A DNA stretch of 64,000 nt. It comes from Planctomycetota bacterium. Its GTDB lineage: Bacteria; Planctomycetota; UBA8108; UBA1146. How positions within the stretch are numbered: position 1 is the first letter of the stretch; every line of letters begins with the position of its first letter. The notes beneath the pieces are model-generated. The model did no database searches. It was not told the DNA's origin and saw nothing but the letters and a program-made list of their open reading frames with translations. This document shows positions 1-64,000 of the stretch, piece by piece. The position numbers and the translations under genes are program-made. The stretch covers positions 7,764-71,763 of the forward strand of contig JAQBGV010000193.1 of NCBI GenBank assembly GCA_032128395.1. The letters are read 5' to 3'.

Positions 1-691
1 ACACCGTCGAGCTCGACCATGCGCGCCCCCGCGCGATCGGAGCGCAGTGACGACGTCACCGTCGCCGGGAGCACGACCTCGATCTCGGTGGCGGGACCGG
101 CGCCGTTTCGCTCGAGATACACCCGCACCTGGTCCCGCCGACCGACGCGCAGGAGATGGGTGGCTTCGTCGGGAGGGGCCGCGTCGTCGTGACGGGGATC
201 GAGCCGGCGGCTCTGCATCGCGGGGATTCCGTCGATGGCGATCAGCCGATCTCCGCGGCGAATCCCCGTCTCTTCGGCCGGAGTGCCACGAAGCACCTTC
301 GAGACGAGGAGCTCGCCGCCGCTCTCGGAGAGTTGGAACCCGATCGTCGGTGCGTCCCGCCCGGCGAGCTCCAGCTCGAAGTACTCCTTCGCGTAGGTCG
401 AGAAGAGCGCGATGTGGCTCGCGGGGATCCGATCGATCAGCTCTCGGGTGATCGCCCGCTCCTCCGCAAAACTCTGCGCGGCGCGCGCGCGGGCGAGGAA
501 TTCATGCCGTACCGCTTCGGAGACGGGCAGGTCCGGAATCTGCGAATCGAGGGTTCGCAGGGTCGCGGCGAGGAGATCGCCGCGTACCAGGACCGCGCTC
601 GATCGCGGCGAGGCGAGAGCGCCGCAAGCGGAGAGCGCGAGCAAGAGAAGCACTGCGGGGAGGGAAACGCGGCGGAGCGGGGAGAGCGACA
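1..691 (-). CDS. PDZ-domain lipoprotein, 5' part only (C-terminus lies beyond the window start)
   Basis: Minus-strand translation from the ATG at 691-689 gives MSLSPLRRVSLPAVLLLLALSACG (signal peptide plus lipobox LSAC) followed by a PDZ-like GIRRGDRLIAIDGIP segment. There is no stop before position 1. It is absent from the ORF track because it is open-ended. Confidence 0.5.
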
Positions 692-819
692 TGGAGACCT
701 CATCGATCGGGCGGGTCGGGGAGAAGGACGAGCATGACCAAAAGAGAGCTGCCCGTCGCTTTCGGTCGGGGACCCCGGGTCTCTACGCGGGGAGACCCTC
801 GTGACGCGCTGGGGCCGGA

Positions 820-2691
820 TTACGAACCACGGTCTCCTCGCCCTTCCAGCGACCCTTGCAGCTCCTTCGCCGCCTCCGCGTCTAGTTCGTCGCTGTGGCA
901 GCTCGCTTTTCCGTCCGCCGCGCCGACCGCCTTCTTCGTCTTCGCGGCGAGACGGTGGATCTCCTCCGGGGACAGCACGCCGCGCGCTTGCAGGATCTGC
1001 TGCTGCTCGTCGGTGAGGGCGGCGCTCCGGACGGTCCCACCGCGTTCGAACCCCTCTGCCTTGCCCGAGGCGAACTCCTGGATCTCCTTGCTGATCCGCA
1101 CGCTGCACCAGTCGTGACCGCACATCGCGCAGAAGTCGGTGTCGACGTCGAGATCCTCGTCGTGGAGGGCGCGCGCGGTGTCGGGATCGAAGGAGAGTTC
1201 GAAGTGGCGCTCCCAGTTGAGAGCGGCGCGCGCTCGCGTCAGATCGTCATCGCGATCGCGGCTGCCGGGAATTCCGAGCGCGATGTCCGCGGCGTGGGCG
1301 GCGATCTTGTAAGCGATGCACCCCTGCTTCACGTCGTCCTTCTTCGGCAGGCCGAGGTGCTCCTTGGGAGTGACGTAGCAGAGCATCGCCGCGCCGTGCC
1401 ACGCCGCGGAGGTCGCGCCGATGGCACTCGTGATATGGTCGTATCCGGGGAAGATGTCGGTGACGAGGGGGCCGAGCACGTAGAAAGGCGCGCCGTGGCA
1501 GAGTCGGCGCTCGAGCTTCATGTTGTACTCGATCTGATCGAGAGGCACGTGTCCCGGGCCTTCGACCATCACCTGGACCCCGTGTCGCCACGCGATCTCG
1601 GTCAGTTCGCCGATCGTCGACAGCTCGCAGAGTTGTGCGGCATCGGTCGCGTCCGCGAGCCCTCCCGGGCGCAGACCGTCCCCGAGCGAGAAGCTGACGT
1701 CGTGCCGCCGCATGATGGTGCAGATCTCCTCGAAGTGCGTGTACATCGGGTTCTCGGCGCCGTGATGGAGCATCCACTTCGCGAGCAGGGAGCCCCCGCG
1801 GCTGACGATGCCGATCAACCGATCGCGGATCGCGGGAAGATGCGCGCGGAGCACGCCGGCGTGGATCGTGAAGTAGTCGACCCCTTGCTCCGCCTGGTGC
1901 GCGATCTGGCCGAGGATCATCTCGCGCGTCAGGTCCTCGATGCGTTTCCCGATGATCATCGAGTAGATCGGGACCGTTCCGATCGGGACGGTGCTCTCGC
2001 GGAGGATCGCCTCGCGGCAGGCGTCGAGATCGCCGCCGGTCGAGAGATCCATCACCGTGTCCGCCCCCCACCGTTCGGCCCACCATAGTTTCTCGACTTC
2101 GTCGTCGGTACCGGAGGAGATCGGCGAGGCACCCATGTTCGCGTTCACCTTGGTGCGACTCGCACGCCCGATCGCCATCGGATCGAGCCCGGCCGCGAGG
2201 TGGGCTCGGTTCGCGGGGATGATCATCCGTCCCGCCGCGACCTCGTCGCGCACCTGCTCGGGGGAGAGGTGTCCCTCCCGGACCGAGACTCGCTGCATCT
2301 CCGGCGTGATCGTTCCGAGGCGGGCGTGCTCGAGCTGTGTCACCGGCTGAAACTTCGCGGGCGCCACCGCCCGGATCCAAGGCCCGAGATCGGTGCGGCC
2401 GTGCCCACCGCACCCGACCGTCGCCTCTTCCGCTGCCTCGATGCGCCAACCCACGGGAAGAAAGTCCCACGCGGTGTGCTCGCTCGGTTCCGGCATCCCC
2501 GGGGTGTCCGGCGAGGAGAAGGAACGGGGACCCCCGATGTCGGAGGCGCGGGCGAAACTCCCGGGAGTCGTGCCGTCGCCGCGAGACGAGGGATTCGCTG
2601 CTCCGTGATGTGGAAGTGGGTGGCTCGGCAGCGGGTGACGGGTGAGTGCGTGACGCGAGCTTGGGTATGGCGGGATGGGGTAGGGGGTCAT
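820..2691 (-). CDS. thiC: phosphomethylpyrimidine synthase ThiC
   Basis: Radical-SAM ThiC hallmarks run through the ORF (e.g. ...[36 protein letters not shown]..., C-terminal [10 protein letters not shown]). The start is chosen at ATG 2691 (MTPYPIPP...) because of the GGAGG SD 5 nt upstream. The track ORF extends to 2934 only because there is no in-frame stop. Confidence 0.88.
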
Positions 2692-2700
2692 CGCATCCTC

Positions 2701-2812
2701 CCGAAGAGAACAGGGCCGCCGAAAAGGACAGGGCCGCCGAAAAGGACAGGGCCGCCGAAGAGGACAGGGCCGCCGAAGAGGACAGGGCCGCCGAAGAGGA
2801 CAGGGGCAGAGG
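2701..2812. repeat. 18-bp tandem repeat (ACAGGGCCGCCGAARAGG) x5 plus partial units, in the thiC 5' leader
   Basis: Direct reading: units at 2710-2727, 2728-2745, 2746-2763, 2764-2781 and 2782-2799, with partial units on both flanks. It lies between the TPP aptamer and the thiC SD/ATG. On the mRNA strand each unit reads CCUCUUCGGCGGCCCUGU. Confidence 0.85.
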
Positions 2813-2827
2813 AGGGCGCGGCCGCGA

Positions 2828-2928
2828 TCGGGCCGGAGCACGCTTCCCTCCGCCGGTACGAACCGGATCAGGTTCTGCGGGTACCTCTCAGCGACCGGAC
2901 CGATCCCGATCGCGCCCCGAGCGCGGTG
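2828..2928 (-). promoter_or_regulatory. TPP (thi-box) riboswitch aptamer upstream of thiC
   Basis: The minus strand reads ...CUCGGGGCGCGAUCGGGAUCGGUCCGGUCGCUGAGAGGUACCCGCAGAACCUGAUCCGGUUCGUACCGGCGGAGGGAAGCGUGCUCCGG. This matches the conserved CUGAGA ... ACCUGAUC-GG-UAAUACC-GCG-AGGGA core of the THI element. Confidence 0.8.
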
Positions 2929-3055
2929 TCCCACCCTACCTGGAGTCGGGAAGGCGAGGAAGGTCCGCGTTCTCGGGGGGATGGTCGACGGAGGCCCGCC
3001 GCCCCTTGCGCCCGCGGCCCGATCGGGATCTCCTTGTGGGATCAGGGAGGACGCC

Positions 3056-3943
3056 GTGGGCCCGCCGCCAACACCAGAACTGCTCGACTGGGTCGCGCGA
3101 ACCGTCGGAACGCCGCGCGTCGTCGCCCCCTGCGGCTGGCCCCAGGGACCCTCCCGAGTCTGGCGAGTCGTCGGCTCGGATCGCGGCCTCTTCTACCTCA
3201 AACAATTTTCCGAGGAGAACAAGCGCGATCAGGAGATCGCCGCGTACGAGTGTTTCGTGCCGGCGCTCCGGGGAGGCGCCGTCTTGCTCCCCGAGCTCGT
3301 CGCCCGGAGCGGGCCCACCCTCCGCTCCCTCCTCTTCAGCGCGCTCGAGGGGACCGTGGTCAGCCGATCCCCACTCGCTGAGGAGGAAGGGATCCGCCTG
3401 CACCGGATCGCGGGAGAGTTCATCCGTCGAATGCACGATCTTCCGTTCGAGGACGATGACACCTTGCCCCTCTCCCAGTCGATCCCCCTCCGGCTCGCCC
3501 TCTGGCTCGAGCGGGGTGGCGATCGACTCTCCGGTTCCGAGGGGGATCTCGCGCGAAGACTCGTCGGGGACGGATCGCTCTTCGCGGGGGATCGCCGCGT
3601 CCCTTGTCACCGCGACTTCCAGACCCGCAACTGGATCTTCGACCAGAATCATCCCGATCGTCTCGGTGTGATCGACTTCGAGCACACGCGTGCCGACCAT
3701 CCTCTGATCGACTGGGTGCGAGTTCACGAGCGCGCGCTGCCGAGATATCCCCGCTGGTTCGAGGCATTCACTCAAGGCTATGGCGCAGCGGAGAATGGCC
3801 GAGCGCTCGATGACGGGATCGCCCTGCGACTGCGAGCACTTTCCGCAGTCCACGCCGTCGGTTCGGTGGTGTGGGGGTCGGCCCATCGCGATGCCGAGTT
3901 CGAGCGGGCGGGTCACGAGTTGCTCGCGCAGCTCCGGAGCTGA
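3056..3943 (+). CDS. phosphotransferase-family kinase (APH/choline-kinase fold)
   Basis: Brenner motif [10 protein letters not shown] (HxDxxxxN) and DFE (VIDFEHT), with a Gly-rich N-lobe [17 protein letters not shown]. Start moved to GTG 3056 (SD GGGAGG 5 nt upstream) so that the divergent thiC promoter and riboswitch are not inside the CDS. The track start is 2981. Confidence 0.55.
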
Positions 3944-4304
3944 CGCCCTCTCCCCCCGACCCCATCATCGAAATCGCCCTCCCCGCTTCCACGGAGAGGG
4001 CGAGCGGATCCCCAGCATTCCGTATCACCTTGGGGGGAAATGGGGAGGAACGCCCCGTCGCCGGATCATGACCCGGCGACACCCGGCCTCGCTGTCGCGA
4101 AAACGCGCGGGAGCTTTCCCGAACGACCCTCTTTCTGAGGGGCTTCGAATCGGGCCTCCGCTGGCGCCCGATTCGGCGGCGATCCTAACCCCCCCGCGGA
4201 GATCCGCAAGAGGTTCACTGAACCTGCAGTGCATGCACGTCCTTCGCCGCGGATCGCCCCCCCTCGTATCCCTGGAATTGGTGGGGACACCCTCCTAGGG
4301 GTCC

Positions 4305-5546
4305 TCAGCGAGATCCGGTCGAACTGTAGAACGGGGGAACCGGGCGGTCCGGGAGCTGGAAGTAGATTCCGTACGAAAGGGCGACGACCGGGTACTTCAC
4401 GTACAGCCGGTAGTGACGGAATTCAGCGAGCTCCAGGTCGGCGTGCTCGCAGACGGTGGCGACCAAGTCGCCGTAGCGCGGGAACGGCTTGAAGGCCATC
4501 CCGCGGGGATCGGTTCCGAGCGAGTGGAGCGATTCGCAGAAGTCGTGGCGGTCGATCCCGCGGCTCGGAGCCTCTGTGGGGGTGAGCAGATTCTGTCCTC
4601 GGTTGATCTCGAGGCGGGGAACGACGCCGCGCCAGACGTCCGGGTGGACGAACACATCCAGGAGCATGTCCTTCGACGGATTCCGCGGGAGGAACACGAA
4701 CGGGGCTGCGAGCATCTCTCGTCGTCGGTAGCGGGGCGAGGCATTCTTGTCGATCGATGCGAAGAACATCGAGAGCTCGCGGCTCTCCCCGGCATCGTCA
4801 CCGGGGAGGGTGTAGAGGAGACGCTTCCCATCGGCGACCAGGTCCACCTCGGGAAATGGATCGGTCGACAAGCTCTTCAGCGCGACCGAATAGCCGCTCC
4901 GGTCGAGCCTCCCACCGTGGAGTACCTGCTCGGCCTGCGGGAGATCTTGATCGCTCTCGCCGGAGAGCACCCTCCCCCCCACCAGAATCGTCAACTCGGG
5001 TCGCAGCCGGCGCAGGCCATGACTGCCATAGATCGCCAGCTCGTCGCACCATTCGTCGCTGTCCACGGACGGATAGACGAAAAAAGTGGTGAGTACGACA
5101 TCGTTCTGCAGCCCGAGCAGGTTGCTCATGCCGCGAAAGATGCTCTGTTTGCTGGTCGCCTCGATCTTCTCGCGCGCATCGACCAGCTGACTCCCGATCA
5201 GAGTGTCGAGGTTCGACTTCCTGCCGCCGAGGCTCGCGATCGCATCCTCGAGATGATCGATCGCCTCCCCTGCGCGACCGCAGACGTTGGCAGCGACCCC
5301 GCGGGCTCGCCCCGCCTCGAGGACCGTGCGCAGGCTTCCAGTCGCGGGGAGCTGATGGAGGGCACGGAGTGGGTCGTCATTTCGGAGGGCGCTGCAGGTC
5401 CGCACGCAGAGGGTCTGGTCGAGCGACCAGACGCGAGAGAGGTCCGTGGGGCGGGGAAGACGTCCATCGGTCGAAACGAGGCTGATCAAGGCCTCGAGAA
5501 GCTCGGCACCGACTTCCTTCAGTGACTCCGCCGTCACGTTTCCCAA
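4305..5546 (-). CDS. hypothetical protein (~413 aa, no recognisable domain), last gene of the TPR-phosphatase operon
   Basis: Long ORF with ordinary, non-Arg-rich composition after a TTG start that is preceded by AAGGAGG. The upstream part of the track ORF (to 5597) has no SD. I recognised no catalytic motifs. Confidence 0.45.
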   Translation of the reverse strand: MGNVTAESLKEVGAELLEALISLVSTDGRLPRPTDLSRVWSLDQTLCVRTCSALRNDDPLRALHQLPATGSLRTVLEAGRARGVAANVCGRAGEAIDHLEDAIASLGGRKSNLDTLIGSQLVDAREKIEATSKQSIFRGMSNLLGLQNDVVLTTFFVYPSVDSDEWCDELAIYGSHGLRRLRPELTILVGGRVLSGESDQDLPQAEQVLHGGRLDRSGYSVALKSLSTDPFPEVDLVADGKRLLYTLPGDDAGESRELSMFFASIDKNASPRYRRREMLAAPFVFLPRNPSKDMLLDVFVHPDVWRGVVPRLEINRGQNLLTPTEAPSRGIDRHDFCESLHSLGTDPRGMAFKPFPRYGDLVATVCEHADLELAEFRHYRLYVKYPVVALSYGIYFQLPDRPVPPFYSSTGSR

Positions 5547-5659
5547 GTGACCTCCTTCAGGGTGGAGGGTACCGGTGAGTCCGGATGGCGCAAGCACACC
5601 GGTGATCTACGGCAACGAGAGGTGGAAGGAGAACCGCGTGTGAACTCACCGGAAAGAGA

Positions 5660-8223
5660 TCAGGGACAGGATGGATAGAACGCGCACCCCACTCCACCGG
5701 CCACCGCTCCGCAACTCGGGAACGGCGGGGCGGGAGGAGGTCCGCCCGCGAAGAGATAACCGAGAAGGTTGATCGGGTCGCCGATCGTCAGAGCACCATC
5801 GACACTGATGTCCCCCGATTCGAGGCAGTCGAGCGGTGACCCGAGGAAGATGTACGACAGGATGTGGACCACGTCCCCGATGTCCGGACTCCCCGTCCCG
5901 TTCGGGTCTCCGCGGCGGAACGAAGTCCCGGTCGGCATCGGCGACTCGACGACCCGGAGCGCGTTCGCGTACTTCCCGCGCCAGGGGTTTCCCGAATCTC
6001 CGTCGTAGGTGCAGACGAGTCGTACCTCTCCGTCGCTTCCCGGATCGACCTCGATAAATCGAGCGACGTACCCCGCAGGGTTGTCGGATGGGAGCCGGGT
6101 GGAAGGATCCCCGGGGCCCGAAAAGAGAGCACCTCCCGAACCGGGTTCCGGGTTGTCGATGCCGACCGAGCTCGCATTCAAGAATCCGATCGAATCCTCG
6201 AGGGTGACGAGCACCGCGCGGTCCCATCCGTAGTAGTTGCGATGTCCGTAGAGGACGAGGTCGTAGCGCGACGAGGGATCGAGCCCGGTCAGGATCAAGC
6301 GGAGGTCTCCCGTCGGCGACGGGGAGGCGATGTACGAAATGCAGCCGTGGGCGGTGACGTGCCCGTCGAACACATCCCAAGCGTCGACCCCCGGGAGCGG
6401 CCCTCCGCTCAAGTCGAGGGCGTGGTCGCCTCCATCGTACGTCCCTCCTTCGACGGTCAGAGTCACGCCGGTGGCGAGTCCGGAGGCTCGGTCGACGAGC
6501 TCGCCGCTCGAAGGAAATCCACTCCCGCCGATCGGCGAGGTGATCTTGGTGATGTTCTCATCCCGCTGACCCAGCCGCCATGCGAGGTCGTTGAACGCGA
6601 TGAAGCCCCCAGCGCTCGCGGGGAGGAACTGCGCGGTCACCGGCGCATCGGCGCTCAAGGTCACCATCGTCGTCGACATGATTCCGGTCACCGCGCCGGC
6701 CCAGCCGTCGAAGATCCACCCTGGCGCGGGCTCGGCGGTGAGGGTGACCGTCTGGCCGTCCTCGTAGAGCGGTCGGTCGGGGGTCCGACGGATACGACCG
6801 CCCCCCTCGATCGTCTCGACGATGCGGTGGATCGCCGCCCCCTTCGAGATCACGAAGCGATCGGTGACGCTGCTGTCGATGCGCACGTTCTCGAGCCAGA
6901 GCAGGTCGCCGTCGACCCGGAGCAGACAGGAGCCGTGTTCGATCTCATCGAACGCCATCGCCGGATGCCCCCCGTTGCCCCCCGTCTCTCGGCCACCGTG
7001 ACCGCCGACGACGTACACCGCGCCGTCCGCGACGAGCCCCGGGGTCTTGGTGTATGCGCCGTCCCCGTTCGGATCGCCGTCTCCCGAGTCGAAGACGTGC
7101 CCGTCTGCGATCAGGACCGGCGTCGCGGGGGTCGCGAAATCAGGGGAAGTCCCATATCCGTGCGCACCGTCGATCAGCATCGAACGTTCGTAGCCGTGCG
7201 AATGCCCCGACAGGACCAAGTCGACCCCGCCCGCTTCCAGGATCGGAACGACCTCTTCGCGAGCGAGTACCAATCTTCCCCCGGAGTCGGTGCCGTCGTT
7301 CGAGTCGTGCGACCCCTTCGTGTACGGCGGGTGGTGGAAGAACACGACGACCCAGTCGGCGAGGGTGCTCGCAAGGTCTAGGGCGAGCCAGTCGAGCATG
7401 TTCGACGGGGGCTCCAGATCCCCCTCGGCGGTGTCGATCGAGATGAAGTGCACGTTCTGGTGGTCGAAGGAGTAGTACGCGCGCGTCCCCGACGCCACCC
7501 CGCCGAGCTCCCCCGCGGTCGGCAGCACGAATGCTTCGAAGTACGGCCCGAACTGCGTCGCCGAAGTGGAACTGCTCGCATCGTGGTTCCCCATGGTCGG
7601 CCAGATCGGGCTCCGCCGGAGGATCTCTCCGTAAACGTCGAAGAAATACTCGGTGTACTGCTGATCGGTGCCATTCGAATACGCGATGTCTCCGACGTGG
7701 ATGAACAGGTCGGGGCCGGCACCCTCGGTCGCGGCGAACATCGCGTCGCGGACCGCGAGTTGATTGTCGTTGCCGTCTCCGGAGTCACCGACGATCCAGG
7801 CGCTGAACGGAAAGGCGGTTCCCGCGGGGAGCGGAGTGGTGAAGCGGTACGCCGATGTCCCCCCCCCGATGACGCCGCCGGTCGCGGTACCGAATTGGTA
7901 GTAGTACGTGGTCCCGGGGGTGAGGCCGGTCAGTGTCACGGTGTGATCTCGCTCGCTCAAGTTCGACGGGGGGACCGCGACCGTGCCGGTCACCAGGGTC
8001 GTCAGCGATGCGGGGTCGGTCCCGTACTCGACGATCGGGTCGGTCGGGAAAGTGTCGTCGACCCGCCAACGAACGAGCACCGAGTCGGGGGAGAGCTGCA
8101 GGAGGTAGGCGTCGCGGATCAGCGGCGGGCCCGCGTCGACCGGCGTGATCCCGACGAAGACGATGGAGAGGAGCGCGGCCGTGAGCCCCGAACGAATCGC
8201 GTGGATCCTGCGGTGTGTGTTCA
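5660..8223 (-). CDS. secreted purple-acid-phosphatase-like metallophosphoesterase with C-terminal dockerin-like module
   Basis: Signal peptide MNTHRRIHAIRSGLTAALLSIVFVGITPVDA. Metallophosphatase motifs GDSGDG, GDIAYSNG, GNHD and FHHPPYTKGSHDS. C-terminus has DIGDVVHILSYIF...DISVDGALTIGDPINLLGYLFAGGPPPAPPFPSCG. ATG 8223-8221 overlaps the upstream stop (ATGA). The track N-terminus (to 9250) is Arg-rich read-through. Confidence 0.8.
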
Positions 8224-9285
8224 TCCCGAACGGACCTCCCCCCCGCGCGCATCGGTCGGGGTGTCGGCGGGGGGAGCTCCTCGCGACTCGATCTCCTCGA
8301 GAAGCTCCGCGACCCCGGCGAATTCGGGGGCGAGGCGTTTCGCCTCCTTGGCATCGCGGCGGGCACCTTCGGGATCCCCGAGGTCGAGCAAGATCCTCCC
8401 CCGGGTGACGAGATGCATCGGGATCCGGCGACGGGCGAGGACGCGATCCGCTTCGGCGAGCGCGGCTCGGAGTTCGATCAGCCGTCGCGGCTCGTTCCCG
8501 GCCGCTTCGTAGACTTCGGCCCGCCGGACGAGCCAGCTCGTTCGAACCGCAGCCCGGGAGAGCTCGGCGTCGATGAGCGAAAGCGCGGTCTCGTACTCGC
8601 CGCGGGCGATCTCGACGGAGATCCACGCGTCCTTGACGAGCAGTGAGTCTCCGAGGGTTTCGAGCGCGTTCTGATAGCCGCGGGCGGCCTGTTCGAGTGC
8701 ACCCTGCTCGGAGAGCAGTGCCCCGCAGCGCAGTGCTCGATCGACACTCGGGGCGAGAGTGAACGAGCGGGTCACGTCGGCGATCGCAGCTGCGAGCTCG
8801 CCCGCGCGAACGTGGAGCGTTGCGCGTGCGTCGAGCACGGCGGCAGCGCGGTCGGGAACCGCCTCGATGACTCGGTCGAGCAGAGGGGCCGCCTCGTCGT
8901 CGCGCTCGAGATCGACGTAGCAGAGCGCTCGCTCCAGGGGCTCCTCCCACGGGGCGAATGGGGACGGTCCCCCATCGGCGACGATCGTCACCGCGAGATC
9001 GCGTGCACGGTCGCAGTCGGCGAGAGCTTCGGCGGGTTTCTTGTGAAAGCGGAGGAGTCGCGCGCGGAGCAGATGGAGATCCGGCCGCGGCGTGGCCGCG
9101 GACTCGATCTCGGCGGTGACCCGCTGGATGTCGACGTGGGCACCGTCGTGGGCCGCCAGGGGGCCCGTGGTGACCCCGAACAATATCGAGAGGAGCATCA
9201 CTGGCACCGAACTTCGCAGATGCCGTTCGAGGACGGGTCGATGAACGCAAAGCCGCGATTTCATCGGCGCGACAACTCCGGTCAA
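8221..9285 (-). CDS. TPR-repeat protein with N-terminal signal-anchor
   Basis: TPR-like Ala/Leu-rich helical repeats and a hydrophobic stretch VMLLSILFGVTTGPLAA. TTG start at 9285 with a GAGGAG SD 5 nt upstream. The stop overlaps the phosphatase ATG. Confidence 0.55.
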   Translation of the reverse strand: MTGVVAPMKSRLCVHRPVLERHLRSSVPVMLLSILFGVTTGPLAAHDGAHVDIQRVTAEIESAATPRPDLHLLRARLLRFHKKPAEALADCDRARDLAVTIVADGGPSPFAPWEEPLERALCYVDLERDDEAAPLLDRVIEAVPDRAAAVLDARATLHVRAGELAAAIADVTRSFTLAPSVDRALRCGALLSEQGALEQAARGYQNALETLGDSLLVKDAWISVEIARGEYETALSLIDAELSRAAVRTSWLVRRAEVYEAAGNEPRRLIELRAALAEADRVLARRRIPMHLVTRGRILLDLGDPEGARRDAKEAKRLAPEFAGVAELLEEIESRGAPPADTPTDARGGEVRSG

Positions 9286-9636
9286 GTCGGCTCCTCAGTG
9301 ATCCGGACCCACCGAATCGCGTTTGCAGGTCACGACCCAGTCTCGTCTACGGGCATAAACCGCCCGCGAGCAACGAGTTAAACTGCCTCTATGGTACCTC
9401 CACGGGGGACCTGCGACACCGAGCATCGCCGGCAATTCCACAAACTTGCTGGGATGCCGGACTTAGCAGTCCGTAGAAAGTGTGCTTCCGATCCGAAAGA
9501 TCGACTCCTCAGACGGGCGGTGACCCCCGCGCACCGCGAGTACACCCACCCCCTTCGTTCCCGTAGGGTCAGGGGTCATGAAGAAGAGGGCGGGCACGCA
9601 CTGCGAGCCGACCCCGACGGATCTTCGGTTTGCCGC

Positions 9637-9665
9637 CGAACGGATCCGAGCTCCGGACGTCCTAT
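9637..9665 (+). promoter_or_regulatory. candidate ECF-type promoter (CGAAC-N16-CGTCC) upstream of the ECF sigma gene
   Basis: The pattern CGAACggatccgagctccggaCGTCCTA lies ~55 nt upstream of GTG 9721. GGAAC/CGTC-like spacing is typical of autoregulated ECF sigma promoters. Pattern match only. Confidence 0.25.
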
Positions 9666-9720
9666 CACCGAGAGGCGGGCAGCTCCGCTCGCCGCCGGGC
9701 GGGAAGGGGAGACCTCGAAA

Positions 9721-10245
9721 GTGATACAGGTCTATCCCTGGTCAGAGGAAGCGCTCGCGTCGCGCCCGAGCCTCGTCTCCGCCGCGCGACGCGTGGTCCG
9801 AGACGCGACCGAGGCGGAGGACGTCGCCGACGAGGCGATCGCCCGGCTCGCCGCCGCCACCGCGGCCGGGGAGTCGATCGAATCCGTCGCGGGGTGGCTC
9901 CACCGAGCGGCGCTCCGGATCTCGGTCGATCGAGCGCGCGCCTGGGTTCGCCGGCGGCAGGAAGGTTGGCGTCACGAGGCGGCGCGCCGACCCACTGCAC
10001 CGGACCCCGAGCGAGTGCTCGAAGAGGTCGAGACGCGGGAACGACTGTGGCTCGCGGTGCTCGAGCTCCCCGACCGGCAGCGCGACGCGGTCGTGCTCCG
10101 GCAGATGGACGGGCGGAGCTTCCGCGAGATCGCGGACCTGCTGGAAATTTCCGAAGCGACCGCTCGGGGTCACGTGCATGCGGCGCGAGCGACGCTCCGG
10201 CGTACGCTGTGGGACCTCGATCCGACGGAAGGGCGAGGACGATGA
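9721..10245 (+). CDS. ECF (group 4) RNA polymerase sigma factor
   Basis: Sigma-70 region 2 (EAIARLAAA...WLHRAALRISVDRARAW) and region 4 HTH (LELPDRQRDAVVLRQMDGRSFREIADLLEISEATARGHVHAARATLRR). GTG start at 9721 after GGGGAG. The stop overlaps the next ATG. Confidence 0.8.
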   Translation: MIQVYPWSEEALASRPSLVSAARRVVRDATEAEDVADEAIARLAAATAAGESIESVAGWLHRAALRISVDRARAWVRRRQEGWRHEAARRPTAPDPERVLEEVETRERLWLAVLELPDRQRDAVVLRQMDGRSFREIADLLEISEATARGHVHAARATLRRTLWDLDPTEGRGR

Positions 10246-10727
10246 TCGAAGATTCTCGGCTCGAGTCGCTCATCCAGCGCAAGCTCGACGGGGAACTCAG
10301 CGATGCCGAACGAGTCGAGCTCGCCGAGGCGATCGCGAACGACCCCACCGCCTGCCGTCGACACGACGAATTCGTCGCCCTCGAGGGGCTGCTGTTCGCG
10401 GTCGGTCGCTCGGACCGCCCCGCGCTGGAGCCCGATCTCTCGCCCTTCGCCGACGATGGGGCGGTCCCGGATGAAGAGGAATTCCTGGGTTCCGCGGTGG
10501 GACTCTCGACCATCTTCGGAGCTCTCGCCCTGGCGGCGATCCTGTGGATCGGATCGATGTGGGTACCTCCGTCGCCCACGGCGCCGCCCGTTCGCGAAAT
10601 CGCTGCCCTCGAAGTCTGCTCCCTCTCCGACGGGTTCCTCGCGGTGCCCGGGGAGAGCGCGAATCCCGACATCCAAATCGTGTGGATCTACTCGCTGCAA
10701 CAACCCGCGGAAGGGAACGTACGATGA
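10242..10727 (+). CDS. anti-sigma factor (single TM segment)
   Basis: ATG 10242 overlaps the sigma stop (ATGA). N-terminal anti-sigma-like helix with Cys/His (ANDPTACRRHDEF) and a TM segment LSTIFGALALAAILWIGSMWV. Confidence 0.55.
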   Translation: MIEDSRLESLIQRKLDGELSDAERVELAEAIANDPTACRRHDEFVALEGLLFAVGRSDRPALEPDLSPFADDGAVPDEEEFLGSAVGLSTIFGALALAAILWIGSMWVPPSPTAPPVREIAALEVCSLSDGFLAVPGESANPDIQIVWIYSLQQPAEGNVR

Positions 10728-11671
10728 ACCGAGTCTCTCCGGCTCGACTGCTCGCAGGATCGGCCCTCTTCTTCTTCGCCGTCGCTTCTCCTCTCATCGC
10801 GCAATCGGACCCGGGCGCCATCCCGCGGCGCGAGGCACTGCGAGTGGTGGCCTACCCCCTCGAATCCGCAAACCCCGACGAGACCCAGAATCTGCTCGAG
10901 TCGCTCTTCCACGGAGATGGGCCGCTCGTGCGGATCACGAGTGACGCACGGACCAACACCGTGATCGTGTATGCGCCGGATTCGGTCCACACCCACGTTC
11001 GGGATCTGATCGGGACGCTCGATCGCCCCGTGAAGCAGACGCAAGTAGAGATGGAGACGGAGACGAGGGTCCTCATCTTCCAGCACATCACGGTGGACAG
11101 CCTGCGCCCAGTGGTGCAGCTGCACAACGTGCAGATCGCGACCAACGCCGCGACGAACAGCCTGATCGTGCGCGGCAAGACAGTCGAGATCGAACGTGTG
11201 GTCCAAACTCTCAGAGCCATCGATGTCGAGACCCCCTCGGTCGAACTCGAGTGCTGGCTTCTCGAGTCGGGCAGGGGCACGCAGATCGGGGATCATGTGG
11301 AGTTGAAGGGACTCGCTCCGGAGCTCGCGCGCGCGGGCCTCGAGGGGTTCGGAGTCTTCAGCCACATGGCGGTGCGCAGCCTCGCCGGGGAAAAGTTCGA
11401 CTCGAGTCAGAGCTTCGTGAACCGCCGGCTGCGGAACATGGCCCTCGGGGGAGTCGTACGGCTGGTGGACCAGGGCAAGACCGCGCAGATCGGGATCGGG
11501 ATCTCGATCTCGATGCAGCTCGATGAACTCGTGGACTCGAAGTCCTCGGGCAGCTTTCAACTGAACACCGAGCTGAGCACACAACCGGGCAAGTTGGTGG
11601 TCGTCGGCCTCGCCCCGACCGGGGACGAGAGTGCAAAGCCGCTGGTCCTGGTGCTGCGGGTGAAGAAGTAA
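10724..11671 (+). CDS. secreted protein with two secretin-N (NolW-like) type domains
   Basis: Signal peptide MNRVSPARLLAGSALFFFAVASPLIAQS. Two repeats show the secretin_N pattern (TNTVIVYAPDSVHTHVRDLIGTLDRP and NSLIVRGKTVEIERVVQTLRAIDVE). ATG 10724 overlaps the anti-sigma stop (ATGA). Confidence 0.45.
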   Translation: MNRVSPARLLAGSALFFFAVASPLIAQSDPGAIPRREALRVVAYPLESANPDETQNLLESLFHGDGPLVRITSDARTNTVIVYAPDSVHTHVRDLIGTLDRPVKQTQVEMETETRVLIFQHITVDSLRPVVQLHNVQIATNAATNSLIVRGKTVEIERVVQTLRAIDVETPSVELECWLLESGRGTQIGDHVELKGLAPELARAGLEGFGVFSHMAVRSLAGEKFDSSQSFVNRRLRNMALGGVVRLVDQGKTAQIGIGISISMQLDELVDSKSSGSFQLNTELSTQPGKLVVVGLAPTGDESAKPLVLVLRVKK

Positions 11672-11711
11672 CTTCCGTGAGGGTCTTCTCCGATGGTGGA
11701 GTCACTCCAGT

Positions 11712-11797
11712 GAGGGACTGTCCCGACGGCGGTCTGCAGAGCGGCTGCAGAGAGCTCAGCGCGGCCGCGCTGCAATCGACCGTCGGGACAGTTCCTC
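11712..11797. repeat. palindromic intergenic element, family B (GAGGGACTGTCCCGACGG ... CCGTCGGGACAGTTCCTC)
   Basis: Inverted arms at 11712-11729 and 11780-11797. The interior contains CTGCAGAG x2 and a perfect palindrome AGCGCGGCCGCGCT. Homologous copy at 27106-27174. Left-arm-only copies at 20564-20586 and 55875-55898. Confidence 0.7.
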
Positions 11798-11960
11798 GAC
11801 CAAGGTCGTCTTCGCGAACCCGGCGCACGACTTCCCCAAGAAGCTCACCTACGAACTCGTGGAAGACACCCTGACCGTGACGGTCGAGGGAGTGCGCGGC
11901 GGGGAGACGACGGGCTTCACGATCCGGTGGCGGCAGGCGCGCTGAGGCCGACTTCACCCC

Positions 11961-12470
11961 TCACCCCTCCAGCCGAATCCCCTCGTCCTCCGGGGTGAGC
12001 ACGATGCGGGCGACCGCATAGTAGAGTTCGGTGATCGGCACCAAGCCGATGGCGCGCCGTTTCTCGACGACCGGCAAGAACTCGAGTTCCAGCTCGCAGA
12101 CCTGCTCGATCATCGCGAGGATACGTTCGTCCGGATCCGCGACGGGGAGACCTCGGACCAGCGCATCGCGGACGGGGACGTTCACCCGCTCCGCCACTAC
12201 TTCGAGCAGCTCGGCCTCGAGCCTGGCGGGGCGGAACCCCTCGTCGCGCGTCGGACTCCAGTGGGCGAGCAGGCTCCGCAGGACCAACTTCGCGGTCAGG
12301 ACACCCTCGTAGCGATCATCGTCATCGACGACGATCAGCGCGTTCGGCACGGTCTTGTCCTCAGCACCCGTGACGAGGCGCGCGATCGCCTCGCCGAGCG
12401 GGCGGTCGCCGGGGATGGTCGCGAGTCGACTGTTCATCAGCTCGCGGGCGGTGACACTCTCAGGGGCCAT
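11961..12470 (-). CDS. CBS-domain pair protein
   Basis: CBS-like segments (MAPESVTARELMNSRLATIPGDRPLGEAIARL ... ALIVVDDDDRYEGVLT). The start is set at MAPESV; the 5' part of the track ORF overlaps the SulP gene. Confidence 0.55.
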   Translation of the reverse strand: MAPESVTARELMNSRLATIPGDRPLGEAIARLVTGAEDKTVPNALIVVDDDDRYEGVLTAKLVLRSLLAHWSPTRDEGFRPARLEAELLEVVAERVNVPVRDALVRGLPVADPDERILAMIEQVCELELEFLPVVEKRRAIGLVPITELYYAVARIVLTPEDEGIRLEG

Positions 12471-14706
12471 CGGCCTGCCCCTCTCGAGCCGCGAGCGCGA
12501 TCGAATGCGCCGAATAGAGACCCCGCAGGAGCTCCTCCGAGGATACCTGCCCCTGGATCCTCCCTTCGACATCGCAGATCGGCAGCACTTGCGCGGAGCG
12601 CGCCAGCGCGACTAGGAGAAGATCGGGGAGCGTGGTCGCAGACGTGAGGTGTTCGAGGTCACCGCGCGCGATGGTGTCGATGGTGCGCGCGAGGTTGCGG
12701 CGCAGGAGCTCCGCTACCTTCGCATCAGCGAGCGTGGATGCCGGGCCTGGTTCGATCCCTTCGGCGAGTTTCGCGAGGATGCGCCACGGGGTGAGCTCGC
12801 CGGAGAGTTTCCCTTCCTTGTCTTGGAGGAAGAGCGGCTCGGGGGAGATCGAGCGCTGATGCTTGTGCAGTTCCGACATCAACCATGCCGCTTCTCGGAC
12901 CTGGTGCTGGTTCCCGAAGCGGATGCAGCGAGCCGACATCAACTCGGCCGCGGTGGCGACCCGGGAGCGCAGCGCGATCGTGCTCATCCCCAGGTCGCCG
13001 CTCAGCCGCTCTTCGCGCTCGACGATGCTCCAGGCGCGGGCGAGCGCCAGCTCCATCGACTGGAAGAGCCGGTTGTCCGCGTAGAAGATGTTCTGCTCGC
13101 CGATCTTCCGGCGCAGCCCCGAGCCGGTCATCGTCCCCTTCAGGGTGTCTTCGATCCCGCAGACCACCAGGGTGATCCCCCGCTGGCGCAGGATCTCCCA
13201 GAAGTGCTCGAGCATCGCCATCGCAGTCCCCCCCACCGCGCGGAGACGCTTCATCCGGAGGACCACCACTCTCGTTTTGGGGGTGATGCACTGGAGCATC
13301 TCGTGATCCAGGTCCTCTGCTGCGGCGAAGTAGAGAGCGCCCGACATGTTGACCGTCACCACCGGAGTGGGCGCCGCGCGGTTGAAGGGCACTTCGTCGA
13401 ACCCTCCACCCTCCCGCGGAACAAGCTCGGTCAGGTCGGTGCGGCCGATCGTGCGCAGGAGCAGCACGATCGAGAGCGAGACGCCGGCGAAGATCGCGTA
13501 TTCGAGGGGGAGAATCAGGGTCGAACCGAGGGTGCCGACCAACACGATTCGCGAGTTTCGCCCGGTGCGCCAAGAGAGTCCGAGTCGGCGCTTGTCGACC
13601 ATCGAATAGGCGATGACGATCACCAGCCCCGCGAGGGACGCTTTCGGGATGTAGTTCGCGATCGGTCCGAGGGCGAGCAGCGCCACCGCGGTCCACACCG
13701 CCGAGAACGTCGCCGCGCCGCGGGTCCGTCCCCCCGCCTTGAAGTTCACCGCACTGCGAGTGAACGAACCCGAGCTCGCGAAGCAACTGAAGAAGGACCC
13801 GACCACCTTCGCGGCCCCCTGCGCAGCGAACTCGCGGTTGTAGTTCAGGCGCTGCCCCGATCGGCTGGCGATCGCCCGCGCGATCGATCCCGCCTCGATC
13901 AAGCCGAGCACCGAGAGAGCGAGAGCTCCGATCCCGAGTTCACGGGTCAATTCGTAGTCGAAGCTCCCGAGGAGCACGGGGGCGTGAAAGGGCGGGAAGC
14001 CGCCGGAGATCGGGCTCATGTCGCGGACGATCTCGATCCGGATCACGGACTCGGGGTCGTCCCACCCGAGCAGATACGCGGTGGCCCCGGCGATCAAGAT
14101 CGCGAGGAGGGCGGCGGGAATCCGCGGACTGATCTTCGGGATCGCGATCACCAGGGCGGCGGTGCCGAGCCCGATTCCCAGCGCGTAGAGATTGGTCTCG
14201 GGGACCCGCGCCAGCGTCTCGGTGAGCACCTCGTACGATCGCTCGGCGTGGACGGCGGAGATGTCGACCCCGAGCAGGTTCTTGAGCTGATTGACCGCGA
14301 TCAGGATCCCCGCCCCCGCGGTGAAGCCGATCACCACCGACTGCGAGACGTACCGCACGATCCCCCCCATGCGGAGGGCCCCGAAGGCGACCTGGAAGAG
14401 CCCGGTGAGGAACGAGAGGTAGAGGACGACTTCGAAGAGGTCGACGCCGTACTTCTTGGGGAGGTGGGCGGTCAGGCTGAGGATCAGCATGCAGAGAGCG
14501 TTCGTCGGGCCGGTGACGAGGTGCCGGGAACTGCCGAAGATCGCCGCGATGGCGCACGGGATGATCGCGGTGTAGATCCCGTAGACGGGGGGGAGCCCGG
14601 CGATCAGGGCGTACGCCATCCCTTGGGGCACCCCCATCACCGCCACGGTCAGACCGGCGACCGCGTCGCCCCGGGCGTCCTGGCGCAGGTAGCGGGCGAC
14701 CTTCAT
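12460..14706 (-). CDS. SulP-family anion transporter with C-terminal STAS and CBS-like extension
   Basis: MKVARYLRQDARGDAVAGLTVAVMGVPQGMAYALIAGLPPVYGIYTAIIP is the SulP signature, followed by multiple TM segments, a STAS region and a CBS-like tail (LPICDVEGRIQGQVSSEELLRGL). ATG at 14706. Confidence 0.85.
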   Translation of the reverse strand: MKVARYLRQDARGDAVAGLTVAVMGVPQGMAYALIAGLPPVYGIYTAIIPCAIAAIFGSSRHLVTGPTNALCMLILSLTAHLPKKYGVDLFEVVLYLSFLTGLFQVAFGALRMGGIVRYVSQSVVIGFTAGAGILIAVNQLKNLLGVDISAVHAERSYEVLTETLARVPETNLYALGIGLGTAALVIAIPKISPRIPAALLAILIAGATAYLLGWDDPESVIRIEIVRDMSPISGGFPPFHAPVLLGSFDYELTRELGIGALALSVLGLIEAGSIARAIASRSGQRLNYNREFAAQGAAKVVGSFFSCFASSGSFTRSAVNFKAGGRTRGAATFSAVWTAVALLALGPIANYIPKASLAGLVIVIAYSMVDKRRLGLSWRTGRNSRIVLVGTLGSTLILPLEYAIFAGVSLSIVLLLRTIGRTDLTELVPREGGGFDEVPFNRAAPTPVVTVNMSGALYFAAAEDLDHEMLQCITPKTRVVVLRMKRLRAVGGTAMAMLEHFWEILRQRGITLVVCGIEDTLKGTMTGSGLRRKIGEQNIFYADNRLFQSMELALARAWSIVEREERLSGDLGMSTIALRSRVATAAELMSARCIRFGNQHQVREAAWLMSELHKHQRSISPEPLFLQDKEGKLSGELTPWRILAKLAEGIEPGPASTLADAKVAELLRRNLARTIDTIARGDLEHLTSATTLPDLLLVALARSAQVLPICDVEGRIQGQVSSEELLRGLYSAHSIALAAREGQADGP

Positions 14707-14794
14707 CTCGACCGAGCCCCTCGATCCGCAGGACGTCCCCGTCAGCCCCGGACCCATGAGACGCAACCGGGGCCCGAGGGGCAAGGGATCCCTT

Positions 14795-14974
14795 GGATGG
14801 GACTGGCTCGCCGAAGGTGATGCCTGTCCCGGACGCCTCGCCTACCGGTTCACCTTCGTTCCAATAGGTCTGCGTCTCCCCGTTACCGGATCTTGTGCGA
14901 TCGTGATTGCTCGGAGTACCGCCCGAGGTTCGGGACAGGCATCAGCGCTGTGCGCTGAGCCAGTCCCATCATCC
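14795..14974. repeat. MITE-like element, family A copy 1 (~40-bp terminal inverted repeats)
   Basis: Left arm GGATGGGACTGGCTCGCCGAAGGTGATGCCTGTCCCGGAC (14795-14834). Right arm CGGGACAGGCATCAGCGCTGTGCGCTGAGCCAGTCCCATCATCC (14931-14974). Each arm is itself a GGGAC..GTCCC hairpin. The element is intergenic between SulP and the DUF4287-like gene. Confidence 0.8.
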
Positions 14975-15023
14975 AAGTCCTCGGGGAGTGACTCCACCCG
15001 CTCGATGTCAGGAACCGGATACT

Positions 15024-15653
15024 TCACCCGTCTAGTTCGTACGCGACCCGCAGCCACTTCTCCACCGTGCCATCGATCTCATCGACCGAGGTGATCGGAA
15101 TGCGGTGGGTGATCCGGTCCTTCTTCTCGATTCCACCGGTGTCGATCAGTCGAGCGGGAATCCTCCCCTTCGCCCCCTTCAGAGCGAGGCCGAAGTCGAC
15201 CCGGGAGCGCGTCGACGGCTTCACCTCGGCGATCACGTGCTCGCGGTAGACGGGGACGATCGTCTTGCACGGACAGATGAGGATGTCTTTCCCGATCGAG
15301 CGGGCGAGCGCGACGAGCGCATCGTGAACCGGGCGCAGCTCCGCCTTCGCTCCGGAATACATCGTCTCGACGTACTCGCTCGCCTGACGCAGATACGCCT
15401 TCGCGTCGGTCCATTCGGCGCAGCGGCCGATGCTCAGGTCGGCGAGCATCCCTGCAGTCGTCATCCCGAGACCGTGTTCGGCCTTCAACCAGGCGCGGCG
15501 CGCCTTCGACTCGGCGGGGAGCTTCGCGCGAGCGATGAGACGGTTCCACTGCTCGACCGAACGTCCGGTCTTCTCGGGGATGTTCTCGACCACCTTCTGC
15601 GCGTAGGCGACGGACGGGTGAAGATCGTAGGACGCAGCCTGACGTCGAACCAT
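15024..15653 (-). CDS. DUF4287/DUF5655-like domain protein
   Basis: Start MVRRQAASYDL... with a GAGGAG SD 7 nt upstream. The sequence pattern (AYAQKVVENIPEKTGRSVEQW...; ICPCKTIVPVYREHVIAEVKP) resembles DUF4287 plus DUF5655 as far as I recall. The family assignment is tentative. Confidence 0.45.
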   Translation of the reverse strand: MVRRQAASYDLHPSVAYAQKVVENIPEKTGRSVEQWNRLIARAKLPAESKARRAWLKAEHGLGMTTAGMLADLSIGRCAEWTDAKAYLRQASEYVETMYSGAKAELRPVHDALVALARSIGKDILICPCKTIVPVYREHVIAEVKPSTRSRVDFGLALKGAKGRIPARLIDTGGIEKKDRITHRIPITSVDEIDGTVEKWLRVAYELDG

Positions 15654-15760
15654 GGGGAGGCTCCTCTCGGTGGACCACAGTATTCCTACCGTCCCCCATT
15701 CCAACCCTCAAGCAGGGACCTGCTTGGGGTCGCGATCGGTCTGCGACTCGACGGAAGCGC

Positions 15761-16204
15761 TCAATCCGCTTCCGGGTTCGCCGCTCCCCACGGCGAACTG
15801 GGACTCGACTGATCGGACGCTCCCCACCACCAAGGTGGATCGGACTTCACCTCCGAGCGAACCCCAATTTCGAGGATCGTCTGTTCGATCACCTTCCCCT
15901 CGGGGGTCCAGCGGGTGGAGCGGATCGACGTCTCATCGTCGGCGCGAAGGTCGTACACGAGGTACCCGGTCCGTTCGCTAAAGAGGAGGATCCGTTTCGC
16001 CTCCATCGCCGTCTTCTCGAATCGAGGAGTGAGGCGCCACCCCACCACAGATTCACCCCCGAACTCCTGCGAGACCTTCTCCCGTTCGAAGCGCACCCAA
16101 GTCACGAGTTCACTCCCCGCGAAAAAGACGAAGACGATCGCCGCGATCGGCACGGACGCGATCAGTGCTCGTCGCACCCGGCGCGACGGGACTCGGTCGG
16201 TCAT
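15761..16204 (-). CDS. small membrane-anchored hypothetical protein
   Basis: MTDRVPSRRVRRALIASVPIAAIVFVFFAG is an N-terminal TM anchor, followed by a ~110-aa soluble domain. No domain recognised. Confidence 0.4.
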   Translation of the reverse strand: MTDRVPSRRVRRALIASVPIAAIVFVFFAGSELVTWVRFEREKVSQEFGGESVVGWRLTPRFEKTAMEAKRILLFSERTGYLVYDLRADDETSIRSTRWTPEGKVIEQTILEIGVRSEVKSDPPWWWGASDQSSPSSPWGAANPEAD

Positions 16205-16496
16205 CGGGGTGCTCCCCTCTTTCCACTCGTCCGACGGGTCCTCGCCGGGTACCCGCCCATCATGGCCCAGGAACCGGGCTTGGGCACGAACTCCAGCCCG
16301 GAGCGAGCCCACCGCGTCCGAAGACTGAGTTGCGCCCAGGGGTGCATTCGTGTTGAAATGCGTCGGCTATCACGCCATCTCGGAGGCTCAGAGGAGGGTC
16401 TCCGAGCGGGCTCGTCTGATCCGAAACAAGAAGCGAAGCATCCTCCCGCGGAATCGGGTCGCTCTGGTCCCGTGCGGTGGGTCGCGATCGTCGAGA

Positions 16497-19400
16497 GTGA
16501 GGTGGGGTGTGACGGTGCTCAATGCCGCGCGTGGGGCATTCATCGCGGCGGTCCTCGGAGCACTGCTCCTGACCTCCCCCGCGCAGGCCTTTACCGGTTG
16601 TGTGAACTCTGCCACCGCCGGCCATTACACCGTCGACTTCCTCGGCGTCGCCTACAACCCAGACGGCACGAGCACCTGGAACTACACCGTCACGTGGGAC
16701 GGTATCCCCCCTTCGCTCAGCCACTTCACGCTGAAGCTCTGCCATCAGGCCGAAGTGATCTCATCCGTTCCCGCGGGAGCGGAGGTCGGGTACGACGGAT
16801 CGACCGGTCTCTACGGGATCAAGTGGGACGACGTCACCATCGAAACCCCGGGCGTTCCGGTCCCGTTCACCTTCACGCTCGATCAGCCCTACGCGATCTC
16901 AGGGACGATCTTCGCGGCGAAGGCGGGGCCGTACCCGAACTTCGGCTGGATCTGCGGGCCGAGCAAGAAGTGCAAACTCGCACTCGTGCCCCCCAGCGAC
17001 CTCGTCTGCACCGTCCTCGATCCGTGCACCTGCGAAACACTGCTGACCTGGACGAACATCAGCGTGGTCGACCTGATCAACGTGCGGGTCGACGGGGTTC
17101 TGGTTGCAACTCTCCCCGGCGACACGACCTCCACCATCATCACCGTGAAGCCCGGGACCCACGCGATCGAGGTCACCGGGGTCATCGATCCTGCCGGCGA
17201 CGGCTACCAGCACGGGGGCGGTTCATACCCCTTTGGTGGCGGCGGGTATGGGGATGATGACGACGACGACGATGACGACGACGACGACGACGATGACGAC
17301 GACGACGACGACGGCAACCCGGGAGACAACGACCAGGAGACCGACCCCGCGATCTGCGAGGTCATCTGCCCCGACCACACCCCGGTCCCCCCCAAGGATC
17401 TCGTCTGCACTCCCGACCCGCTCGACTGCTCGGTCACGGTCTCCTGGGTGAACTCGCGCGACTACACCGAGATCATCGTCTTCCTCGATGGCCTCCCCTT
17501 CGAAACACTGCCGGGGAGTGCGACGAGCACGATGATCGGCGGGCCGCTGATCGGTTCGCACGGGGTCTGCCTGGCGGGCACGACGACGTGCGGCGACCCG
17601 TTCGCCGAGGTCTGCTGCCAGTTTTCCTGCGATGACCCCACCCCACCCCCGGTGACCGACCTCGTCTGTGAGGTCGCGGACATCTGCACCTGCGAGACCG
17701 AGGTCTCGTGGACGAACGGGGCGGCGAACTACGATTCGATCGAGGTGTTCGTCGACGGGAACTCCGCCGCGATCCTTCCAGGGTCGGCGACCTCGACGGT
17801 CGTCCTTCTCGGCGGGCCGGGAGAACACGTGATCTGCGTCGTCGCGACCCGGAACGAGTTCACGAGTGAGTTCGCCTGCTGCGGCGCGAATTGCCCGGCC
17901 ATCCCCGACGATCCTCCTTTCGCTCTGACCTGCGACGCGCCGCCGGCGCCGAATTGCGAGGCGAGCGCGATCTGGCTCGGGGGCGGCGTGTACTCCCAGA
18001 TCGAGGTTCTTCTCGACGGGGTCGTGGCCCAGGTTCTCCCCGGCGATACGTTCGAGACCACCGTGGCGATCCCCACCTCGGGGCCGCACGAACTCTGCCT
18101 GCGGGCGACGACGATCTGCGGGGTCGTGCTTCCGGACGTCTGCTGCACGGTCGAGTGCATCGGACCCCCCGACCCGATCACCGATCTGACCTGCACACTC
18201 GTCGACCTGTGCAAGTGTCTCTTCACGCTCGACTGGACCAACGGGAACCCCGACTACGACACAATCCAGGTCCTGATCGACGGGGTGCTCCACGAACGGA
18301 TCCCGGGCGACACGACCTCGCTCGCGCTGACGCTCCCCACCCCTGGCCTCCACGAAATTTGCCTGGTCCCGGTTCGCGCCGCGCTGCCCGGTCCCGAGAC
18401 GTGCTGCTCGGTGGACTGCCCCGACGTGCCCCCGGCGATGCCGGAGAATCTGGTCTGCACTTTTGACCCTCTGACGTGCATCTTCACGGTGATGTGGTCG
18501 AACCCGGTCCCGTACTCATCGCTCGAGATCTTCGTCGACGGCGTCGCCGCCGGGACCGCTCCGGGGGGCGCGTCCTCCTTCTCGATCCCGTTCCCGCTCA
18601 TCGGCCAGCACGAGATCTGCGTGGAGGGAACGACGATCTGCGAAGAGGTGACCCCCGCCGCGTGCTGTTCGGTCGAGTGCCAGATCCAGCCGCCCCTGCC
18701 GGTGCTCGATCTGGCGTGTGGGGTGGTCGATCCGTGCACCTGCATCGTCGCCGTCGCGTGGACGAACCAGGAGGCGAACTACGTCTCCGTCGAGGTCACC
18801 GTCGACGGAGTTCCATTCGCTTCCTTGGCCGGTACTGCGACCAACCTCGCGGTGACGCTCCCGGGTCCGGGAAACCACGTGATCTGCGTCTTCCCGATCC
18901 GCAACGGGGTCTCCGGCGATCAGGTTTGCTGCAAGGCGAACTGCCCGATCACCGACCCGATCCCCCCCGTGCTGCTCGAGTGTGTCGTCGACAAGCCGTC
19001 CGCGACCGCCACGATCAGTTGGCTGCCATCCGCGCTCTACTCCCAGGTCGAAGTGTTCCTGAACGGCGTGCTGGTCGAGACAGCGCCGGGGGACGCGACT
19101 TCGGCGTCGGTAGTTCTGACGCTGCCCGGCGTGAACACTCTCTCGCTGATCGCGACCACCGTCTGCGGTGAGGTGACCCCCGCGGTGAGTTGTGAGGTCA
19201 CCTCGGGGCTGACCCCGGTGATGATCAACGGACTCAGCTGCTCTCTCGTGTCCCAGTGCACCTGTGACGCGACGGCGACGTGGACCAACGGCGAGCTGTA
19301 CGACTCGATCATCATCCAAGTCAACGGGATCGTGGTCGCCACGCTCCCCGGAGATGCCGTCACGGCAGACTTCACTCTGGGAGCCCCCGGCACGCGCGAG

Positions 19401-20537
19401 GTCTGCGTCGTCCCGGTCATCAACTTGGTCGAGGGAGATGCCGTCTGCTGCATGGTGACCTGCGATGATGTACCGCTGACCCCACCGAACGGGATCACCT
19501 GCGACGTCGGCCCCGCACCCGACTGCGAAACCACCGTGACCTGGCTCAACCACTCGCAGTACGAGTCGATCCAAGTCACGCTCGACGGGGTGGTCATCAG
19601 CACCCAGCCGGGAGACGAGACGCAGACGACCGTGCTGCTCCCCGGCCCGGGTGCGCACCAGATTTGCCTCGTCGCGACGACGATCTGCGCCGACGTGCTC
19701 CCTCCGGTCTGCTGCACCGCGATGTGCGACTTCCCACCGGCGCCGCCGGAGAACGTCGTCTGCACCCTCGACGATCCGTGCCTCTGCACCGGAACGGTCA
19801 CCTGGACGAACGCGGACGCCGACTACGACGAGCTGATCGTCGAGGTCGACGGTGTGGTGATCGCGACCCTCCCCGGCAGCGCGACGAGCGCGCCGGTCGG
19901 ACCGGTCGCCCCCGGCCCCCACAACGTCTGCGTGACCGCGGTGCGGACGGGGCTCAGCTCCCCCGAAGTGTGCTGCGCCCTCGACTGTCCCGGCCCGCCG
20001 GCGCCGATCCCACCGAGCGGCCTGGTGTGTGGGGTCATCGACAATGGAACCTGCACGGTGAGCCTCGACTGGACGAACTCGATGCCGTACGGCGCCATCC
20101 AGATCCTCGCGGACGGGGTCGTCTGGGCCGATCTCGCCGGAAGTGCGACCCACTACGAGGCACCGCTCCCCGGTGGCATCACGAGTTCCGAGCTCTGCCT
20201 CGTCGCGACGACCGAGTGCGGCGACGCCGCCAACCAGGTCTGTTGTACGGTGGAGTGCCAGACCCAGTTCGTCCGAGGGGACTGCAACGTCGACGGAATC
20301 GTGAACATCGCCGACGGCGTCTACATCATGCGATTCCTCTTCCAGGGTTTCACGCCGAGCATCTGCCTCGATGCCTGCGACCACAACAGCGACGGCTTGG
20401 TCGACATCTCCGACGTGGTGTTCATCCTCCACTACATCTTCACCAGTGGTCCGCCCCCGCTCGCACCGTTCCCCGACTGCGGGGTCGACGTGGATGAAGT
20501 CCCGGGGTGCAACACGTATCCGTTCTGCTCGAACTGA
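16497..20537 (+). CDS. giant secreted protein: ~12 tandem Cys-rich ~88-aa modules, poly-Asp tract, C-terminal dockerin-like module
   Basis: Signal peptide ...VLNAARGAFIAAVLGALLLTSPAQA; the start is ambiguous among GTG 16497, 16509 and 16515. The repeating module is DLVCT.DP..C...V.W.N...Y..I.V..DG.....LPG.ATS......PG.HEIC...TT.CG.....CC.V.C, about 264 nt per unit over 16998-20270. D20 occurs at 17253-17312. C-terminus is GDCNVDGIVNIADGVYIMRFLF...DHNSDGLVDISDVVFILHYIFTSGPPPLAPFPDCG...C..YPFC. Confidence 0.8.
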   Translation: MRWGVTVLNAARGAFIAAVLGALLLTSPAQAFTGCVNSATAGHYTVDFLGVAYNPDGTSTWNYTVTWDGIPPSLSHFTLKLCHQAEVISSVPAGAEVGYDGSTGLYGIKWDDVTIETPGVPVPFTFTLDQPYAISGTIFAAKAGPYPNFGWICGPSKKCKLALVPPSDLVCTVLDPCTCETLLTWTNISVVDLINVRVDGVLVATLPGDTTSTIITVKPGTHAIEVTGVIDPAGDGYQHGGGSYPFGGGGYGDDDDDDDDDDDDDDDDDDDDGNPGDNDQETDPAICEVICPDHTPVPPKDLVCTPDPLDCSVTVSWVNSRDYTEIIVFLDGLPFETLPGSATSTMIGGPLIGSHGVCLAGTTTCGDPFAEVCCQFSCDDPTPPPVTDLVCEVADICTCETEVSWTNGAANYDSIEVFVDGNSAAILPGSATSTVVLLGGPGEHVICVVATRNEFTSEFACCGANCPAIPDDPPFALTCDAPPAPNCEASAIWLGGGVYSQIEVLLDGVVAQVLPGDTFETTVAIPTSGPHELCLRATTICGVVLPDVCCTVECIGPPDPITDLTCTLVDLCKCLFTLDWTNGNPDYDTIQVLIDGVLHERIPGDTTSLALTLPTPGLHEICLVPVRAALPGPETCCSVDCPDVPPAMPENLVCTFDPLTCIFTVMWSNPVPYSSLEIFVDGVAAGTAPGGASSFSIPFPLIGQHEICVEGTTICEEVTPAACCSVECQIQPPLPVLDLACGVVDPCTCIVAVAWTNQEANYVSVEVTVDGVPFASLAGTATNLAVTLPGPGNHVICVFPIRNGVSGDQVCCKANCPITDPIPPVLLECVVDKPSATATISWLPSALYSQVEVFLNGVLVETAPGDATSASVVLTLPGVNTLSLIATTVCGEVTPAVSCEVTSGLTPVMINGLSCSLVSQCTCDATATWTNGELYDSIIIQVNGIVVATLPGDAVTADFTLGAPGTREVCVVPVINLVEGDAVCCMVTCDDVPLTPPNGITCDVGPAPDCETTVTWLNHSQYESIQVTLDGVVISTQPGDETQTTVLLPGPGAHQICLVATTICADVLPPVCCTAMCDFPPAPPENVVCTLDDPCLCTGTVTWTNADADYDELIVEVDGVVIATLPGSATSAPVGPVAPGPHNVCVTAVRTGLSSPEVCCALDCPGPPAPIPPSGLVCGVIDNGTCTVSLDWTNSMPYGAIQILADGVVWADLAGSATHYEAPLPGGITSSELCLVATTECGDAANQVCCTVECQTQFVRGDCNVDGIVNIADGVYIMRFLFQGFTPSICLDACDHNSDGLVDISDVVFILHYIFTSGPPPLAPFPDCGVDVDEVPGCNTYPFCSN
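17253..17312 (+). repeat. (GAY)20 trinucleotide repeat encoding poly-Asp
   Basis: gatgatgacgacgacgacgatgacgacgac... gives 20 consecutive Asp codons inside the giant protein gene. Confidence 0.9.
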
Positions 20538-20659
20538 AGAGGTGCGGAGCCCGCTCTGAAAATGGACTGTCCCGACGGTCGGTTGCGGCTGTGCACACGC
20601 GGAGGAGCCCCGGCAGCTCCTGCGGAGAGCCGGAAGAATCGCGCCGCTTCCCGCTCGGC

Positions 20660-21982
20660 TCACCGCACGATCGCGCTGACCACTTCTCCCTCGATCAGCA
20701 CTCCGATGCAGTGCGTCGTGTACTCGAACGGGTCGCCGTCGTAGAGGGCGACGTCCGCGTCCTTGCCGACTTCGAGCGAACCCACTCGATCCGCGATGCC
20801 CAGGATCTCCGCCGCGGAGCGGGTCACCAATCCCAGTGCATCCGCGAAGGAACAGCCGAAGGATGCTGCGATCGCCGCCTCGTACAGGACCACGCGGGTC
20901 TTCGGGACATAACTCTCGTATCCCGATTCGAGGGCGCACGGGATCCCCGCCGCGATCAGTTTCGCCGCGGTGGTCATGCTCGCGTTCTCGGCCTCGCCAC
21001 TCGCTCGGTACATCGGCGGGTGCAAGAGGACCGGGACCCCGGCCGCACGGATCGCATCGATATGTTCGTACGCCTCGGCGGCGCCGTCGAGGATCAATCG
21101 AAGGTCGAACTCCGCGGCGAGCCTCAGCGCGTTCCTGATATCGACGCTTCGGTGGCACGTGATCATCAGCGGGACCTCCCCCGCGACCACGCGCGCGAGC
21201 ATGTCCTTGCGGAGGTCGACCGAGGGGGGGTCGGCCTCTGGATCGGCCGCATCCCGCGCTCGCTTCGCGCGGCTCTCCTGCGCTTGGATCAGAGCTTGGC
21301 GGAGCATCGAGAGCTGCTTCGCGCGGGTTCCGGGGCTCTTTCCCTCCCCCGCGAGCGCGTCGGCGCCGAGCGTCGCGGCAACCGCGAAGAGCGGCTTCAG
21401 TACCACCCCGTCGACGTCGCCGGTTCGGGTCTTCGCGATCATCGTCTGTCCACTGATCAGCTGACCCGGCGCGTGACCGGTGTGCACCGTCGTCACCCCG
21501 AAGCTGCGCACCCACGCGATGAGCGGTTCGCGCCCGTTGAAGGCGTCGATCGCGCGCAACTCCGGCTGCATCGCTTCCGATCGCTCCAGTTGGTCCTGGT
21601 CATGATCGTAGTTCAGCCAACCGGCGAGGCCGATCACCGAGTGCCCGTCGACCAGTCCTGGCGTGACCACCGGCGCCTCGATCTTCCGCGCGTCCGCGGG
21701 GACGGTGACTCGCGCCCGCGGCCCGACCGCGGTGATCTTTCCCCCCTCGATCAGGACCACACCGTTCTCGATCGGTGGACGCCACCCACCGTCGGGGGTG
21801 CGCGCTTGGGTGTGGATCACCGCGCCGTAGATCGCGGTGACCTGCCCCGCCGCCGCGGGGGTGGCGAGTCCCTTCGCCACCTCGAAAGAATCGAGTCCAC
21901 CGAGCGGTCCATCCGGGGTCTGCGCGCACGCCGGGGTGCCGATCACGAGGAGTGCGAGAGAGAACGCTTGGAGCGCACGCAT
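20660..21982 (-). CDS. secreted amidohydrolase-family metallohydrolase (paralog 1)
   Basis: Signal peptide MRALQAFSLALLVIGTPACA. Amidohydrolase fold motifs (PGLVDGHSVIG, HTGH, TCHRSVD, GKDADVALYD). Confidence 0.75.
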   Translation of the reverse strand: MRALQAFSLALLVIGTPACAQTPDGPLGGLDSFEVAKGLATPAAAGQVTAIYGAVIHTQARTPDGGWRPPIENGVVLIEGGKITAVGPRARVTVPADARKIEAPVVTPGLVDGHSVIGLAGWLNYDHDQDQLERSEAMQPELRAIDAFNGREPLIAWVRSFGVTTVHTGHAPGQLISGQTMIAKTRTGDVDGVVLKPLFAVAATLGADALAGEGKSPGTRAKQLSMLRQALIQAQESRAKRARDAADPEADPPSVDLRKDMLARVVAGEVPLMITCHRSVDIRNALRLAAEFDLRLILDGAAEAYEHIDAIRAAGVPVLLHPPMYRASGEAENASMTTAAKLIAAGIPCALESGYESYVPKTRVVLYEAAIAASFGCSFADALGLVTRSAAEILGIADRVGSLEVGKDADVALYDGDPFEYTTHCIGVLIEGEVVSAIVR

Positions 21983-23325
21983 CACCGCACCTCCCGATCG
22001 ATGCAACAGCCGGTGAAGACCCGGTCATCCCCGGCGCCGAAACCACCCTCTGCGTAGAGGAGGTCCGCGGGATCGTCGCGGTCGAAGACCGGGACCCCAT
22101 CGACCCACGTTTCGAGCACCTTCGTGTACACGCTGAAGGGATCGCCGGAGAGGATCGCGAAATCCGCGTCCTTCCCGACGTCGAGCGAACCGATCCGACC
22201 GTCGAGATCGAGCATCTCCGCGCCGGAGAGGGTGAGCGCTCGCAACGCCGCACCGCGGGACATCCCCGCGCGCACCGCGAGGGCAGGCATTCTCATGAAG
22301 AGGCGACTGTCGGTGATCCAGTCGTCGGTGTGGAACGCGACGGGGACCCCTCTCGCCTCGAGCACCGCGCCGTTTCGGTAGTCGAGGTCGCGCGCCTCGA
22401 GTTTTCCGCCGGGGCTGTCGATGAGGATCAGCGAGCAGGGCGCGCCGGCAGCGGCGATTTCGTCCGCGACCTTCCACGCTTCGCTGACGTGGTGGAGGAC
22501 GACCCGAAAGCCGAATTCATCGGCGAGGCGCAATACGGTCAGGATGTCGTCGTGACGGTGCGTGTGATGGTGGACGATGCGCTTTCCCTGCATCGCCTCG
22601 ACGAGGGGCTCGAGCGAGAGGTCTCGGGGCGGCAGCTTCTCGGGGTCTCCCGCAGCGCGCTCGATCTTCGCGGCGTATTCCTGCGCCGCGATGTACTTCG
22701 CGCGCACCAGCGCCACCGACTTCGCCCGCGTGCCGGGGAAGGGGGCATCTCTCATCGAGTTCGTCCCGTTCGCCATCTTCAGACCGCCGAGCCGGCGTCC
22801 CTCGGGATCGAACATCGACAACGACTCGACGGTGTCGGTCCCACGCAGCTTCAGGTAGATCGTCTGACCCGAGATCAAATGCCCCGATCCCGGCATGATA
22901 TTGACGCAGGTCAATCCCCCTGCGGCCGCCCGACGAAAGCCCGGGCTCCGGGCGTTCACCGAGTCGAAGACATCCGCTTCGGGCTGGATCGGGTGGGACG
23001 AGTCTGCGCCCATCCCCCACCCCAGGTGACTGTGGGTGCAGACTAGCCCCGGCATGATCGTCTTGCCGCCGACGTCGATCACCTCGGCTCCCGCGGGGAT
23101 CGCGACAGCCGCCCGGGGTCCGACCGCGGCGATCTTCCCGTCCCGGACGATCAGGGTTCCGTCGGCGATCTCCGGACCCGAGACCGGCAGGATCCGAGCC
23201 CCGACGAAGGCGCGCACGGGGACCGGGGCGGCGGTGTCCTGGGCTGCGAGGGGGAGACCGAATCCGAGGAGGAGGGCGGCCCAGAGGGTGATGGACCTGG
23301 TGGGGTTCGAACTGCGCATCGTCAC
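21982..23325 (-). CDS. secreted amidohydrolase-family metallohydrolase (paralog 2)
   Basis: Signal peptide ...ITLWAALLLGFGLPLAAQD. Motifs PGLVCTHSHLG, HHHTHRHDD and GKDADFAILSGDPF. Collinear with paralog 1 and abutting it at 21982. Confidence 0.75.
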   Translation of the reverse strand: MTMRSSNPTRSITLWAALLLGFGLPLAAQDTAAPVPVRAFVGARILPVSGPEIADGTLIVRDGKIAAVGPRAAVAIPAGAEVIDVGGKTIMPGLVCTHSHLGWGMGADSSHPIQPEADVFDSVNARSPGFRRAAAGGLTCVNIMPGSGHLISGQTIYLKLRGTDTVESLSMFDPEGRRLGGLKMANGTNSMRDAPFPGTRAKSVALVRAKYIAAQEYAAKIERAAGDPEKLPPRDLSLEPLVEAMQGKRIVHHHTHRHDDILTVLRLADEFGFRVVLHHVSEAWKVADEIAAAGAPCSLILIDSPGGKLEARDLDYRNGAVLEARGVPVAFHTDDWITDSRLFMRMPALAVRAGMSRGAALRALTLSGAEMLDLDGRIGSLDVGKDADFAILSGDPFSVYTKVLETWVDGVPVFDRDDPADLLYAEGGFGAGDDRVFTGCCIDREVR

Positions 23326-23409
23326 TCCCTGTCGTAGGATGGAGAGGAGACCGTAGAGGGATCACGCGGGGGCCGCAAGTGCCCTCACGAGGACGGCAAG
23401 GGGCTCGAC

Positions 23410-23772
23410 ATGCACTCGATCGGACACCTCATCTCGATCGCTCCTCTTCTCCTCGGGGCTCTGCTGCCCGCGCTCGGCTGCGGTGGATCTGCCTCCGCCG
23501 ACGCGCCCGATCTCCTCCCCGCGATGCTCGCCGAGATCCAGGCGATGCCGCGACATGACACGGAACCCGCCACCTTCGACCGCTACGTCCGGGAGTCGCA
23601 CGCCGCTGCTCTCGAACATGCCTTCGCCGAGGGTGCGCGCCCGGATGATCCCGCAGCGGGAGACGTGTACGCGGTCGAGATCTATCGCCTCATGGTCGAT
23701 CGAGCGTTCGCCGAGGGGCGCACCGATTTGGCGGACATCCTGACCAGAGCGTACTTGGCCGCGGTGAGGTAG
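23410..23772 (+). CDS. small lipoprotein, hypothetical
   Basis: MHSIGHLISIAPLLLGALLPALGCGG carries a lipobox LGCGG. Located upstream of the ECF sigma gene. Confidence 0.35.
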   Translation: MHSIGHLISIAPLLLGALLPALGCGGSASADAPDLLPAMLAEIQAMPRHDTEPATFDRYVRESHAAALEHAFAEGARPDDPAAGDVYAVEIYRLMVDRAFAEGRTDLADILTRAYLAAVR

Positions 23773-23952
23773 TCGTCTCGTCGGCTGGACGGTTCCATCG
23801 ACTCTGGCCGCCGGGACGGGCACCCCGGTGGCGAGCCAGTCCCCACGCATTTCACGGCCATCGTCTGCGCAACAGGTTCCACGCTCGCCTCTGGGTCGAG
23901 AATCTCAGAAGATCAGGACGGATCCTCCGAGCTCGCGCATCCAGGGAGAAGA

Positions 23953-24525
23953 ATGGCCAACGATCCCGATCGACGACTCTTCGAGGCGGCGGCGCGGGGG
24001 GATCCTGCGGCGCTCGAAGCTCTCTGGCGGCGCGAGCGCCGGCGGGTCGCGGCGGTGCTCTTGGCACATCGCCCCCGCGAGGAAGACCTGGAGGACCTCT
24101 TGCAGGAGGTCGGGATCATTTTCGTCGAGCGACTGCGCGAAGTGCGGGAACCCGATCGATTCCGCGCATGGCTGCGCATCGTCGCGCTGAATGTCGCGCG
24201 GGGAGCCGGGCGGCGAGTGAAGATCCAACGCGACCGGCGGCGCGGTCTCGAGGCTGCGATCGAGGTCCACGACCCGACCGGGGAGCGGAGCCTCGAACGC
24301 TCGGAAGCGCGCGACGAGCTGCGACAGGTCATCGCCTGGATCCGGGGGCTCTCGCCGAGCCTCGCCGAGCCGCTGCTCCTCCGCGCGGTGTGGGGAATGG
24401 CCCAGCGCGAGATCGCCGAGTGGCTCGGAGTCCCGGAAACGACGGTCGAGACCCGACTGGCCCGAGCACGCCGGGTACTCCGGCAAAGGATCGAGGAGGC
24501 CGATCGCCTCCGCCGCGCCGAGTGA
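23953..24525 (+). CDS. ECF RNA polymerase sigma factor (second copy)
   Basis: Region 2 (DLLQEVGIIFVERLREVREPDRFRAWLRIVALNVA) and region 4 (LSPSLAEPLLLRAVWGMAQREIAEWLGVPETTVETRLARARRVLRQ). Confidence 0.8.
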   Translation: MANDPDRRLFEAAARGDPAALEALWRRERRRVAAVLLAHRPREEDLEDLLQEVGIIFVERLREVREPDRFRAWLRIVALNVARGAGRRVKIQRDRRRGLEAAIEVHDPTGERSLERSEARDELRQVIAWIRGLSPSLAEPLLLRAVWGMAQREIAEWLGVPETTVETRLARARRVLRQRIEEADRLRRAE

Positions 24526-24536
24526 AGGAGACCTCG

Positions 24537-25142
24537 ATGCATGATAGTGAACTCTCGCGCGAAGATCTTCTGATCCACCGCGCCATCGATGGCTGCGTGG
24601 GGGTGGGCGACTGGGCGGAGCTCGAACTCCTCGGTCGTCGTGATCCTGCGGTGTGGAAGCGACTCGCCATCGCCATGCGGGGGGAGCTGACCCTGCGCCG
24701 AGCGGGCGCAGCGATCGATGCCTACCTGCCGTCGCTCCCGCTCGAGCGCCACGCCGTGGGCCGGCGCGCTCCGATCCTGATCGGGGGACTCGGCTGGGCT
24801 GCGGCTCTCGTCGTCTGCTTCCTCTGGCTCGGGGGACCGAGGCTCGGTCTCGGAAACTCCGAACACGGCAATCCTTCCTCCTCGCTCGGGGCGGCCGCCG
24901 CCTGGGCCCAGTACCTCGAGGCTGGAGATGCCGACGGTCGCTTCGTCCGCGAACTTCCGCCGGTGATGCTCGAAGCCACGCCGTCGGCCGATGGAGATAC
25001 CGTCGAGGTGCTCTTCGTCCGCCGAGCGATCGAGCGCACGACCGTGGGGGAGATCTTCGAAATCAATGAAGACGACGCTGGCCGGCTCTCCTCGCGGCCG
25101 GTCCCGGTGCTGAGACTCGTCTCGAGCGAACCGCTTCGATGA
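24537..25142 (+). CDS. putative anti-sigma factor (single TM)
   Basis: ATG 24537 lies 11 nt after the sigma stop, with an AAGGAG SD. TM segment ILIGGLGWAAALVVCFLWLGG and an extracytoplasmic C-terminal domain. Confidence 0.5.
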   Translation: MHDSELSREDLLIHRAIDGCVGVGDWAELELLGRRDPAVWKRLAIAMRGELTLRRAGAAIDAYLPSLPLERHAVGRRAPILIGGLGWAAALVVCFLWLGGPRLGLGNSEHGNPSSSLGAAAAWAQYLEAGDADGRFVRELPPVMLEATPSADGDTVEVLFVRRAIERTTVGEIFEINEDDAGRLSSRPVPVLRLVSSEPLR

Positions 25143-25211
25143 ATCGATGAGCGATCGGTGCCCGCGCTCCGGTCGCTCTCCGTGAGACTCTCCGTGGAAA
25201 GGAACCCTGCG

Positions 25212-27023
25212 ATGCGCCATCGCTTCCCCCTCTCACTCGTCGCCATCTCCCTCCTCCTCGTCGGCGCTACGGTCGCACAGGATGCGACACCGGCGGCCGC
25301 GCCCGCCGACCCGTTGCTCCGAGCCCTCCTCGGGGACTCCCCGGAGCAGGACAGCACGGCGCCCCGGCGGGCGACAGCTCCGATCCCGCCCGTGGCCGAT
25401 CCGCTGCTGCTCCCCCCCGCACCTCCGACGCCGGATGAGCCCCATGGACTGTGGCTCCTCAGCGATGGTCCCGCGACCGCTCCCACCATCCCGGACGAGC
25501 CCGCCCCTCCCCCGACCGGCGGTTGGCTCCTGACGCAGGACGGCACGGGGCGAGCGGTGTACGGGCAAGGCGGGACGACCGGGAATGGATTCAGTTTCTA
25601 CGACGGCATTGCGGACGCGCGCGACTACACCACCTGGAACACGAACTCGAACCAGGTCGATCTGCGCGTCAGCGTCGAGGGGGGTGGCATCACCGTTCAT
25701 CGCAATGGACGGCCCGTCCCCGATGATCAAATCGAACAGCACGGCTCGACTCTCCGCGTCCACGACGGAACCGGTCGTCTTCTCGTCACCATCGACGTTG
25801 CGGGCGATGGTCGGGTGACGATCCCCCCAGGGTGGAGTTTCCGCGGACCCGCGAACTGGGCCACCCAGGCCCAGAGCAAGAACGTGATCGGAATTCGCAC
25901 CGGATCGATCGAGGCAGCCCTCGCGCAGCACCTCGGTCTGGGGGACGGCGAGGGGATCCTGATCAGCGAAGCAGTCCCGGGTCATCCTGCCGCGGCGGCG
26001 GGACTGCGGGCGCACGACGTGATCGTCGCGATCGACGGACGACGCCCCGCTACCCTCGACCTCCTCAAGAACACCCTCCAGACGAAGGAAGCCGGAGCCC
26101 ACATCACGCTCACCGTGGTGCGCGCCGGGAACACCCTCGAGATTCGCTCCGAGATCACGCAGATCTCCGCTCCGGTCGGCGCGAACACGCTCCCGAGCGG
26201 CGCCTATGCGCTCTCACTCGGGGACTACGCGGGAGTGCTCACCGAAGAGGGCAACGTCCCCGCTCCAACCCTGCTCTGGCGGCGCAGTGGGAACGTGTTG
26301 CTCGGTTCGGAGGACGGGACGGCGGTGCTTCCGCCCTCGGCGAGAACGCTAGGATCGGCCCCGGCGCTCGGCCTCACCGGCGGCGGCGGCGCGGGAAGAG
26401 TGGTGGCCGTCCCCCGGCTGCCCGGGGGTTTGGCGGCGGGTCAGGTCGTGTCACCTGGGGCGAGCAACAATTTCGGCGGTCAGGTGGTCGGTCCGGATGG
26501 GAATCCGATCGCCGGGGCCCTGGTCGCTCCTGGCGCCGGCGGCGTGGTGGATCTCAGCCGGGGGCGGATCGCAGCTCCGGTGATCGGCGACGGATTCCGG
26601 CGCGCCGGGCCCGGAGGGGATCGCCTCGAGACGATCGAGAAGCGTCTCGAGAAACTCGAAGAGCTGCTGGAGAAGTTGCTCGAGCAGAAGAGCAAGGATC
26701 GGCAGCCTCGGGCGGAGGCGCCACGGCGCACCCAGAACATCGACGGCCGAGTCGTTGCGGTGATCGACGGTCTCGTGATCCTCTCGGTCGGTTCCGACGA
26801 CGGAGTTGCGAGCGGAGACGAATTCGTGGTCTATCGAGGTGAGCAGTTCATCGGGAAGGTACGGGTCAGCTCCGTGACTTCCGAGCAATCCGAAGCAACC
26901 GTTCTCTTCACACACAACAACTTGGGGATCGAACAGGGACAGAGCGCAACCACGCGGTTGAAGAGCCTGACCACCCCGTGGGAGGGGGACGACACGGTCG
27001 GCGCCACGGGCACCGGCGGCTAG
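25212..27023 (+). CDS. secreted PDZ-domain protein with coiled-coil segment
   Basis: Signal peptide MRHRFPLSLVAISLLLVGATVAQDA. PDZ-like region GIRTGSIEAALAQHLGLGDGEGILISEAVPGHPAAAAGLRAHDVIVAIDGRRP...LTVVRAGNTLEI. Coiled coil IEKRLEKLEELLEKLLEQK. Confidence 0.6.
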   Translation: MRHRFPLSLVAISLLLVGATVAQDATPAAAPADPLLRALLGDSPEQDSTAPRRATAPIPPVADPLLLPPAPPTPDEPHGLWLLSDGPATAPTIPDEPAPPPTGGWLLTQDGTGRAVYGQGGTTGNGFSFYDGIADARDYTTWNTNSNQVDLRVSVEGGGITVHRNGRPVPDDQIEQHGSTLRVHDGTGRLLVTIDVAGDGRVTIPPGWSFRGPANWATQAQSKNVIGIRTGSIEAALAQHLGLGDGEGILISEAVPGHPAAAAGLRAHDVIVAIDGRRPATLDLLKNTLQTKEAGAHITLTVVRAGNTLEIRSEITQISAPVGANTLPSGAYALSLGDYAGVLTEEGNVPAPTLLWRRSGNVLLGSEDGTAVLPPSARTLGSAPALGLTGGGGAGRVVAVPRLPGGLAAGQVVSPGASNNFGGQVVGPDGNPIAGALVAPGAGGVVDLSRGRIAAPVIGDGFRRAGPGGDRLETIEKRLEKLEELLEKLLEQKSKDRQPRAEAPRRTQNIDGRVVAVIDGLVILSVGSDDGVASGDEFVVYRGEQFIGKVRVSSVTSEQSEATVLFTHNNLGIEQGQSATTRLKSLTTPWEGDDTVGATGTGG

Positions 27024-27105
27024 CCGGAAGACTCCCGGAGAGAGCTGAGAGGATCGCCGCAGCCGATCCGGATGCGGCGGACCCCTCGTTCTTCGGTTCT
27101 CGCTC

Positions 27106-27174
27106 GAGGGACTGCCCCGGCGGTGGGGGGCAATCGACAACGCTCCTTCGCGAACGATCGTCGGGACACTCCCT
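27106..27174. repeat. palindromic intergenic element, family B copy
   Basis: GAGGGACTGCCCCGGCGG ...CAATCGAC... CGTCGGGACACTCCCTC. Homologous to the 11712-11797 element, including the internal CAATCGAC. Confidence 0.65.
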
Positions 27175-27334
27175 CAAGCCTCGACGGACCCTTGCCTCCG
27201 GGGCCCCTGCCAAGGAGAATCGGGTGCCCCAGCACAGCCCCGGAATCGGTACAGCCCCGGAAACGCACGATCCGCCCCCTGCGGTGCGGAGCTTCGGTGC
27301 ACCGGTTCTCCGGGAGGGCGGAAGGTGGCTCCCA

Positions 27335-28225
27335 GTGTCTCGTCGAATTCTCCCGATCCTCTCCATCGTCGCTCTGGTCGCCTCCTCCGCCTTCGCGGGC
27401 GAAGCCAACGACACTTTTTCGCGGGGGGACGCGAACCGGGATGGCGCACTGAACATCGCGGACGCCGTCTTCGTGCTCGACTATCTCTTCGGCGGAGCCG
27501 GCGCCGTTCTCCCCTGTCAGGACGCCGCCGATGCGAACGACGACGGGGCGATCGACATCGCGGACCCGATCCTCATGCTCGGCTATCTGTTCGTGCCGCC
27601 GCTGACGCCGCTCGTCGCACCGTTCCCGAACCCCGGTTCCGACCCGACCGCCGACGGCCTCACCTGCGCACCGATCGACTGCGCGAACGCCGCGGAGGTC
27701 GATGCTCTGCTCACGCTGCTCATCGGAACCTACCCTCTTCCCGGTGCGGTTCCACCGCAGACGATCACACAGTCCGGAGTGACGGTCGAGATCTTCGCCG
27801 CGGACGCGGTGGTGACCGTCGACAGCGTCAGCTACGACCCGATCACGGATACGTTCTCCGCATCGGGCACCGCAGGCGCCCCGGCGGTACCGACGACGAT
27901 CACCGCGTTCCTGATCAACGTCAGCTGCGATATCGCGGTGACCGGCAACTGGAGCATGACCGGTTCGCTCGACACCATCCCGATCAGCGCAGAGGCGTCC
28001 GAGGTCGTCGGCGTGACCCCGGGATCGGTGACATCATCGGTGACGAATACGAACATCGACTTTTCGGCGTGCGGGGGGATCGGCGTGATTCTTTCGATCG
28101 TCTCCGGTCTCTTCGATGCCGCGATCCAGGACGCGATCGATCAGATCGAGGTCCAGCTCGAGGCACAGATCACACAGGCCGTCGACGCAGTGATCGGGAC
28201 GACGCCGCTAATCGTCTGCGAGTAA
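27335..28225 (+). CDS. secreted protein with N-terminal dockerin-like module and Ser/Thr/Val-rich C-terminal domain
   Basis: GTG 27335 (SD GGAAGG). Signal peptide SRRILPILSIVALVASSAFA. Dockerin-like pair GDANRDGALNIADAVFVLDYLF / DANDDGAIDIADPILMLGYLF followed by PPLTPLVAPFPNPG. Confidence 0.6.
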   Translation: MSRRILPILSIVALVASSAFAGEANDTFSRGDANRDGALNIADAVFVLDYLFGGAGAVLPCQDAADANDDGAIDIADPILMLGYLFVPPLTPLVAPFPNPGSDPTADGLTCAPIDCANAAEVDALLTLLIGTYPLPGAVPPQTITQSGVTVEIFAADAVVTVDSVSYDPITDTFSASGTAGAPAVPTTITAFLINVSCDIAVTGNWSMTGSLDTIPISAEASEVVGVTPGSVTSSVTNTNIDFSACGGIGVILSIVSGLFDAAIQDAIDQIEVQLEAQITQAVDAVIGTTPLIVCE

Positions 28226-28266
28226 ACCTGGCCCGGGCTCCGATGAGGCACCGCCTGCGGCGTCGC

Positions 28267-28324
28267 GGGGTGCCGGCCGATCCTCGACGGGGCGAAGGCC
28301 CCGCCTGCGGTCGGTCGGCACCCC
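28267..28324. terminator. long GC hairpin between convergent genes (putative bidirectional terminator)
   Basis: GGGGTGCCGGCCGA ... TCGGTCGGCACCCC (14-bp arms, one mismatch) between the + gene ending at 28225 and the - gene ending at 28372. No U-tract. Confidence 0.3.
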
Positions 28325-28371
28325 GCGCCTTGCATTCGATACCTCCTCGAAGCCCTCTACGTGCATCGTTT

Positions 28372-28920
28372 TCAGAAGAGTGGCGATCGGGCGTATTCTT
28401 CCCAGATCGGGAATGCTTGGTCCCGGTCGGAGACGACCGGGACGAGATTCTCGGGCCAGGGGATACCCACCGTGTCCCATCGGATGCCCCGGTCCGACTC
28501 GGGCACGTACACCGAAGTGGTCTGATAGTGGAGCGTCGCGGAGTCCGTGGTGACCAGGAACCCGTGGGCGATCCCGCGGGGGATGTAGATCACGTGAGCG
28601 CTCTCGGCGTCGAGTTCGAGGCACTCGTACGCGCCGAAGGTCGTCGATTCCGCACGCAGGTCCACCAGGACGTCGAGCACCCGTCCCTCTGAACAATGGA
28701 CGAGTTTCGCATGGTCGTGCGGAGGCGCCTGATAGTGAAGTCCTCGCAAGACCCCCTGCCCCGACTTCGAGTAGTACGTCTCGACGAAGTCGGTCTCGAG
28801 GCCGAGCTTGCGCAGCGACGGCGCGTGAAACACCTTCACGAAACGCCCTCGTGCATCGTCGAAGACTCGAGGGACGAGCCGGCGGCACCCGGCGATCGTC
28901 AACTCACTAGCCTCGAACAT
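28372..28920 (-). CDS. dTDP/CDP-4-dehydro-6-deoxyhexose 3,5-epimerase (RmlC fold; AscE-like)
   Basis: Cupin RmlC motifs (SKSGQGVLRGLHYQ, HAKLVHCSEGRVLDVLVDLR, YIPRGIAHGF). Confidence 0.8.
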   Translation of the reverse strand: MFEASELTIAGCRRLVPRVFDDARGRFVKVFHAPSLRKLGLETDFVETYYSKSGQGVLRGLHYQAPPHDHAKLVHCSEGRVLDVLVDLRAESTTFGAYECLELDAESAHVIYIPRGIAHGFLVTTDSATLHYQTTSVYVPESDRGIRWDTVGIPWPENLVPVVSDRDQAFPIWEEYARSPLF

Positions 28921-29806
28921 CGTGCTCGATCCATCTCCGAATTCCGTCGCGCAGAGTGACCTCGGGCTTCCACCCCGGAATCGTCGCCCCTCCCCGCCAA
29001 GGGACCATCACCTCGCGCTTTCGGTAGGGACGCTCCCCGAAGCGGAGGTCGAGCGCGACTCCGGACTCCTTCTCGAAGATCCGGACCAGTTCTCGCAGGG
29101 TCGGGGTCTCTCCGGAGCGCACTGCGAATTCCTCGGAGGATCCGGCGGGAAGCGTGGTCACCCGCTCCGCGGCGATCGCGTAGGCGCGGACCACGTCGTC
29201 GACGTGGACGAGATCGAGTCGCTGCTCCCCTGGAGAAAAATCGATGCTCCCCCCCTCCCCCTGGGTCAGGTGGAGGAGGAGGGGCATCAGCTTCGGTCGG
29301 TGGTCCCCTTCGCCGTAGGTATCGAAGAGCTTGAGATGGATCACCCGGAGCGGCGCGGTGCGAAGGTGGAACACGAGCAAGGTCTCGAACGCCTGCTTCG
29401 TCGCCGCATAGAGGGAGACGGGATCGTAGGCGGAGTCTCTGAAGTGCTGCCAGGCGGTTCCGGTGTGGATGAGGTGGTGGACGTCGTTCTGGAGCATCGC
29501 CTCGACCAGCTCGGCGCTGAAGCGCAGATTGCTGTCGATGAGAGGGCCGACATCGCGAGCGGTGTGTTCGGCGACGAAGAGCGCAGCGAGGTGGAAGACC
29601 ACATCGGGGCGAGCGCTCTCGACGATCTCGATCAAACTCTCCACTCCGCCCACTTGGCAGTGGACCGTCGCGGGTTCGAGAGCCAGAACACGGTCGGGAT
29701 CGGACTCGGGGCGGGTGATGACGTGCACTTCGTGACCCGCGGCGAGGAGGTGACGCACGAGGTGGCCGCCGACGAATCCGGTTCCCCCGGTGACAAGAGC
29801 TCTCAA
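28907..29806 (-). CDS. NAD(P)-dependent SDR epimerase/reductase (AscF / CDP-dideoxyhexose synthase-like)
   Basis: Rossmann motif [13 protein letters not shown] and catalytic YAATK. TTG start at 29806 overlaps the ddhC stop (TTGA), with a GGAGGAG SD. Confidence 0.7.
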
Positions 29807-31179
29807 GGGCTCCTCCCCCCCGCTTTCTCGAGCGCGAATCCCTGGATGACATCCACCACGTACGAGCGCGCGCTCTCGGTCAATCCCGGATAGACCCCGA
29901 TCCACACCGCTCGTTCCATGACCCTATCGGTCCGGGCGAGAGAGCCGACGACCCGAAACGGCGGGGTGCTGCGGTGCGCTACGCGATCTGCGAAGAGCTG
30001 ACTGAGCGCCGGCTGACGGATCAGGTTTCCTGCGAACAGCATTCGGGTCTGGATCTTCCGCTTCTCGAGGTGAGCGACCAACTCCCCTCGATCGAAAGGT
30101 GCTTCCTCGCGAACCATCATCAGGAATCCGAACCAACTCGGGTCGCTGCCCGGGGTCGGCTCGGGGAGGACGAGGAACTCCTCGAGATCCGAGAGAGCCT
30201 CGCGGTAGAAGGCCCAGTTCTTTCGACGTGCCTCGCAGAATCCATCGAGCTTTTCGAGCTGGCGCAGGCCGACCGCGGCCTGCATGTCGGTCATTTTCAG
30301 GTTGAACCCGAGGTGCGAGTACACGTACTTGTGGTCGTACCCCGCGGGCAGTTCTCCGAGCTTCCACTGGAAGCGCTTGCCGCAGGTGTTGTCGACCCCG
30401 GGGTCGCACCAGCAATCGCGTCCCCAGTCCCTCACACTCTCGATCACTCGGTTCAGTTCGTCGTTGTTGGTGAGGACGGCGCCTCCCTCACCGGTGGTCA
30501 TGTGATGCGGCGGGTAGAAGCTCAGGGTCGCCATGTCGCCGAAGGTCCCGGTTTTCTTCCCTTCGTAGAGCGATCCCGCGGCGTCGCAGTTGTCCTCGAT
30601 CAGCCAGAGATCGTGCTTTCGGCAGAACTCGACCACGCCGCCGAGGTCGAACGGGTTCCCGAGGGTGTGCGCGATGATCACGGCGCGGGTCCGGTGGCTG
30701 CGAGCTGCTCGGAGCAGGGAGACGTCGATGTTGTAGGTCGGCAGGTTCACGTCGACGAACACGGGGACGAGGCCGAGCTGGATCGCCGGGGTGACCGTGG
30801 TCGGGAAACCGGCCGCCACCGTGATCACCTCGTCGCCGGGGCGGGCTCTGCGATCTCCCAGAGACGGACTCATCAGAGCGGCGGTCGCGACCAGGTTCGC
30901 GCTCGAGCCGCTGTTCACCAACCGCGCGTGCTTGAGCCCGTACCACTTTGCGAGCGCCCGCTCGAGCCTGCGGTGCCACCGCCCTGCGGTGAGCCAAAAC
31001 TCGAGGGAGCTCTCGACCAGCGCGGTCATCTCCTTGCCGTCGTACACGCGCCCCGCGTAAGGGACCGGCGTCCTCCCCGGCACGAATGTCGATTCGCGAT
31101 TGCGCAGACCCGCGAGTCGCTCGACTCGCTCGAGAATTTCATCGATGAGCTGCTGCTCGCTGACGGGATCAGGTTCCAC
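29803..31179 (-). CDS. ddhC: CDP-6-deoxy-D-xylo-4-hexulose-3-dehydrase (E1; DdhC/RfbH)
   Basis: DegT/DnrJ fold. The active-site motif [14 protein letters not shown] has His where aminotransferases have Lys, which is the E1 hallmark. A [2Fe-2S] motif [12 protein letters not shown] (CxC-x7-C) is present. Confidence 0.85.
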
Positions 31180-32311
31180 GGTACCCCCCGGAGTTCTGGT
31201 ACTCGTGGATCTGGCGCCCCGAGAGTGCCCTCATGGCATCGGGTTCCGCCCCATCCGCGTGCGCGCGATGCCACTCGACGACGCGAGAAAGGGTCTGAAA
31301 GAAGTCCCACCGCGGCGCCCAGCCGAGACGAGCGGTCGCCTTGTCGATACTGAGCCTCAGGATCCCCGCTTCCTCCACGGCGCTCTCGACCGGCGTGTGT
31401 TCCCACCCCCCGGATCCCCAGAACTCGATCAGGGTCTCGACGACGTCGCGCACGGTCCGAACCTCCGACGCGGCCGGCCCGAAGTTCCATCCGTCGCACG
31501 CCTCGGCGCGCGAGATTCCTCCGCGACCGCAGAGATGAGCGCCGAGGGAGAGATAGCCGCCGAGCGGCTCGAGGACATGTTGCCACGGGCGAATCGCGCC
31601 CGGGTTCCGAACCGCGACCGACTCGCCGGCCACGAGGGCGCGGACCATGTCGGGGACGATCCGGTCCTCCGCCCAATCTCCCCCGCCGAGGACGTTCCCG
31701 GCGCGGGCGGAAGCGATGGCGATGCCGTGATCTTCGATTCGATCGATGGGGAAGAAGCTCCGGCGATAGCTCGAGACGACCAGCTCGGTCGCGCCCTTGC
31801 TCATCGAGTAGATGTCGTGGCCTCCCATCGGATCGCTCTCGCGATAGCCGTGCCACCACTCGCGGTTCTCGTAGCACTTGTCGCTCGAGACGACGACCAC
31901 CGAACAGGGGCGCTCCGCGAGGCGTACTGCCTCGAGTACGTGTGCGGTTCCCAGGACGTTGGTCCGGATCGTCTCGATCGGCTCTCGGTAGCTCCGGCGC
32001 ACCAGCGCCTGCGCGGCGAGATGAAAGACGAACTCGGGGCGGTGTTCATCGATGACCGCACGAACCACGTCGAGATCGGTGATGTCCCCGATCGTGTGGG
32101 TAACTGTACGCTCGATCCCGGCGACCTCGAAGAGGGACGGGGAAGATTTGGGAGGGAGCGCGAGCCCGATCACCTCGGCGCCGAGGGAATCGAGCCACAT
32201 CGCGAGCCACGAGCCCTTGAACCCGGTGTGTCCGGTGATGAGGACGCGTCGTCCCGAGTAGACGTCCTCGAGAGAGCTCGACCTCGTGTGGATCACGGCC
32301 ACGCCTTCCAT
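31169..32311 (-). CDS. ddhB: CDP-glucose 4,6-dehydratase (DdhB/RfbG)
   Basis: [15 protein letters not shown], catalytic YSMSK and a conserved C-terminus. The start is set at MEGVAVIH; the track N-terminus is Arg-rich read-through. Confidence 0.85.
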
Positions 32312-33093
32312 GGCGCATCCCCAGAGGCCCAGAGATCGTTCAGCATCTTGTACTCGCGGTAGGTGTCCATCGGGAGCCAGAAGCCGTCGTGTCGAAACGC
32401 GGAGAGCTCGCCATCGGCGGTCAGCCGGCGGAGCGGCTCCTGTTCGAGGATCAGTTCCGGTCCTCCCTCGAGGTACGGCCAAATGCGCTTCGCGTCGAAG
32501 ACGAAGAACCCGCCGTTGATCAGCCCAGCGGTGGTCTGCGGTTTCTCGTTGAACTCGCGGACGCGGGAGCCCTCCGTCTCCATCTCGCCGAAGCGTCCCG
32601 GGGGATGGACCGCGGTGACGGTCGCGATGCGCCCTTCTCGGCGGTGGTGCTCGACGAGGCCCTCGATGTCGATGTTCGCGAGGCCGTCGCCGTAGGTCAG
32701 ACAGAAGAGGTCATCGTTTTCCACGTACTGGCGGATTGCGGCGACCCGCCCGCCGGTCATCGTCTGTTCTCCGGTGTTGGCGAGGGTCACCCGCCACTCT
32801 TCGAGACCCTCGCCGATCCCTTGTCCCGCGCCATGGATCTCGACCGCTCCCTCTCGCCCGAGCTGCACGGTGATGTCGGAACTCTTCGCCCGGTAGTTCA
32901 GGAAGTACTCCTTGATCAACCACCCCTTGTGGCCGAGGCAGAGCACGAAATCATCGAGGCCGTGCGCGGCGTAGAGCTTCATGATGTGCCAGAGGATCGG
33001 GGCACCGCCGACCGGCAGCATCGGCTTCGGAAGCTCCTCCGAAGCCGCGCGGATCCGCGTCCCCTGACCTCCACACAGAATCACGACCTTCAT
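32293..33093 (-). CDS. ddhA: glucose-1-phosphate cytidylyltransferase (DdhA/RfbF)
   Basis: MKVVILCGGQGTRIR...LPKPMLPVGGAPILWHIM and the C-terminal [12 protein letters not shown] signature of RfbF. Confidence 0.85.
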   Translation of the reverse strand: MKVVILCGGQGTRIRAASEELPKPMLPVGGAPILWHIMKLYAAHGLDDFVLCLGHKGWLIKEYFLNYRAKSSDITVQLGREGAVEIHGAGQGIGEGLEEWRVTLANTGEQTMTGGRVAAIRQYVENDDLFCLTYGDGLANIDIEGLVEHHRREGRIATVTAVHPPGRFGEMETEGSRVREFNEKPQTTAGLINGGFFVFDAKRIWPYLEGGPELILEQEPLRRLTADGELSAFRHDGFWLPMDTYREYKMLNDLWASGDAPWKAWP

Positions 33094-33184
33094 GCGAGCC
33101 TCCGACCTGGTGGTGCCGATGCGCGCCATGGTACTGTAGCCCTGTCGGGGAACACCAGTCAGAGCGGGCGGAGACGGCGAGATC

Positions 33185-34153
33185 ATGGATTCCGTACCGA
33201 ATTTCTCCGTCGGGATCCCGACCTACAACCACGGGAAATACGTCGGCGCGGCGATCGAGTCCCTCCTCGACCAGACGGTCGCCCCCCTCGAGCTGGTGGT
33301 GTGCAACAACCACTCGACCGACGATACCGCCGAGGTTCTCGCACGGTTCGGGGACCGGATCCGCGTGATCAGCCCTCCCGAGCATCTTTCGATGATGGCG
33401 AACTGGAACCACCTCGTCGGGCAGCTCCGGGGGGAATGGGTCGCGCTCCTCTCGAGCGATGACCTGGCGCTCCCTCCCTTCGTCGAGGCGCTCTGGGAAG
33501 GGACCCAGCTCGCCGAGGACGCGGTGCTCGTGCGCGCCGACGTCGACTTCGTCGACGGCGAGGGACAGGATCTCGGGACGCGTCGCCGGCGGGTCCCGGG
33601 GGTCACGTCGCCGCCGAAAAACTTCCTCGAGCGCCTCTACGGCCCGAAGGTGAACTTCAACGCGGTCGCGTTCCGGAAGGACGCCTGGGAGAAGAGCGGT
33701 GGGTTTCCCGAGTCGTGCCGCCTCGCGGGCGATTGGGCGTTCTGGCTCGAGCTCACCCCGTTCGGCAGCTTCACCACCGTCTCCGTCCCGGTCTCCCGTT
33801 ATCGAAAGGGACACCGGAGTCGCGAGGAGGAACACGCTCGCCTGGTCCTCTGGGCGGAGGACTACCGTGCGATCTACCGCGAGTTGATGCCGCGCATCGC
33901 GAAGGAGCTCGGCGTCTCCCCCGCGCTGGTGCGCCACGCGATGCGATCTCGGTGCACCAACTTCCTCTCGCGACTGAGTCGGAGTTTGCCGAACGAGAGT
34001 CGCGAGGAGGTCGCCCGGGAGCTCGCCGACTGGGCGAAGGACTGTGACGTCGAGCGAGCTCTCGAGCGGTTCCGGGCGGGAGAGCGATTCGGGAAGAGAC
34101 GGTTCCGCCGGCTGCGCCGGTGGGCCGCCACCCTCGGACTTTCGAACGGGTGA
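33185..34153 (+). CDS. family-2 glycosyltransferase
   Basis: FSVGIPTYNHGKYVGAAIESLLDQT... and a DxD-like SSDD. Divergent from ddhA. Confidence 0.75.
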   Translation: MDSVPNFSVGIPTYNHGKYVGAAIESLLDQTVAPLELVVCNNHSTDDTAEVLARFGDRIRVISPPEHLSMMANWNHLVGQLRGEWVALLSSDDLALPPFVEALWEGTQLAEDAVLVRADVDFVDGEGQDLGTRRRRVPGVTSPPKNFLERLYGPKVNFNAVAFRKDAWEKSGGFPESCRLAGDWAFWLELTPFGSFTTVSVPVSRYRKGHRSREEEHARLVLWAEDYRAIYRELMPRIAKELGVSPALVRHAMRSRCTNFLSRLSRSLPNESREEVARELADWAKDCDVERALERFRAGERFGKRRFRRLRRWAATLGLSNG

Positions 34154-34247
34154 TGCGCGCGAGTGTGTGAACCCATCGCAGTGCCGGACCCTTATCATTT
34201 TTCGTCGGTGATCGGGACGCCCGCTCCGCAACTTCGTGAATGCGACT

Positions 34248-35126
34248 CTACTCCGCAATGCCGTGGCGCACCCGGAAGCCGGTCTCGTAGAAGCCGTAGC
34301 CGGGCGAGAATCGTTGGCGTCGCGCCGCGCGCAGATCGGCGGGCCCGCCGACCCACGAGCCTCCGCGGAAGCTCTGGTAGTACCGCCGCCGCCAACTCGC
34401 GCGTTCGGACTCCGGGCTCACCGGCGCCGCTTCGTTGAAGCTCTCGTAACTGGGAGTCCAGTCCCCGAGGGTGAGTTCCCAGACGTTGCCGAGCACATCG
34501 CAGAGCCCGAATCCGTTCGGCGCCCACTCCCCCACCGGATGCGTCCGACCGTCCGAGTTCTCCCGATACCACGCGATCGTGCCGAGCGGTCCGTAGCGCG
34601 GTCCCGGGTTCCCCGCGCGGCACGCCCATTCCCATTCGACCTCGGTCGGCAGCGTGAGGCCGGTCTTCTCGAGGAAGGACCGGATCTGCGGGACCGTGAT
34701 GTTCTCCGCCGGGTGGTCGGCTCCCTCGGTATCGAAGGGGTGCTCGCCCATCGTGCGGACCCACTGCGCCTGCGTCACCTCGAAACGCCCGAGGTAGAAC
34801 GGCTCCGTCACCTGCGCCGTGTGTGCAGGTTGTTCCTCCGGCCGCGCGTCTTCCTCCCCCTCCGGTGCTCCGCGCTGAAACTCGCCGGGGGGGATCAGGA
34901 TCAACTCGATGCCGGTCGCGCGGTCGCGGACGTGCCACGGCAGCCCGGTCGCGATGATTCGTGCGCGCAGCTCTGCATCGCCGACGATCGCCTTCTCGGG
35001 AACTGCACCGATCGTCTCGGCCCAGGTCAGTGGTGGGATCGAGTCCAATTCGGTATCCGACACGACCGGCGCCGCACACCCACAAGAGAGCGCCGCGATG
35101 CTCAGCAACCACCGGGAGTGGTGCAT
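34248..35126 (-). CDS. FGE/SUMF1-domain (formylglycine-generating-enzyme-like) lipoprotein
   Basis: MHHSRWLLSIAALSCGC lipobox. FGE-sulfatase domain signatures (GEWAPNGFGLCDVLGNVWEL...YRVRGGSW). Confidence 0.7.
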   Translation of the reverse strand: MHHSRWLLSIAALSCGCAAPVVSDTELDSIPPLTWAETIGAVPEKAIVGDAELRARIIATGLPWHVRDRATGIELILIPPGEFQRGAPEGEEDARPEEQPAHTAQVTEPFYLGRFEVTQAQWVRTMGEHPFDTEGADHPAENITVPQIRSFLEKTGLTLPTEVEWEWACRAGNPGPRYGPLGTIAWYRENSDGRTHPVGEWAPNGFGLCDVLGNVWELTLGDWTPSYESFNEAAPVSPESERASWRRRYYQSFRGGSWVGGPADLRAARRQRFSPGYGFYETGFRVRHGIAE

Positions 35127-35134
35127 TCCGCTCC

Positions 35135-38100
35135 TCACACCCCGAGCAGATCGAGCGCGCTCTCGAGGCCATCGATCTGCGTCGCTTTCGGCGGCCGCCC
35201 GCCGATCTCCCCGCCGGTGAGCTCGACCACCTTCCAACCGCGCCCTCGGAGCGCCTGGATGATCGCGGCGCGATCTCCGGCGAAGATCAGCCAGTTGTCC
35301 TCGGAATCGAACTTCTTCACCCCCCAGCTCCCGAGGAGGAGCCGCAGCCGCTGGAGCCGGAACAGCGTCTCGGTCTCGGCGGGGAGCTTGCCGAAGCGGT
35401 CGACCAGGTCGGCCGCAATCTCGTCGAGTTCGCTCGCGGTGAGCGCGGTCGCGATCGCCCGGTACGCACGCAACCTCCCGCGGGTGTCCCCGATGTATTC
35501 CTCGGGGATGCGGGTGTGTCCTTCGAGGCCGATCTCGATGTCGGGGGGTTCTTGCCATGCGGTGCCGCGCATGTCGGCGACCGCGCGCTCGAGCAGGCGA
35601 CAGTAGAGGTCGTAGCCGACCGCCGCGATGTGCCCTGACTGCTCCTTGCCGAGGATGTTCCCCGCGCCGCGGATCTCGAGGTCGCGCATTGCGATCTGGA
35701 AGCCGCTGCCGAGCGCGGTCAGTTCTTCGAGCGCCTGCAGTCGGTGACGCGCCTCTTGCTTGATCGGACGGTCGTCGGGGAGAAGCAGGAAGCAGTACGC
35801 CTTGTGGGTGCCGCGCCCGACCCGCCCGCGCAGCTGGTGCAGCTCCGCGAGACCGAACCGGTCTGCGCGATCGATCACCATGGTGTTCGCGCTCGGGATG
35901 TCGAGGCCGCTCTCGATGATCGTCGTCGAGACGAGCACATCGACTTCCTTGGCGAGGAATCGATTCATCCGCGCCTCGAGCTCGTGCTCGTTCATCTGCC
36001 CGTGCACCTCGATCATCCGCGCCTCCGGAACCAACCTCTCGAGCGCCTCGCGCTTCACCCGCAGCGACTTCACCCGGTTGTGGAGGTAGAAGACCTGCCC
36101 GTCGCGGTTGAGTTCACGCAGCATGATCTGCCGAAAGCGTTCCTCATCGAAGTGACACACCTCGGTGTGGACCGGATTTCGCCCCTGGGGTGGATCGGCG
36201 AGGCTCGAAATGTCTTTCACGCCGACGAGCGACATGTGCAGCGTCCGCGGGATCGGCGTCGCGGTGAGGGTCAGCACGTCGGCGAGGCGTCGCAGATGCT
36301 TGAGCCGCTCCTTGTGCGCCACCCCGAAGCGCTGCTCCTCGTCGATGATGATCAGCCCGAGGTTCTGGAAGTGCACGTCGGCGGAGAGGAGTCGGTGGGT
36401 GCCGATCAGGATGTCGATTTCGCCCGCGGCGGCGCGTTTCAGGATATCGGTCTGTTCGCGCCGGCTGCGCAGGCGGCTGATCGCCTCGACCCGCACTGGA
36501 AACTCCGCCATGCGATCGCGAAACGTCAATCGGTGCTGCTCGGCGAGAATCGTCGTCGGGACCAGGATCGCCACCTGTCTCCCCGCGCGCGTCGATTTGA
36601 ACGCGGCGCGCATCGCGAGCTCGGTCTTGCCGAAGCCGACGTCTCCGCAGATCAGGCGATCCATCGGCTTCGGCGACTCCATGTCGCGGCGGATCGCCTC
36701 CATGCTCGTCAGCTGATCGTCGGTCTCCTGGAAGGGGAACGCCGCTTCGAATTCGTGCTGCCAGTGGTCATCGGTGGGGAACGCCATCCCCTCCCGCTCG
36801 GTGCGCAGGGCCTGCATCTCGAGGAGATCCGCGGCGAGGTCGTGCAGCCCCTCCGCGACCTTCGCCTTCTTCTTGCCCCAAGCGGTCGATCCGACCCGGT
36901 CGAGCCGGACGTGACGACCCTTGCTCCCGACGAACTTCTGGACCAGGTCGATCCGTTCGACCGGGACGAGGATCTGGACCCCTTCGGAGTACTCGAGGAT
37001 GAGGAAGTCTCCCGGACGGCGACCTTGGGTCTGGTGTCGGATTCCTCGGAAGCGCGCGATGCCGTGAGAAACGTGGACGACGTGCGCTCCCTCCTCGAGC
37101 TCGAGGAAGCTGTCGACCGCCCGCCCCTCCGCGCGTTGTTTCGCGCGCCTGGACATCGCGCGGCTGCGGCCGAGCGCGGCGGAGCCGGAGAGAAAGATTC
37201 CCCCGGTCGGTTCGAGCCACCGAAAACCGCGCGAGAGATCTCCGAGGGTCGGGCGTGCTCCGGAGCCGACCCCCGCCCCCGCGTCGGCGAGCACTTCGAG
37301 AAAGCGCTCGACCTCCGCCTCCTGGCGGAAGAAGACCCGCAGCTCGACCCCCTTCCGCGTTTCCGCCACGATCGCGGGGACCGTGTTCTCGAGCGAACCG
37401 ATGAACGCTTCGGTGGAGCCGGCGGGGAGCAGAACCGCGTTGCGCCCCTTCTCCGGTGAGAGGGGATCGAGGGCGAGATGGGTGAACTTCCCCGATCGCG
37501 CCCAGAACTCATCGCCGATCGATCGCTCCTGCTTCGGCGCCCACTGTCCGATCAGAGTCCGACTGCGCTCGTCGAGCTGGCCCGGGTTCGGGAGGACGAG
37601 AACCAGGTCTTCGGGAAGGCCGTCGAAGAGCAGCAGCTCCTCCCCGGTGAATCCACGGATGAAGTAGTCGCGTTTCGGGAGGAGTGTGAGGACGAGCATC
37701 GGCACCTCGTCCCCCGAGCGTTGGTCTTTTGTGGAGACGGAACGGATGGTGTCGATCTCGTTGCCGAAGAAGTCGACCCGATAGGGGTGGGAGCCCTCTC
37801 GTGGGTAGATGTCGAAGATCCCACCTCGAACCGAGAAGTCCCCGGGGCGCGCGACCTGTGGGAAGCGCCGATACCCCGCGTCGACGAGGGCGCGGGCGAG
37901 GGTCTCGGGGGGGAACCGGTCTCCGGTGCGGAGCAGGATCCGTCGGTCGTCGGTGGCGTCCGGTCGCGAGATCGGCTGCAAGATCGCCTGCACCGGCGCG
38001 ACCGCGGCCCGGACCGTACCGGCGCGCAACCCTTCCGAGCACTCGGTCCGCTCGCGGAAGATGTCGGGATCGGGCTCCGATTCCGCCTCGAAGAGAGACT

Positions 38101-38395
38101 CCCACGGGGGAAAGACGTGCACCGGTTCATCGGTGAAGGTCGACCAGTCGCGACGGAGACGTTCCGCCTCATCGAGGCTCGCGGTCACCGCCAGGATCGG
38201 CCGCGAGGTGGTCTCGGTCAGCCCCGCGAGCAAGAAGCCACTGACGCCCTCTCCCGCCCGCCCGACCAGGACCTCGCCGCCGCGGTCGAGGCGCCGGCGG
38301 ATCTCGGCGATCGACTTGGACTCTCGGAAGATCTTGCTCGCGAGCCGCTCCGCGTCGAGTGGCGGGTGCGTACCGGCGGGGTCGGCTGCGGACAT
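35135..38395 (-). CDS. mfd: transcription-repair coupling factor Mfd
   Basis: Full-length Mfd: UvrB-homology N-terminus, RecG-like helicase motifs (LICGDVGFGKTELAMRAAF, DEEQRFGV, HQLRGRVGR) and a TRG/CarD region. Start at MSAADPAG (ATG 38395). Confidence 0.9.
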   Translation of the reverse strand: MSAADPAGTHPPLDAERLASKIFRESKSIAEIRRRLDRGGEVLVGRAGEGVSGFLLAGLTETTSRPILAVTASLDEAERLRRDWSTFTDEPVHVFPPWESLFEAESEPDPDIFRERTECSEGLRAGTVRAAVAPVQAILQPISRPDATDDRRILLRTGDRFPPETLARALVDAGYRRFPQVARPGDFSVRGGIFDIYPREGSHPYRVDFFGNEIDTIRSVSTKDQRSGDEVPMLVLTLLPKRDYFIRGFTGEELLLFDGLPEDLVLVLPNPGQLDERSRTLIGQWAPKQERSIGDEFWARSGKFTHLALDPLSPEKGRNAVLLPAGSTEAFIGSLENTVPAIVAETRKGVELRVFFRQEAEVERFLEVLADAGAGVGSGARPTLGDLSRGFRWLEPTGGIFLSGSAALGRSRAMSRRAKQRAEGRAVDSFLELEEGAHVVHVSHGIARFRGIRHQTQGRRPGDFLILEYSEGVQILVPVERIDLVQKFVGSKGRHVRLDRVGSTAWGKKKAKVAEGLHDLAADLLEMQALRTEREGMAFPTDDHWQHEFEAAFPFQETDDQLTSMEAIRRDMESPKPMDRLICGDVGFGKTELAMRAAFKSTRAGRQVAILVPTTILAEQHRLTFRDRMAEFPVRVEAISRLRSRREQTDILKRAAAGEIDILIGTHRLLSADVHFQNLGLIIIDEEQRFGVAHKERLKHLRRLADVLTLTATPIPRTLHMSLVGVKDISSLADPPQGRNPVHTEVCHFDEERFRQIMLRELNRDGQVFYLHNRVKSLRVKREALERLVPEARMIEVHGQMNEHELEARMNRFLAKEVDVLVSTTIIESGLDIPSANTMVIDRADRFGLAELHQLRGRVGRGTHKAYCFLLLPDDRPIKQEARHRLQALEELTALGSGFQIAMRDLEIRGAGNILGKEQSGHIAAVGYDLYCRLLERAVADMRGTAWQEPPDIEIGLEGHTRIPEEYIGDTRGRLRAYRAIATALTASELDEIAADLVDRFGKLPAETETLFRLQRLRLLLGSWGVKKFDSEDNWLIFAGDRAAIIQALRGRGWKVVELTGGEIGGRPPKATQIDGLESALDLLGV

Positions 38396-38564
38396 CGGAG
38401 CGCTCCAGGGAAAGAGGGGGCGCAGAGTGTACACCGCCGGCGAAAGTCGTCCCATCGGGTGCGCGGAAGCCGGTCTGACGGATGAAAAGGAGGGGCCCCC
38501 CGGGTGGGGGCCCCTCGAAGATTGGCCGCGGGAACCGCGTGGGTCACGCGGTCGGGTCCCGCTC

Positions 38565-39101
38565 TCACCTCCGAGTGGGCTCTCGGGATCCGAAGAGGAT
38601 CTCGGCGAGGACGACCAAGTCGGTGATCGTGATCCGGCCGTCACCGTCTACGTCCGCGGCCTCGTACCCCCCGCCCGGTCGCGCGACCCCTGCGAAGACT
38701 CGCTGGAGGAGGTTGAAGTCTTCCTTGTCGACGTCCCCGTCCCCATCGACATCTCCCTGCAGCTTCCGCTCAGGGGTCGAGGGAGCGGGCGAGGCGTTGG
38801 AGCGTTGCGCCGGTCCGATACTCACCTGGCGCTCCGCGAGAGCGGCGAGCATCACGGCGTCGGCCTTGTCGATCGCACCGTTCTGATCGACATCGAGCTG
38901 CGCCCGCGTGTACCGGTGCGGCGCCCCGCCGAGGATGCTCCGCAGGATCGCGACGTCATCGAAGTCGTAGATCCCGTTGCCGTTCAGGTCTCCCGGAGCC
39001 AGCGCCCTGCTGGCCGCCACGTCTGCCGCGATCGCGCTCCCCGCGATTCCACTCGTCACCAAGAGAACCAGAGCCGTGAGCACTGCCTTGTGCGTACGCA
39101 T
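38565..39101 (-). CDS. small secreted protein of four dockerin/EF-hand-like Ca-binding repeats
   Basis: Signal peptide MRTHKAVLTALVLLVTSGIAGSAIA. Four repeats: DLNGNGIYDFDDVAIL, DVDQNGAIDKADAVMLAAL, DVDGDGDVDKEDFNLLQRV and DVDGDGRITITDLVVLAEIL. SD AGGAGG. Confidence 0.6.
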   Translation of the reverse strand: MRTHKAVLTALVLLVTSGIAGSAIAADVAASRALAPGDLNGNGIYDFDDVAILRSILGGAPHRYTRAQLDVDQNGAIDKADAVMLAALAERQVSIGPAQRSNASPAPSTPERKLQGDVDGDGDVDKEDFNLLQRVFAGVARPGGGYEAADVDGDGRITITDLVVLAEILFGSREPTRR

Positions 39102-39304
39102 GTCGCCTCCTGCCTTTCCGACGCCCCTTCCCGCGCCGCTCCAGACCACCAGGAGCTCGACGCGGACGGGAGAAGAGGAAGCAGGCGGCGTGCCGCGCAC
39201 GTGGAGGTGCGTAGGTCATGAGGAGATGGGGAGTTGGGTGACGAGCGGTGGAGGAGCGGGAGTGTCCCTGTCAGGGAATCGGACAGGGTGGGAGATCGGT
39301 ATTG

Positions 39305-39467
39305 GGATGATGGGACTGGCTCGCCGAAGGTGATGCCTGTCCCGGACCTCCGCCGGTACTCCGACGAATTAGGTTCGCTGCGAAACGGTCGTGAGAACCC
39401 GTTCATCAGACGTGGATCTGCGGGCAAGCGTCCGGGACAGGCATCACCTTCGGCGAGCCCGTCCCAG
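39305..39467. repeat. MITE-like element, family A copy 2
   Basis: Left arm GGATGATGGGACTGGCTCGCCGAAGGTGATGCCTGTCCCGGAC (39305-39347). Right arm GTCCGGGACAGGCATCACCTTCGGCGAGCCCGTCCC (39430-39465). Located just downstream of rnc. Confidence 0.8.
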
Positions 39468-39485
39468 CTTTCGCGCTGCGCCCGC

Positions 39486-40229
39486 TCAATCCCCGTTCGG
39501 TATCTCCACCCCGAGGGTCCGCAGCGACTCCTCCGCCGCGGACTGCTCCGCTTCCTTCTTGTTCTTGCCGGAGCCGTGGCCGAGCTTTCGCTTGCCGAGC
39601 ATCGCTTGCACCGTGAATTCCTTCGAGTGGTCGGGGCCGTGCTCGGAGATCACTTTGTAGGTCGGAGTTCGGTTCTCCTCTTTTTGCAGATGCTGCTGCA
39701 GGAGCGACTTGAAGTTCAAGGGGTGCTGATTCCGCTTCACCGCGATCACCTGGTGATACAGGTTGCGGATGCAGAACTCGCGCGCCTGTTCGAGCCCGCC
39801 GTCGAGGTAGATCGCCGCCACCACCGCCTCGAAAACGTTCGCGAGTAGAGATGGCGGCAGCTTGCGACGGTTCGTCACCCCCTTGCCGACCTGGAACGCC
39901 TCGTCGAGTCCGAGGCGTTCGCTCTCGGCGGCGAGGGTGGCCGTCGAGACGACGACCGACTTGATCTGGGTCAGCTCTCCCTCGGCGAGGTCGTCGAAGA
40001 AGTTGAAGAGGAACTCGGTCATCACCAACCCCAGGACGGAGTCGCCGAGGAACTCCATCCGCTCGTTGCAGGGGTTGTCGATCGTCTTGATCGATGAGTG
40101 CGTGAGGGCCTGGAGGAGATGTTCGGGGTCGCGGAAGGTGTAGCCGACGCGCTGCTCACACACCTCGAGGCGTTTGAGGTCCTCCTGAGGGATGTGCTCG
40201 TGCTCGAAGCTCCGCGGACCTGCCATCAC
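39486..40229 (-). CDS. rnc: ribonuclease III
   Basis: RNase III signature ERMEFLGDSVLGLV, catalytic EAVVAAIYLDGG, and a C-terminal dsRBD with GSGKNKKEAEQSAA. Confidence 0.88.
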   Translation of the reverse strand: MMAGPRSFEHEHIPQEDLKRLEVCEQRVGYTFRDPEHLLQALTHSSIKTIDNPCNERMEFLGDSVLGLVMTEFLFNFFDDLAEGELTQIKSVVVSTATLAAESERLGLDEAFQVGKGVTNRRKLPPSLLANVFEAVVAAIYLDGGLEQAREFCIRNLYHQVIAVKRNQHPLNFKSLLQQHLQKEENRTPTYKVISEHGPDHSKEFTVQAMLGKRKLGHGSGKNKKEAEQSAAEESLRTLGVEIPNGD

Positions 40230-40659
40230 CTATCCTGACGGGGCTGACCCGGGGCGTTCCGGGGGCCACGACCCGGAGGGGACGTTCCGACGGCGGTCCG
40301 AGGCCGGGGTCTCTCCCCCCATGGGAAGGGGCGCCGGCGCCGCACCGGGAACTCCTCCGGGCAGTTCTTTTTCTATCGGTCGCCGGGAGTGGGTGGACCA
40401 GCGCAGCGGAGCGATTGGGGTCATCACGGCGGGAAGGGGAAACCCCGTACGTCCGAACGGAACGGGGGCTCCCCTTCACGCCGGGAAAGCCACCCAAGAT
40501 GCCCACCGCGGGCCGGAAGCCCTTCCAGGCGAAGAACTTGGAGTATATCGATCGAGCCCCTCCCGGAGCAAGGGCGCCCGAGGAGTGTGCCCGAAGATGC
40601 GGTGCGATGGCCGCACATCGATTCACGCGGTACAAACGGCCCTCTCGGAAGGAGAGACC

Positions 40660-41871
40660 GTGAATTTCCCCCCGAATCCGCCGCTCCCGCGTCCGTCGAC
40701 GTCCTCGGGCGCTTCCGGCAAGGCCGGGTCGACGCGCTCCGCTCCCGCCGTGTACCCCGTCGGGGGACATGTCCTGTCGATCTTCGATCTTCTCGCCCGG
40801 TTCACCGAGACCGCCTACATGGTCGATGGCATCTCTCGGCTCTCCGACCTGCACCTCACCGTCGGCGAACCGATCCGGTACCGCTTCGATGGCGAGCTCG
40901 TCACGCTCCCCGACGCATTTCCCGTCACGCCGGAGATCCTCGAGCAACTGCTCGCCCCGATCCTGAGCGAGGAGCAACTGGCTCGGCTCCGGTCGAGTAC
41001 GCAGGAATCGGTCGATGCCGGCTTCGAGTGGGCCGAGAGGGCGCTCAGCTTCCGGATCAACGTCTTCCACGATCGTCACGGACTCGCGTCCGCGATCCGC
41101 GTCCTCCCCCGCAGCATCCCACCCCTCTCGGGAATCGGGTTCCCGGATGAGTCGGTGTGGCGGGAGATCGTCGACCTCTCCCAAGGTCTCGTCATCGTGA
41201 CCGGGGTCACCGGAAGCGGGAAGTCGACGACGATTGCGAGCATCCTGCAACACATCAACCGCAACCGAGGGGCTCGGATCATCACCCTCGAGGATCCGAT
41301 CGAGTACGTGCTCGACAGCGAGAAGGCGCTCGTCTCCCAGCGCGAGCTCGGCCGCCACCTCTCGAGTTTCTCGGATGGTCTGCGCAGCGCCCTGCGCGAA
41401 GACCCGGACGTGATCTTCGTCGGCGAGATCCGCGACCGGGAGACGGGGTCACTCGCTCTCACCGCGGCCGAGACCGGACACCTCGTCCTGACCACGCTCC
41501 ACACCCGCGACACTCGAGGGGCGATCACTCGGCTCGTCGACCTCTTCCCCGCGGAACGAACGAAGGAGCTGAGCACGCAACTCTCGTTCGCGCTCTCGAC
41601 GATCATCGGGCAGAAGCTGGTGCCGAACGCCGTAGGGGGAGGCCGACGCGTCGCGATGGAAGTCCTCAAGAACACGCCTTCGATCGCGCACCTGATCCGG
41701 AGCGGCAAGTGGGAGCAGATCTACACGACGATCGAGACGCAGCGCGCCGCGGGGATGATCACGATGGAGCGGCATCTGATGTCGCTGGTCGAGCAAGGGA
41801 AGATCACGAGGGAAGCCGCACTCCACGCGGCGAACACCCGGTCGCTGCTCGCATTCCTCGGCGAAAAGTAG
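40660..41871 (+). CDS. pilT: type IV pilus retraction ATPase PilT/PilU family
   Basis: Walker A GVTGSGKSTT, Walker B/Asp box PDVIFVGEIRD and His box LVLTTLHTRD. GTG 40660 has a perfect AAGGAG SD 5 nt upstream. There is a ~40-aa N-terminal extension before the conserved core. Confidence 0.85.
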   Translation: MNFPPNPPLPRPSTSSGASGKAGSTRSAPAVYPVGGHVLSIFDLLARFTETAYMVDGISRLSDLHLTVGEPIRYRFDGELVTLPDAFPVTPEILEQLLAPILSEEQLARLRSSTQESVDAGFEWAERALSFRINVFHDRHGLASAIRVLPRSIPPLSGIGFPDESVWREIVDLSQGLVIVTGVTGSGKSTTIASILQHINRNRGARIITLEDPIEYVLDSEKALVSQRELGRHLSSFSDGLRSALREDPDVIFVGEIRDRETGSLALTAAETGHLVLTTLHTRDTRGAITRLVDLFPAERTKELSTQLSFALSTIIGQKLVPNAVGGGRRVAMEVLKNTPSIAHLIRSGKWEQIYTTIETQRAAGMITMERHLMSLVEQGKITREAALHAANTRSLLAFLGEK

Positions 41872-41991
41872 GGGACTGGCTCACCGCAGGTGATGCCTGT
41901 CCCGGACGCTCGCCCGTTGCTCCATAGCTCTCAAACCAGGCGATCCTCCGGGACAGGCAGCACGGCTTCGCCGCGAGCCAGTCCCATCATC
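41868..41991. repeat. MITE-like element, family A copy 3
   Basis: Left arm GTAGGGGACTGGCTCACCGCAGGTGATGCCTGTCCCGGAC (41868-41907; it includes the pilT stop TAG). Right arm CCGGGACAGGCAGCACGGCTTCGCCGCGAGCCAGTCCCATCATCC (41948-41991). Confidence 0.8.
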
Positions 41992-42018
41992 CATTCGCGC
42001 ACTCGCCAGCAACTCTCC

Positions 42019-45000
42019 TCAATGACTCACCAGGATCGTCACGTCATCGTCGACGATCTCGGCTCCGAGATGGATCGACCATCCCCCCGGGCCGCGGGAT
42101 ACGGCCTTATAGGGATAGAAGCCGGGGCTGAGGAGCGGAACGACGAGGCGGGCGCGGGCGCGAAGGGCGATCGTTCCGTCGGTCCGCCACTCTCTTCCCC
42201 GCCACACCCACCGCGGCAGCTCGATCCACGCGTCGGGGTCGTTCAGCACCGACTCGCCGAGCTGAAAGATCAGGTCGTACGCGTCCCTCTCGATCTGGAT
42301 CGGATCGCCGCCGAGCAGTTCTCCCCCCGAGAGCGGGATGGGGCGCGCGGTCCCGACCTCGAAATCGAGCGTGTGCCTCGATGCACTCTGAGGGATGAGC
42401 GAGATACAGACCGTCGAGGCGCCGGACGGCAGCGGGAGTTGCACGCGTCCGTTCCGGACGGGGGCGGCGCGGAGTCGGCCGGGGTCGCTCGGATCGTCGG
42501 TGACGATCGCAAAGCCGCTATCGAGAAGTTTCCCGTTCAGTCTCGCGATCGCCGGGCGGAAGTCCGCGTCGATCTCGAGGCGCAGATTCTTCCGGAACCC
42601 GGGGATCACGGCGGTCTCCGCGCTCGGCCCCACGATCCCGGCGGGGAGCGCGGTAGGTCCCCAGTCGAGTTGGTAGCGCCCGGGTCGCACGTCCCGGTAG
42701 GTCGTCGGCTCCCGCGTGAGGATCTCTCCCAGGTCGATCTTTCCCTCTTCGGGATCGTCGGAGATGAAGGAGAGCCGGAAGCGATCCTGCAGCGGGTCGG
42801 ATCCCGATCCTTGACGGATCGCGGCGATCACGAGCTCGTTCCCGTCGGCGAGGAACAGCGTCGCGGGAGGACCGTCGAGGTCTACGGGAGAGAGCACCGC
42901 CGGCGTCGATCCGGGCATCTTCGCGACGAGGGCGAGCACGGCATTCCGATCGATACCCGTGAGGTCGATCGAGAAGACTCCGCCGGCGCCCGACTCGACG
43001 CGTCGGCGGATGTTCCTGGGATCGAGATCGCGCCCCGGGTACCGATGTGCCGCGCTGGGGTGCATGAGGACGACCTCCGCCCCCGCGGCACCCTCCCCGC
43101 CATCGAGGAGCACCACTCCCTTGAGCGTGCGGCGCTCCTCGAGGAAGAAGGGCTCCGCTTCGTTCTCGCCGGGGGCGAGGTCGAGAATGACGACGGTCGC
43201 GGTCGCGGTCGAGTCGTGTCGGATCTCGCGGATGTGGATGCCGGACGCGAGCCCGCCGACTTTGAAACGGCCGTGATCGAGCGAGAAGGGGGCGGTCTCT
43301 CCGTAGCGGATCGTCGTGCCCTCGGGCCATTCCTTCCCCGCGGGGGCGACGATCGGGATCACCCGGCCGGTCCCGTCGAGACGTCGCTGACCGAGATCGC
43401 GGAGTTCCGACGCGAGACTCGCCGCTCTCACGAGCTGGATCGGTCGGGTGATCTCTCCCCCGGCGGGAACGGTCACGTACATCGGGATCCTCTCGGAGGT
43501 AGGAGGCTCGACGTGAATGCGATTCGGGACGTCGTACACCGTCTCGATCAGATAGATCCCCGCCCCGAGCTCCTCTCCTCCGGACGGGGTTCCCTCCCCG
43601 AGGTTCGGATCGATCGGCGTCGAGGTGACCAGTGCATTCGCGACAGGCATGCCCGAAGCGCTCAGCACCGTGACGATGACTTCGTTCCGCTCGGCCGCGG
43701 GGAGCTCGATCATCGCCTCGGAGAAACGTCCATCCACCGTGACCACGAGCGGGTAGACGCCATCCTCCTCCTCGATGCTCTCCCAGTGCAGCGCGTACTC
43801 ACCGGGGAGCAAGAACCGTGCTTCGAGGTAAGGGGGTTTGCCGATCGGGAACTGCCGGACCAGATCGACCACCTCGTGATCGCGGTCCTGGAACCCCTCG
43901 AGCCACGCCTCGGGGGGAAGGGTCGGACCGGCGCCCTCGATCCGGAAGTAGAATCGCGCGACGCGCGGCTCGGTCGGAGCGAGGGTCCCTAGCATCACGT
44001 ATCCGGGTTCGGTCCGACCGCGCGGCTCTGCATCGGCGAAGAGGGCGCCGCTTCCGAGCGCGAGCGCCTCGAAGAGTCGTGCCCCTTCGACCCAGTCCTC
44101 GGACCCGAAAGTTCCATCCGGGGCCAGGCGGTACGAGGCGCGGATCACCGGGTCCTGTTCGTCCCCGCGACGGATCCGTTCGATGATCCGGTAGCGCGGG
44201 GTCTCCCAGGGGGGGATGCCGACCACTCGCCCCGTGGTGATGAAGCGATTCGCGTCGGAGGTGAAGAGCGGGATCGCCAGGCCGACGTCGGTATCTTCGT
44301 TGGCCAGGCGAAACTCGCCGTGAACTTCGGTGATCCAGGGTCCGGTCACTCGGAAGCGATAGAAGCGCATCGGATCGAGCCCTCCGACCAGGGCCCGCGA
44401 CCCACCCGAAATCGGGGTTCGGAAGCGTGAGGCGGCGAACTCCTCCCCCGAAATCTCGAGGACCGCACCTTCGAGGTCGGATGGTCCGACTCCCGAGAGC
44501 AGCACCGAGACCGCGTCGCGAGCGGGCACGACCAAGTCACCGAGGTCGAGCGTGGTCGCCTGGTCCGACCGCGCGGGGGTGATCACCTCGACGGGGGCCG
44601 CATCGCGCGCGGCCACGATGAGGCGCTGCCCTTCGGGTGGGAGCTGGCCGACGAACTCGGCGTAGCCTTCCCGGTCGCGGTGCACCGAGGTCAGGTCGGC
44701 GGAGATCCTGACTTGCTCGGCGGGGACCGGTCGCGGCTGGTTCTGGTCATCGAGCTGGACGAGACGCAGGGAGAGCCGCGGGGCGGGGCGCCCGTCGAGC
44801 CAGAGTCGACTCGGGTGCCCGGGGATGAAGAACTCGCGCGACGCATCACGAAAGGATGCATCGAGGACCCTCAGGGTCACGACCTTCGGCAGGTCGACGA
44901 GCTGGGGGGCTTTCGGTTCGCGCTCGGCGACTCCGAATCGGAAGGACCCCGCCAGGTCGGTGCGTACCCGGAAGGTGCGGGCATTCTCGCGGATGGTCAG

Positions 45001-46182
45001 CTCGATGGTCGTGAGCGCGACCGGATCGCCGTCCGCATCGACGAGCTCGAACGTCTCGATCGTCTCCGGAACCAGATGGAGCGTGTAGATCGGAACGGGG
45101 GTCCCGGTCGCATCCACTCCATCTTCATCCACTTCCCCGGCCCACATCGGGCGCGGCAGCCAGTGCGGGTACGGCACGATCAGAGGGTCGATCAACTGGA
45201 GTTCTTCGACCCCGTGAATGTACGTGATTCGACCAAAGGCATCGGTGGTCCTCAGCGCGACCTCCTCGTTCTCGAGGCGGAGCAGGCTCGGACCCTCTTC
45301 GGGGAGGTACGGATCCGCGCGTCGCCGGCTGCGCACCGTCGCACCTGGGAACGGGTTCCGATCCCCATCGACGAAGAAGGTCTCCGTGAGCCAAGTGCGC
45401 CTGAGGGGGATCCGCAGGAACGGCCACTCCCCGCCGAGGGTGCACTCTTCTTCGACGAGCGCGACGCCGGGCGCAAACTCCTCGGCGACGACCTCGACGC
45501 GGATCCGCGTCCGTGGGTCCTCGGGTCGGAACACGGGGATCTGGAAGCGGCCGCTCGGATCGGTGATCGCCTCGACCACCGCCTCGGGCGAGAACGCTGG
45601 ATACCCGTTCGGCTGATCGCTGAATGTGATGCGGAGCGCCGCTCCGGTGATCGGGGAACCGGTAGCCGCATCGACGACGACCCCCGCGGCCTGGAGATCG
45701 ATCGGAGGGCGAGTCGGGGATGGACCACGACCGGGTCGATCGAGGATGGTCCCGGGGGGGATGCGCGTCCCGTCGATGAACACGCCCCGGCCGCCGACTA
45801 TGATCTTGTCGCTTCCGAACCGGAGGTCGGACCCGGCGGGGATCCCGTACGGTCCAAAGACACTCTCGGTGGTCGCCCGCACCTGCAACTCACCCTCGTC
45901 GAGGATCGGCACCCCTTCCTCGAAGTGAAAGGTCGATCCCGGTTCGACCTCGACGACGAGACCCGGTTGCTCGATCGAGAACCCGGTCGGAGTGAGATAA
46001 CCGCCGTCGTCCGTTCGCTGGACCTCGCCATCCAGATAGCTCCACCCTTCGACCGTGATCAGCGTGGTGCGTGGGGAGGGGGCGACGCGGCGATCTTCGC
46101 GGGTGGTCAGGGCGATGAAGAGGATGGCGCCGACCGTGACCGTGGATCCGAGAACGAGCGCAACGATCCGAGGTGCGGACAT
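42019..46182 (-). CDS. very large (1387-aa) membrane-anchored hypothetical protein, beta-rich, no recognisable domain
   Basis: Start MSAPRIVALVLGSTVTVGAILFIALTT (N-terminal TM anchor), then ~1350 aa of non-repetitive, ordinary-composition sequence. The + strand 700-aa ORF here is an Arg-rich antisense artefact. Confidence 0.6.
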   Translation of the reverse strand: MSAPRIVALVLGSTVTVGAILFIALTTREDRRVAPSPRTTLITVEGWSYLDGEVQRTDDGGYLTPTGFSIEQPGLVVEVEPGSTFHFEEGVPILDEGELQVRATTESVFGPYGIPAGSDLRFGSDKIIVGGRGVFIDGTRIPPGTILDRPGRGPSPTRPPIDLQAAGVVVDAATGSPITGAALRITFSDQPNGYPAFSPEAVVEAITDPSGRFQIPVFRPEDPRTRIRVEVVAEEFAPGVALVEEECTLGGEWPFLRIPLRRTWLTETFFVDGDRNPFPGATVRSRRRADPYLPEEGPSLLRLENEEVALRTTDAFGRITYIHGVEELQLIDPLIVPYPHWLPRPMWAGEVDEDGVDATGTPVPIYTLHLVPETIETFELVDADGDPVALTTIELTIRENARTFRVRTDLAGSFRFGVAEREPKAPQLVDLPKVVTLRVLDASFRDASREFFIPGHPSRLWLDGRPAPRLSLRLVQLDDQNQPRPVPAEQVRISADLTSVHRDREGYAEFVGQLPPEGQRLIVAARDAAPVEVITPARSDQATTLDLGDLVVPARDAVSVLLSGVGPSDLEGAVLEISGEEFAASRFRTPISGGSRALVGGLDPMRFYRFRVTGPWITEVHGEFRLANEDTDVGLAIPLFTSDANRFITTGRVVGIPPWETPRYRIIERIRRGDEQDPVIRASYRLAPDGTFGSEDWVEGARLFEALALGSGALFADAEPRGRTEPGYVMLGTLAPTEPRVARFYFRIEGAGPTLPPEAWLEGFQDRDHEVVDLVRQFPIGKPPYLEARFLLPGEYALHWESIEEEDGVYPLVVTVDGRFSEAMIELPAAERNEVIVTVLSASGMPVANALVTSTPIDPNLGEGTPSGGEELGAGIYLIETVYDVPNRIHVEPPTSERIPMYVTVPAGGEITRPIQLVRAASLASELRDLGQRRLDGTGRVIPIVAPAGKEWPEGTTIRYGETAPFSLDHGRFKVGGLASGIHIREIRHDSTATATVVILDLAPGENEAEPFFLEERRTLKGVVLLDGGEGAAGAEVVLMHPSAAHRYPGRDLDPRNIRRRVESGAGGVFSIDLTGIDRNAVLALVAKMPGSTPAVLSPVDLDGPPATLFLADGNELVIAAIRQGSGSDPLQDRFRLSFISDDPEEGKIDLGEILTREPTTYRDVRPGRYQLDWGPTALPAGIVGPSAETAVIPGFRKNLRLEIDADFRPAIARLNGKLLDSGFAIVTDDPSDPGRLRAAPVRNGRVQLPLPSGASTVCISLIPQSASRHTLDFEVGTARPIPLSGGELLGGDPIQIERDAYDLIFQLGESVLNDPDAWIELPRWVWRGREWRTDGTIALRARARLVVPLLSPGFYPYKAVSRGPGGWSIHLGAEIVDDDVTILVSH

Positions 46183-46414
46183 GTCGGGACCTCGCTCCAG
46201 GGTGGGTCGGTCGATACGCTCGGTCGCGCTGGGTATTCGGTTCATTCACCGACTTGGGCTCAGCGCCCGATGATGAACCGTTGCCGCTCAACCTCAAGGG
46301 ATCACCCAGGTTGGGCGATTCTTCCGCGAGTCACCCAACGGGGGTGGCCCGGAACGGGGACGGAAACGAGCCCGGGGGGTACTCTCCGATGACCGCCCTC
46401 AGGAAGGACACCCC

Positions 46415-46834
46415 ATGCCCAGCCCCACCGAGGAGCTGATCCGCCGTTACTTCGCCGCACTGAACCAGAGGGACCCGGAGGCGCTGCTCGCGTGCCTCGC
46501 GGACGGGATCGAGCATCAAGTCAATCAGGCCTCGGTCCGCAACGGGAAAGCGGCGTTCGGGGAATTCATCGAGACGATGCGGCGACACTACGACGAGCGC
46601 ATCGAGGGGCTGGTCGTTCTGACCGACGCGGCCGGGGAGCGCGCCGCCGCCGAATATACCGCCGACGGAGCCTATCGAGTCCGCGCCGAGGGTCTCCCCC
46701 CCGCCCGCGGGCAGCGCTATTCGATCCCCGTCGGTTGCTTCTTCTCGGTGCGGAACGGCGCGATCACCCGCGTCACGACGTACCTGAACGTCGGCGACTG
46801 GGTCCGCCAGCTCGAGGCCGTGAACCAAGCTTGA
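46415..46834 (+). CDS. SnoaL-like/NTF2-fold small protein
   Basis: MPSPTEELIRRYFAALNQRDPEALLACLADGIEH... follows the typical SnoaL_2/ketosteroid-isomerase-like N-terminal pattern. Confidence 0.55.
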   Translation: MPSPTEELIRRYFAALNQRDPEALLACLADGIEHQVNQASVRNGKAAFGEFIETMRRHYDERIEGLVVLTDAAGERAAAEYTADGAYRVRAEGLPPARGQRYSIPVGCFFSVRNGAITRVTTYLNVGDWVRQLEAVNQA

Positions 46835-46838
46835 GCGA

Positions 46839-48320
46839 TCAGCGCGCGGAGTCGTCGGTCGGTCGCGCATTCAGAGTGTAGTACGCATCCGGATGCAGGA
46901 GCGGCAGACCATCCGCGGAGCGGATCCTCTCCGCCCGCAGCTCGTGTACGTAGCCCTCGCGCAGACCGATGCAGCTCAGATCGACCGAAAGACCGTCATC
47001 GGCGGGGCGCGCGGCGGCGATCATCACCTGCGCACGATCGAATTCGGGACTGCCGTATTGTTCGTGGAGGCGAAAGGTGTAGCTCTCTAGCGTGTAGTTC
47101 TGGGGAAAGGCGAGCGTTTCGATGTTCATCGGTCGGGTGAACGTCAGCCGGAACCCTCCCGGGAGCGCGGTCATCGTCTGGATCTCGGTCGGAGTCTCCC
47201 CGGTCCAGACGAGGCGCTGGATCCCGTACGATCGGTTGCCGAGGGAGCCCCAACCGCGGTTCGTCATGCCGACGAGGAGCGAAGCGTCCTCCCCCCACTC
47301 GACACGCGTGATCCCGCACCCGAACCCTTCGCGAAAGGGGAAGCAGGCGCCCTGCCACGCGCCGCCGACCTTCTCGAGGTGGACCCGCATCACCGACGCG
47401 TCGTGCTGGTCGCCGACGAAACACTGCCCGTAGAACGGTCCGAAACGCGCGCCGGTCTGGTCCCATGCGATCCCCGACGCGCTCTTCCCCATTTTGTCGT
47501 AGGGGAACCACACCGCGGGCAACTTTAGTGACGGGATCAGTTTCGCGACCTCAGGGATCAGCATCCCGTCCGGGATCTCGCCGGGAAACGGCGCGAGCGA
47601 CTCCGGCCTCTTGCAGCTCTCGATCCCGTGGGGGTGCCCGTGGAAGTCCCCCACCTCGAGGTGGGCGAGCTTGTTCGTCGGGCACCACTCGCCTTGGTTG
47701 TCGGTGTAGAAGACATCGCCCCACGGTGCGATCTCGACCCCACAGGGGGAGCGAAGACCGGAGCAGGCCGGCTCCATCTTGCCCTCGGGCGTGATCCGCA
47801 CCGCCCAGCCGCGCCAGTCGACCTTCCCGAACGGCTCATCGCCGAACGGCTTGTTGAGGGTCACCCAGAAATTGCCGTCCGAGTCGCGTCGCGGGCCGAA
47901 GGCGTATTCGTGGTAGTTGCCGCTGATCACCCAGTCGTCGCAGACGGTCTCGTATCTATCCGCGCGGTGGTCGCCGTCTTCGTCGCGCAGCCGAACCAAC
48001 TCCCCCCGGGTCACGACGTAGATCCAACCGTCGTACGCTTCGAGGCCGAGCGGCTCCTGGAGGCCATCCGCCCACAGCGAGAAGACCGGAGCGTCGCCGT
48101 AGGCATCCTCGATCCGCCAGATGTCCCCGCGCCGGGTCGCGACGAGGATGACCCCCCCCTCGGCGACGTGGAAACCACCGACCTCGAGCACGATGTCCTC
48201 GGGCGCGACCAGGTCGACGATTCGGTAGTAGGTCGCTTCGGTCGGAAGCGGTGCATCGTCGACCCCGGGTGCGACCTGGAACAAGAGCGGGAGGACGACC
48301 GCAAGACCGACGTTCACCAC
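46839..48320 (-). CDS. secreted beta-propeller protein (sugar-dehydrogenase-like domain, PVC type)
   Basis: The N-terminal hydrophobic segment and repeated Gly/Asp/Trp-rich blades are consistent with the planctomycete membrane-bound-dehydrogenase-like domain that normally accompanies CxxCH heme-binding domains. Tentative. Confidence 0.45.
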   Translation of the reverse strand: MVNVGLAVVLPLLFQVAPGVDDAPLPTEATYYRIVDLVAPEDIVLEVGGFHVAEGGVILVATRRGDIWRIEDAYGDAPVFSLWADGLQEPLGLEAYDGWIYVVTRGELVRLRDEDGDHRADRYETVCDDWVISGNYHEYAFGPRRDSDGNFWVTLNKPFGDEPFGKVDWRGWAVRITPEGKMEPACSGLRSPCGVEIAPWGDVFYTDNQGEWCPTNKLAHLEVGDFHGHPHGIESCKRPESLAPFPGEIPDGMLIPEVAKLIPSLKLPAVWFPYDKMGKSASGIAWDQTGARFGPFYGQCFVGDQHDASVMRVHLEKVGGAWQGACFPFREGFGCGITRVEWGEDASLLVGMTNRGWGSLGNRSYGIQRLVWTGETPTEIQTMTALPGGFRLTFTRPMNIETLAFPQNYTLESYTFRLHEQYGSPEFDRAQVMIAAARPADDGLSVDLSCIGLREGYVHELRAERIRSADGLPLLHPDAYYTLNARPTDDSAR

Positions 48321-51046
48321 ACCACCTCCACTTCGATCGCATGCGTCCCCGGGGGAATCGACGCGCGCAACTCGGCGCCGTCGCTCCCCTCTACGATGCG
48401 CGCTTCCGCGCCGCGGATGATCAGGTGCAGCCCCTCTTGCGTGCGGAAGCCGTTCTCATCCGTGAAGATCTGCTTCGACGTGGCGATGCGGAGCTCGACT
48501 CCACGCTTCCCCACCCCACCATCAGCTGGAGCATCACCCCTCGGAACACCCTGCACGATCACCATGTTGCGGACGATCGAAGCCCCCGCGGTCGAGAACC
48601 TCGGGGTGATCCACTCTTCCACGATCGTGTCGGACGCCGCGTGGGCTCGGCGGAACACCGGACGACGATCGGCGTCCTTGCGGACTCCACGGTGGCGCCA
48701 TCCCGCCTCGCGGCCCGATATCTTCGGCCACGCGTCATCCGGGTGGGCGAGCACTGCGACTGCATCACCGGGGGGAAAGTCGAAGGGGTTGCTCCCCTCC
48801 GGGGTCTCGAGTCGCCCCGCCCGACCCTCCCAGGTGCCGCGCGCGTTGATGAAATCCCCGCGCCACGCCTTCGCGAGGTGCGCGTTCTCCGCGTCGTAGG
48901 CGATCGAGATTCGCTCGGGGTACCCGCAGCAGATCACGCGACCGCTCAGTCCCTCGAAGAACGCTCCGAACAGGATCGGTTCTTCGACCGGGATGATGTC
49001 GTAGGCGCTGCGATCGACGACGAGCCCCGCCGGGAGTGGCGCCGCGTCGCCGAGGGCGAGGTAGCTCCACGTCGCGGCGATCTGGCTTGCGGCGGTGCCG
49101 TCGAGCACGTCGGGGAAGAGCTCGATCCCCTCGGCCCAGAAGCTGGGCATCCGGGTCCCCGGGCGCTTCGACTGAGGGTCGAGCATGTACTCGAGGTACC
49201 ACTTCGGCTGCAGTCGCCCTCCGGTGGTCGCCAAGTCGATCGCCGGCTCCCCGAGAGAGGGGTGTCCGGCGAAATCGTGACAATCGATGCAGCGGAAGCC
49301 GTCGCCACCGGAGAGAAGCCGCCCCGCTTCGACCGCGGCATCGGTGAACGCGGGGATGCCGCCGTCGTCGTCGCCACCGTCTTCGCGGTGGAAGAGTTCG
49401 GCGAGGTCGGAGGCGATCTCCGGCGAGTACTCGGGCATCCGCGTATTCATGTAGGGTCGGACCGGAGCGCCCACACCGATCACTTTCTCTATCCAGTCGC
49501 GCCGGAGTTTCGCGCCGACTCCGGTCAGGTCGGGAGGGAGCCGCCCTTCGTCGCCGAGCTCGGCGGTGCCGGTGAAGCGCGGGTAGGTATCGGCGGTCGG
49601 ACCGCCAAAACCCTCGCGGGCGTGGCAGCTCTTGCAGCCGAGGGAGTCCAGGGAGATCGCGAGGCGGGTCGCATCGTCCGCGGGGACACGAAAGGCGTCC
49701 CGCGAACGGAGGAGGGCGACGATCCCATCGCGCGTCGAGGGGTCGAGCGGAAACCGCGGAGCGCGGGAATCGGCCGGAGGGTCCGGGTCGAGACAACCGA
49801 CCGCTTCCGCCGGCAGCGCAGCCAGGGTCGGAGCTCGCTCGGCGGAGACGCCCCGGTCATGGCACGCGGCACAGCCGAGGGAGAGGTAGAGGCGCTGACC
49901 TTGCGAACGAAGGGTGCGGTCGATCTTCTGGTCCGTGGCGCTCGGTTGGTAGGCGGCGCTGCGCACGCGGAGCGCCTTCACCGGAATCTCCGCCGGATTC
50001 GGTTGGTCGGGCCCGCTCCAGAGAAGGGAGAGCTCCTCCCCGCCACCGTACTCGAACATCGTCACCCGGATCGAGTGCCACCCGGCGTCGAGTTCGAGCG
50101 TTCCGCTCGCGCTCGACGGCGAGTGCATCCCGTCGTGCTCGATCACCGGAGCCTCGTCGATCCACAGCCGCGATCCATCGTCCGAGGTCAGCGTGAAGGT
50201 CCAGATCCCCTGCTTCGGGATGTCGATCTCTCCATCGAGCGCGACCCCGAAGTACTCTTCCCGATGACCGACGGGGAGACCGATCTTCGTCGCGACGCCA
50301 TCGCGCACGGGGGTCGCCCTTTCGAGGTCGGGACCACAGTTCGAAAACACTCCCTCGTAGTACCGCTCGCGCAGCCCGGTCACCATCCGCACCAAGGGGT
50401 TCCCGTCCGCATCCCGCGACTGATCCTCGAGCAGGTACAGCGCGATCGCTCGTACCTCCTTCTCGGAGAGGCGGAGCGATGGCATGAAACCCGAGGGGAA
50501 CAGTTCCGCAGGATTGTGGATGACATCGGACACGTGGCGATAATTCGTCTTGGCCGCGAGTCGGGTTCGCCACCCTGGAACACTGTGGTGGCAGGCTCGG
50601 CAGCCGATTTCGTCGAAGAGACGGCGGCCGAGCTCCGCTTCGCGGGGGTCCGCGCCGATCGCGCTGCGGTCGAACTTGCCGCCGCGGCTCGCGAGGAAGT
50701 GAACGAGAGCTTCGACCGAATCGGCTCGCTCCTCCGCGGGCACCCCCGCGAGAACGTTCGGCATCCTAGTGCCGGGCTTGGTCTTCCACGGATCGGCGAG
50801 GAATCCGCTCAAGTGCGCGGCGGTGTACCGCGGCCCCGCCGTGTGGAGGTTCGGGGCGGGGACCGGAGCGAGGCGCTCCGCGATCGCACCCTCGGCGCGG
50901 TGGCACGCCAGACAGGCATGCTCCCGGACTGCGCGCTCGGCAGCCAGAACGGAGCGATCGATGTGCGCATCGGGGGCCTGACCGTCGAGAGAACCGACGA
51001 GGAGAAACAGGACGAGTAGTGTGAGCGAGAACGGGTGGACCGCCAC
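48314..51046 (-). CDS. multiheme c-type cytochrome domain protein (five CxxCH)
   Basis: CLACH, CRACHH, CAACHD, CKSCHA and CIDCHD. Signal peptide VAVHPFSLTLLVLFLLVGSLDGQA. Start chosen at GTG 51046 (SD AGGAG 5 nt upstream); the track ATG at 51157 has no SD and would leave only 61 nt to the divergent M16 gene. Confidence 0.65.
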   Translation of the reverse strand: MAVHPFSLTLLVLFLLVGSLDGQAPDAHIDRSVLAAERAVREHACLACHRAEGAIAERLAPVPAPNLHTAGPRYTAAHLSGFLADPWKTKPGTRMPNVLAGVPAEERADSVEALVHFLASRGGKFDRSAIGADPREAELGRRLFDEIGCRACHHSVPGWRTRLAAKTNYRHVSDVIHNPAELFPSGFMPSLRLSEKEVRAIALYLLEDQSRDADGNPLVRMVTGLRERYYEGVFSNCGPDLERATPVRDGVATKIGLPVGHREEYFGVALDGEIDIPKQGIWTFTLTSDDGSRLWIDEAPVIEHDGMHSPSSASGTLELDAGWHSIRVTMFEYGGGEELSLLWSGPDQPNPAEIPVKALRVRSAAYQPSATDQKIDRTLRSQGQRLYLSLGCAACHDRGVSAERAPTLAALPAEAVGCLDPDPPADSRAPRFPLDPSTRDGIVALLRSRDAFRVPADDATRLAISLDSLGCKSCHAREGFGGPTADTYPRFTGTAELGDEGRLPPDLTGVGAKLRRDWIEKVIGVGAPVRPYMNTRMPEYSPEIASDLAELFHREDGGDDDGGIPAFTDAAVEAGRLLSGGDGFRCIDCHDFAGHPSLGEPAIDLATTGGRLQPKWYLEYMLDPQSKRPGTRMPSFWAEGIELFPDVLDGTAASQIAATWSYLALGDAAPLPAGLVVDRSAYDIIPVEEPILFGAFFEGLSGRVICCGYPERISIAYDAENAHLAKAWRGDFINARGTWEGRAGRLETPEGSNPFDFPPGDAVAVLAHPDDAWPKISGREAGWRHRGVRKDADRRPVFRRAHAASDTIVEEWITPRFSTAGASIVRNMVIVQGVPRGDAPADGGVGKRGVELRIATSKQIFTDENGFRTQEGLHLIIRGAEARIVEGSDGAELRASIPPGTHAIEVEVVW

Positions 51047-51218
51047 GAAGACTCCTGGTGCAAGCGGGGGACCTCGGCGTTCACCCACGAATGGCGAACA
51101 CCAGCGCCTGAACCTATCAGAATCACGCGAATCGGGGAAGTCGGCGGGGGTCGCCATGGCGTTCGGTACGGGCCTCGGTCACGATGTACTCGACCTCGAT
51201 GCGAAGGGAGTCTGGCCG

Positions 51219-52580
51219 ATGCAGAGCACTTTCACGACCATGGGACGCTGCGCCGCGCGGATCGCGGCAACCGTCATCATCCTCGCCTGCCTCTCCCCCT
51301 CCGCGCTCCCCGCGCAAGAGCTGCGGTTTCCCCTCGAGAACGGACTGCGGGTCATTCTCATCCCCGCCGGGGAGATCCCGCTGACGCCGAAGTCGCGGGT
51401 GGCGGTCGTGATGCTCTTCGACATCGGAGAGTCGCACGACTCGGAGGGTCGCGCGGGGATGGCTCACCTGGTCGAGCATCTCTATGTCACCTCGGCGGCG
51501 GGGGACGCCCCCGCACGGACCGCCGAGGAGTGGTTCCAACGGCACGAGGGACAGGCGAACGCACAGACCGGCCGGGACTACACGGTGATCGCCGCCGTCG
51601 CCTCACCGGACCGGCTCGAAACAGAGCTCCAAGACGCTGCCGCGCGACTCGGGGGGGTCCGGGTCGAATCCGCCGACCTCGAGCGGGAACTCCCCCGGAT
51701 GCGACTCGAACTCGCGAACATGTACGGCGGGATCCCATCGCTCGCGGCCCGCAACCGAGCGCACAATGCGATCGATCCGCTCCCGGGGGGCGTGCCCAAG
51801 GGCGGGGATGTCCGGCAGCTCGAGGGGATCGAGATCGATGAGATCCGGGCGCGGATCCGGGTGCACTACGTCCCGGAGCGTGCGCGCTTGATCGTTGCGG
51901 GAGCGTTCTCGGCGGAGGAGACCCGAGCGAAGATCGAGGAGCTGTTCGGGAAGATCCCTCGACCCGATCTCGAACCACTCCCGCTCCGGAACCCCCCGAA
52001 GTCCAGGGTCGGAGAGCAGATCCAAGTCGCCACGGGAGGCGCTTCCTCCCCGCGAGTGGTCGCCCGCCTCTGGGCCGCTCCCGCACTGACCGAGGCCGGG
52101 GCGGCCGCGTACCTCCTCTACGGTGCGAAGTTCCTGCAGGTCGCGCCGGCGCACGGGGTGACCCCGGTGTTCACGCCGATCGACGACCCCCGCGTCTTCG
52201 GCGGAATCGTGACCGCCGCAGAGGGAGAGAGTGCCGCCGCAGCACTCGGTCACATCGATCGCGCGCTCGCCGCCGCCCTCAAGGTCGAGGGTCCGATCCC
52301 CCGGCAGTGGGCGGAGCGATCCCTCGACAACCTGCTCTCGCTGCGCCCACCCACCCCCATCATGATCGCGACGAACCCGTACCTCGTCGCCTTCGGGGTG
52401 GGCCGTCGAGCACAGCTCGGACTCGATCGCGATGCGCTCGTCACGGGGATCTCGGAGGCGTCGGAAGAAGACCTGGCGAAGCTGCGGGAGACCACGCTCC
52501 ACTCTGCTCGGTCGGTGACCGTATCGATCGGCTTCCCCTCGACGAGTTCCACCCCGAAGAGTGAAGGAAACGAAGAATAA
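51219..52580 (+). CDS. M16-family (pitrilysin/insulinase-like) zinc peptidase, secreted
   Basis: Inverted zincin motif HLVEHL (HxxEH). Signal peptide MQSTFTTMGRCAARIAATVIILACLSPSALPAQ. SD AAGGGAG. Confidence 0.7.
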   Translation: MQSTFTTMGRCAARIAATVIILACLSPSALPAQELRFPLENGLRVILIPAGEIPLTPKSRVAVVMLFDIGESHDSEGRAGMAHLVEHLYVTSAAGDAPARTAEEWFQRHEGQANAQTGRDYTVIAAVASPDRLETELQDAAARLGGVRVESADLERELPRMRLELANMYGGIPSLAARNRAHNAIDPLPGGVPKGGDVRQLEGIEIDEIRARIRVHYVPERARLIVAGAFSAEETRAKIEELFGKIPRPDLEPLPLRNPPKSRVGEQIQVATGGASSPRVVARLWAAPALTEAGAAAYLLYGAKFLQVAPAHGVTPVFTPIDDPRVFGGIVTAAEGESAAAALGHIDRALAAALKVEGPIPRQWAERSLDNLLSLRPPTPIMIATNPYLVAFGVGRRAQLGLDRDALVTGISEASEEDLAKLRETTLHSARSVTVSIGFPSTSSTPKSEGNEE

Positions 52581-52620
52581 CCTCGCAGAACCGAGCGCGG
52601 TCGACACCGACCGTCTCGCT

Positions 52621-52660
52621 CCCCGTGCCGATCCCCGTGCCGATCCCCGTGCCGATCCCA
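52621..52660. repeat. 12-bp tandem repeat (CCCCGTGCCGAT) x3.3 between convergent genes
   Basis: Direct reading at 52621-52660. Confidence 0.8.
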
Positions 52661-52727
52661 CAGTAGCGAGAGATAGGACTGGCATCCTCTTCGGTGAGGC
52701 AGTTCCCCCCCCGCATCACGAGAAGGG

Positions 52728-53993
52728 CTACGTCACCTGATGCAGGTGCACGTCCCGCTGCGGGAACGGGATCGAAATCCCCTCCGCATCGAACTGCTCC
52801 TTCACGGCGCGCGTCACGTCCCAGAAGACATCCCAGTAGTCCGATGTCTTCGCCCACGGTCGACAGATGAAATTCACCGAAGAGTCCCCCAGGGCGTGAA
52901 CCTTGATCTGCGGTTCCGGATCTTCGAGGACCATGGGGTGCGCTTCGACGATCCGCCGAAGAACCGCCTCCGCCTTGGCGATATCATCGCCGTAGCCGAT
53001 CCCGAACTGCATGTCGACCCGACGCTGCGTATTGCCGGTGACGTTGCGGATCACGCCGCCCCAGACCGAGCCGTTGGGGACGATGATGCGCTGGTTGTCC
53101 GGGGTGAGGAACCGGGTCGAGACCAGGGAGATATCCTCGATCTTCCCCATCACGCCGGCCGCCTCGACCACGTCCCCGATCTCGAACGGCCGGTACATCA
53201 ATATCAGGATCCCCGCTGCGAAGTTGCCGAGCGTCTCCTGCAACGCGAACCCGAGCACGAACCCCCCGACCCCGATCGCGGCGATGAACGGTCCGATGTC
53301 GACCCCGAGCACCGAGAGCGCGATGACCACCCCGAGGATGAATACCGTCTTCTTGGCCATGCCGGTGAAGAACCGTCGCAGCCCCTCGCTGATTTTCAGC
53401 TTGCTCCGACGCAGTGCCGCGCCGGTGATCCCCGAGGCGAGACCGGCGAAGAAACGAAACACGATCAGGGTGAGCAGTGCGAGTCCGATCCTCTTCGCCC
53501 AGAGGATCCCCCCCTCCGCCGACTTCAACCAATTGAGAAGCGCTGAAGTCGCCGCGCCGGCGTCGGCGGTGTCCGCCAGGATCCCCGAGACTGCTCCGTA
53601 ATAGGCTCGGTACTTCAGGCCATCGCCGCCCTTCTTCTCGAGCGCGAGAAATGCCGCCTCGAATCGTTCGAGCAATGCGGTCTTCTCGGCCGAGAACGCG
53701 GTGACCCGCTCGGTGAGGGGGGCGGTGACCGCCACATCGTCTCCGGCCGCCCGGATGAGGATGTTCGTCTCGGCGATCTCGGCGATCTTGTCACGAACCA
53801 GTCGTTGCCAGGCGTCGACCTCGGCCACCAGTTCGTCGGCGGTCGGTGCGCGGAGCTTGTCCCCGAGATCGAGTAGAGAAATTGCTGGGTCAGCCGTCGT
53901 CTGCGGCTGAAGATCGTCGCCTTGGGCGATCGCGATCGTGGGCGAGAGTCCGACGAGCGCGAGGAGGAGCGGGAGAGCCCAGTTCTTTCGCAT
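52728..53993 (-). CDS. mechanosensitive ion channel MscS family with periplasmic N-terminal domain
   Basis: Signal peptide MRKNWALPLLLALVGLSPTIAIAQG, TM helices, and the MscS core ...FEIGDVVEAAGVMGKIEDISLVSTRFLTPDNQRIIVPNGSV.... Confidence 0.85.
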   Translation of the reverse strand: MRKNWALPLLLALVGLSPTIAIAQGDDLQPQTTADPAISLLDLGDKLRAPTADELVAEVDAWQRLVRDKIAEIAETNILIRAAGDDVAVTAPLTERVTAFSAEKTALLERFEAAFLALEKKGGDGLKYRAYYGAVSGILADTADAGAATSALLNWLKSAEGGILWAKRIGLALLTLIVFRFFAGLASGITGAALRRSKLKISEGLRRFFTGMAKKTVFILGVVIALSVLGVDIGPFIAAIGVGGFVLGFALQETLGNFAAGILILMYRPFEIGDVVEAAGVMGKIEDISLVSTRFLTPDNQRIIVPNGSVWGGVIRNVTGNTQRRVDMQFGIGYGDDIAKAEAVLRRIVEAHPMVLEDPEPQIKVHALGDSSVNFICRPWAKTSDYWDVFWDVTRAVKEQFDAEGISIPFPQRDVHLHQVT

Positions 53994-54012
53994 CGTGGTG
54001 TCCCCGATCTGA

Positions 54013-55050
54013 TCAGAAGGAGAAGGCGTAGCCGAGCCCGAGCAAGTATTCGGAGTCGGTCCGATCCTTGCCCGCGGCCGGGGTGTTGTCCCACTTGAAG
54101 TTCAACTGCAGCGAAGCGAAGAAGTTCGCGATCAGCGTGAAACGCAGGCCCGTCCTCGTCTCCACCTGCATGTCGTCCACGTTCTCGAGGCTCCAGAACA
54201 CCTCGTGGAAGTGAAAGAGTGTGATGCGATGGGCGACCACGACCCAGTCGACCTTCCCGCTGATGCGGCTCGATGCCCGTTCGTCGGACACCCCGCCGTC
54301 GAAGTCCTCGTCGATGTACGAGGCCCCCAACTCCTCGTAGAACTTCAGATCGGGGCGATCGTAGAACTGATACCCACCGCCGGCGCCCACGGTGGTGCGC
54401 AGATCGAGATCTGCGAACTCGTCCCCCTCGAGGGATCCGTTGCCGTAGGCGAAGAGTCGGTCGGTGAAGAAGTAGTCGTACTTTCCACGCCCCTGCGCGT
54501 TGCGCTGGGAGACCTGGCCGCCCTCCTCGGAGTAGTTCCACGCTCCGAACACGGTGAGACGGCCCTTCTCGGTCCTCCGGATGACCTCTGCGAACGAAGC
54601 CAACGTCTCCGTTTTCGTGTTCCCTTCGGTGGCCTTGGCGCTCAAGGTGATGTTCCCGTCGTAGCGGACGGGTTTCACTTTCGGAGGATCGATCGCGGTG
54701 ATCTCCGCGAGCTCGAACGGTTGCGGCCCTCGATCGGTCACGAACTGGGGATCTTCGCCAGGCGAAACGAGGAACCGCCCTCGACGAACGCTGCCATCCG
54801 TGAACACCGCGGTGTGGCTCTCGTCGGTAGCAAGGGTCATCACGTTCGCGAAGGGTACCTCGACCTTCCCCGCGGACCCCTCCGCGATCGTCAACGTCCC
54901 TCCGGAGAGACTGGTGATGCGGCCGAGGATCCTGGTTCCATCCTTGAAGACGACCTCATCGGCGCCGGCCGTTGAAGGGGCGATCACAGAGGGGGCGACC
55001 AGAACCACCGACAGAAGAAGACACCCGATCGGCCTTGAGAATCGAGACAT
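54013..55050 (-). CDS. DUF481-family outer-membrane beta-barrel protein
   Basis: Signal peptide MSRFSRPIGCLLLSVVLVAPSVIAPSTAGA. C-terminal beta-barrel ending ...YLLGLGYAFSF, with a terminal Phe. Confidence 0.65.
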   Translation of the reverse strand: MSRFSRPIGCLLLSVVLVAPSVIAPSTAGADEVVFKDGTRILGRITSLSGGTLTIAEGSAGKVEVPFANVMTLATDESHTAVFTDGSVRRGRFLVSPGEDPQFVTDRGPQPFELAEITAIDPPKVKPVRYDGNITLSAKATEGNTKTETLASFAEVIRRTEKGRLTVFGAWNYSEEGGQVSQRNAQGRGKYDYFFTDRLFAYGNGSLEGDEFADLDLRTTVGAGGGYQFYDRPDLKFYEELGASYIDEDFDGGVSDERASSRISGKVDWVVVAHRITLFHFHEVFWSLENVDDMQVETRTGLRFTLIANFFASLQLNFKWDNTPAAGKDRTDSEYLLGLGYAFSF

Positions 55051-55249
55051 CGGAGTTCCCTGTCTGCATTCAATTTGTGGGTGAGTCGCCACCAGTCCGG
55101 CATGAATCGCCGGCGGGCCAGTCGGGAGTGTACCTGGCGAGGCTGGCGGGCTCCACCGAAAGCCACAACGAGGTGTCGAGTTGCTGGAAGCGACCCTACC
55201 CGGTAGTCTCCCCCGCTCTGGACTAGATCCCATCGAAAGGAATCGAAAG

Positions 55250-55855
55250 ATGATGACCCCGTGGATGACGCGTCGCTCCGCTCCGCTCGTCGCGGTCGCG
55301 CTCGCGCTCGCGCTCGTTCTCGCCACTCCTCTTGCCGCCGAGGACTACGAGATCGACGCCGTGCACAGCTCGGTGGTCTTCAAGATCGTTCACGCGAACA
55401 CCTCCGAATTCTTCGGACGATTCAACGATGTCAGCGGCGGGCTGACCTTCGATGAGAAGAATCTGAAGGAGTGCCGGATCCGAGCGGTCGTGAGAACGGC
55501 GAGCGTCGACACCAATAGCGGAGATCGCGACCAGCACGTCCGCAGCGAGGATTTCCTCAGCGCCGAGGCCCACCCCGAGATCGTCTTCGAGGGGACCGGA
55601 TTCAAGAAGGGGAAGGAGAAGGACTCCTACTCGGTGAAGGGAAAGCTGAGCTTCCGCGGGGTGACCAAGGATCTCGAGGTCACGGTGAAGAAGGTCGGCA
55701 CCGGGGAGTTCCCCCCCGGTGTGAAGCGGATCGGATTCAGCTGCACCTTCACGGTGAAGCGCACCGAATTCGGAAACAACACCATGACGAACATGCTCAG
55801 CGACGAAGTCGAGATCACGGTCGGGATCGAAGCGAAGCTTCCCAAGAAGGAATAG
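55250..55855 (+). CDS. YceI-family periplasmic protein
   Basis: Signal peptide plus YceI pattern (YEIDAVHSSVVFKIVH...FGRFNDVSGGLTFDE...GKLSFRGVTKDLEVTV). Confidence 0.8.
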   Translation: MMTPWMTRRSAPLVAVALALALVLATPLAAEDYEIDAVHSSVVFKIVHANTSEFFGRFNDVSGGLTFDEKNLKECRIRAVVRTASVDTNSGDRDQHVRSEDFLSAEAHPEIVFEGTGFKKGKEKDSYSVKGKLSFRGVTKDLEVTVKKVGTGEFPPGVKRIGFSCTFTVKRTEFGNNTMTNMLSDEVEITVGIEAKLPKKE

Positions 55856-55905
55856 GGGCTCGCCCAATCCGTGCGGGACTGTCCCGACGGTCGGCTGCTC
55901 CACCA

Positions 55906-56481
55906 TCACGCCCCGAACGCGATTCTGAAGAGTCGTCGCACGGAATCGTCGCTCTCGATCGTCTCGAGCTCCGCGGAGGTGAACCACCCCAGGGCGAGCG
56001 ATTCATCGCTCGCGGCCTCCCGCACACCTGCCGGGGCAAAGATCTGGAACCGAACGTCGAGGTGCAGATGCTCCGGTTCCGATCCACGGATCGGGATCGT
56101 ATGGATGTCGAGATCGACCGGACAGGGATCGATCGCGAGATCCGCGATTCCTGACTCTTCCGTCGCCTCCCGCAGCGCACTCGCCGCGAGATTGCCGTTC
56201 CCGTCGCAGTGTCCGCCGAGCTGGAGCCATCGCCCGAGCTTGCGATGATGCGTGAGCAATGCGCGCTCACCCCGGGAGTCGATCACCATACCCGATGCGG
56301 TCAGGTGCCCCGGGAGGCAGCTGCGAAGCAGCGCGTCCGGGTGCGCGTCGATGAACTCCAGCACCCGCTCTCGCTCGCGGATCTGCGCGGAACCTTCGGG
56401 GGAGTACCCCGCGACGATCGACCGCGCGACGGCGAGATCACCCCGGCCGAGTCGTGCATCGCCAGCTCTCCGCAGCTCCAT
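55906..56481 (-). CDS. NUDIX hydrolase
   Basis: Nudix box GHCDGNGNLAASALREATEESGI (Gx5Ex7REUxEExGU). Confidence 0.75.
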   Translation of the reverse strand: MELRRAGDARLGRGDLAVARSIVAGYSPEGSAQIRERERVLEFIDAHPDALLRSCLPGHLTASGMVIDSRGERALLTHHRKLGRWLQLGGHCDGNGNLAASALREATEESGIADLAIDPCPVDLDIHTIPIRGSEPEHLHLDVRFQIFAPAGVREAASDESLALGWFTSAELETIESDDSVRRLFRIAFGA

Positions 56482-56484
56482 CGC

Positions 56485-57789
56485 CTAGCTCTCGCTCTCT
56501 GGTTCGGACGCGGAAGCGGCGCCTCCTTCTCTCGCGATGATCAGCCGCGCTCCCCGCCCATAGGTGAGGTAACTCCAGGTCCAGTCGAGGAGCACCGCCA
56601 GGCGATTTCGGAACCCGATCAAGAACACCAGGTGGATGCAGAGCCACGCGAGCCAGGCGATGAAGCCGGTCAGCTTGTGCTCGCCGATCTCGGCGATCGC
56701 CGCGCTCCGGCCGATCGTCGCCATGTTCCCCCGATCGACATAGCGAAACGGCACTCGTTCGCGCCCCTCTGAAGCGATGATGCGACCGACATGCCGCCCC
56801 TGTTGCATCGCGACCGGAGCGACTCCGGGAAGCGGTCGGCCCTCTTCGTCATCGAACCGAGCGATGTCCCCGATCGCGAACACCTCGGGGTATCCGGGAA
56901 GCGAGAGAGCGGGTTCGACGATCCATCGCCCGCCGCGATCGCGGGGCAGCTCGTGCCCATCGGTCAACTCGGAGGCTCGCACTCCCGCCGCCCAGAGCAC
57001 AGTGCCGGCGTCGATCCGCTCCTCCCCCAGTTCGACCCCGCGTTCGTCGATCGCGGTGACCCTCTCGCCGGTGCGGACTTCGACCCCCATCCGCTCGAGT
57101 GTCTTGCGGGCTCCCGCCGAGAGCGTGGCATCGAAGCTTCCGAGGATCCGCTCCTCTCCCTCGAGAAGGACGATCCGAGCAGAACCCGGACGAATTTCGC
57201 GGAAGTCACGGGCGAGGACGAAACGAGAGATCTCGGCGAGTGCGCCGGCGAGTTCGACCCCGGTCGGTCCTCCTCCCACCACCACGAACGTCATCCGTTC
57301 GCGGCGCCGGTCGCTGTCCCGTTCCCGCTCCGCCGCCTCGAAGGCGGTGAGCACGCGGTGGCGGATCGCGAGCGCATCCTCGACCGTCTTCAGGCCGAGA
57401 GCGAACTGAGACCACTCCTCCCGCCCGAAATAGAAGGTCCGCGCCCCTGCCGCGACGACCAACCAGTCGTAGGGGATTTCGCGGAACCGGAGGTTGGAGG
57501 GAGCGAGCGCGACGACTCGGCGGTCGAGATCGATCCCGGTGACATCGGCGAGATATACCGTGGTGTTCCGCTGCCGCCGGACGATCGAACGGATCGGGGC
57601 CGCGATGTCCGCCGGGCTGAGCCCCGCCATCGCGACCTGGTAGAGGAGCGGCTGAAAGAGATGGTGGTTCGTGCGGTCGAGGATCGTGATCCGCACCGGC
57701 GCCCGGCGTAGCGACCGCGCGACCGCCAATCCGCCGAACCCGCCTCCGATGATCACGACGTGGGGGGGGGAATCGGGGCGGTCCGGCAT
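56485..57789 (-). CDS. ndh: type II NADH:quinone oxidoreductase (NDH-2)
   Basis: Two Rossmann GxGxxG motifs (VVIIGGGFGGLAVA; FVVVGGGPTGVELAGAL). Start at MPDRPDSPPHVVIIGGG; it is separated by GA from the upstream TGA. Confidence 0.85.
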   Translation of the reverse strand: MPDRPDSPPHVVIIGGGFGGLAVARSLRRAPVRITILDRTNHHLFQPLLYQVAMAGLSPADIAAPIRSIVRRQRNTTVYLADVTGIDLDRRVVALAPSNLRFREIPYDWLVVAAGARTFYFGREEWSQFALGLKTVEDALAIRHRVLTAFEAAERERDSDRRRERMTFVVVGGGPTGVELAGALAEISRFVLARDFREIRPGSARIVLLEGEERILGSFDATLSAGARKTLERMGVEVRTGERVTAIDERGVELGEERIDAGTVLWAAGVRASELTDGHELPRDRGGRWIVEPALSLPGYPEVFAIGDIARFDDEEGRPLPGVAPVAMQQGRHVGRIIASEGRERVPFRYVDRGNMATIGRSAAIAEIGEHKLTGFIAWLAWLCIHLVFLIGFRNRLAVLLDWTWSYLTYGRGARLIIAREGGAASASEPESES

Positions 57790-57790
57790 C

Positions 57791-58690
57791 TCAGCGACCG
57801 CGGAAGAGGTTTCGGACCACATGCCCCGCGATCTGCGGATTCTCCCGGAGGCGGCGCGACGAGTACGCGTACCACTCCTCGCCGAAGGGGACGTAGACCC
57901 GCAGCGGATGGCCGGCGGAGACGAGTTCGGTACGAATCGATTCGGTGACCCCGAGGAGCATCTGGAACTCGTACCGCTCCTTCGGAAGTTCGTGCTCGCG
58001 AATCAGATCGAGCGCCGCGTCGATCAGAGGGCGATCGTGAGTGGCGATCGCGACCTTCTCCGCGCCGCCTTCGATGAGCTGACCCAAGATCGCGATGTAC
58101 GCTTGCCGGACCTCATCCCGACCCTGCAGGGCGACTTCCGGGGGCTCGACGTAGATCCCCTTGCAGAGCCGAATGTGCGTCCGACCCTCGGCGAGCAGTC
58201 TCGCGACGTCCCCTGGAGTGCGCCTCAGACAGGCCTGCAGCACCGCGCCGACCGCCTTCGACCGCTGGCGCATCTCCCGGTAGATGTCGAGGGTCCACTG
58301 CGTGACCTGGGAGCCCTCCATATCGATCCGAACGAAGTTTCGCCGATCCTCGGCCGCCGCGACCAGGTCGCGCATCACCGAACGGCAGAGCTCCGGGTCG
58401 AATTGCAGTCCCATCTGGGAGAGCTTCACCGAGATGTTGCAGTTGAGCTGGTGGCTCTCGATCTCCGCGAGGGAACGCAGGTAGAGGTCACGGCTGGCGA
58501 TCGCCTGGGTGGAGTCGGTCGAATCTTCCCCGAGCACATCGAGGGTCGCGGACATCCCCTGGGCGTTCAGATCGCGCACGCAGGCGATCGCGTCGGCGAG
58601 GCTGGTGCCCGCGATGTACCGTCGAGAGATGCGCCAGACCAGCGGTCGGGGAACGAGCGGCAACAGGGTGACCAAGGCCCGGTTCAGCAT
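57791..58690 (-). CDS. proline dehydrogenase family protein
   Basis: PRODH TIM-barrel pattern (ISVKLSQMGL, RIDMEGSQVTQWTLDIY, HIRLCKGIYVEPPE, YEFQMLLGV). Start at MLNRALV; the track N-terminus is acidic/Arg-rich read-through. Confidence 0.7.
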   Translation of the reverse strand: MLNRALVTLLPLVPRPLVWRISRRYIAGTSLADAIACVRDLNAQGMSATLDVLGEDSTDSTQAIASRDLYLRSLAEIESHQLNCNISVKLSQMGLQFDPELCRSVMRDLVAAAEDRRNFVRIDMEGSQVTQWTLDIYREMRQRSKAVGAVLQACLRRTPGDVARLLAEGRTHIRLCKGIYVEPPEVALQGRDEVRQAYIAILGQLIEGGAEKVAIATHDRPLIDAALDLIREHELPKERYEFQMLLGVTESIRTELVSAGHPLRVYVPFGEEWYAYSSRRLRENPQIAGHVVRNLFRGR

Positions 58691-58900
58691 GGACTCCCTC
58701 CCCGCGCGTTCCCGGGGCATTCGCGGTGCGAACCCGGTCCCGGACCGAGTCTTTTCGACCCCTTGTAGATCTGGCATCGCTTCCCCCACGATCCTCTGAA
58801 CGCTTGGCTGATCCGGAGCAGCGATCCAGTCCGGGGGCGGTACTATACCGGGGCGTGCCCCGCCGCGGGAACGGTCCCCGAACGAAGGAGTGAGAGTTCC

Positions 58901-59338
58901 ATGCTGCCCAACTCCGAGCAGCCCATTCCCGAACCGAGGCCCCGAATCGTCATCCGGACGCCGCTCTCCTTCTTCGAGTGGCTCCTCTTCGGATTTCTCC
59001 TGACGAGCGGCGCCCTCCACCTCTATGGCGGGTGGGGTCCGAGCTTCGACGGGGACCCGATGACGCGCGAGGGGCTCTGGGAGGTCGCGGTCGGGACCTT
59101 CTCCATTCTGCTCTCCGGCCAGGTCTTCCTGCGGACCCCGGCGGCGCGGTTCTCGATCTCGCTCCTCTTCCTGATGCAGGGGATCGCATTCGTCCAACGC
59201 TATGCCGTCTACCACCCGGAACGTTGGCTCCAAGCGACCGACCTGTTCCGCCTCCAGCGGCTCATCGAGTTGGGATTCTTCGCAATCGCGATCGTCCTCG
59301 TCCATGTACGACCGCGGAGGATCGAGGTGTTGTCGTGA
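58901..59338 (+). CDS. small integral membrane protein (4 predicted TM), hypothetical
   Basis: Hydrophobic segments FFEWLLFGFLLTSGALHLY, VAVGTFSILLSGQVF, ISLLFLMQGIAFV and LIELGFFAIAIVLV. AAGGAG upstream. Confidence 0.45.
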   Translation: MLPNSEQPIPEPRPRIVIRTPLSFFEWLLFGFLLTSGALHLYGGWGPSFDGDPMTREGLWEVAVGTFSILLSGQVFLRTPAARFSISLLFLMQGIAFVQRYAVYHPERWLQATDLFRLQRLIELGFFAIAIVLVHVRPRRIEVLS

Positions 59339-59844
59339 GCGCGACGATCCGTGACGCCAAACTCGAGGACCTGCCCCCGATCGACGCCATCTACCGACCC
59401 GAGGTCCTTCACGGGGTCGCCACCTTCGACACCGAGCCGAGGAGCGAGGCCGAGACCCGAGCCTGGTTCGAGAGGATCCGCAGCCGGGAGCTACCGGTGC
59501 GGGTCGCGATCGACCGAGAAGAACGGGTGATCGGCTACTCCTGCCTCGCTCCCTGGTCTCCGAAACCGGCCTACTCGATCACCGCGGAGAGCAGCGTGTA
59601 CGTCCACACGGACCACCGCAGCGCCGGGATCGGCCGCGCGTTGGTCACCGATCTGATCGAGTGGGCGCGGGAGCGATCGCTACAGCTCCTGGTCGCGCAG
59701 ATCGAGACGAGCGGCGGCGCGGCGAGCCGGAGGCTCCACACTTCGCTCGGCTTCGAACCGGTGGGGGTGTTGCACGGAGTCGGGCAGAAGTTCGGGCGAC
59801 TGCTCGATGTGGAGATCTTGGAGCTCAGGCTCTCTCACCCGTGA
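59335..59844 (+). CDS. GNAT-family N-acetyltransferase (PAT-like)
   Basis: GTG 59335 overlaps the upstream stop (GTGA). Acetyl-CoA motif RSAGIGRALVTDLIEWARERSL. Confidence 0.75.
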   Translation: MSATIRDAKLEDLPPIDAIYRPEVLHGVATFDTEPRSEAETRAWFERIRSRELPVRVAIDREERVIGYSCLAPWSPKPAYSITAESSVYVHTDHRSAGIGRALVTDLIEWARERSLQLLVAQIETSGGAASRRLHTSLGFEPVGVLHGVGQKFGRLLDVEILELRLSHP

Positions 59845-59944
59845 TCGGTGCCGGCTCTCCTCTCCGACGGCACCTCAGCAACCGTTCCCGCTCTCGCAGT
59901 CCAGACTCCGATTCGAGGTTTTTCGACCGCCTCCTAGGACCAAC

Positions 59945-61378
59945 TCAAGCGCGGTAGCGCACGGCCCAGGCGTGCTCGCACGGCGGGGTGGCGCGGACCG
60001 CGGCGGGGATTTCGACGATCGTCTCCGCGCCGCGGGAGCGCACGACGAGCGGTCCCCCGCCGCCGCCGAGAAGCTCGACCGCGCTTCCTTCCGCGACTCG
60101 ATCCGGGATGACGATCTCCTTCGGCGGAGCGACCTCCCCCTCAGGCGCGAGGTGGATCGCGAAGCGCTCGCTCCCCTTCTGGGTCAGCGCGACATTTCCC
60201 TTCCGGTAAGGAGGGAGCGCTCTCGTCCCATGGATCGCCTCCGCATTCACCGCCATCCACCGCGCGACCCCGCCGAGCCGCTCGTGCGCGATGGGGTCCC
60301 AGCGTCCGTCGGGACCGGGGCCGATGTTGAGGAGCAGATTCCCTCCCTTGGCGACCACTTCGACGAGGAGCTGCACCAGGTGTCGGACGCTCTTGTATCG
60401 GTCCCCCGGCTTGAAGGACCACTGGTCCCCCATCGTGATGCACGACTCCCACGCGTGCGGCAACGGTGCGGCGGGGACTTTCTGCTCGGGGGTGTAGTAA
60501 TTCTCGTGGGGCCCGGCGACCCAGCGATCGACGACGATCAGCTCGCGGTTGCGTTTCCGCGCCTGCCGAGCGATCGCATCGATCTCGATGTCGTACTTCG
60601 GCGGCTGCACCCAGGAACCATCGAACCAGAGGATGTCGGGGCGGTATCGCTCCATCAGTTCATCGATCTGGGCGTGGGTGAACTGTACGAAGCGCGCCCA
60701 TCGCTCCGGGTGCAGGGCGACATCGTAGTTCGGGAACTTGTCGGGAGCGGGGAGGGATGGGTCCCAGAAGTCGGGGTGGTTCCAGTCTGGCTTCGAATAG
60801 TACGCGCCGACCGGGAACCCCGCCTCGCGGAACGCCGAGAAGATCGTGCCGGTGACGTCCGCGCGCGGGTCATCGTGAAACGGGCAGCTCGGGTGAGTGA
60901 CGCGAAAGTCGGTGTGGCGCGTCTCGAACATGCAGAAGCCGTCGTGGTGCTTCGTGGTGAACATCAAGTAGCGCATCCCCGCGGCCCGAGCGGCTTCGAC
61001 CCAAGGCGCGACGTCGAGATCTCGAGGATCGAACACTCCCCGGAGCGCCCGATACCGCCGGCGGAACTCACGCAGGTCGTGTCCGCACTCCTCCCACTGC
61101 GGAAGAGATGTCCGCCCGTACCCCTCGACCCCCTCCATCGGCCACGATTCGACCGCCCCCCACTCGGCGTAGATCCCCCAGTGCATGAAGAGCCCGAACT
61201 TCCACTCCTGGAAGCGCTCGAGTCGCTCGCGCAGTACGGGATCATCGATCTGTTTCGGTGGGTATTCGCGGTCATCGAACGCGAGGAGCGACGCGCCGAG
61301 TCGTGGAGCCCACGGCGCGAGGGCGCCCGCGGCGAGCAGCGGAAGCGCGCGTCGGCGCGAGATCGGGGTGTTCTTCAT
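59945..61378 (-). CDS. alpha-L-fucosidase (GH29), Tat-exported
   Basis: Twin-arginine leader MKNTPISRRRALPLLAAGALA. GH29 core KFGLFMHWGIYAEWG, HHDGFCMFET, YYSKPDWNHPDFW. Confidence 0.85.
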   Translation of the reverse strand: MKNTPISRRRALPLLAAGALAPWAPRLGASLLAFDDREYPPKQIDDPVLRERLERFQEWKFGLFMHWGIYAEWGAVESWPMEGVEGYGRTSLPQWEECGHDLREFRRRYRALRGVFDPRDLDVAPWVEAARAAGMRYLMFTTKHHDGFCMFETRHTDFRVTHPSCPFHDDPRADVTGTIFSAFREAGFPVGAYYSKPDWNHPDFWDPSLPAPDKFPNYDVALHPERWARFVQFTHAQIDELMERYRPDILWFDGSWVQPPKYDIEIDAIARQARKRNRELIVVDRWVAGPHENYYTPEQKVPAAPLPHAWESCITMGDQWSFKPGDRYKSVRHLVQLLVEVVAKGGNLLLNIGPGPDGRWDPIAHERLGGVARWMAVNAEAIHGTRALPPYRKGNVALTQKGSERFAIHLAPEGEVAPPKEIVIPDRVAEGSAVELLGGGGGPLVVRSRGAETIVEIPAAVRATPPCEHAWAVRYRA

Positions 61379-61439
61379 CGAGATCCTCCAGACGGTTCCA
61401 CCCTCGAGCCGATCATAGAGGAAAGGCGCAGGGCCCAGC

Positions 61440-62282
61440 TCAGGTTGCCCCGCAATCGCGGTGAGGAACCGATCGATGAACGACGGAGAACCGCTCAGCT
61501 AGGCGCCGGGTGCTCACCCGGGAGTCCTCTGCTTCCGAGCAGTTCCAGGATCCACGCTTCCGCCTGCCGCAGTTTCGCCCCCAGTTCGACCTGGTCCCCG
61601 ACGAAAACAACGGCTCGAGCCGCCTGCGGACATCCGCGGGAAGGTCATGATCGAGGTAGCGGAGGCCGAAGGTCGCTCGAAAGGGGTCGTGCCTTATCCG
61701 CAGCAGCTCCACGAGGTGCCGGAGCGTGACCGACTGGTAGAACGCGAGGGCGTCGACCGGCTTCCCGCGGCGGAGCTCCTTGTCAGGGAGAACCCCCATC
61801 AGGCGATGACGCACTCGGATCGACTCGACGCGGCCATGGTTCTCCTCGTCGATCGTGTTCCGGTCGAGGGGCGCCGGGTCGACGATCCCGATCCGATCGA
61901 AGGCCATTCGCGCGTTCCCGTGTCTCTCGGGCTGCAGGAACAAATCCTTCGCGTCCGGGCGAGAGACCACCAAGTCGATGAAGTGATCGGGTGAGGCATC
62001 GCGCAGTCGGTAGAACGCCTGCGAGTGTCCGTGCCACGTCGGCTCGGGGAGACGGCAGCGGTCCGAGATCGGGGAGAGCTCGCCGAGGGTGTTCTCGACG
62101 AGGGTGAAGGCGTCCTCGACCCGCTCCGCTTCCGCGACCAGCACGAGATCGATGTCGGAGATGGCATCTTCGCGCCCGAAGGCGGCGGACCCTCCCTCCC
62201 ACGCCGCGAGAATCCACGGCGCTGCCTGACAGCGGTCGATCAACGCTTGCAGGAGGCGGGTTCGCCCGATCGGAGCGCTCAT
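61440..62282 (-). CDS. nucleotidyltransferase-domain protein (ANT(6)/AadK-like fold)
   Basis: NTase motif GGSAAFGREDAISDIDLVLVAE. The C-terminal ~60 aa are Arg/Ser-rich and atypical, so the true stop is uncertain. Confidence 0.55.
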   Translation of the reverse strand: MSAPIGRTRLLQALIDRCQAAPWILAAWEGGSAAFGREDAISDIDLVLVAEAERVEDAFTLVENTLGELSPISDRCRLPEPTWHGHSQAFYRLRDASPDHFIDLVVSRPDAKDLFLQPERHGNARMAFDRIGIVDPAPLDRNTIDEENHGRVESIRVRHRLMGVLPDKELRRGKPVDALAFYQSVTLRHLVELLRIRHDPFRATFGLRYLDHDLPADVRRRLEPLFSSGTRSNWGRNCGRRKRGSWNCSEAEDSRVSTRRLAERFSVVHRSVPHRDCGAT

Positions 62283-62845
62283 GGTTGCTCCGCGGCCGGG
62301 GTCGTCACAGGTGGTCGATTCGCCGTCACTTGCTTTCGCCGCCGCCGTTTTCGGAGCACCGGGGTCGCCCAGATGTACACCCCGCTGAAGCTGAGGAAGA
62401 GCAGAGCGAGCGCGACGATCGGCATCCCGTAGTCGTGCCAAACCTGCGCGAACCAACTTCCGTCGTGGATCGATTCGATCAAGTCGGAGGGTCGCCAGGT
62501 ATCGCTGAGCACCAAGCCGGTCACCGCGTCGACCTGGACCTCACGGTGTCCGTGAATCGACCGGACCTTGTGCACACGGCGCCCCGGGCGGAAGTCGATC
62601 CGCTCGATGTCGTCGATGGTCGCGAACACGGGATCGCCGGTATCGCGCGCGGCGGCGAGCACCACCGCGATCGACACGAACTGATCGGGTGTCCCCTCCG
62701 CCCCGATCTGGGTCGCGGGTTGGATCGACGTGAACTCCTTCTTCACCAGAAGGAGAAACCCGGTCACGGCGGTCGTGGCGATCACCAGGCAGATCGAGAG
62801 CCCGATCCACCGGTGGAGGTTCCAGAGGAGTTTGAAGAGGTTCAT
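62279..62845 (-). CDS. PepSY-associated TM helix family membrane protein
   Basis: MNLFKLLWNLHRWIGLSICLVIATTAVTGFLLL is the N-terminal PepSY_TM signature, with a second TM near the C-terminus. Confidence 0.6.
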   Translation of the reverse strand: MNLFKLLWNLHRWIGLSICLVIATTAVTGFLLLVKKEFTSIQPATQIGAEGTPDQFVSIAVVLAAARDTGDPVFATIDDIERIDFRPGRRVHKVRSIHGHREVQVDAVTGLVLSDTWRPSDLIESIHDGSWFAQVWHDYGMPIVALALLFLSFSGVYIWATPVLRKRRRRKQVTANRPPVTTPAAEQP

Positions 62846-62978
62846 GCGCGGGAGTGTCGCAAGGGGCGACCGGGTGGGCAACTCCAGTTTCAGGCCTCGT
62901 AGAGCACTCACGAGTCACCCCAACGAGCTCGCCTCTGGCTCGGGGGGGCTGGAACGATGAGGGGACTGGCTCTCCATT

Positions 62979-63350
62979 TCACTCGCCCCACGCTGCGCGA
63001 ATTCGCTTCAGCTTCGGGAACGGCCTCGGCCACGGCCACCACTTTCTCGGCCAGCGGATCTCGATCAGGTCGATGCGCACGCCACCCGGGCTTCGACTCC
63101 GTCCGTGCAACCATTCGGCGGCGCGGGCGATGCGTTGCATCTGGCGGGATGAGAGCTCGACCGGGTGGTCGCTGCTGCGAGTCTTCACCTCGACCACGAG
63201 TAACATCTTCGTCGATCGTTCGAGGGCGACGATGTCGATCTCGCCGATCGGGGTCCGCCGGTTTCGCGCGAGAATTCTTGCGCCGGTGAGGCGCAGGTAC
63301 CACACCGCGATGGTCTCCCCCCGACGACCGAGCGACGAGCGATGATCCGT
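62979..63350 (-). CDS. yraN: YraN/UPF0102-family endonuclease-like protein
   Basis: AVWYLRLTGARILARNRRTPIGEIDIVALERSTKMLLVVEVKTRS matches the YraN core. The start is uncertain (no in-frame ATG before rplS), so an alternative start codon is assumed. Confidence 0.5.
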   Translation of the reverse strand, partial: TDHRSSLGRRGETIAVWYLRLTGARILARNRRTPIGEIDIVALERSTKMLLVVEVKTRSSDHPVELSSRQMQRIARAAEWLHGRSRSPGGVRIDLIEIRWPRKWWPWPRPFPKLKRIRAAWGE

Positions 63351-63469
63351 TCTCCGTCGCTCGTCCGCATCCGGTCTCTCTGGATGCGCGAACCCCCCGG
63401 CCGGTCTCCCGGACGGGGGGTTCGCGGGATCCGCGGGCGCGGATCTTCGTCGTCGGTGCGTTGGTCGAT

Positions 63470-63937
63470 CTATTTTTCGGTGCCCCCCGCGACCGCCTCG
63501 GCGGCGGACTCGCTGAGCGCGTTCTCGAGACGAGGAGTTGGCGCGGGCATCCGGTCCGCCACCATCTTCGAAGGCTTTCGGCGATGCCGCACGCCGCCGA
63601 TCAGCTCGCGCACTTTGGTCGACTTGCCGACCCGGTCGCGTAGGTAGTAGAGCTTCGCGCGCCGGACGCGACCGCGACGCTTCACGACGATCTGCTCGAT
63701 CCAAGGGCTGTGCAGGGGAAAGACCCGCTCGACCCCTTCACCCGCGACGATGCGTCGCACCGTGAACGCGCTGCGATTCGAGGCGCTCTTTCGGGCGATC
63801 ACCGTTCCGGTGAAGATTTGGACCCGCTGCTTATCACCCTCGATGATGCGCACGTGCACATCGATCGTGTCCCCGATCTCGAAGACGGGTACTACGGTCT
63901 TGAGCTGGCGGCGTTCGTAGTCATCCATCAGGTTCAT
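63470..63937 (-). CDS. rplS: 50S ribosomal protein L19 with ~40-aa C-terminal extension
   Basis: MNLMDDYERRQLKTVVPVFEIGDTIDVHVRIIEGDKQRVQIFTGTVIARK...RRIVAGEGVERVFPLHSPWIEQIVVKRRGRVRRAKLYYLR is canonical L19, followed by a Lys/Arg/Ala-rich tail. Confidence 0.9.
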   Translation of the reverse strand: MNLMDDYERRQLKTVVPVFEIGDTIDVHVRIIEGDKQRVQIFTGTVIARKSASNRSAFTVRRIVAGEGVERVFPLHSPWIEQIVVKRRGRVRRAKLYYLRDRVGKSTKVRELIGGVRHRRKPSKMVADRMPAPTPRLENALSESAAEAVAGGTEK

Positions 63938-64000
63938 CGTCGGTCTCCGACTCTGCGGCGCTGGGTCGCTTCGCGCGCCCGCTGCCGTCGCCATTCTTCG

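Follow-up and report, generated by a model that had tools for sequence, protein, structure and literature searches.

A predicted secreted planctomycetal protein built from twelve cysteine-rich Fn3 domains, a beta-sandwich head and a C-terminal dockerin

Fibronectin type III (Fn3) domains usually span 3.5 nm each and, to our knowledge, carry no disulfides in their canonical form. Cellulosomal dockerins are typically C-terminal and multi-paralogous, and X-module-dockerin (X-Doc) dyads, in which the Fn3-like X modules of scaffoldins abut the dockerin as a beta-sandwich, are associated with type II dockerins. Fn3 arrays (PF00041; contactin FN1-FN3, 5e53; fibronectin, 1fnf/1fnh; RIM-BP, 6q9m; titin, 8bnq) share a seven-stranded ABE/C'CFG beta-sandwich with a conserved Trp in strand B and an aromatic residue in strand C, repeated head-to-tail in tandem with short linkers. 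Type I dockerins (PF00404; C. thermocellum CelS, 1daq/2mte; 2y3n_B) consist of two duplicated F-hand segments, in each of which an EF-hand-like Ca2+ loop with D/N at positions 1, 3, 5, 9 and 12 leads into a helix. Andrei et al. (2019, PMC6461901) hypothesized that cohesin and dockerin proteins of freshwater Planctomycetes assemble into a non-cellulosomal complex, the 'planctosome'; their model covers LTD, P-domain, HYR and peptidase proteins from Nemodlikiaceae. Secreted dockerin and cohesin proteins of Planctomycetota, non-cellulolytic passengers and a proposed Ca2+-dependent assembly at the cell surface are common to that hypothesis and to the locus described here, whereas the Cys-rich Fn3 rods, the Cys-extended tail and the head domain of our protein are not part of it.

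The locus lies within a 64-kb stretch of DNA from an uncultured planctomycete that was analysed as a whole (hereafter the window). Its product, a predicted secreted protein of twelve Cys-rich Fn3 domains with a beta-sandwich head and a C-terminal dockerin (Table 1), assembles known parts in an unusual variant, and is neither a new module nor a scaffoldin.

Table 1. Features of the gene and its product, in window coordinates
Feature	Position	Strand	Basis or remark
Whole gene	16497..20537	+	GTG start; 1346 aa
Predicted signal peptide, aa 1-31, MRWGVTVLNAARGAFIAAVLGALLLTSPAQA then F	16497..16589	+	read from sequence
N-terminal head, aa 32-162 (~130 aa), 10-strand beta-sandwich, 4 Cys	16590..16982	+	
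Fn3-like unit 1, type A, aa 163-291, interrupted by FG-loop insertion	16983..17369	+	
47-aa Gly-rich and poly-Asp insertion in the unit 1 FG loop, aa 231-277	17187..17327	+	Tandem Repeats Finder, deletion test
Fn3-like units 2-12, contiguous, aa 295-1257, order B,A,B,A...	17379..20267	+	
Type I dockerin-like module, aa 1261-1314, Ca loops DCNVDGIVNIAD and DHNSDGLVDISD	20277..20438	+	PF00404, tail profile
Cys-containing C-terminal extension, aa 1315-1346, PPPLAPFPDCGVDVDEVPGCNTYPFCSN	20439..20534	+	conserved family-wide

The open reading frame is a real gene, with 1346 codons (1347 aa in an earlier note on this DNA) and a stop at 20535-20537. Its frame is open from 16329 and holds an alternative GTG at 16350; the GTG at 16497 is favoured because a signal peptide ending in AQA before F comes directly after it, and homologue N-termini fall 25-45 aa upstream of the first conserved Cys. 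Read by eye, this peptide has a basic n-region followed by a hydrophobic core and closes with an AxA cleavage motif, in agreement with the secretion predicted in that note. The GC3 of 0.87 in the coding frame (window GC, 66.7%) is typical for genes here, and codon-position GC together with plus-frame conservation at the protein level led us to dismiss the minus-strand ORFs over the gene (e.g. 18516-21515, 999 aa) as GC-rich shadow ORFs. Synteny around the gene is kept in two metagenome contigs, and units 1-10 are colinear between the window protein and the homologues P0001 and P0004, marking the gene as a stable chromosomal orthologue.

Twelve repeat units of 87-88 aa were found with a unit HMM (E 1e-21 to 1e-32 apiece), anchored by invariant Trp residues at aa 185, 317, 405, 493, 580, 667, 755, 842, 929, 1016, 1103 and 1192, and laid out as one split unit plus 11 contiguous ones. 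Unit-versus-unit identities of 27-53% in protein and 44-63% in nucleotide sequence bear out the earlier description of about twelve diverged, Cys-rich tandem units. At this level of nucleotide divergence the ~264-nt period escaped Tandem Repeats Finder (minimum score 30), which reported only (GAC)18 at 17259-17313, and periodicity was therefore shown at the protein level. Self-identity peaked at lags of 350 aa (0.235) and 175 aa (0.219), and next at 87/88 aa, over a background of 0.072 and a maximum of 0.128 in 200 shuffles. Two unit subtypes, A and B, alternate strictly; thus, the ~264-nt period that had been proposed is present as the 87/88-aa lag, but the true super-repeat measures ~175 aa or 525 nt.

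Structural modelling and profile comparison place these units in the Fn3 fold and not in a new one. The AlphaFold model of units 3-5 (pLDDT 95.8) predicts seven strands per unit, arranged as the ABE + C'CFG sandwich of ~90 aa that characterizes Fn3, and Foldseek matched it to solved FN3 triplets of contactin, fibronectin, RIM-BP and titin with a probability of 1.00 and E~1e-11. Similarly, the unit profile matched RIM-BP FN3 at E 5.5e-4 in a PDB profile search, and P0041, a less derived family member found with that profile, passes Pfam fn3 (42.9 bits; cut-off, 25). The earlier note had suggested modelling consecutive units for an Ig/Fn3-like fold and had held that assignment to a well-described family would count against its novel module; the predicted fold is of that kind, and the claim of novelty was abandoned. 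Unlike known Fn3 arrays, the window protein gave no match to Pfam fn3 in a full-length scan even at E<=10, and its units depart from canonical Fn3 in their 7 Cys per domain, their alternating subtypes and a predicted interdomain disulfide. In line with the earlier note, which recognized no known Pfam repeat here, no Pfam repeat model fell on the units; full-length Pfam and NCBIfam scans returned only marginal matches to BiPBP_C (27.1 bits on unit 10; cut-off, 26.8), PA-IIL (26 bits, with no single stretch passing alone), GLOD4_C and, in its dockerin part, CelK. Membership in BiPBP_C and PA-IIL was rejected as local similarity of a beta-sandwich or of a 'W.N...DG' motif, PA-IIL-type lectins coming back only at E 1.6 when the unit profile was run against the PDB.

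Cysteines make up 6.5% of the window protein. Ten units hold 7 of them, within the 6-7 previously counted per unit, the number falling to 5 in unit 1 and to 3 in unit 8. Across 510 units from 167 proteins, Cys positions co-varied in pairs (both present/neither/discordant): CF-CG1, 263/235/12; Cb-CL, 191/294/25; C1-CG2, 464/14/32; and, between neighbouring units, Ca(i)-CFG(i+1), 85/192/4, Ca never being present without CFG in the next unit. The number of Cys is odd in every domain of the window protein (7, 5 or 3) and even in every A-B pair, and the Cys missing from units 1 and 8 are exactly the predicted pairs. From this co-variation and parity we infer three intradomain disulfides per canonical domain plus one interdomain disulfide from A(i) to B(i+1). 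Of the former, one would link strands A and G, a second strands F and G, and a third would bridge the beginning of strand B and the end of strand G; the latter would staple the AB-loop Cys of type A to the Cys at the FG-loop tip of the following type B.

The array runs into the tail with only ~4 residues between the last Fn3 Cys and the FVRGD motif, an arrangement that, judged from sequence, resembles the beta-sandwich abutting the dockerin in X-Doc dyads. Scanned alone, the tail matches Pfam Dockerin_1 (PF00404) at 28.6 bits (cut-off, 22.9; E 1.7e-6), a family not reported in the full-length Pfam scan of the protein, and its profile matches solved type I dockerins over both segments at E 1e-6, including 2y3n_B and CelS; the dockerin region of NCBIfam CelK was reached at E 0.002. 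Both Ca loops read as intact and of the DxNxDGxxNxxD type, with D/N at positions 1, 3, 5, 9 and 12, and the homologue P0006 is annotated by NCBI as 'dockerin type I repeat-containing protein'. The two-repeat, Ca-binding dockerin-like module recognized earlier is thus confirmed as a homologue of type I dockerins. The conserved 'RGD' at its start was rejected as an integrin-type motif, being the beginning of the first Ca loop. Tails of this family differ from solved type I dockerins in a Cys conserved in the inter-repeat linker (99%), in an optional loop-to-loop Cys pair (phi 0.92; present in the window tail), in a ~30-aa PPxPFPxCGxDPTxDxLxCxxFPxC extension that has no counterpart there and in their non-cellulosomal, planctomycetal context. 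Similarity to solved dockerins covers the first ~57 residues, and no PDB sequence matches the profile past position ~59; Cys at profile positions 77, 88 and 94 occur in 86%, 90% and 62% of 147 tails, of which 144 end within 10 residues of the C-terminus.

The 147 tails come from a family set of 167 proteins (166 retrieved plus the window protein), in which they follow the module; the named sources of relatives are nearly all Planctomycetota MAGs. A search of GTDB genomes with the full-length protein returned no relative, and one with the consensus tail found at least 183 loci on unrelated passenger domains, among them phosphatases, peptidases and cytochrome c peroxidases, with at least nine in a single MAG. 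Three further dockerin-bearing ORFs lie within the window, one encoding a purple acid phosphatase. Some 31 relatives carry cohesin-like modules fused to the A-B-dockerin cassette: P0069 passes Pfam Cohesin (37.6 bits), and the top PDB matches to the N-termini of ~445-aa relatives, which keep the cassette, are all cohesins. The gene is therefore tied to a widespread, almost exclusively planctomycetal family of Fn3 domains, cohesin-like modules and Cys-bearing dockerin tails, which supplies concrete components for the hypothetical non-cellulosomal cohesin-dockerin assemblies of Planctomycetota and no new kind of system.

On balance, we lean towards a stalk stiffened by disulfides and anchored by its dockerin, which presents a binding head as part of a non-cellulosomal cohesin-dockerin system. 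The protein would be exported by Sec to the surface or outside of the planctomycetal cell, where its twelve Fn3 domains would form a long, disulfide-stiffened rod of ~40 nm at 3.5 nm per domain. The C-terminal Ca2+-binding type I dockerin with its small Cys-knotted extension would dock this rod to a cohesin partner encoded elsewhere in the genome, and the N-terminal ~130-aa beta-sandwich head, held off the anchor, would most likely target a particle, polymer or surface; the acidic Gly/Asp-rich loop adjoining the head may bind cations. Neither the window nor two syntenic loci contain a cohesin gene, so that the docking partner is hypothetical.

The same absence of a nearby cohesin would suit a different assignment of the C-terminal ~90 aa, in which their main role is that of a lineage-specific signal for sorting or attachment, recognized by a secretion or anchoring machinery, with no cohesin involved and the remainder still an Fn3 stalk with a head. 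The position of nearly all tails at the extreme C-terminus and the conserved Cys-containing extension without dockerin counterpart would also fit such a signal, as would the many paralogues per genome on unrelated passengers, in a role analogous to that of T9SS C-terminal domains or PEP-CTERM. We nevertheless regard this as unlikely: the dockerin match and the intact Ca loops speak for a dockerin, cellulosomal dockerins share the C-terminal placement and the multiplicity, and cohesin-like modules occur in the same protein family. Furthermore, copies of the tail directly after a signal peptide (window ORF ~27380-28225) or internal and in triplicate (P0069) are unexpected for a C-terminal signal. 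A scaffoldin-like protein with twelve novel modules, each recruiting partner proteins, is far less credible still. Repeated modules with a terminal dockerin do recall adaptor scaffoldins, as the earlier note had pointed out, and the units match no Pfam repeat model; however, they are Fn3 and not cohesin modules, neither Pfam Cohesin at E<=10 nor a family-specific cohesin HMM found anything in the protein, and the positions most conserved in the units are Cys and core residues (W, Y, G, C), as expected of structural spacers. Having no cohesin modules and a dockerin of its own, the protein would be the docked partner and not the scaffold.

The rigid, elongated array of the AlphaFold model (units 3-5) and the high Cys content could also belong to a structural fibre, holdfast or envelope component whose rods build surface fibres, by self-assembly or by cross-linking through exchanged disulfides or chained cohesin-dockerin pairs, and whose head has no specific ligand. 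Some relatives with a cohesin and a dockerin on one chain could indeed polymerise head-to-tail, but the window protein lacks a cohesin and cannot chain by itself, and every Cys has a partner in the even pairing scheme, so that no thiol is obviously free to cross-link chains. The head domain, moreover, shows conservation and reappears in other architectures, as a functional module would, and we consider the fibre improbable. Hardly any weight is given to a protein that chiefly binds cations (Ca2+ or another metal) or mineral through its acidic loop. The 20 consecutive Asp (D20; aa 253-272, nt 17253-17312) and the D/E-rich tracts of P0001-P0004 at the same site favour it, but the tract is missing from P0006 and P0007, and P0005 and P0021 have DUF7467 domains in its place (across homologues, this site holds acidic tracts that vary, DUF7467 in four copies or nothing inserted), which marks a variable loop and not a conserved protein core. 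The D20 tract had been thought to precede the array; removing aa 231-277 restores a full-length unit match (score 89.3, versus 76.0 truncated), which puts the insertion inside unit 1.

A wider reading of the stalk is offered tentatively: the A/B domains could be covalently stapled Fn3 di-domains (3+3 intradomain disulfides and one from AB loop to FG loop) that, with the Cys-extended tail, would point to a large surface network of cohesin-dockerin type, specific to Planctomycetota and numbering over 1500 protein clusters and dozens of tails in each genome, a possible material basis of the 'planctosome' or of planctomycetal surface fibres. No description of a stapled Fn3 di-domain architecture was found in a full-text literature search. 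Starting from the textbook disulfide-free sandwich, this lineage would have gained its internal disulfides step by step, up to three of them, before acquiring the interdomain staple; with the strict A/B alternation, this would be a clean case of a spacer domain rigidified for an oxidising extracellular milieu, and could provide protein engineers with a template for stiff Fn3 rods.

The head itself matched no Pfam or NCBIfam family, and its structure comparison with the PDB gave no assignable family. Carbohydrate-binding modules (e.g. CBM2) were among the classes weighed for it, and with the N-terminal domain as query a word-indexed search gave only three fragments.

The plus-strand reading frame is open from position 16329 to the stop codon at 20535-20537. 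Since a typical signal peptide (MRWGVTVLNAARGAFIAAVLGALLLTSPAQA, followed by F) comes after the GTG at 16497, and homologues start 25-45 residues ahead of the first conserved Cys, we placed the gene start at this codon, giving a product of 1346 aa; GTG 16350 is a possible alternative. GC3 in the frame of the gene is 0.87 (overall GC 66.7%), and the long antisense ORFs across it were discarded as shadow ORFs.

Twelve units were detected in the protein with a unit HMM (each at E 1e-21 to 1e-32), and self-identity was maximal at lags of 350 and 175 aa, followed by 87/88 aa, well over 200 shuffles, confirming the diverged repeat array described in the earlier note. Units share 27-53% identity at the protein level and 44-63% at the DNA level, so little that Tandem Repeats Finder reported a (GAC)18 tract alone. 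Two subtypes alternate strictly in this protein and in all its close homologues: type A carries Cys-x-Cys at the AB loop/start of strand B and an FG loop without Cys, and type B a single Cys at the former site plus a 'TTxCG' FG loop. In evolutionary terms, the repeat is the A-B pair. Units 1-10 are colinear with units 1-10 of the orthologues P0001 and P0004 (47-69% identity) and closer to them than to any paralogous unit (paralogues reach 40-53%); the array is old, and homologues differ in copy number only towards its C-terminal end. Among the family members seen, the giant P0051, a protein of 4876 aa from a contig of 1.9 Mb, has the largest array, with 48 stretches matching the unit profile.

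None of the repeat models of Pfam and NCBIfam matches these units. Structure prediction and profile searches identify the module as a divergent Fn3 domain. With 32 in-register triplets as input, AlphaFold gave a very confident model of units 3-5 (pLDDT 95.8), all-beta and with seven strands per unit; its top Foldseek matches in the PDB were three-domain FN3 fragments (probability 1.00, E~1e-11) from contactins, fibronectin, RIM-BP and titin. The unit profile matched RIM-BP FN3 at E 5.5e-4 and, weakly, consensus FN3 designs, and P0041, a less Cys-rich family member found with the same profile, exceeds the Pfam fn3 threshold (42.9 bits). The module had been thought novel, a view to be given up on a confident match to a well-described domain family; the Fn3 matches are of that kind. 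Full-text literature searches turned up no account of Cys-rich Fn3 arrays like these.

The unit profile retrieved 1528 cluster representatives at E<=1e-3, 169 of them at E<=1e-30, among 1.84 billion. For eight positions of the profile, we recorded whether Cys is present in each of 510 complete units from 167 of these proteins.

Co-variation of cysteines among Fn3-like units
Pair	Both	Neither	Discordant	phi
C1 (strand A) - CG2 (strand G)	464	14	32	0.49
CF (strand F) - CG1 (strand G)	263	235	12	0.95
Cb (start of B) - CL (end of G)	191	294	25	0.90
Ca (AB loop, unit i) - CFG (FG-loop tip, unit i+1)	85	192	4	

C1-CG2 is nearly universal and is the sole pair in the commonest Cys pattern (193 units). 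Ca is always accompanied by CFG in the next unit, the relation to CFG of the preceding unit being looser (17 discordant). In the Fn3 topology the C-terminal pole of a domain carries the AB loop and the N-terminal pole carries the FG loop, so that Ca and CFG would oppose each other across the i/i+1 interface. Cys counts per domain of the window protein are odd (7, 5 or 3), those per A-B pair are even (12, 14, 14, 10, 14, 14), the head contains 4 and the tail 6, and the Cys missing from units 1 and 8 are exactly predicted pairs. From this co-variation and the agreeing parity we infer three disulfides within the canonical domain and, for each A-B pair, one further disulfide that staples the domains together.

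The D20 tract had been placed ahead of the array; it proved to lie inside unit 1. The profile match of this unit stops at position 69, where strand F ends, and its G strand (AICEVICPD) is found beyond the acidic tract. Removal of aa 231-277 restored a full-length match and raised the score from 76.0 to 89.3, which identifies the Gly-rich/poly-Asp stretch as 47 aa inserted into the FG loop. At this site, homologues P0001-P0004 have variable D/E tracts, P0006 and P0007 nothing, and P0005 and P0021 about 350 aa with four DUF7467 (PF24269) domains. This loop of unit 1 appears to be a hot spot for insertions.

The head is a mobile, unnamed domain family. It is also present in P0013 and P0016, which bear T9SS-type tails (PF18962), and it is the sole domain of the membrane-anchored P0169 (212 aa), preceding a C-terminal hydrophobic anchor (…GSLFWVKRRSS). 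Its recurrence in other architectures is consistent with a putative autonomous binding module.

At the opposite end, the last 95 aa on their own score 28.6 bits against Pfam Dockerin_1 (cut-off 22.9), and a profile built from 22 tails aligns across positions 3-59 with type I dockerins of solved structure, the best being 2y3n_B (E 1.2e-6), followed by CelS, 3ul4_B and 4uyp_B. The two Ca loops of the window protein, DCNVDGIVNIAD and DHNSDGLVDISD, are canonical. The final ~30 residues (PPxPFPxCGxDPTxDxLxCxxFPxC) gave no PDB match with the tail profile; this extension is conserved, its Cys being present in 86%, 90% and 62% of tails. Nearly all tails (99%) have a linker Cys, and the window protein has an optional Cys pair between loops 1 and 2 (phi 0.92). 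Of the parts of the protein, Fn3 and the type I dockerin are known folds, here in a variant that is unusual, specific to the lineage and rich in predicted disulfides, and the head is unassigned.

The tail was found in 147 of 167 module-bearing proteins. The consensus tail matched at least 183 loci in GTDB genomes, often many per genome and nearly all labelled Planctomycetota or Planctomycetia MAGs; all named family members are Planctomycetota. Six GTDB loci with a planctomycete-type tail (L018, L028, L029, L033, L038, L044), one of them on a 341-kb contig, are in records labelled Nanoarchaeota, Woesearchaeota, Bacillota, Patescibacteria or Omnitrophota, and may represent mislabelled or contaminated bins, or possibly real occurrences outside Planctomycetota.

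The best-supported reading is that of a disulfide-stiffened Fn3 stalk which would be anchored by its dockerin, would present the head as a binding module and would be part of a non-cellulosomal system of cohesins and dockerins in planctomycetes. A hypothesised system of this kind, the 'planctosome', has components other than those of the window protein (PMC6461901). In the chief alternative reading, the tail serves first of all as a signal for sorting or attachment. The position of the tail bears on this choice: 144 of its 147 copies are at the very C-terminus, and another protein encoded in the window carries the module directly after its signal peptide, so that it is not confined to C-termini. 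So does the distribution of cohesins. A cohesin-like module is absent from the window protein, the 64-kb window and the syntenic metagenome loci L001 and L002, and it occurs in ~31 of 170 proteins examined. Among family members, P0069 combines a Pfam Cohesin match (37.6 bits) with three tails, and a set of ~445-aa proteins consists of a signal peptide, an N-terminal domain, Fn3 A, Fn3 B and the Cys-dockerin tail, the profile of the N-terminal domain having only cohesins as top PDB matches (E 2.4e-4 to 0.03). As they carry both cohesin and dockerin, the ~445-aa proteins could serve as adaptors or polymerise head-to-tail. The likeness to a scaffoldin suggested in the earlier note fails on its defining feature, because the window protein has no cohesins.

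The immediate neighbours of the gene are functionally unrelated, with a SulP/STAS transporter, a CBS protein and a Secretin_N protein upstream and two amidohydrolases downstream. These neighbours also flank the P0001 and P0004 orthologues on metagenome contigs of 248 and 196 kb; the gene is a stable chromosomal one and not part of an island. Three further dockerin-bearing ORFs lie within the window, and a tailed orthologue of the phosphatase adjoins P0004 in L002 (5421-8279, minus strand). The ~190-aa domain after the tail module of the ~27380-28225 protein has no Pfam match. The call of the 216-aa ORF is uncertain, as it overlaps a plus-strand ORF (37809-39221). Three other window genes are envelope- or secretion-related.

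Positions of features in the window, with the tail-bearing ~445-aa set
Feature	Position	Strand	Remarks
Purple-acid-phosphatase-like protein	5660-9343	-	1227 aa, secreted; Pur_ac_phosph_N + Metallophos + Flg_new_2; ends in same Cys-bearing dockerin-like tail as Fn3-array protein (tail HMM, E 9e-19)
Secretin_N protein	10475-11668	+	envelope/secretion-related
Fn3-array protein	16497-20537	+	1346 aa
FG-loop insertion of unit 1	17187-17327	+	aa 231-277
Tail module directly after signal peptide	~27380-28225 (ORF 26978-28225)	+	FSRGDANRDG...; Pfam Dockerin_1 21.2 bits, just below cut-off
216-aa ORF	38568-39215	-	two Dockerin_1 repeats (61.5 bits)
T2SS/T4P E-type ATPase	40189-41868	+	envelope/secretion-related
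Multi-haem cytochrome c protein	48314-51175	-	953 aa, PA14 domain; envelope/secretion-related
~445-aa proteins	outside window		P0103, P0113, P0128, P0129, P0133, P0136, P0138, P0144, P0148-P0150, P0152, P0157, P0159, P0165

Follow-up and report, generated by a model that had tools for sequence, protein, structure and literature searches.

The window, a 64-kb stretch of DNA from an uncultured planctomycete, carries a five-gene operon (ddhA-ddhB-ddhC-SDR-RmlC) and a divergent GT2 glycosyltransferase gene. Together they probably make a CDP-3,6-dideoxy-L-hexose for a surface glycan, draw electrons for the E1 dehydrase from an unlinked reductase system, and travel as a mobile module. No dedicated E3 reductase (DdhD/AscD) was found in the window, and this E3-less arrangement appears to be what RfbH-type enzymes usually show, a few Proteobacteria excepted.

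The operon is translationally coupled. End-to-start overlaps join all five genes on the minus strand at 28372-33093, with ddhA as the first gene and the RmlC-fold epimerase as the last. The five gene positions and identities given in the original prediction were all recovered, with family scores above the curated cut-offs, except that the SDR was assigned by Pfam only. No match to the sigma-70 consensus was found within 27800-34600.

Table. Positions in the window of the dideoxyhexose genes and associated features.
Feature	Position	Strand	Basis
ddhA/rfbF, glucose-1-phosphate cytidylyltransferase, 266 aa	32293-33093	(-)	TIGR02623, Pfam NTP_transferase
ddhB/rfbG, CDP-glucose 4,6-dehydratase, ~383 aa	31169 to ~32320	(-)	TIGR02622
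ddhC/rfbH, E1, PMP-/[2Fe-2S]-dependent CDP-4-keto-6-deoxyglucose 3-dehydrase, 458 aa	29803-31179	(-)	NF011936
Catalytic segment of E1 (Cys198, His225, Cys256, Cys258, Cys266)	30382-30588	(-)	translation
Extended SDR, 299 aa, presumed NAD(P)H-dependent C-4 ketoreductase	28907-29806	(-)	Pfam Epimerase
RmlC-fold epimerase, 182 aa, presumed 5-epimerase	28372-28920	(-)	TIGR01221, Pfam dTDP_sugar_isom
GT2 glycosyltransferase, divergent, 322 aa, candidate dideoxyhexose transferase	33185-34153	(+)	Pfam Glycos_transf_2
Divergent intergenic region ddhA/GT2, 91 bp, presumed to hold both promoters	33094-33184		position only
Variable accessory segment containing the cassette	23326-35137		comparison with L090 and L091

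The ddhA product matched TIGR02623 over its full length (332 bits against a cut-off of 300), and the ddhB product matched TIGR02622 (459 bits against 278). Translation of ddhB probably begins with the ATG at 32320, inside the terminal part of ddhA. The GT2 scored 76 bits with Pfam Glycos_transf_2. Orthologues were found on the metagenome contig Ga0131077_10000166 (L003) for ddhA (516 bits), the SDR (404-411 bits) and the GT2, the last in two copies (416 and 421 bits) that likewise lie divergently. A Pfam scan of the window genes detected no wzx, wzy, wzz or further glycosyltransferase near the cassette.

DdhC was assigned to the RfbH equivalog NF011936 with 695 bits (cut-off 423), and its GTG start codon, which overlaps the end of ddhB, was confirmed by a 100%-identical database protein of 458 aa (P0001). 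It aligned with the Yersinia E1 (PDB 3bcx) over the full length at 512 bits and 54% identity, compared to 180 bits for ColD (2gms); the actinomycete-type 3-dehydratase 9wvy scored 186 bits. The ligands of the [2Fe-2S] cluster keep the exact spacing C-x57-C-x-C-x7-C, as in the Yersinia enzyme. In an alignment with the Yersinia E1 and its H220K mutant, His225 corresponded to Yersinia His220, the residue that replaces the Schiff-base lysine. This histidine and the four cysteines were invariant across 88 aligned RfbH sequences. Both the His-for-Lys motif and the CxC-x7-C site on which DdhC had been called a bona fide E1 are present.

The SDR start was reassigned to a TTG at 29806 that overlaps the ddhC stop codon (cTTGA). 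The protein contains the motifs TGGTGFVGG and YAATK and scored 128 bits with Pfam Epimerase, and no NCBIfam equivalog scored above its cut-off. The RmlC-like epimerase scored 170 bits with TIGR01221 (cut-off 155) and 187 bits with dTDP_sugar_isom. Its residues align with the His, Lys, Tyr and Asp of RmlC 1DZR, and its best structural relative uses a CDP-sugar as substrate. With this epimerase and the SDR both present, the gene set was ascarylose-like, as predicted.

On these assignments, DdhA would convert glucose-1-phosphate to CDP-glucose, and DdhB would convert CDP-glucose to CDP-4-keto-6-deoxyglucose. The PMP-dependent DdhC, with His225 and a [2Fe-2S] cluster on Cys198/256/258/266, would then remove the 3-OH. 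The RmlC-fold enzyme may invert C-5 of the resulting CDP-3,6-dideoxy-4-hexulose before the SDR reduces C-4 to give CDP-ascarylose or its C-4 epimer, and the GT2 may transfer the sugar onto a surface glycan. The product is likely an ascarylose-type CDP-3,6-dideoxy-L-hexose. What is inferred here is the sequence of the last steps, the configuration of the product, the acceptor and which donor supplies the electrons. The two electrons for E1 are not supplied by a clustered E3. Their most likely source is a reductase system whose genes lie outside the cluster, probably a housekeeping ferredoxin or flavodoxin with an NAD(P)H reductase, as shown for SpnQ.

To search for E3, the Salmonella protein (L084:5127-6101), in which the Fer2, FAD_binding_6 and NAD_binding_1 domains were confirmed, was used as the query. 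These three domains were absent from the ~44 called genes of the 64 kb by Pfam scan. Unfiltered phmmer of the query against the six-frame ORFs of the window (at least 60 aa) returned nothing at E<=10, and no window ORF of at least 40 aa held a ferredoxin-type cysteine motif. The domain, phmmer and motif searches all bore out the earlier statement that E3 is missing here.

The same was true of other RfbH loci. None of 86 loci from genomes or long contigs (1.4 Mb of flanks) and none of 80 from metagenomes (0.8 Mb) had an E3 homologue. Overall, 0 of 166 other loci from more than 20 phyla had one within up to 10 kb (2.2 Mb of flanks), these being the loci most similar to the window DdhC among the first 600 pattern matches and not a random sample. 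The only partial exception was an FNR-like gene without Fer2 in L046. In the five closest relatives, Pfam annotation of the neighbourhood likewise showed no Fer2/FNR genes. A linked E3 was found in Proteobacteria only, in Salmonella and on a Sphingomonas plasmid, with Yersinia added from the literature.

The gap is therefore ordinary, since 166 comparable loci in other bacteria share it. The original prediction had regarded the missing E3 as notable, and this is not supported in view of the survey and of the SpnQ precedent (PMC8987622). The RfbH loci included several Planctomycetota, Verrucomicrobiia and Omnitrophota genomes, Gram-positives and one archaeon. The proposed PVC-like host was supported, as every one of the closest named Mfd relatives belongs to the Planctomycetota, but the view that the occurrence there is notable was not supported: RfbH is already common in PVC genomes.

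A dedicated E3 of the classical E1/E3 pathway may instead be encoded outside the window, either on the remaining 28 kb of its 91.8-kb contig or on a different contig, which we consider distinctly less probable than a general donor. Biochemical work on CDP-type E1 enzymes has characterised no partnership other than the specific E1-E3 one (PMC8987622; PMC5399914), and in the sources consulted no CDP-type E1 is shown to work with general reductases. E3-like Fer2-FNR proteins (32-40% identity) are also widespread, often away from rfbH, and the orthologous Sphingomonas module carries one. However, ddhA, ddhB and ddhC were nearly always neighbours across the surveyed loci, and none of the 166 had an E3 within up to 10 kb; if a specific E3 were strictly required, linkage would be expected in at least some of the more than 20 phyla.

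It is very unlikely that DdhC works without an external reductant, as a ColD-like enzyme or a C-4 aminotransferase that yields another sugar such as a 4-amino-4,6-dideoxyhexose. SpnQ does transaminate in the absence of a reductase, and ColD shares the His-for-Lys substitution, but ColD has no cluster, and under the conditions used for SpnQ neither wild-type E1 nor ColD acted as a transaminase (PMC8987622). The downstream epimerase and ketoreductase also need a 4-keto product. With the four Fe-S cysteines kept and the alignment scores in favour of E1, a ColD-like or aminotransferase assignment was rejected. Slightly less probable still is a recent, non-functional remnant that lost or never received E3, so that the host makes no dideoxyhexose. 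The cassette does sit in a variable segment missing in syntenic relatives, and wzx, wzy and other polysaccharide genes were not found nearby. Against this, the six reading frames are intact with a host-like GC3 (0.77-0.87), the operon genes are coupled, and catalytic residues are preserved. L003 keeps the E3-less layout in another genomic context with a DdhC 74% identical, which speaks for selection acting on the unit without E3.

Unlinked general electron supply, the preferred reading, has its precedent in SpnQ, the dTDP-4-keto-2,6-dideoxyglucose 3-dehydrase of the spinosyn forosamine pathway. SpnQ is a PMP/[2Fe-2S] E1 homologue with the catalytic His that has no dedicated E3 and is reduced by a general ferredoxin or flavodoxin with a matching reductase (PMC8987622). 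It acts on a dTDP-2,6-dideoxy sugar in an actinomycete natural-product cluster, whereas the window DdhC sits in a CDP-glucose pathway. ColD, the GDP-4-keto-6-deoxymannose 3-dehydratase of the colitose pathway, shares the fold and C-3 deoxygenation with DdhC but regenerates PMP from glutamate and does not require E3 (PMC8987622).

The window shares the ddhA, ddhB, ddhC order with the Yersinia asc and Salmonella-Yersinia ddhDABC clusters, and downstream genes set the final sugar in the asc module as in the window, where the SDR precedes the epimerase, unlike in asc. AscE and AscF were reportedly given the 5-epimerase and 4-reductase roles by Thorson in 1994, and in the window the RmlC-fold epimerase and the SDR correspond to these two activities. 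Both ascE and ascF are named as genes of the Asc module, and the enteric clusters are always headed by ddhD/E3 (PMC5399914), as in our Salmonella control. The window lacks ddhD and wzx, the cassette is not embedded in a larger O-antigen cluster, and its host is an uncultured planctomycete. The Sphingomonas hengshuiensis plasmid NZ_CP010837.1 carries a module of E3-like, rfbF, rfbG, rfbH, rmlC-like, SDR, wzx and GT-A genes. Its co-orthologues are 49% (rfbF), 53% (rfbG), 55% (rfbH), 46% (rmlC-like) and 43% (SDR, full length, compared to 24% for the Salmonella abequose synthase) identical to those of the window. A glycosyltransferase accompanies both, while the E3-like Fer2-FNR gene (37% to Salmonella E3) and wzx occur only on the plasmid.

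Located in a variable region of the genome, the cassette is an accessory module that is exchanged horizontally, and the five-gene operon was probably acquired in this way. The segment also carries ECF sigma, PDZ, dockerin-like and FGE-sulfatase genes and lies between anchors that are conserved, Mfd on one side and a pair of amidohydrolase genes on the other. The relatives L090 and L091 (Mfd 78% identical) share the order Mfd, two amidohydrolases and a 1454-aa protein, but their anchors are only ~2.5 kb apart and none of the segment's genes is there. DdhC is 73% identical to an Anaeromyxobacter protein and only 56-59% to other Planctomycetota RfbH. On L003, all six proteins are clear orthologues of those in the window, with the GT2 genes divergent from ddhA-ddhB-ddhC-SDR-RmlC and no E3 within 10 kb. 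Its GC content (74% compared to 67%), its tandem pair of GT2 genes where the window has a single one, and its unrelated flanking genes place the module in a different organism. Thus, the cassette behaves as a mobile module, being absent from syntenic relatives and found again, identically arranged, on an unrelated metagenome contig. The SDR and RmlC pair was also found in Magnetococcales, Omnitrophota and Burkholderiales genomes and in metagenome loci.

The five cassette genes overlap at every junction, and the cassette therefore reads as a translationally coupled operon. The start of ddhB falls within the last part of ddhA, ddhC opens with a GTG and shares 11 nt with the 3' end of ddhB, the SDR gene opens with a TTG that overlaps the ddhC stop codon (cTTGA), and the epimerase gene, counted from its ATG, overlaps the SDR gene by 14 nt. 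This operon coincides exactly with the interval of the original prediction, 28372-33093, and the gene-level interpretation made there was also right. Third-position G+C was high in all five frames, as is typical of real genes in the window (overall G+C about 67%). Neither a consensus promoter nor a convincing terminator was found in the cassette, and no tRNA genes were found in the window.

Features of the cassette, its surroundings and other sites in the window (window positions)
Feature	Position	Strand	Evidence or remark
ddhA	32293-33093	-	TIGR02623 glucose-1-phosphate cytidylyltransferase, 332 bits (cut-off 300)
ddhB	31169 to ~32320	-	TIGR02622 CDP-glucose 4,6-dehydratase, 459 bits (cut-off 278)
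ddhC/rfbH	29803-31179	-	NF011936 RfbH equivalog, 695 bits (cut-off 423)
extended SDR	28907-29806	-	Pfam Epimerase, 128 bits; no NCBIfam equivalog at cut-off
RmlC-fold epimerase	28372-28920	-	TIGR01221, 170 bits (cut-off 155)
family-2 glycosyltransferase (GT2)	33185-34153	+	divergent from ddhA, 91 bp apart
Cysteine motif of DdhC	30382-30588		C-x57-C-x-C-x7-C
11-residue insertion of DdhC	29962-29994	-	DdhC residues ~396-406
FGE-sulfatase-domain gene	34248-35558	-	flanks the cassette
dockerin/EF-hand-like repeat protein gene	26978-28222	+	415 aa; flanks the cassette
Mfd-amidohydrolase gap	23326-35137		11.8 kb
TPP riboswitch RF00059	2828-2929	-	64 bits (gathering score 54.3); just upstream of thiC
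thiC ORF	823-2934		

Judged by its sequence, the DdhC of the window is a genuine E1 (3-dehydrase) homologue, which agrees with the earlier assignment. It aligned over its full length (residues 7-448) with the Yersinia pseudotuberculosis E1 (PDB 3bcx) at 512 bits, compared to 180 bits for ColD and 186 bits for an actinomycete NDP-hexose 3-dehydratase, and it matched PF01041 (DegT/DnrJ/EryC1 fold) at 296 bits. His225 replaces the Schiff-base lysine of the aminotransferases and, when aligned with 3bb8 (structure of the H220K mutant), is the counterpart of the catalytic His220 of Yersinia. The [2Fe-2S] ligand motif described for E1 (PMC8987622) is encoded with exact spacing and corresponds to Cys198, Cys256, Cys258 and Cys266. 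An alignment of 88 RfbH sequences was composed of the window sequence, 86 loci from elsewhere and Salmonella, and the four cysteines and His225 were invariant in all 88. The cytidylyltransferase and CDP-glucose 4,6-dehydratase genes lie directly upstream of ddhC in the same operon. DdhC thus did not group with ColD or the aminotransferases. A ColD-type 3-dehydratase, which would work without an Fe-S cluster, is contradicted by the four cysteine ligands, by the CDP rather than GDP-mannose context and by the much lower ColD score.

DdhA, DdhB and DdhC would produce CDP-4-keto-3,6-dideoxyglucose, provided that E1 is reduced. The RmlC-fold epimerase would presumably act next and invert the CDP-4-hexulose at C-5, the only position left to epimerise once C-3 has been deoxygenated. 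Among solved structures it is closest to the CDP-sugar epimerase WbcA (5BUV), and it keeps the His, Lys, Tyr and Asp aligned with the RmlC catalytic residues. The SDR, a candidate for the C-4 ketoreductase that would set the L-arabino configuration, carries GxxGxxG nucleotide-binding and YxxxK motifs and shows 43% identity to the SDR of a Sphingomonas module containing an E3-like gene, compared to 24% with abequose synthase. That module, in the order E3-like, rfbF, rfbG, rfbH, rmlC-like, SDR, wzx and GT-A, is co-orthologous to all five window proteins at 43-55% identity. The cassette matches in gene content the ascarylose route, in which a 5-epimerase acts before a 4-reductase, and thus CDP-ascarylose or its C-4 epimer is best inferred as the product. 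The GT2 is the obvious candidate transferase for the dideoxy sugar, and its orthologues occupy the same divergent position in L003 (metagenome contig Ga0131077_10000166). Among the called genes of the window, neither wzx, wzy nor wzz was found near the cassette, nor another glycosyltransferase gene. From the cassette, a surface glycan of this lineage is predicted to bear a rare dideoxy sugar.

The closest named relatives of the window Mfd were exclusively from Planctomycetota MAGs (60-65% identity), so the host had been correctly described as PVC-like. Two syntenic relatives, L090 and L091, with a 78% identical Mfd, keep the order of Mfd, two amidohydrolases and a protein of about 1400-1454 aa. 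Their gap between Mfd and the amidohydrolases is about 2.5 kb, compared to the far longer gap in the window, which contains the ddh cassette and the GT2, FGE-sulfatase, dockerin-like, PDZ and ECF-sigma genes. In L003 (74% G+C), the cassette occurs in the same order and orientation among unrelated neighbours. DdhC itself shares 73% identity with an Anaeromyxobacter protein, compared to 56-59% with other planctomycete RfbH. The shorter gap in L090 and L091, the L003 copy and the affinity of DdhC to Anaeromyxobacter together indicate that the cassette is probably a horizontally exchanged accessory module. As far as the window is concerned, the outcome is a routine annotation: a planctomycete carries a complete and mobile module for a CDP-3,6-dideoxyhexose. 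The FGE-sulfatase-domain and dockerin/EF-hand-like genes that flank the cassette both lie in the variable segment. The G+C content was 53.5% in L090 and L091 and about 67% in the window (16350-38644 compared), a large shift for such Mfd identity.

The canonical enteric ddhDABC module has its E3 in the cluster, and ddhD is always present in Yersinia and Salmonella clusters (PMC5399914), whereas the window cassette is without one. The original prediction of a window without E3 held in every search. The domains of this reductase (DdhD, also AscD or RfbI), Fer2, FAD_binding_6 and NAD_binding_1, were absent from all of the approximately 44 called window genes in a Pfam scan. The sole flavoprotein was an NDH-2-type enzyme 25 kb from the cassette. 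An unfiltered phmmer search with the Salmonella E3, whose three domains were confirmed by Pfam, gave no match at E<=10 among six-frame window ORFs of at least 60 aa, and the positive control L084 (a Salmonella locus) scored 754 bits. No plant-type, adrenodoxin-type or 4Fe-4S cysteine motifs were found in window ORFs of at least 40 aa.

RfbH homologues are very common, with at least 8000 database proteins at E<1e-30, and 597 of 600 matched stretches were confirmed in each of two collection scans, among the matches listed. The best 80 species-representative genomes with RfbH cover more than 20 phyla and include Planctomycetota (L011, L031, L055 and L082), Verrucomicrobiia, Omnitrophota, Firmicutes, Actinomycetota, Cyanobacteria, a CPR bacterium and a Methanobacteriaceae archaeon. 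The earlier view that dideoxyhexose genes are remarkable in a PVC host therefore has to be given up, since PVC bacteria and many other phyla commonly carry RfbH clusters. RfbH homologues with 57% identity and all Fe-S ligands were present in L019 (Methanobacteriaceae archaeon MAG bin) and L022 (Candidatus Peregrinibacteria, CPR).

The missing E3 had likewise been regarded as notable, and this did not survive the comparison with other loci. In 86 loci with 1.4 Mb of flanks (5 kb or more on each side in 60 loci), no Salmonella E3 homologue was found except for one weak match in L046, an FNR-like protein that has no ferredoxin domain by Pfam. A further 80 metagenome loci with 0.8 Mb of flanks contained none. 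E3-type genes were also absent from the Pfam-annotated neighbourhoods of the closest relatives, L001 (Anaeromyxobacter), L003, L087, L088 and L089, and nothing convincing came from matching E3 motifs as regular expressions in the neighbourhoods. Linked E3 was found in two Salmonella records and on a Sphingomonas hengshuiensis plasmid, so the method detects E3 where it is present. Because none of the 166 surveyed loci, which are those most similar to the window DdhC among the matches listed and come from more than 20 phyla, has a linked E3 homologue, the E3-less state is the norm for the RfbH family outside some Proteobacteria. No earlier discussion of CDP clusters without E3 was found in the literature searched. 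Plasmids also carry E3-like proteins (e.g., Cupriavidus necator NZ_CP017759.1 and Burkholderia AP022311.1), and it seems that general Fer2-FNR reductases are given the E3 name.

The electrons for E1 could come from a clustered partner of another kind or from a donor encoded elsewhere, either a general one or, less probably, an unlinked E3. When every ORF up to 6 kb from ddhC was clustered across 85 loci, no ferredoxin or flavodoxin recurred beside ddhC; the families that did recur were SDRs, ddhA, ThDP enzymes and GtrB-like GT2, together with NeuB-like proteins, transketolase halves, methyltransferases and GtrA. The only reductase-like neighbour among the 166 surveyed loci was the FNR-like gene of L046 (an Acidaminobacteraceae MAG; L046:8027-8725), which directly follows ddhC and has NAD_binding_1 and FAD_binding_8 but no Fer2. 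In the lineage of L046, this flavoprotein might serve E1 as an alternative reductase. A general donor has a precedent in SpnQ: this enzyme has the same His and Fe-S motif but no E3 of its own, and general pairs, either ferredoxin with ferredoxin reductase or flavodoxin with flavodoxin reductase, supply its electrons (PMC8987622). The window shares with SpnQ an Fe-S E1 homologue in a cluster without an E3 gene. However, SpnQ acts on a dTDP-2,6-dideoxy substrate in a natural-product cluster, whereas in the window the cytidylyltransferase and CDP-glucose dehydratase genes adjoin ddhC, and no 2,3-dehydratase, PKS or NRPS genes were found there.

With moderate confidence, the electron donor of the window E1 is considered to be non-clustered and probably a housekeeping protein. 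The Fe-S ligands are conserved throughout the RfbH alignment and no E3 lies near the surveyed loci. What reduces E1 without an adjacent E3 is thus a question for the whole family and no peculiarity of this locus. A broader reading, to which we would give slightly less than an even chance, is that the enteric E1/E3 pair is the exception, and that most bacterial and archaeal RfbH Fe-S 3-dehydrases, including that of the window, have no E3-family partner and draw on housekeeping proteins or on donors yet to be identified for their electrons. If this is true, the synthesis of 3,6-dideoxy sugars and of related branched ones would be far more widespread than the O-antigen literature suggests, and the reductive half of the dideoxy-sugar pathway would be uncharacterised outside Enterobacterales.

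Two further features were considered and set aside. The 11-residue insertion of DdhC relative to the Yersinia and Salmonella E1 is confined to the nearest subclade (7/88 sequences), and it was rejected as a docking site for another reductase, as its occurrence does not track E3 absence. A conserved ORF of 155-167 aa without a Pfam match ends exactly at the ddhC start in L001:9533-10000 (Anaeromyxobacter dehalogenans) and L002:434-937 (Logan contig). The 155-aa Anaeromyxobacter ORF has no counterpart in the window.

An acetolactate-synthase-like ThDP enzyme is encoded just downstream in 28 of the 85 RfbH loci, with examples among L004-L083 and others (L066:4799-6616, L088:12336-14045 and L085:11358-13111). 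Other RfbH loci contain split transketolase genes, often with GtrB-like GT2 and GtrA genes. These ThDP and transketolase loci look like widespread yersiniose-type branched-chain dideoxy-sugar modules without E3.

Rfam gave a single match in the window, the TPP riboswitch, which is far from the cassette. It lies within the long thiC ORF, which has thus been called too long at its 5' end; thiC itself starts downstream of the riboswitch.
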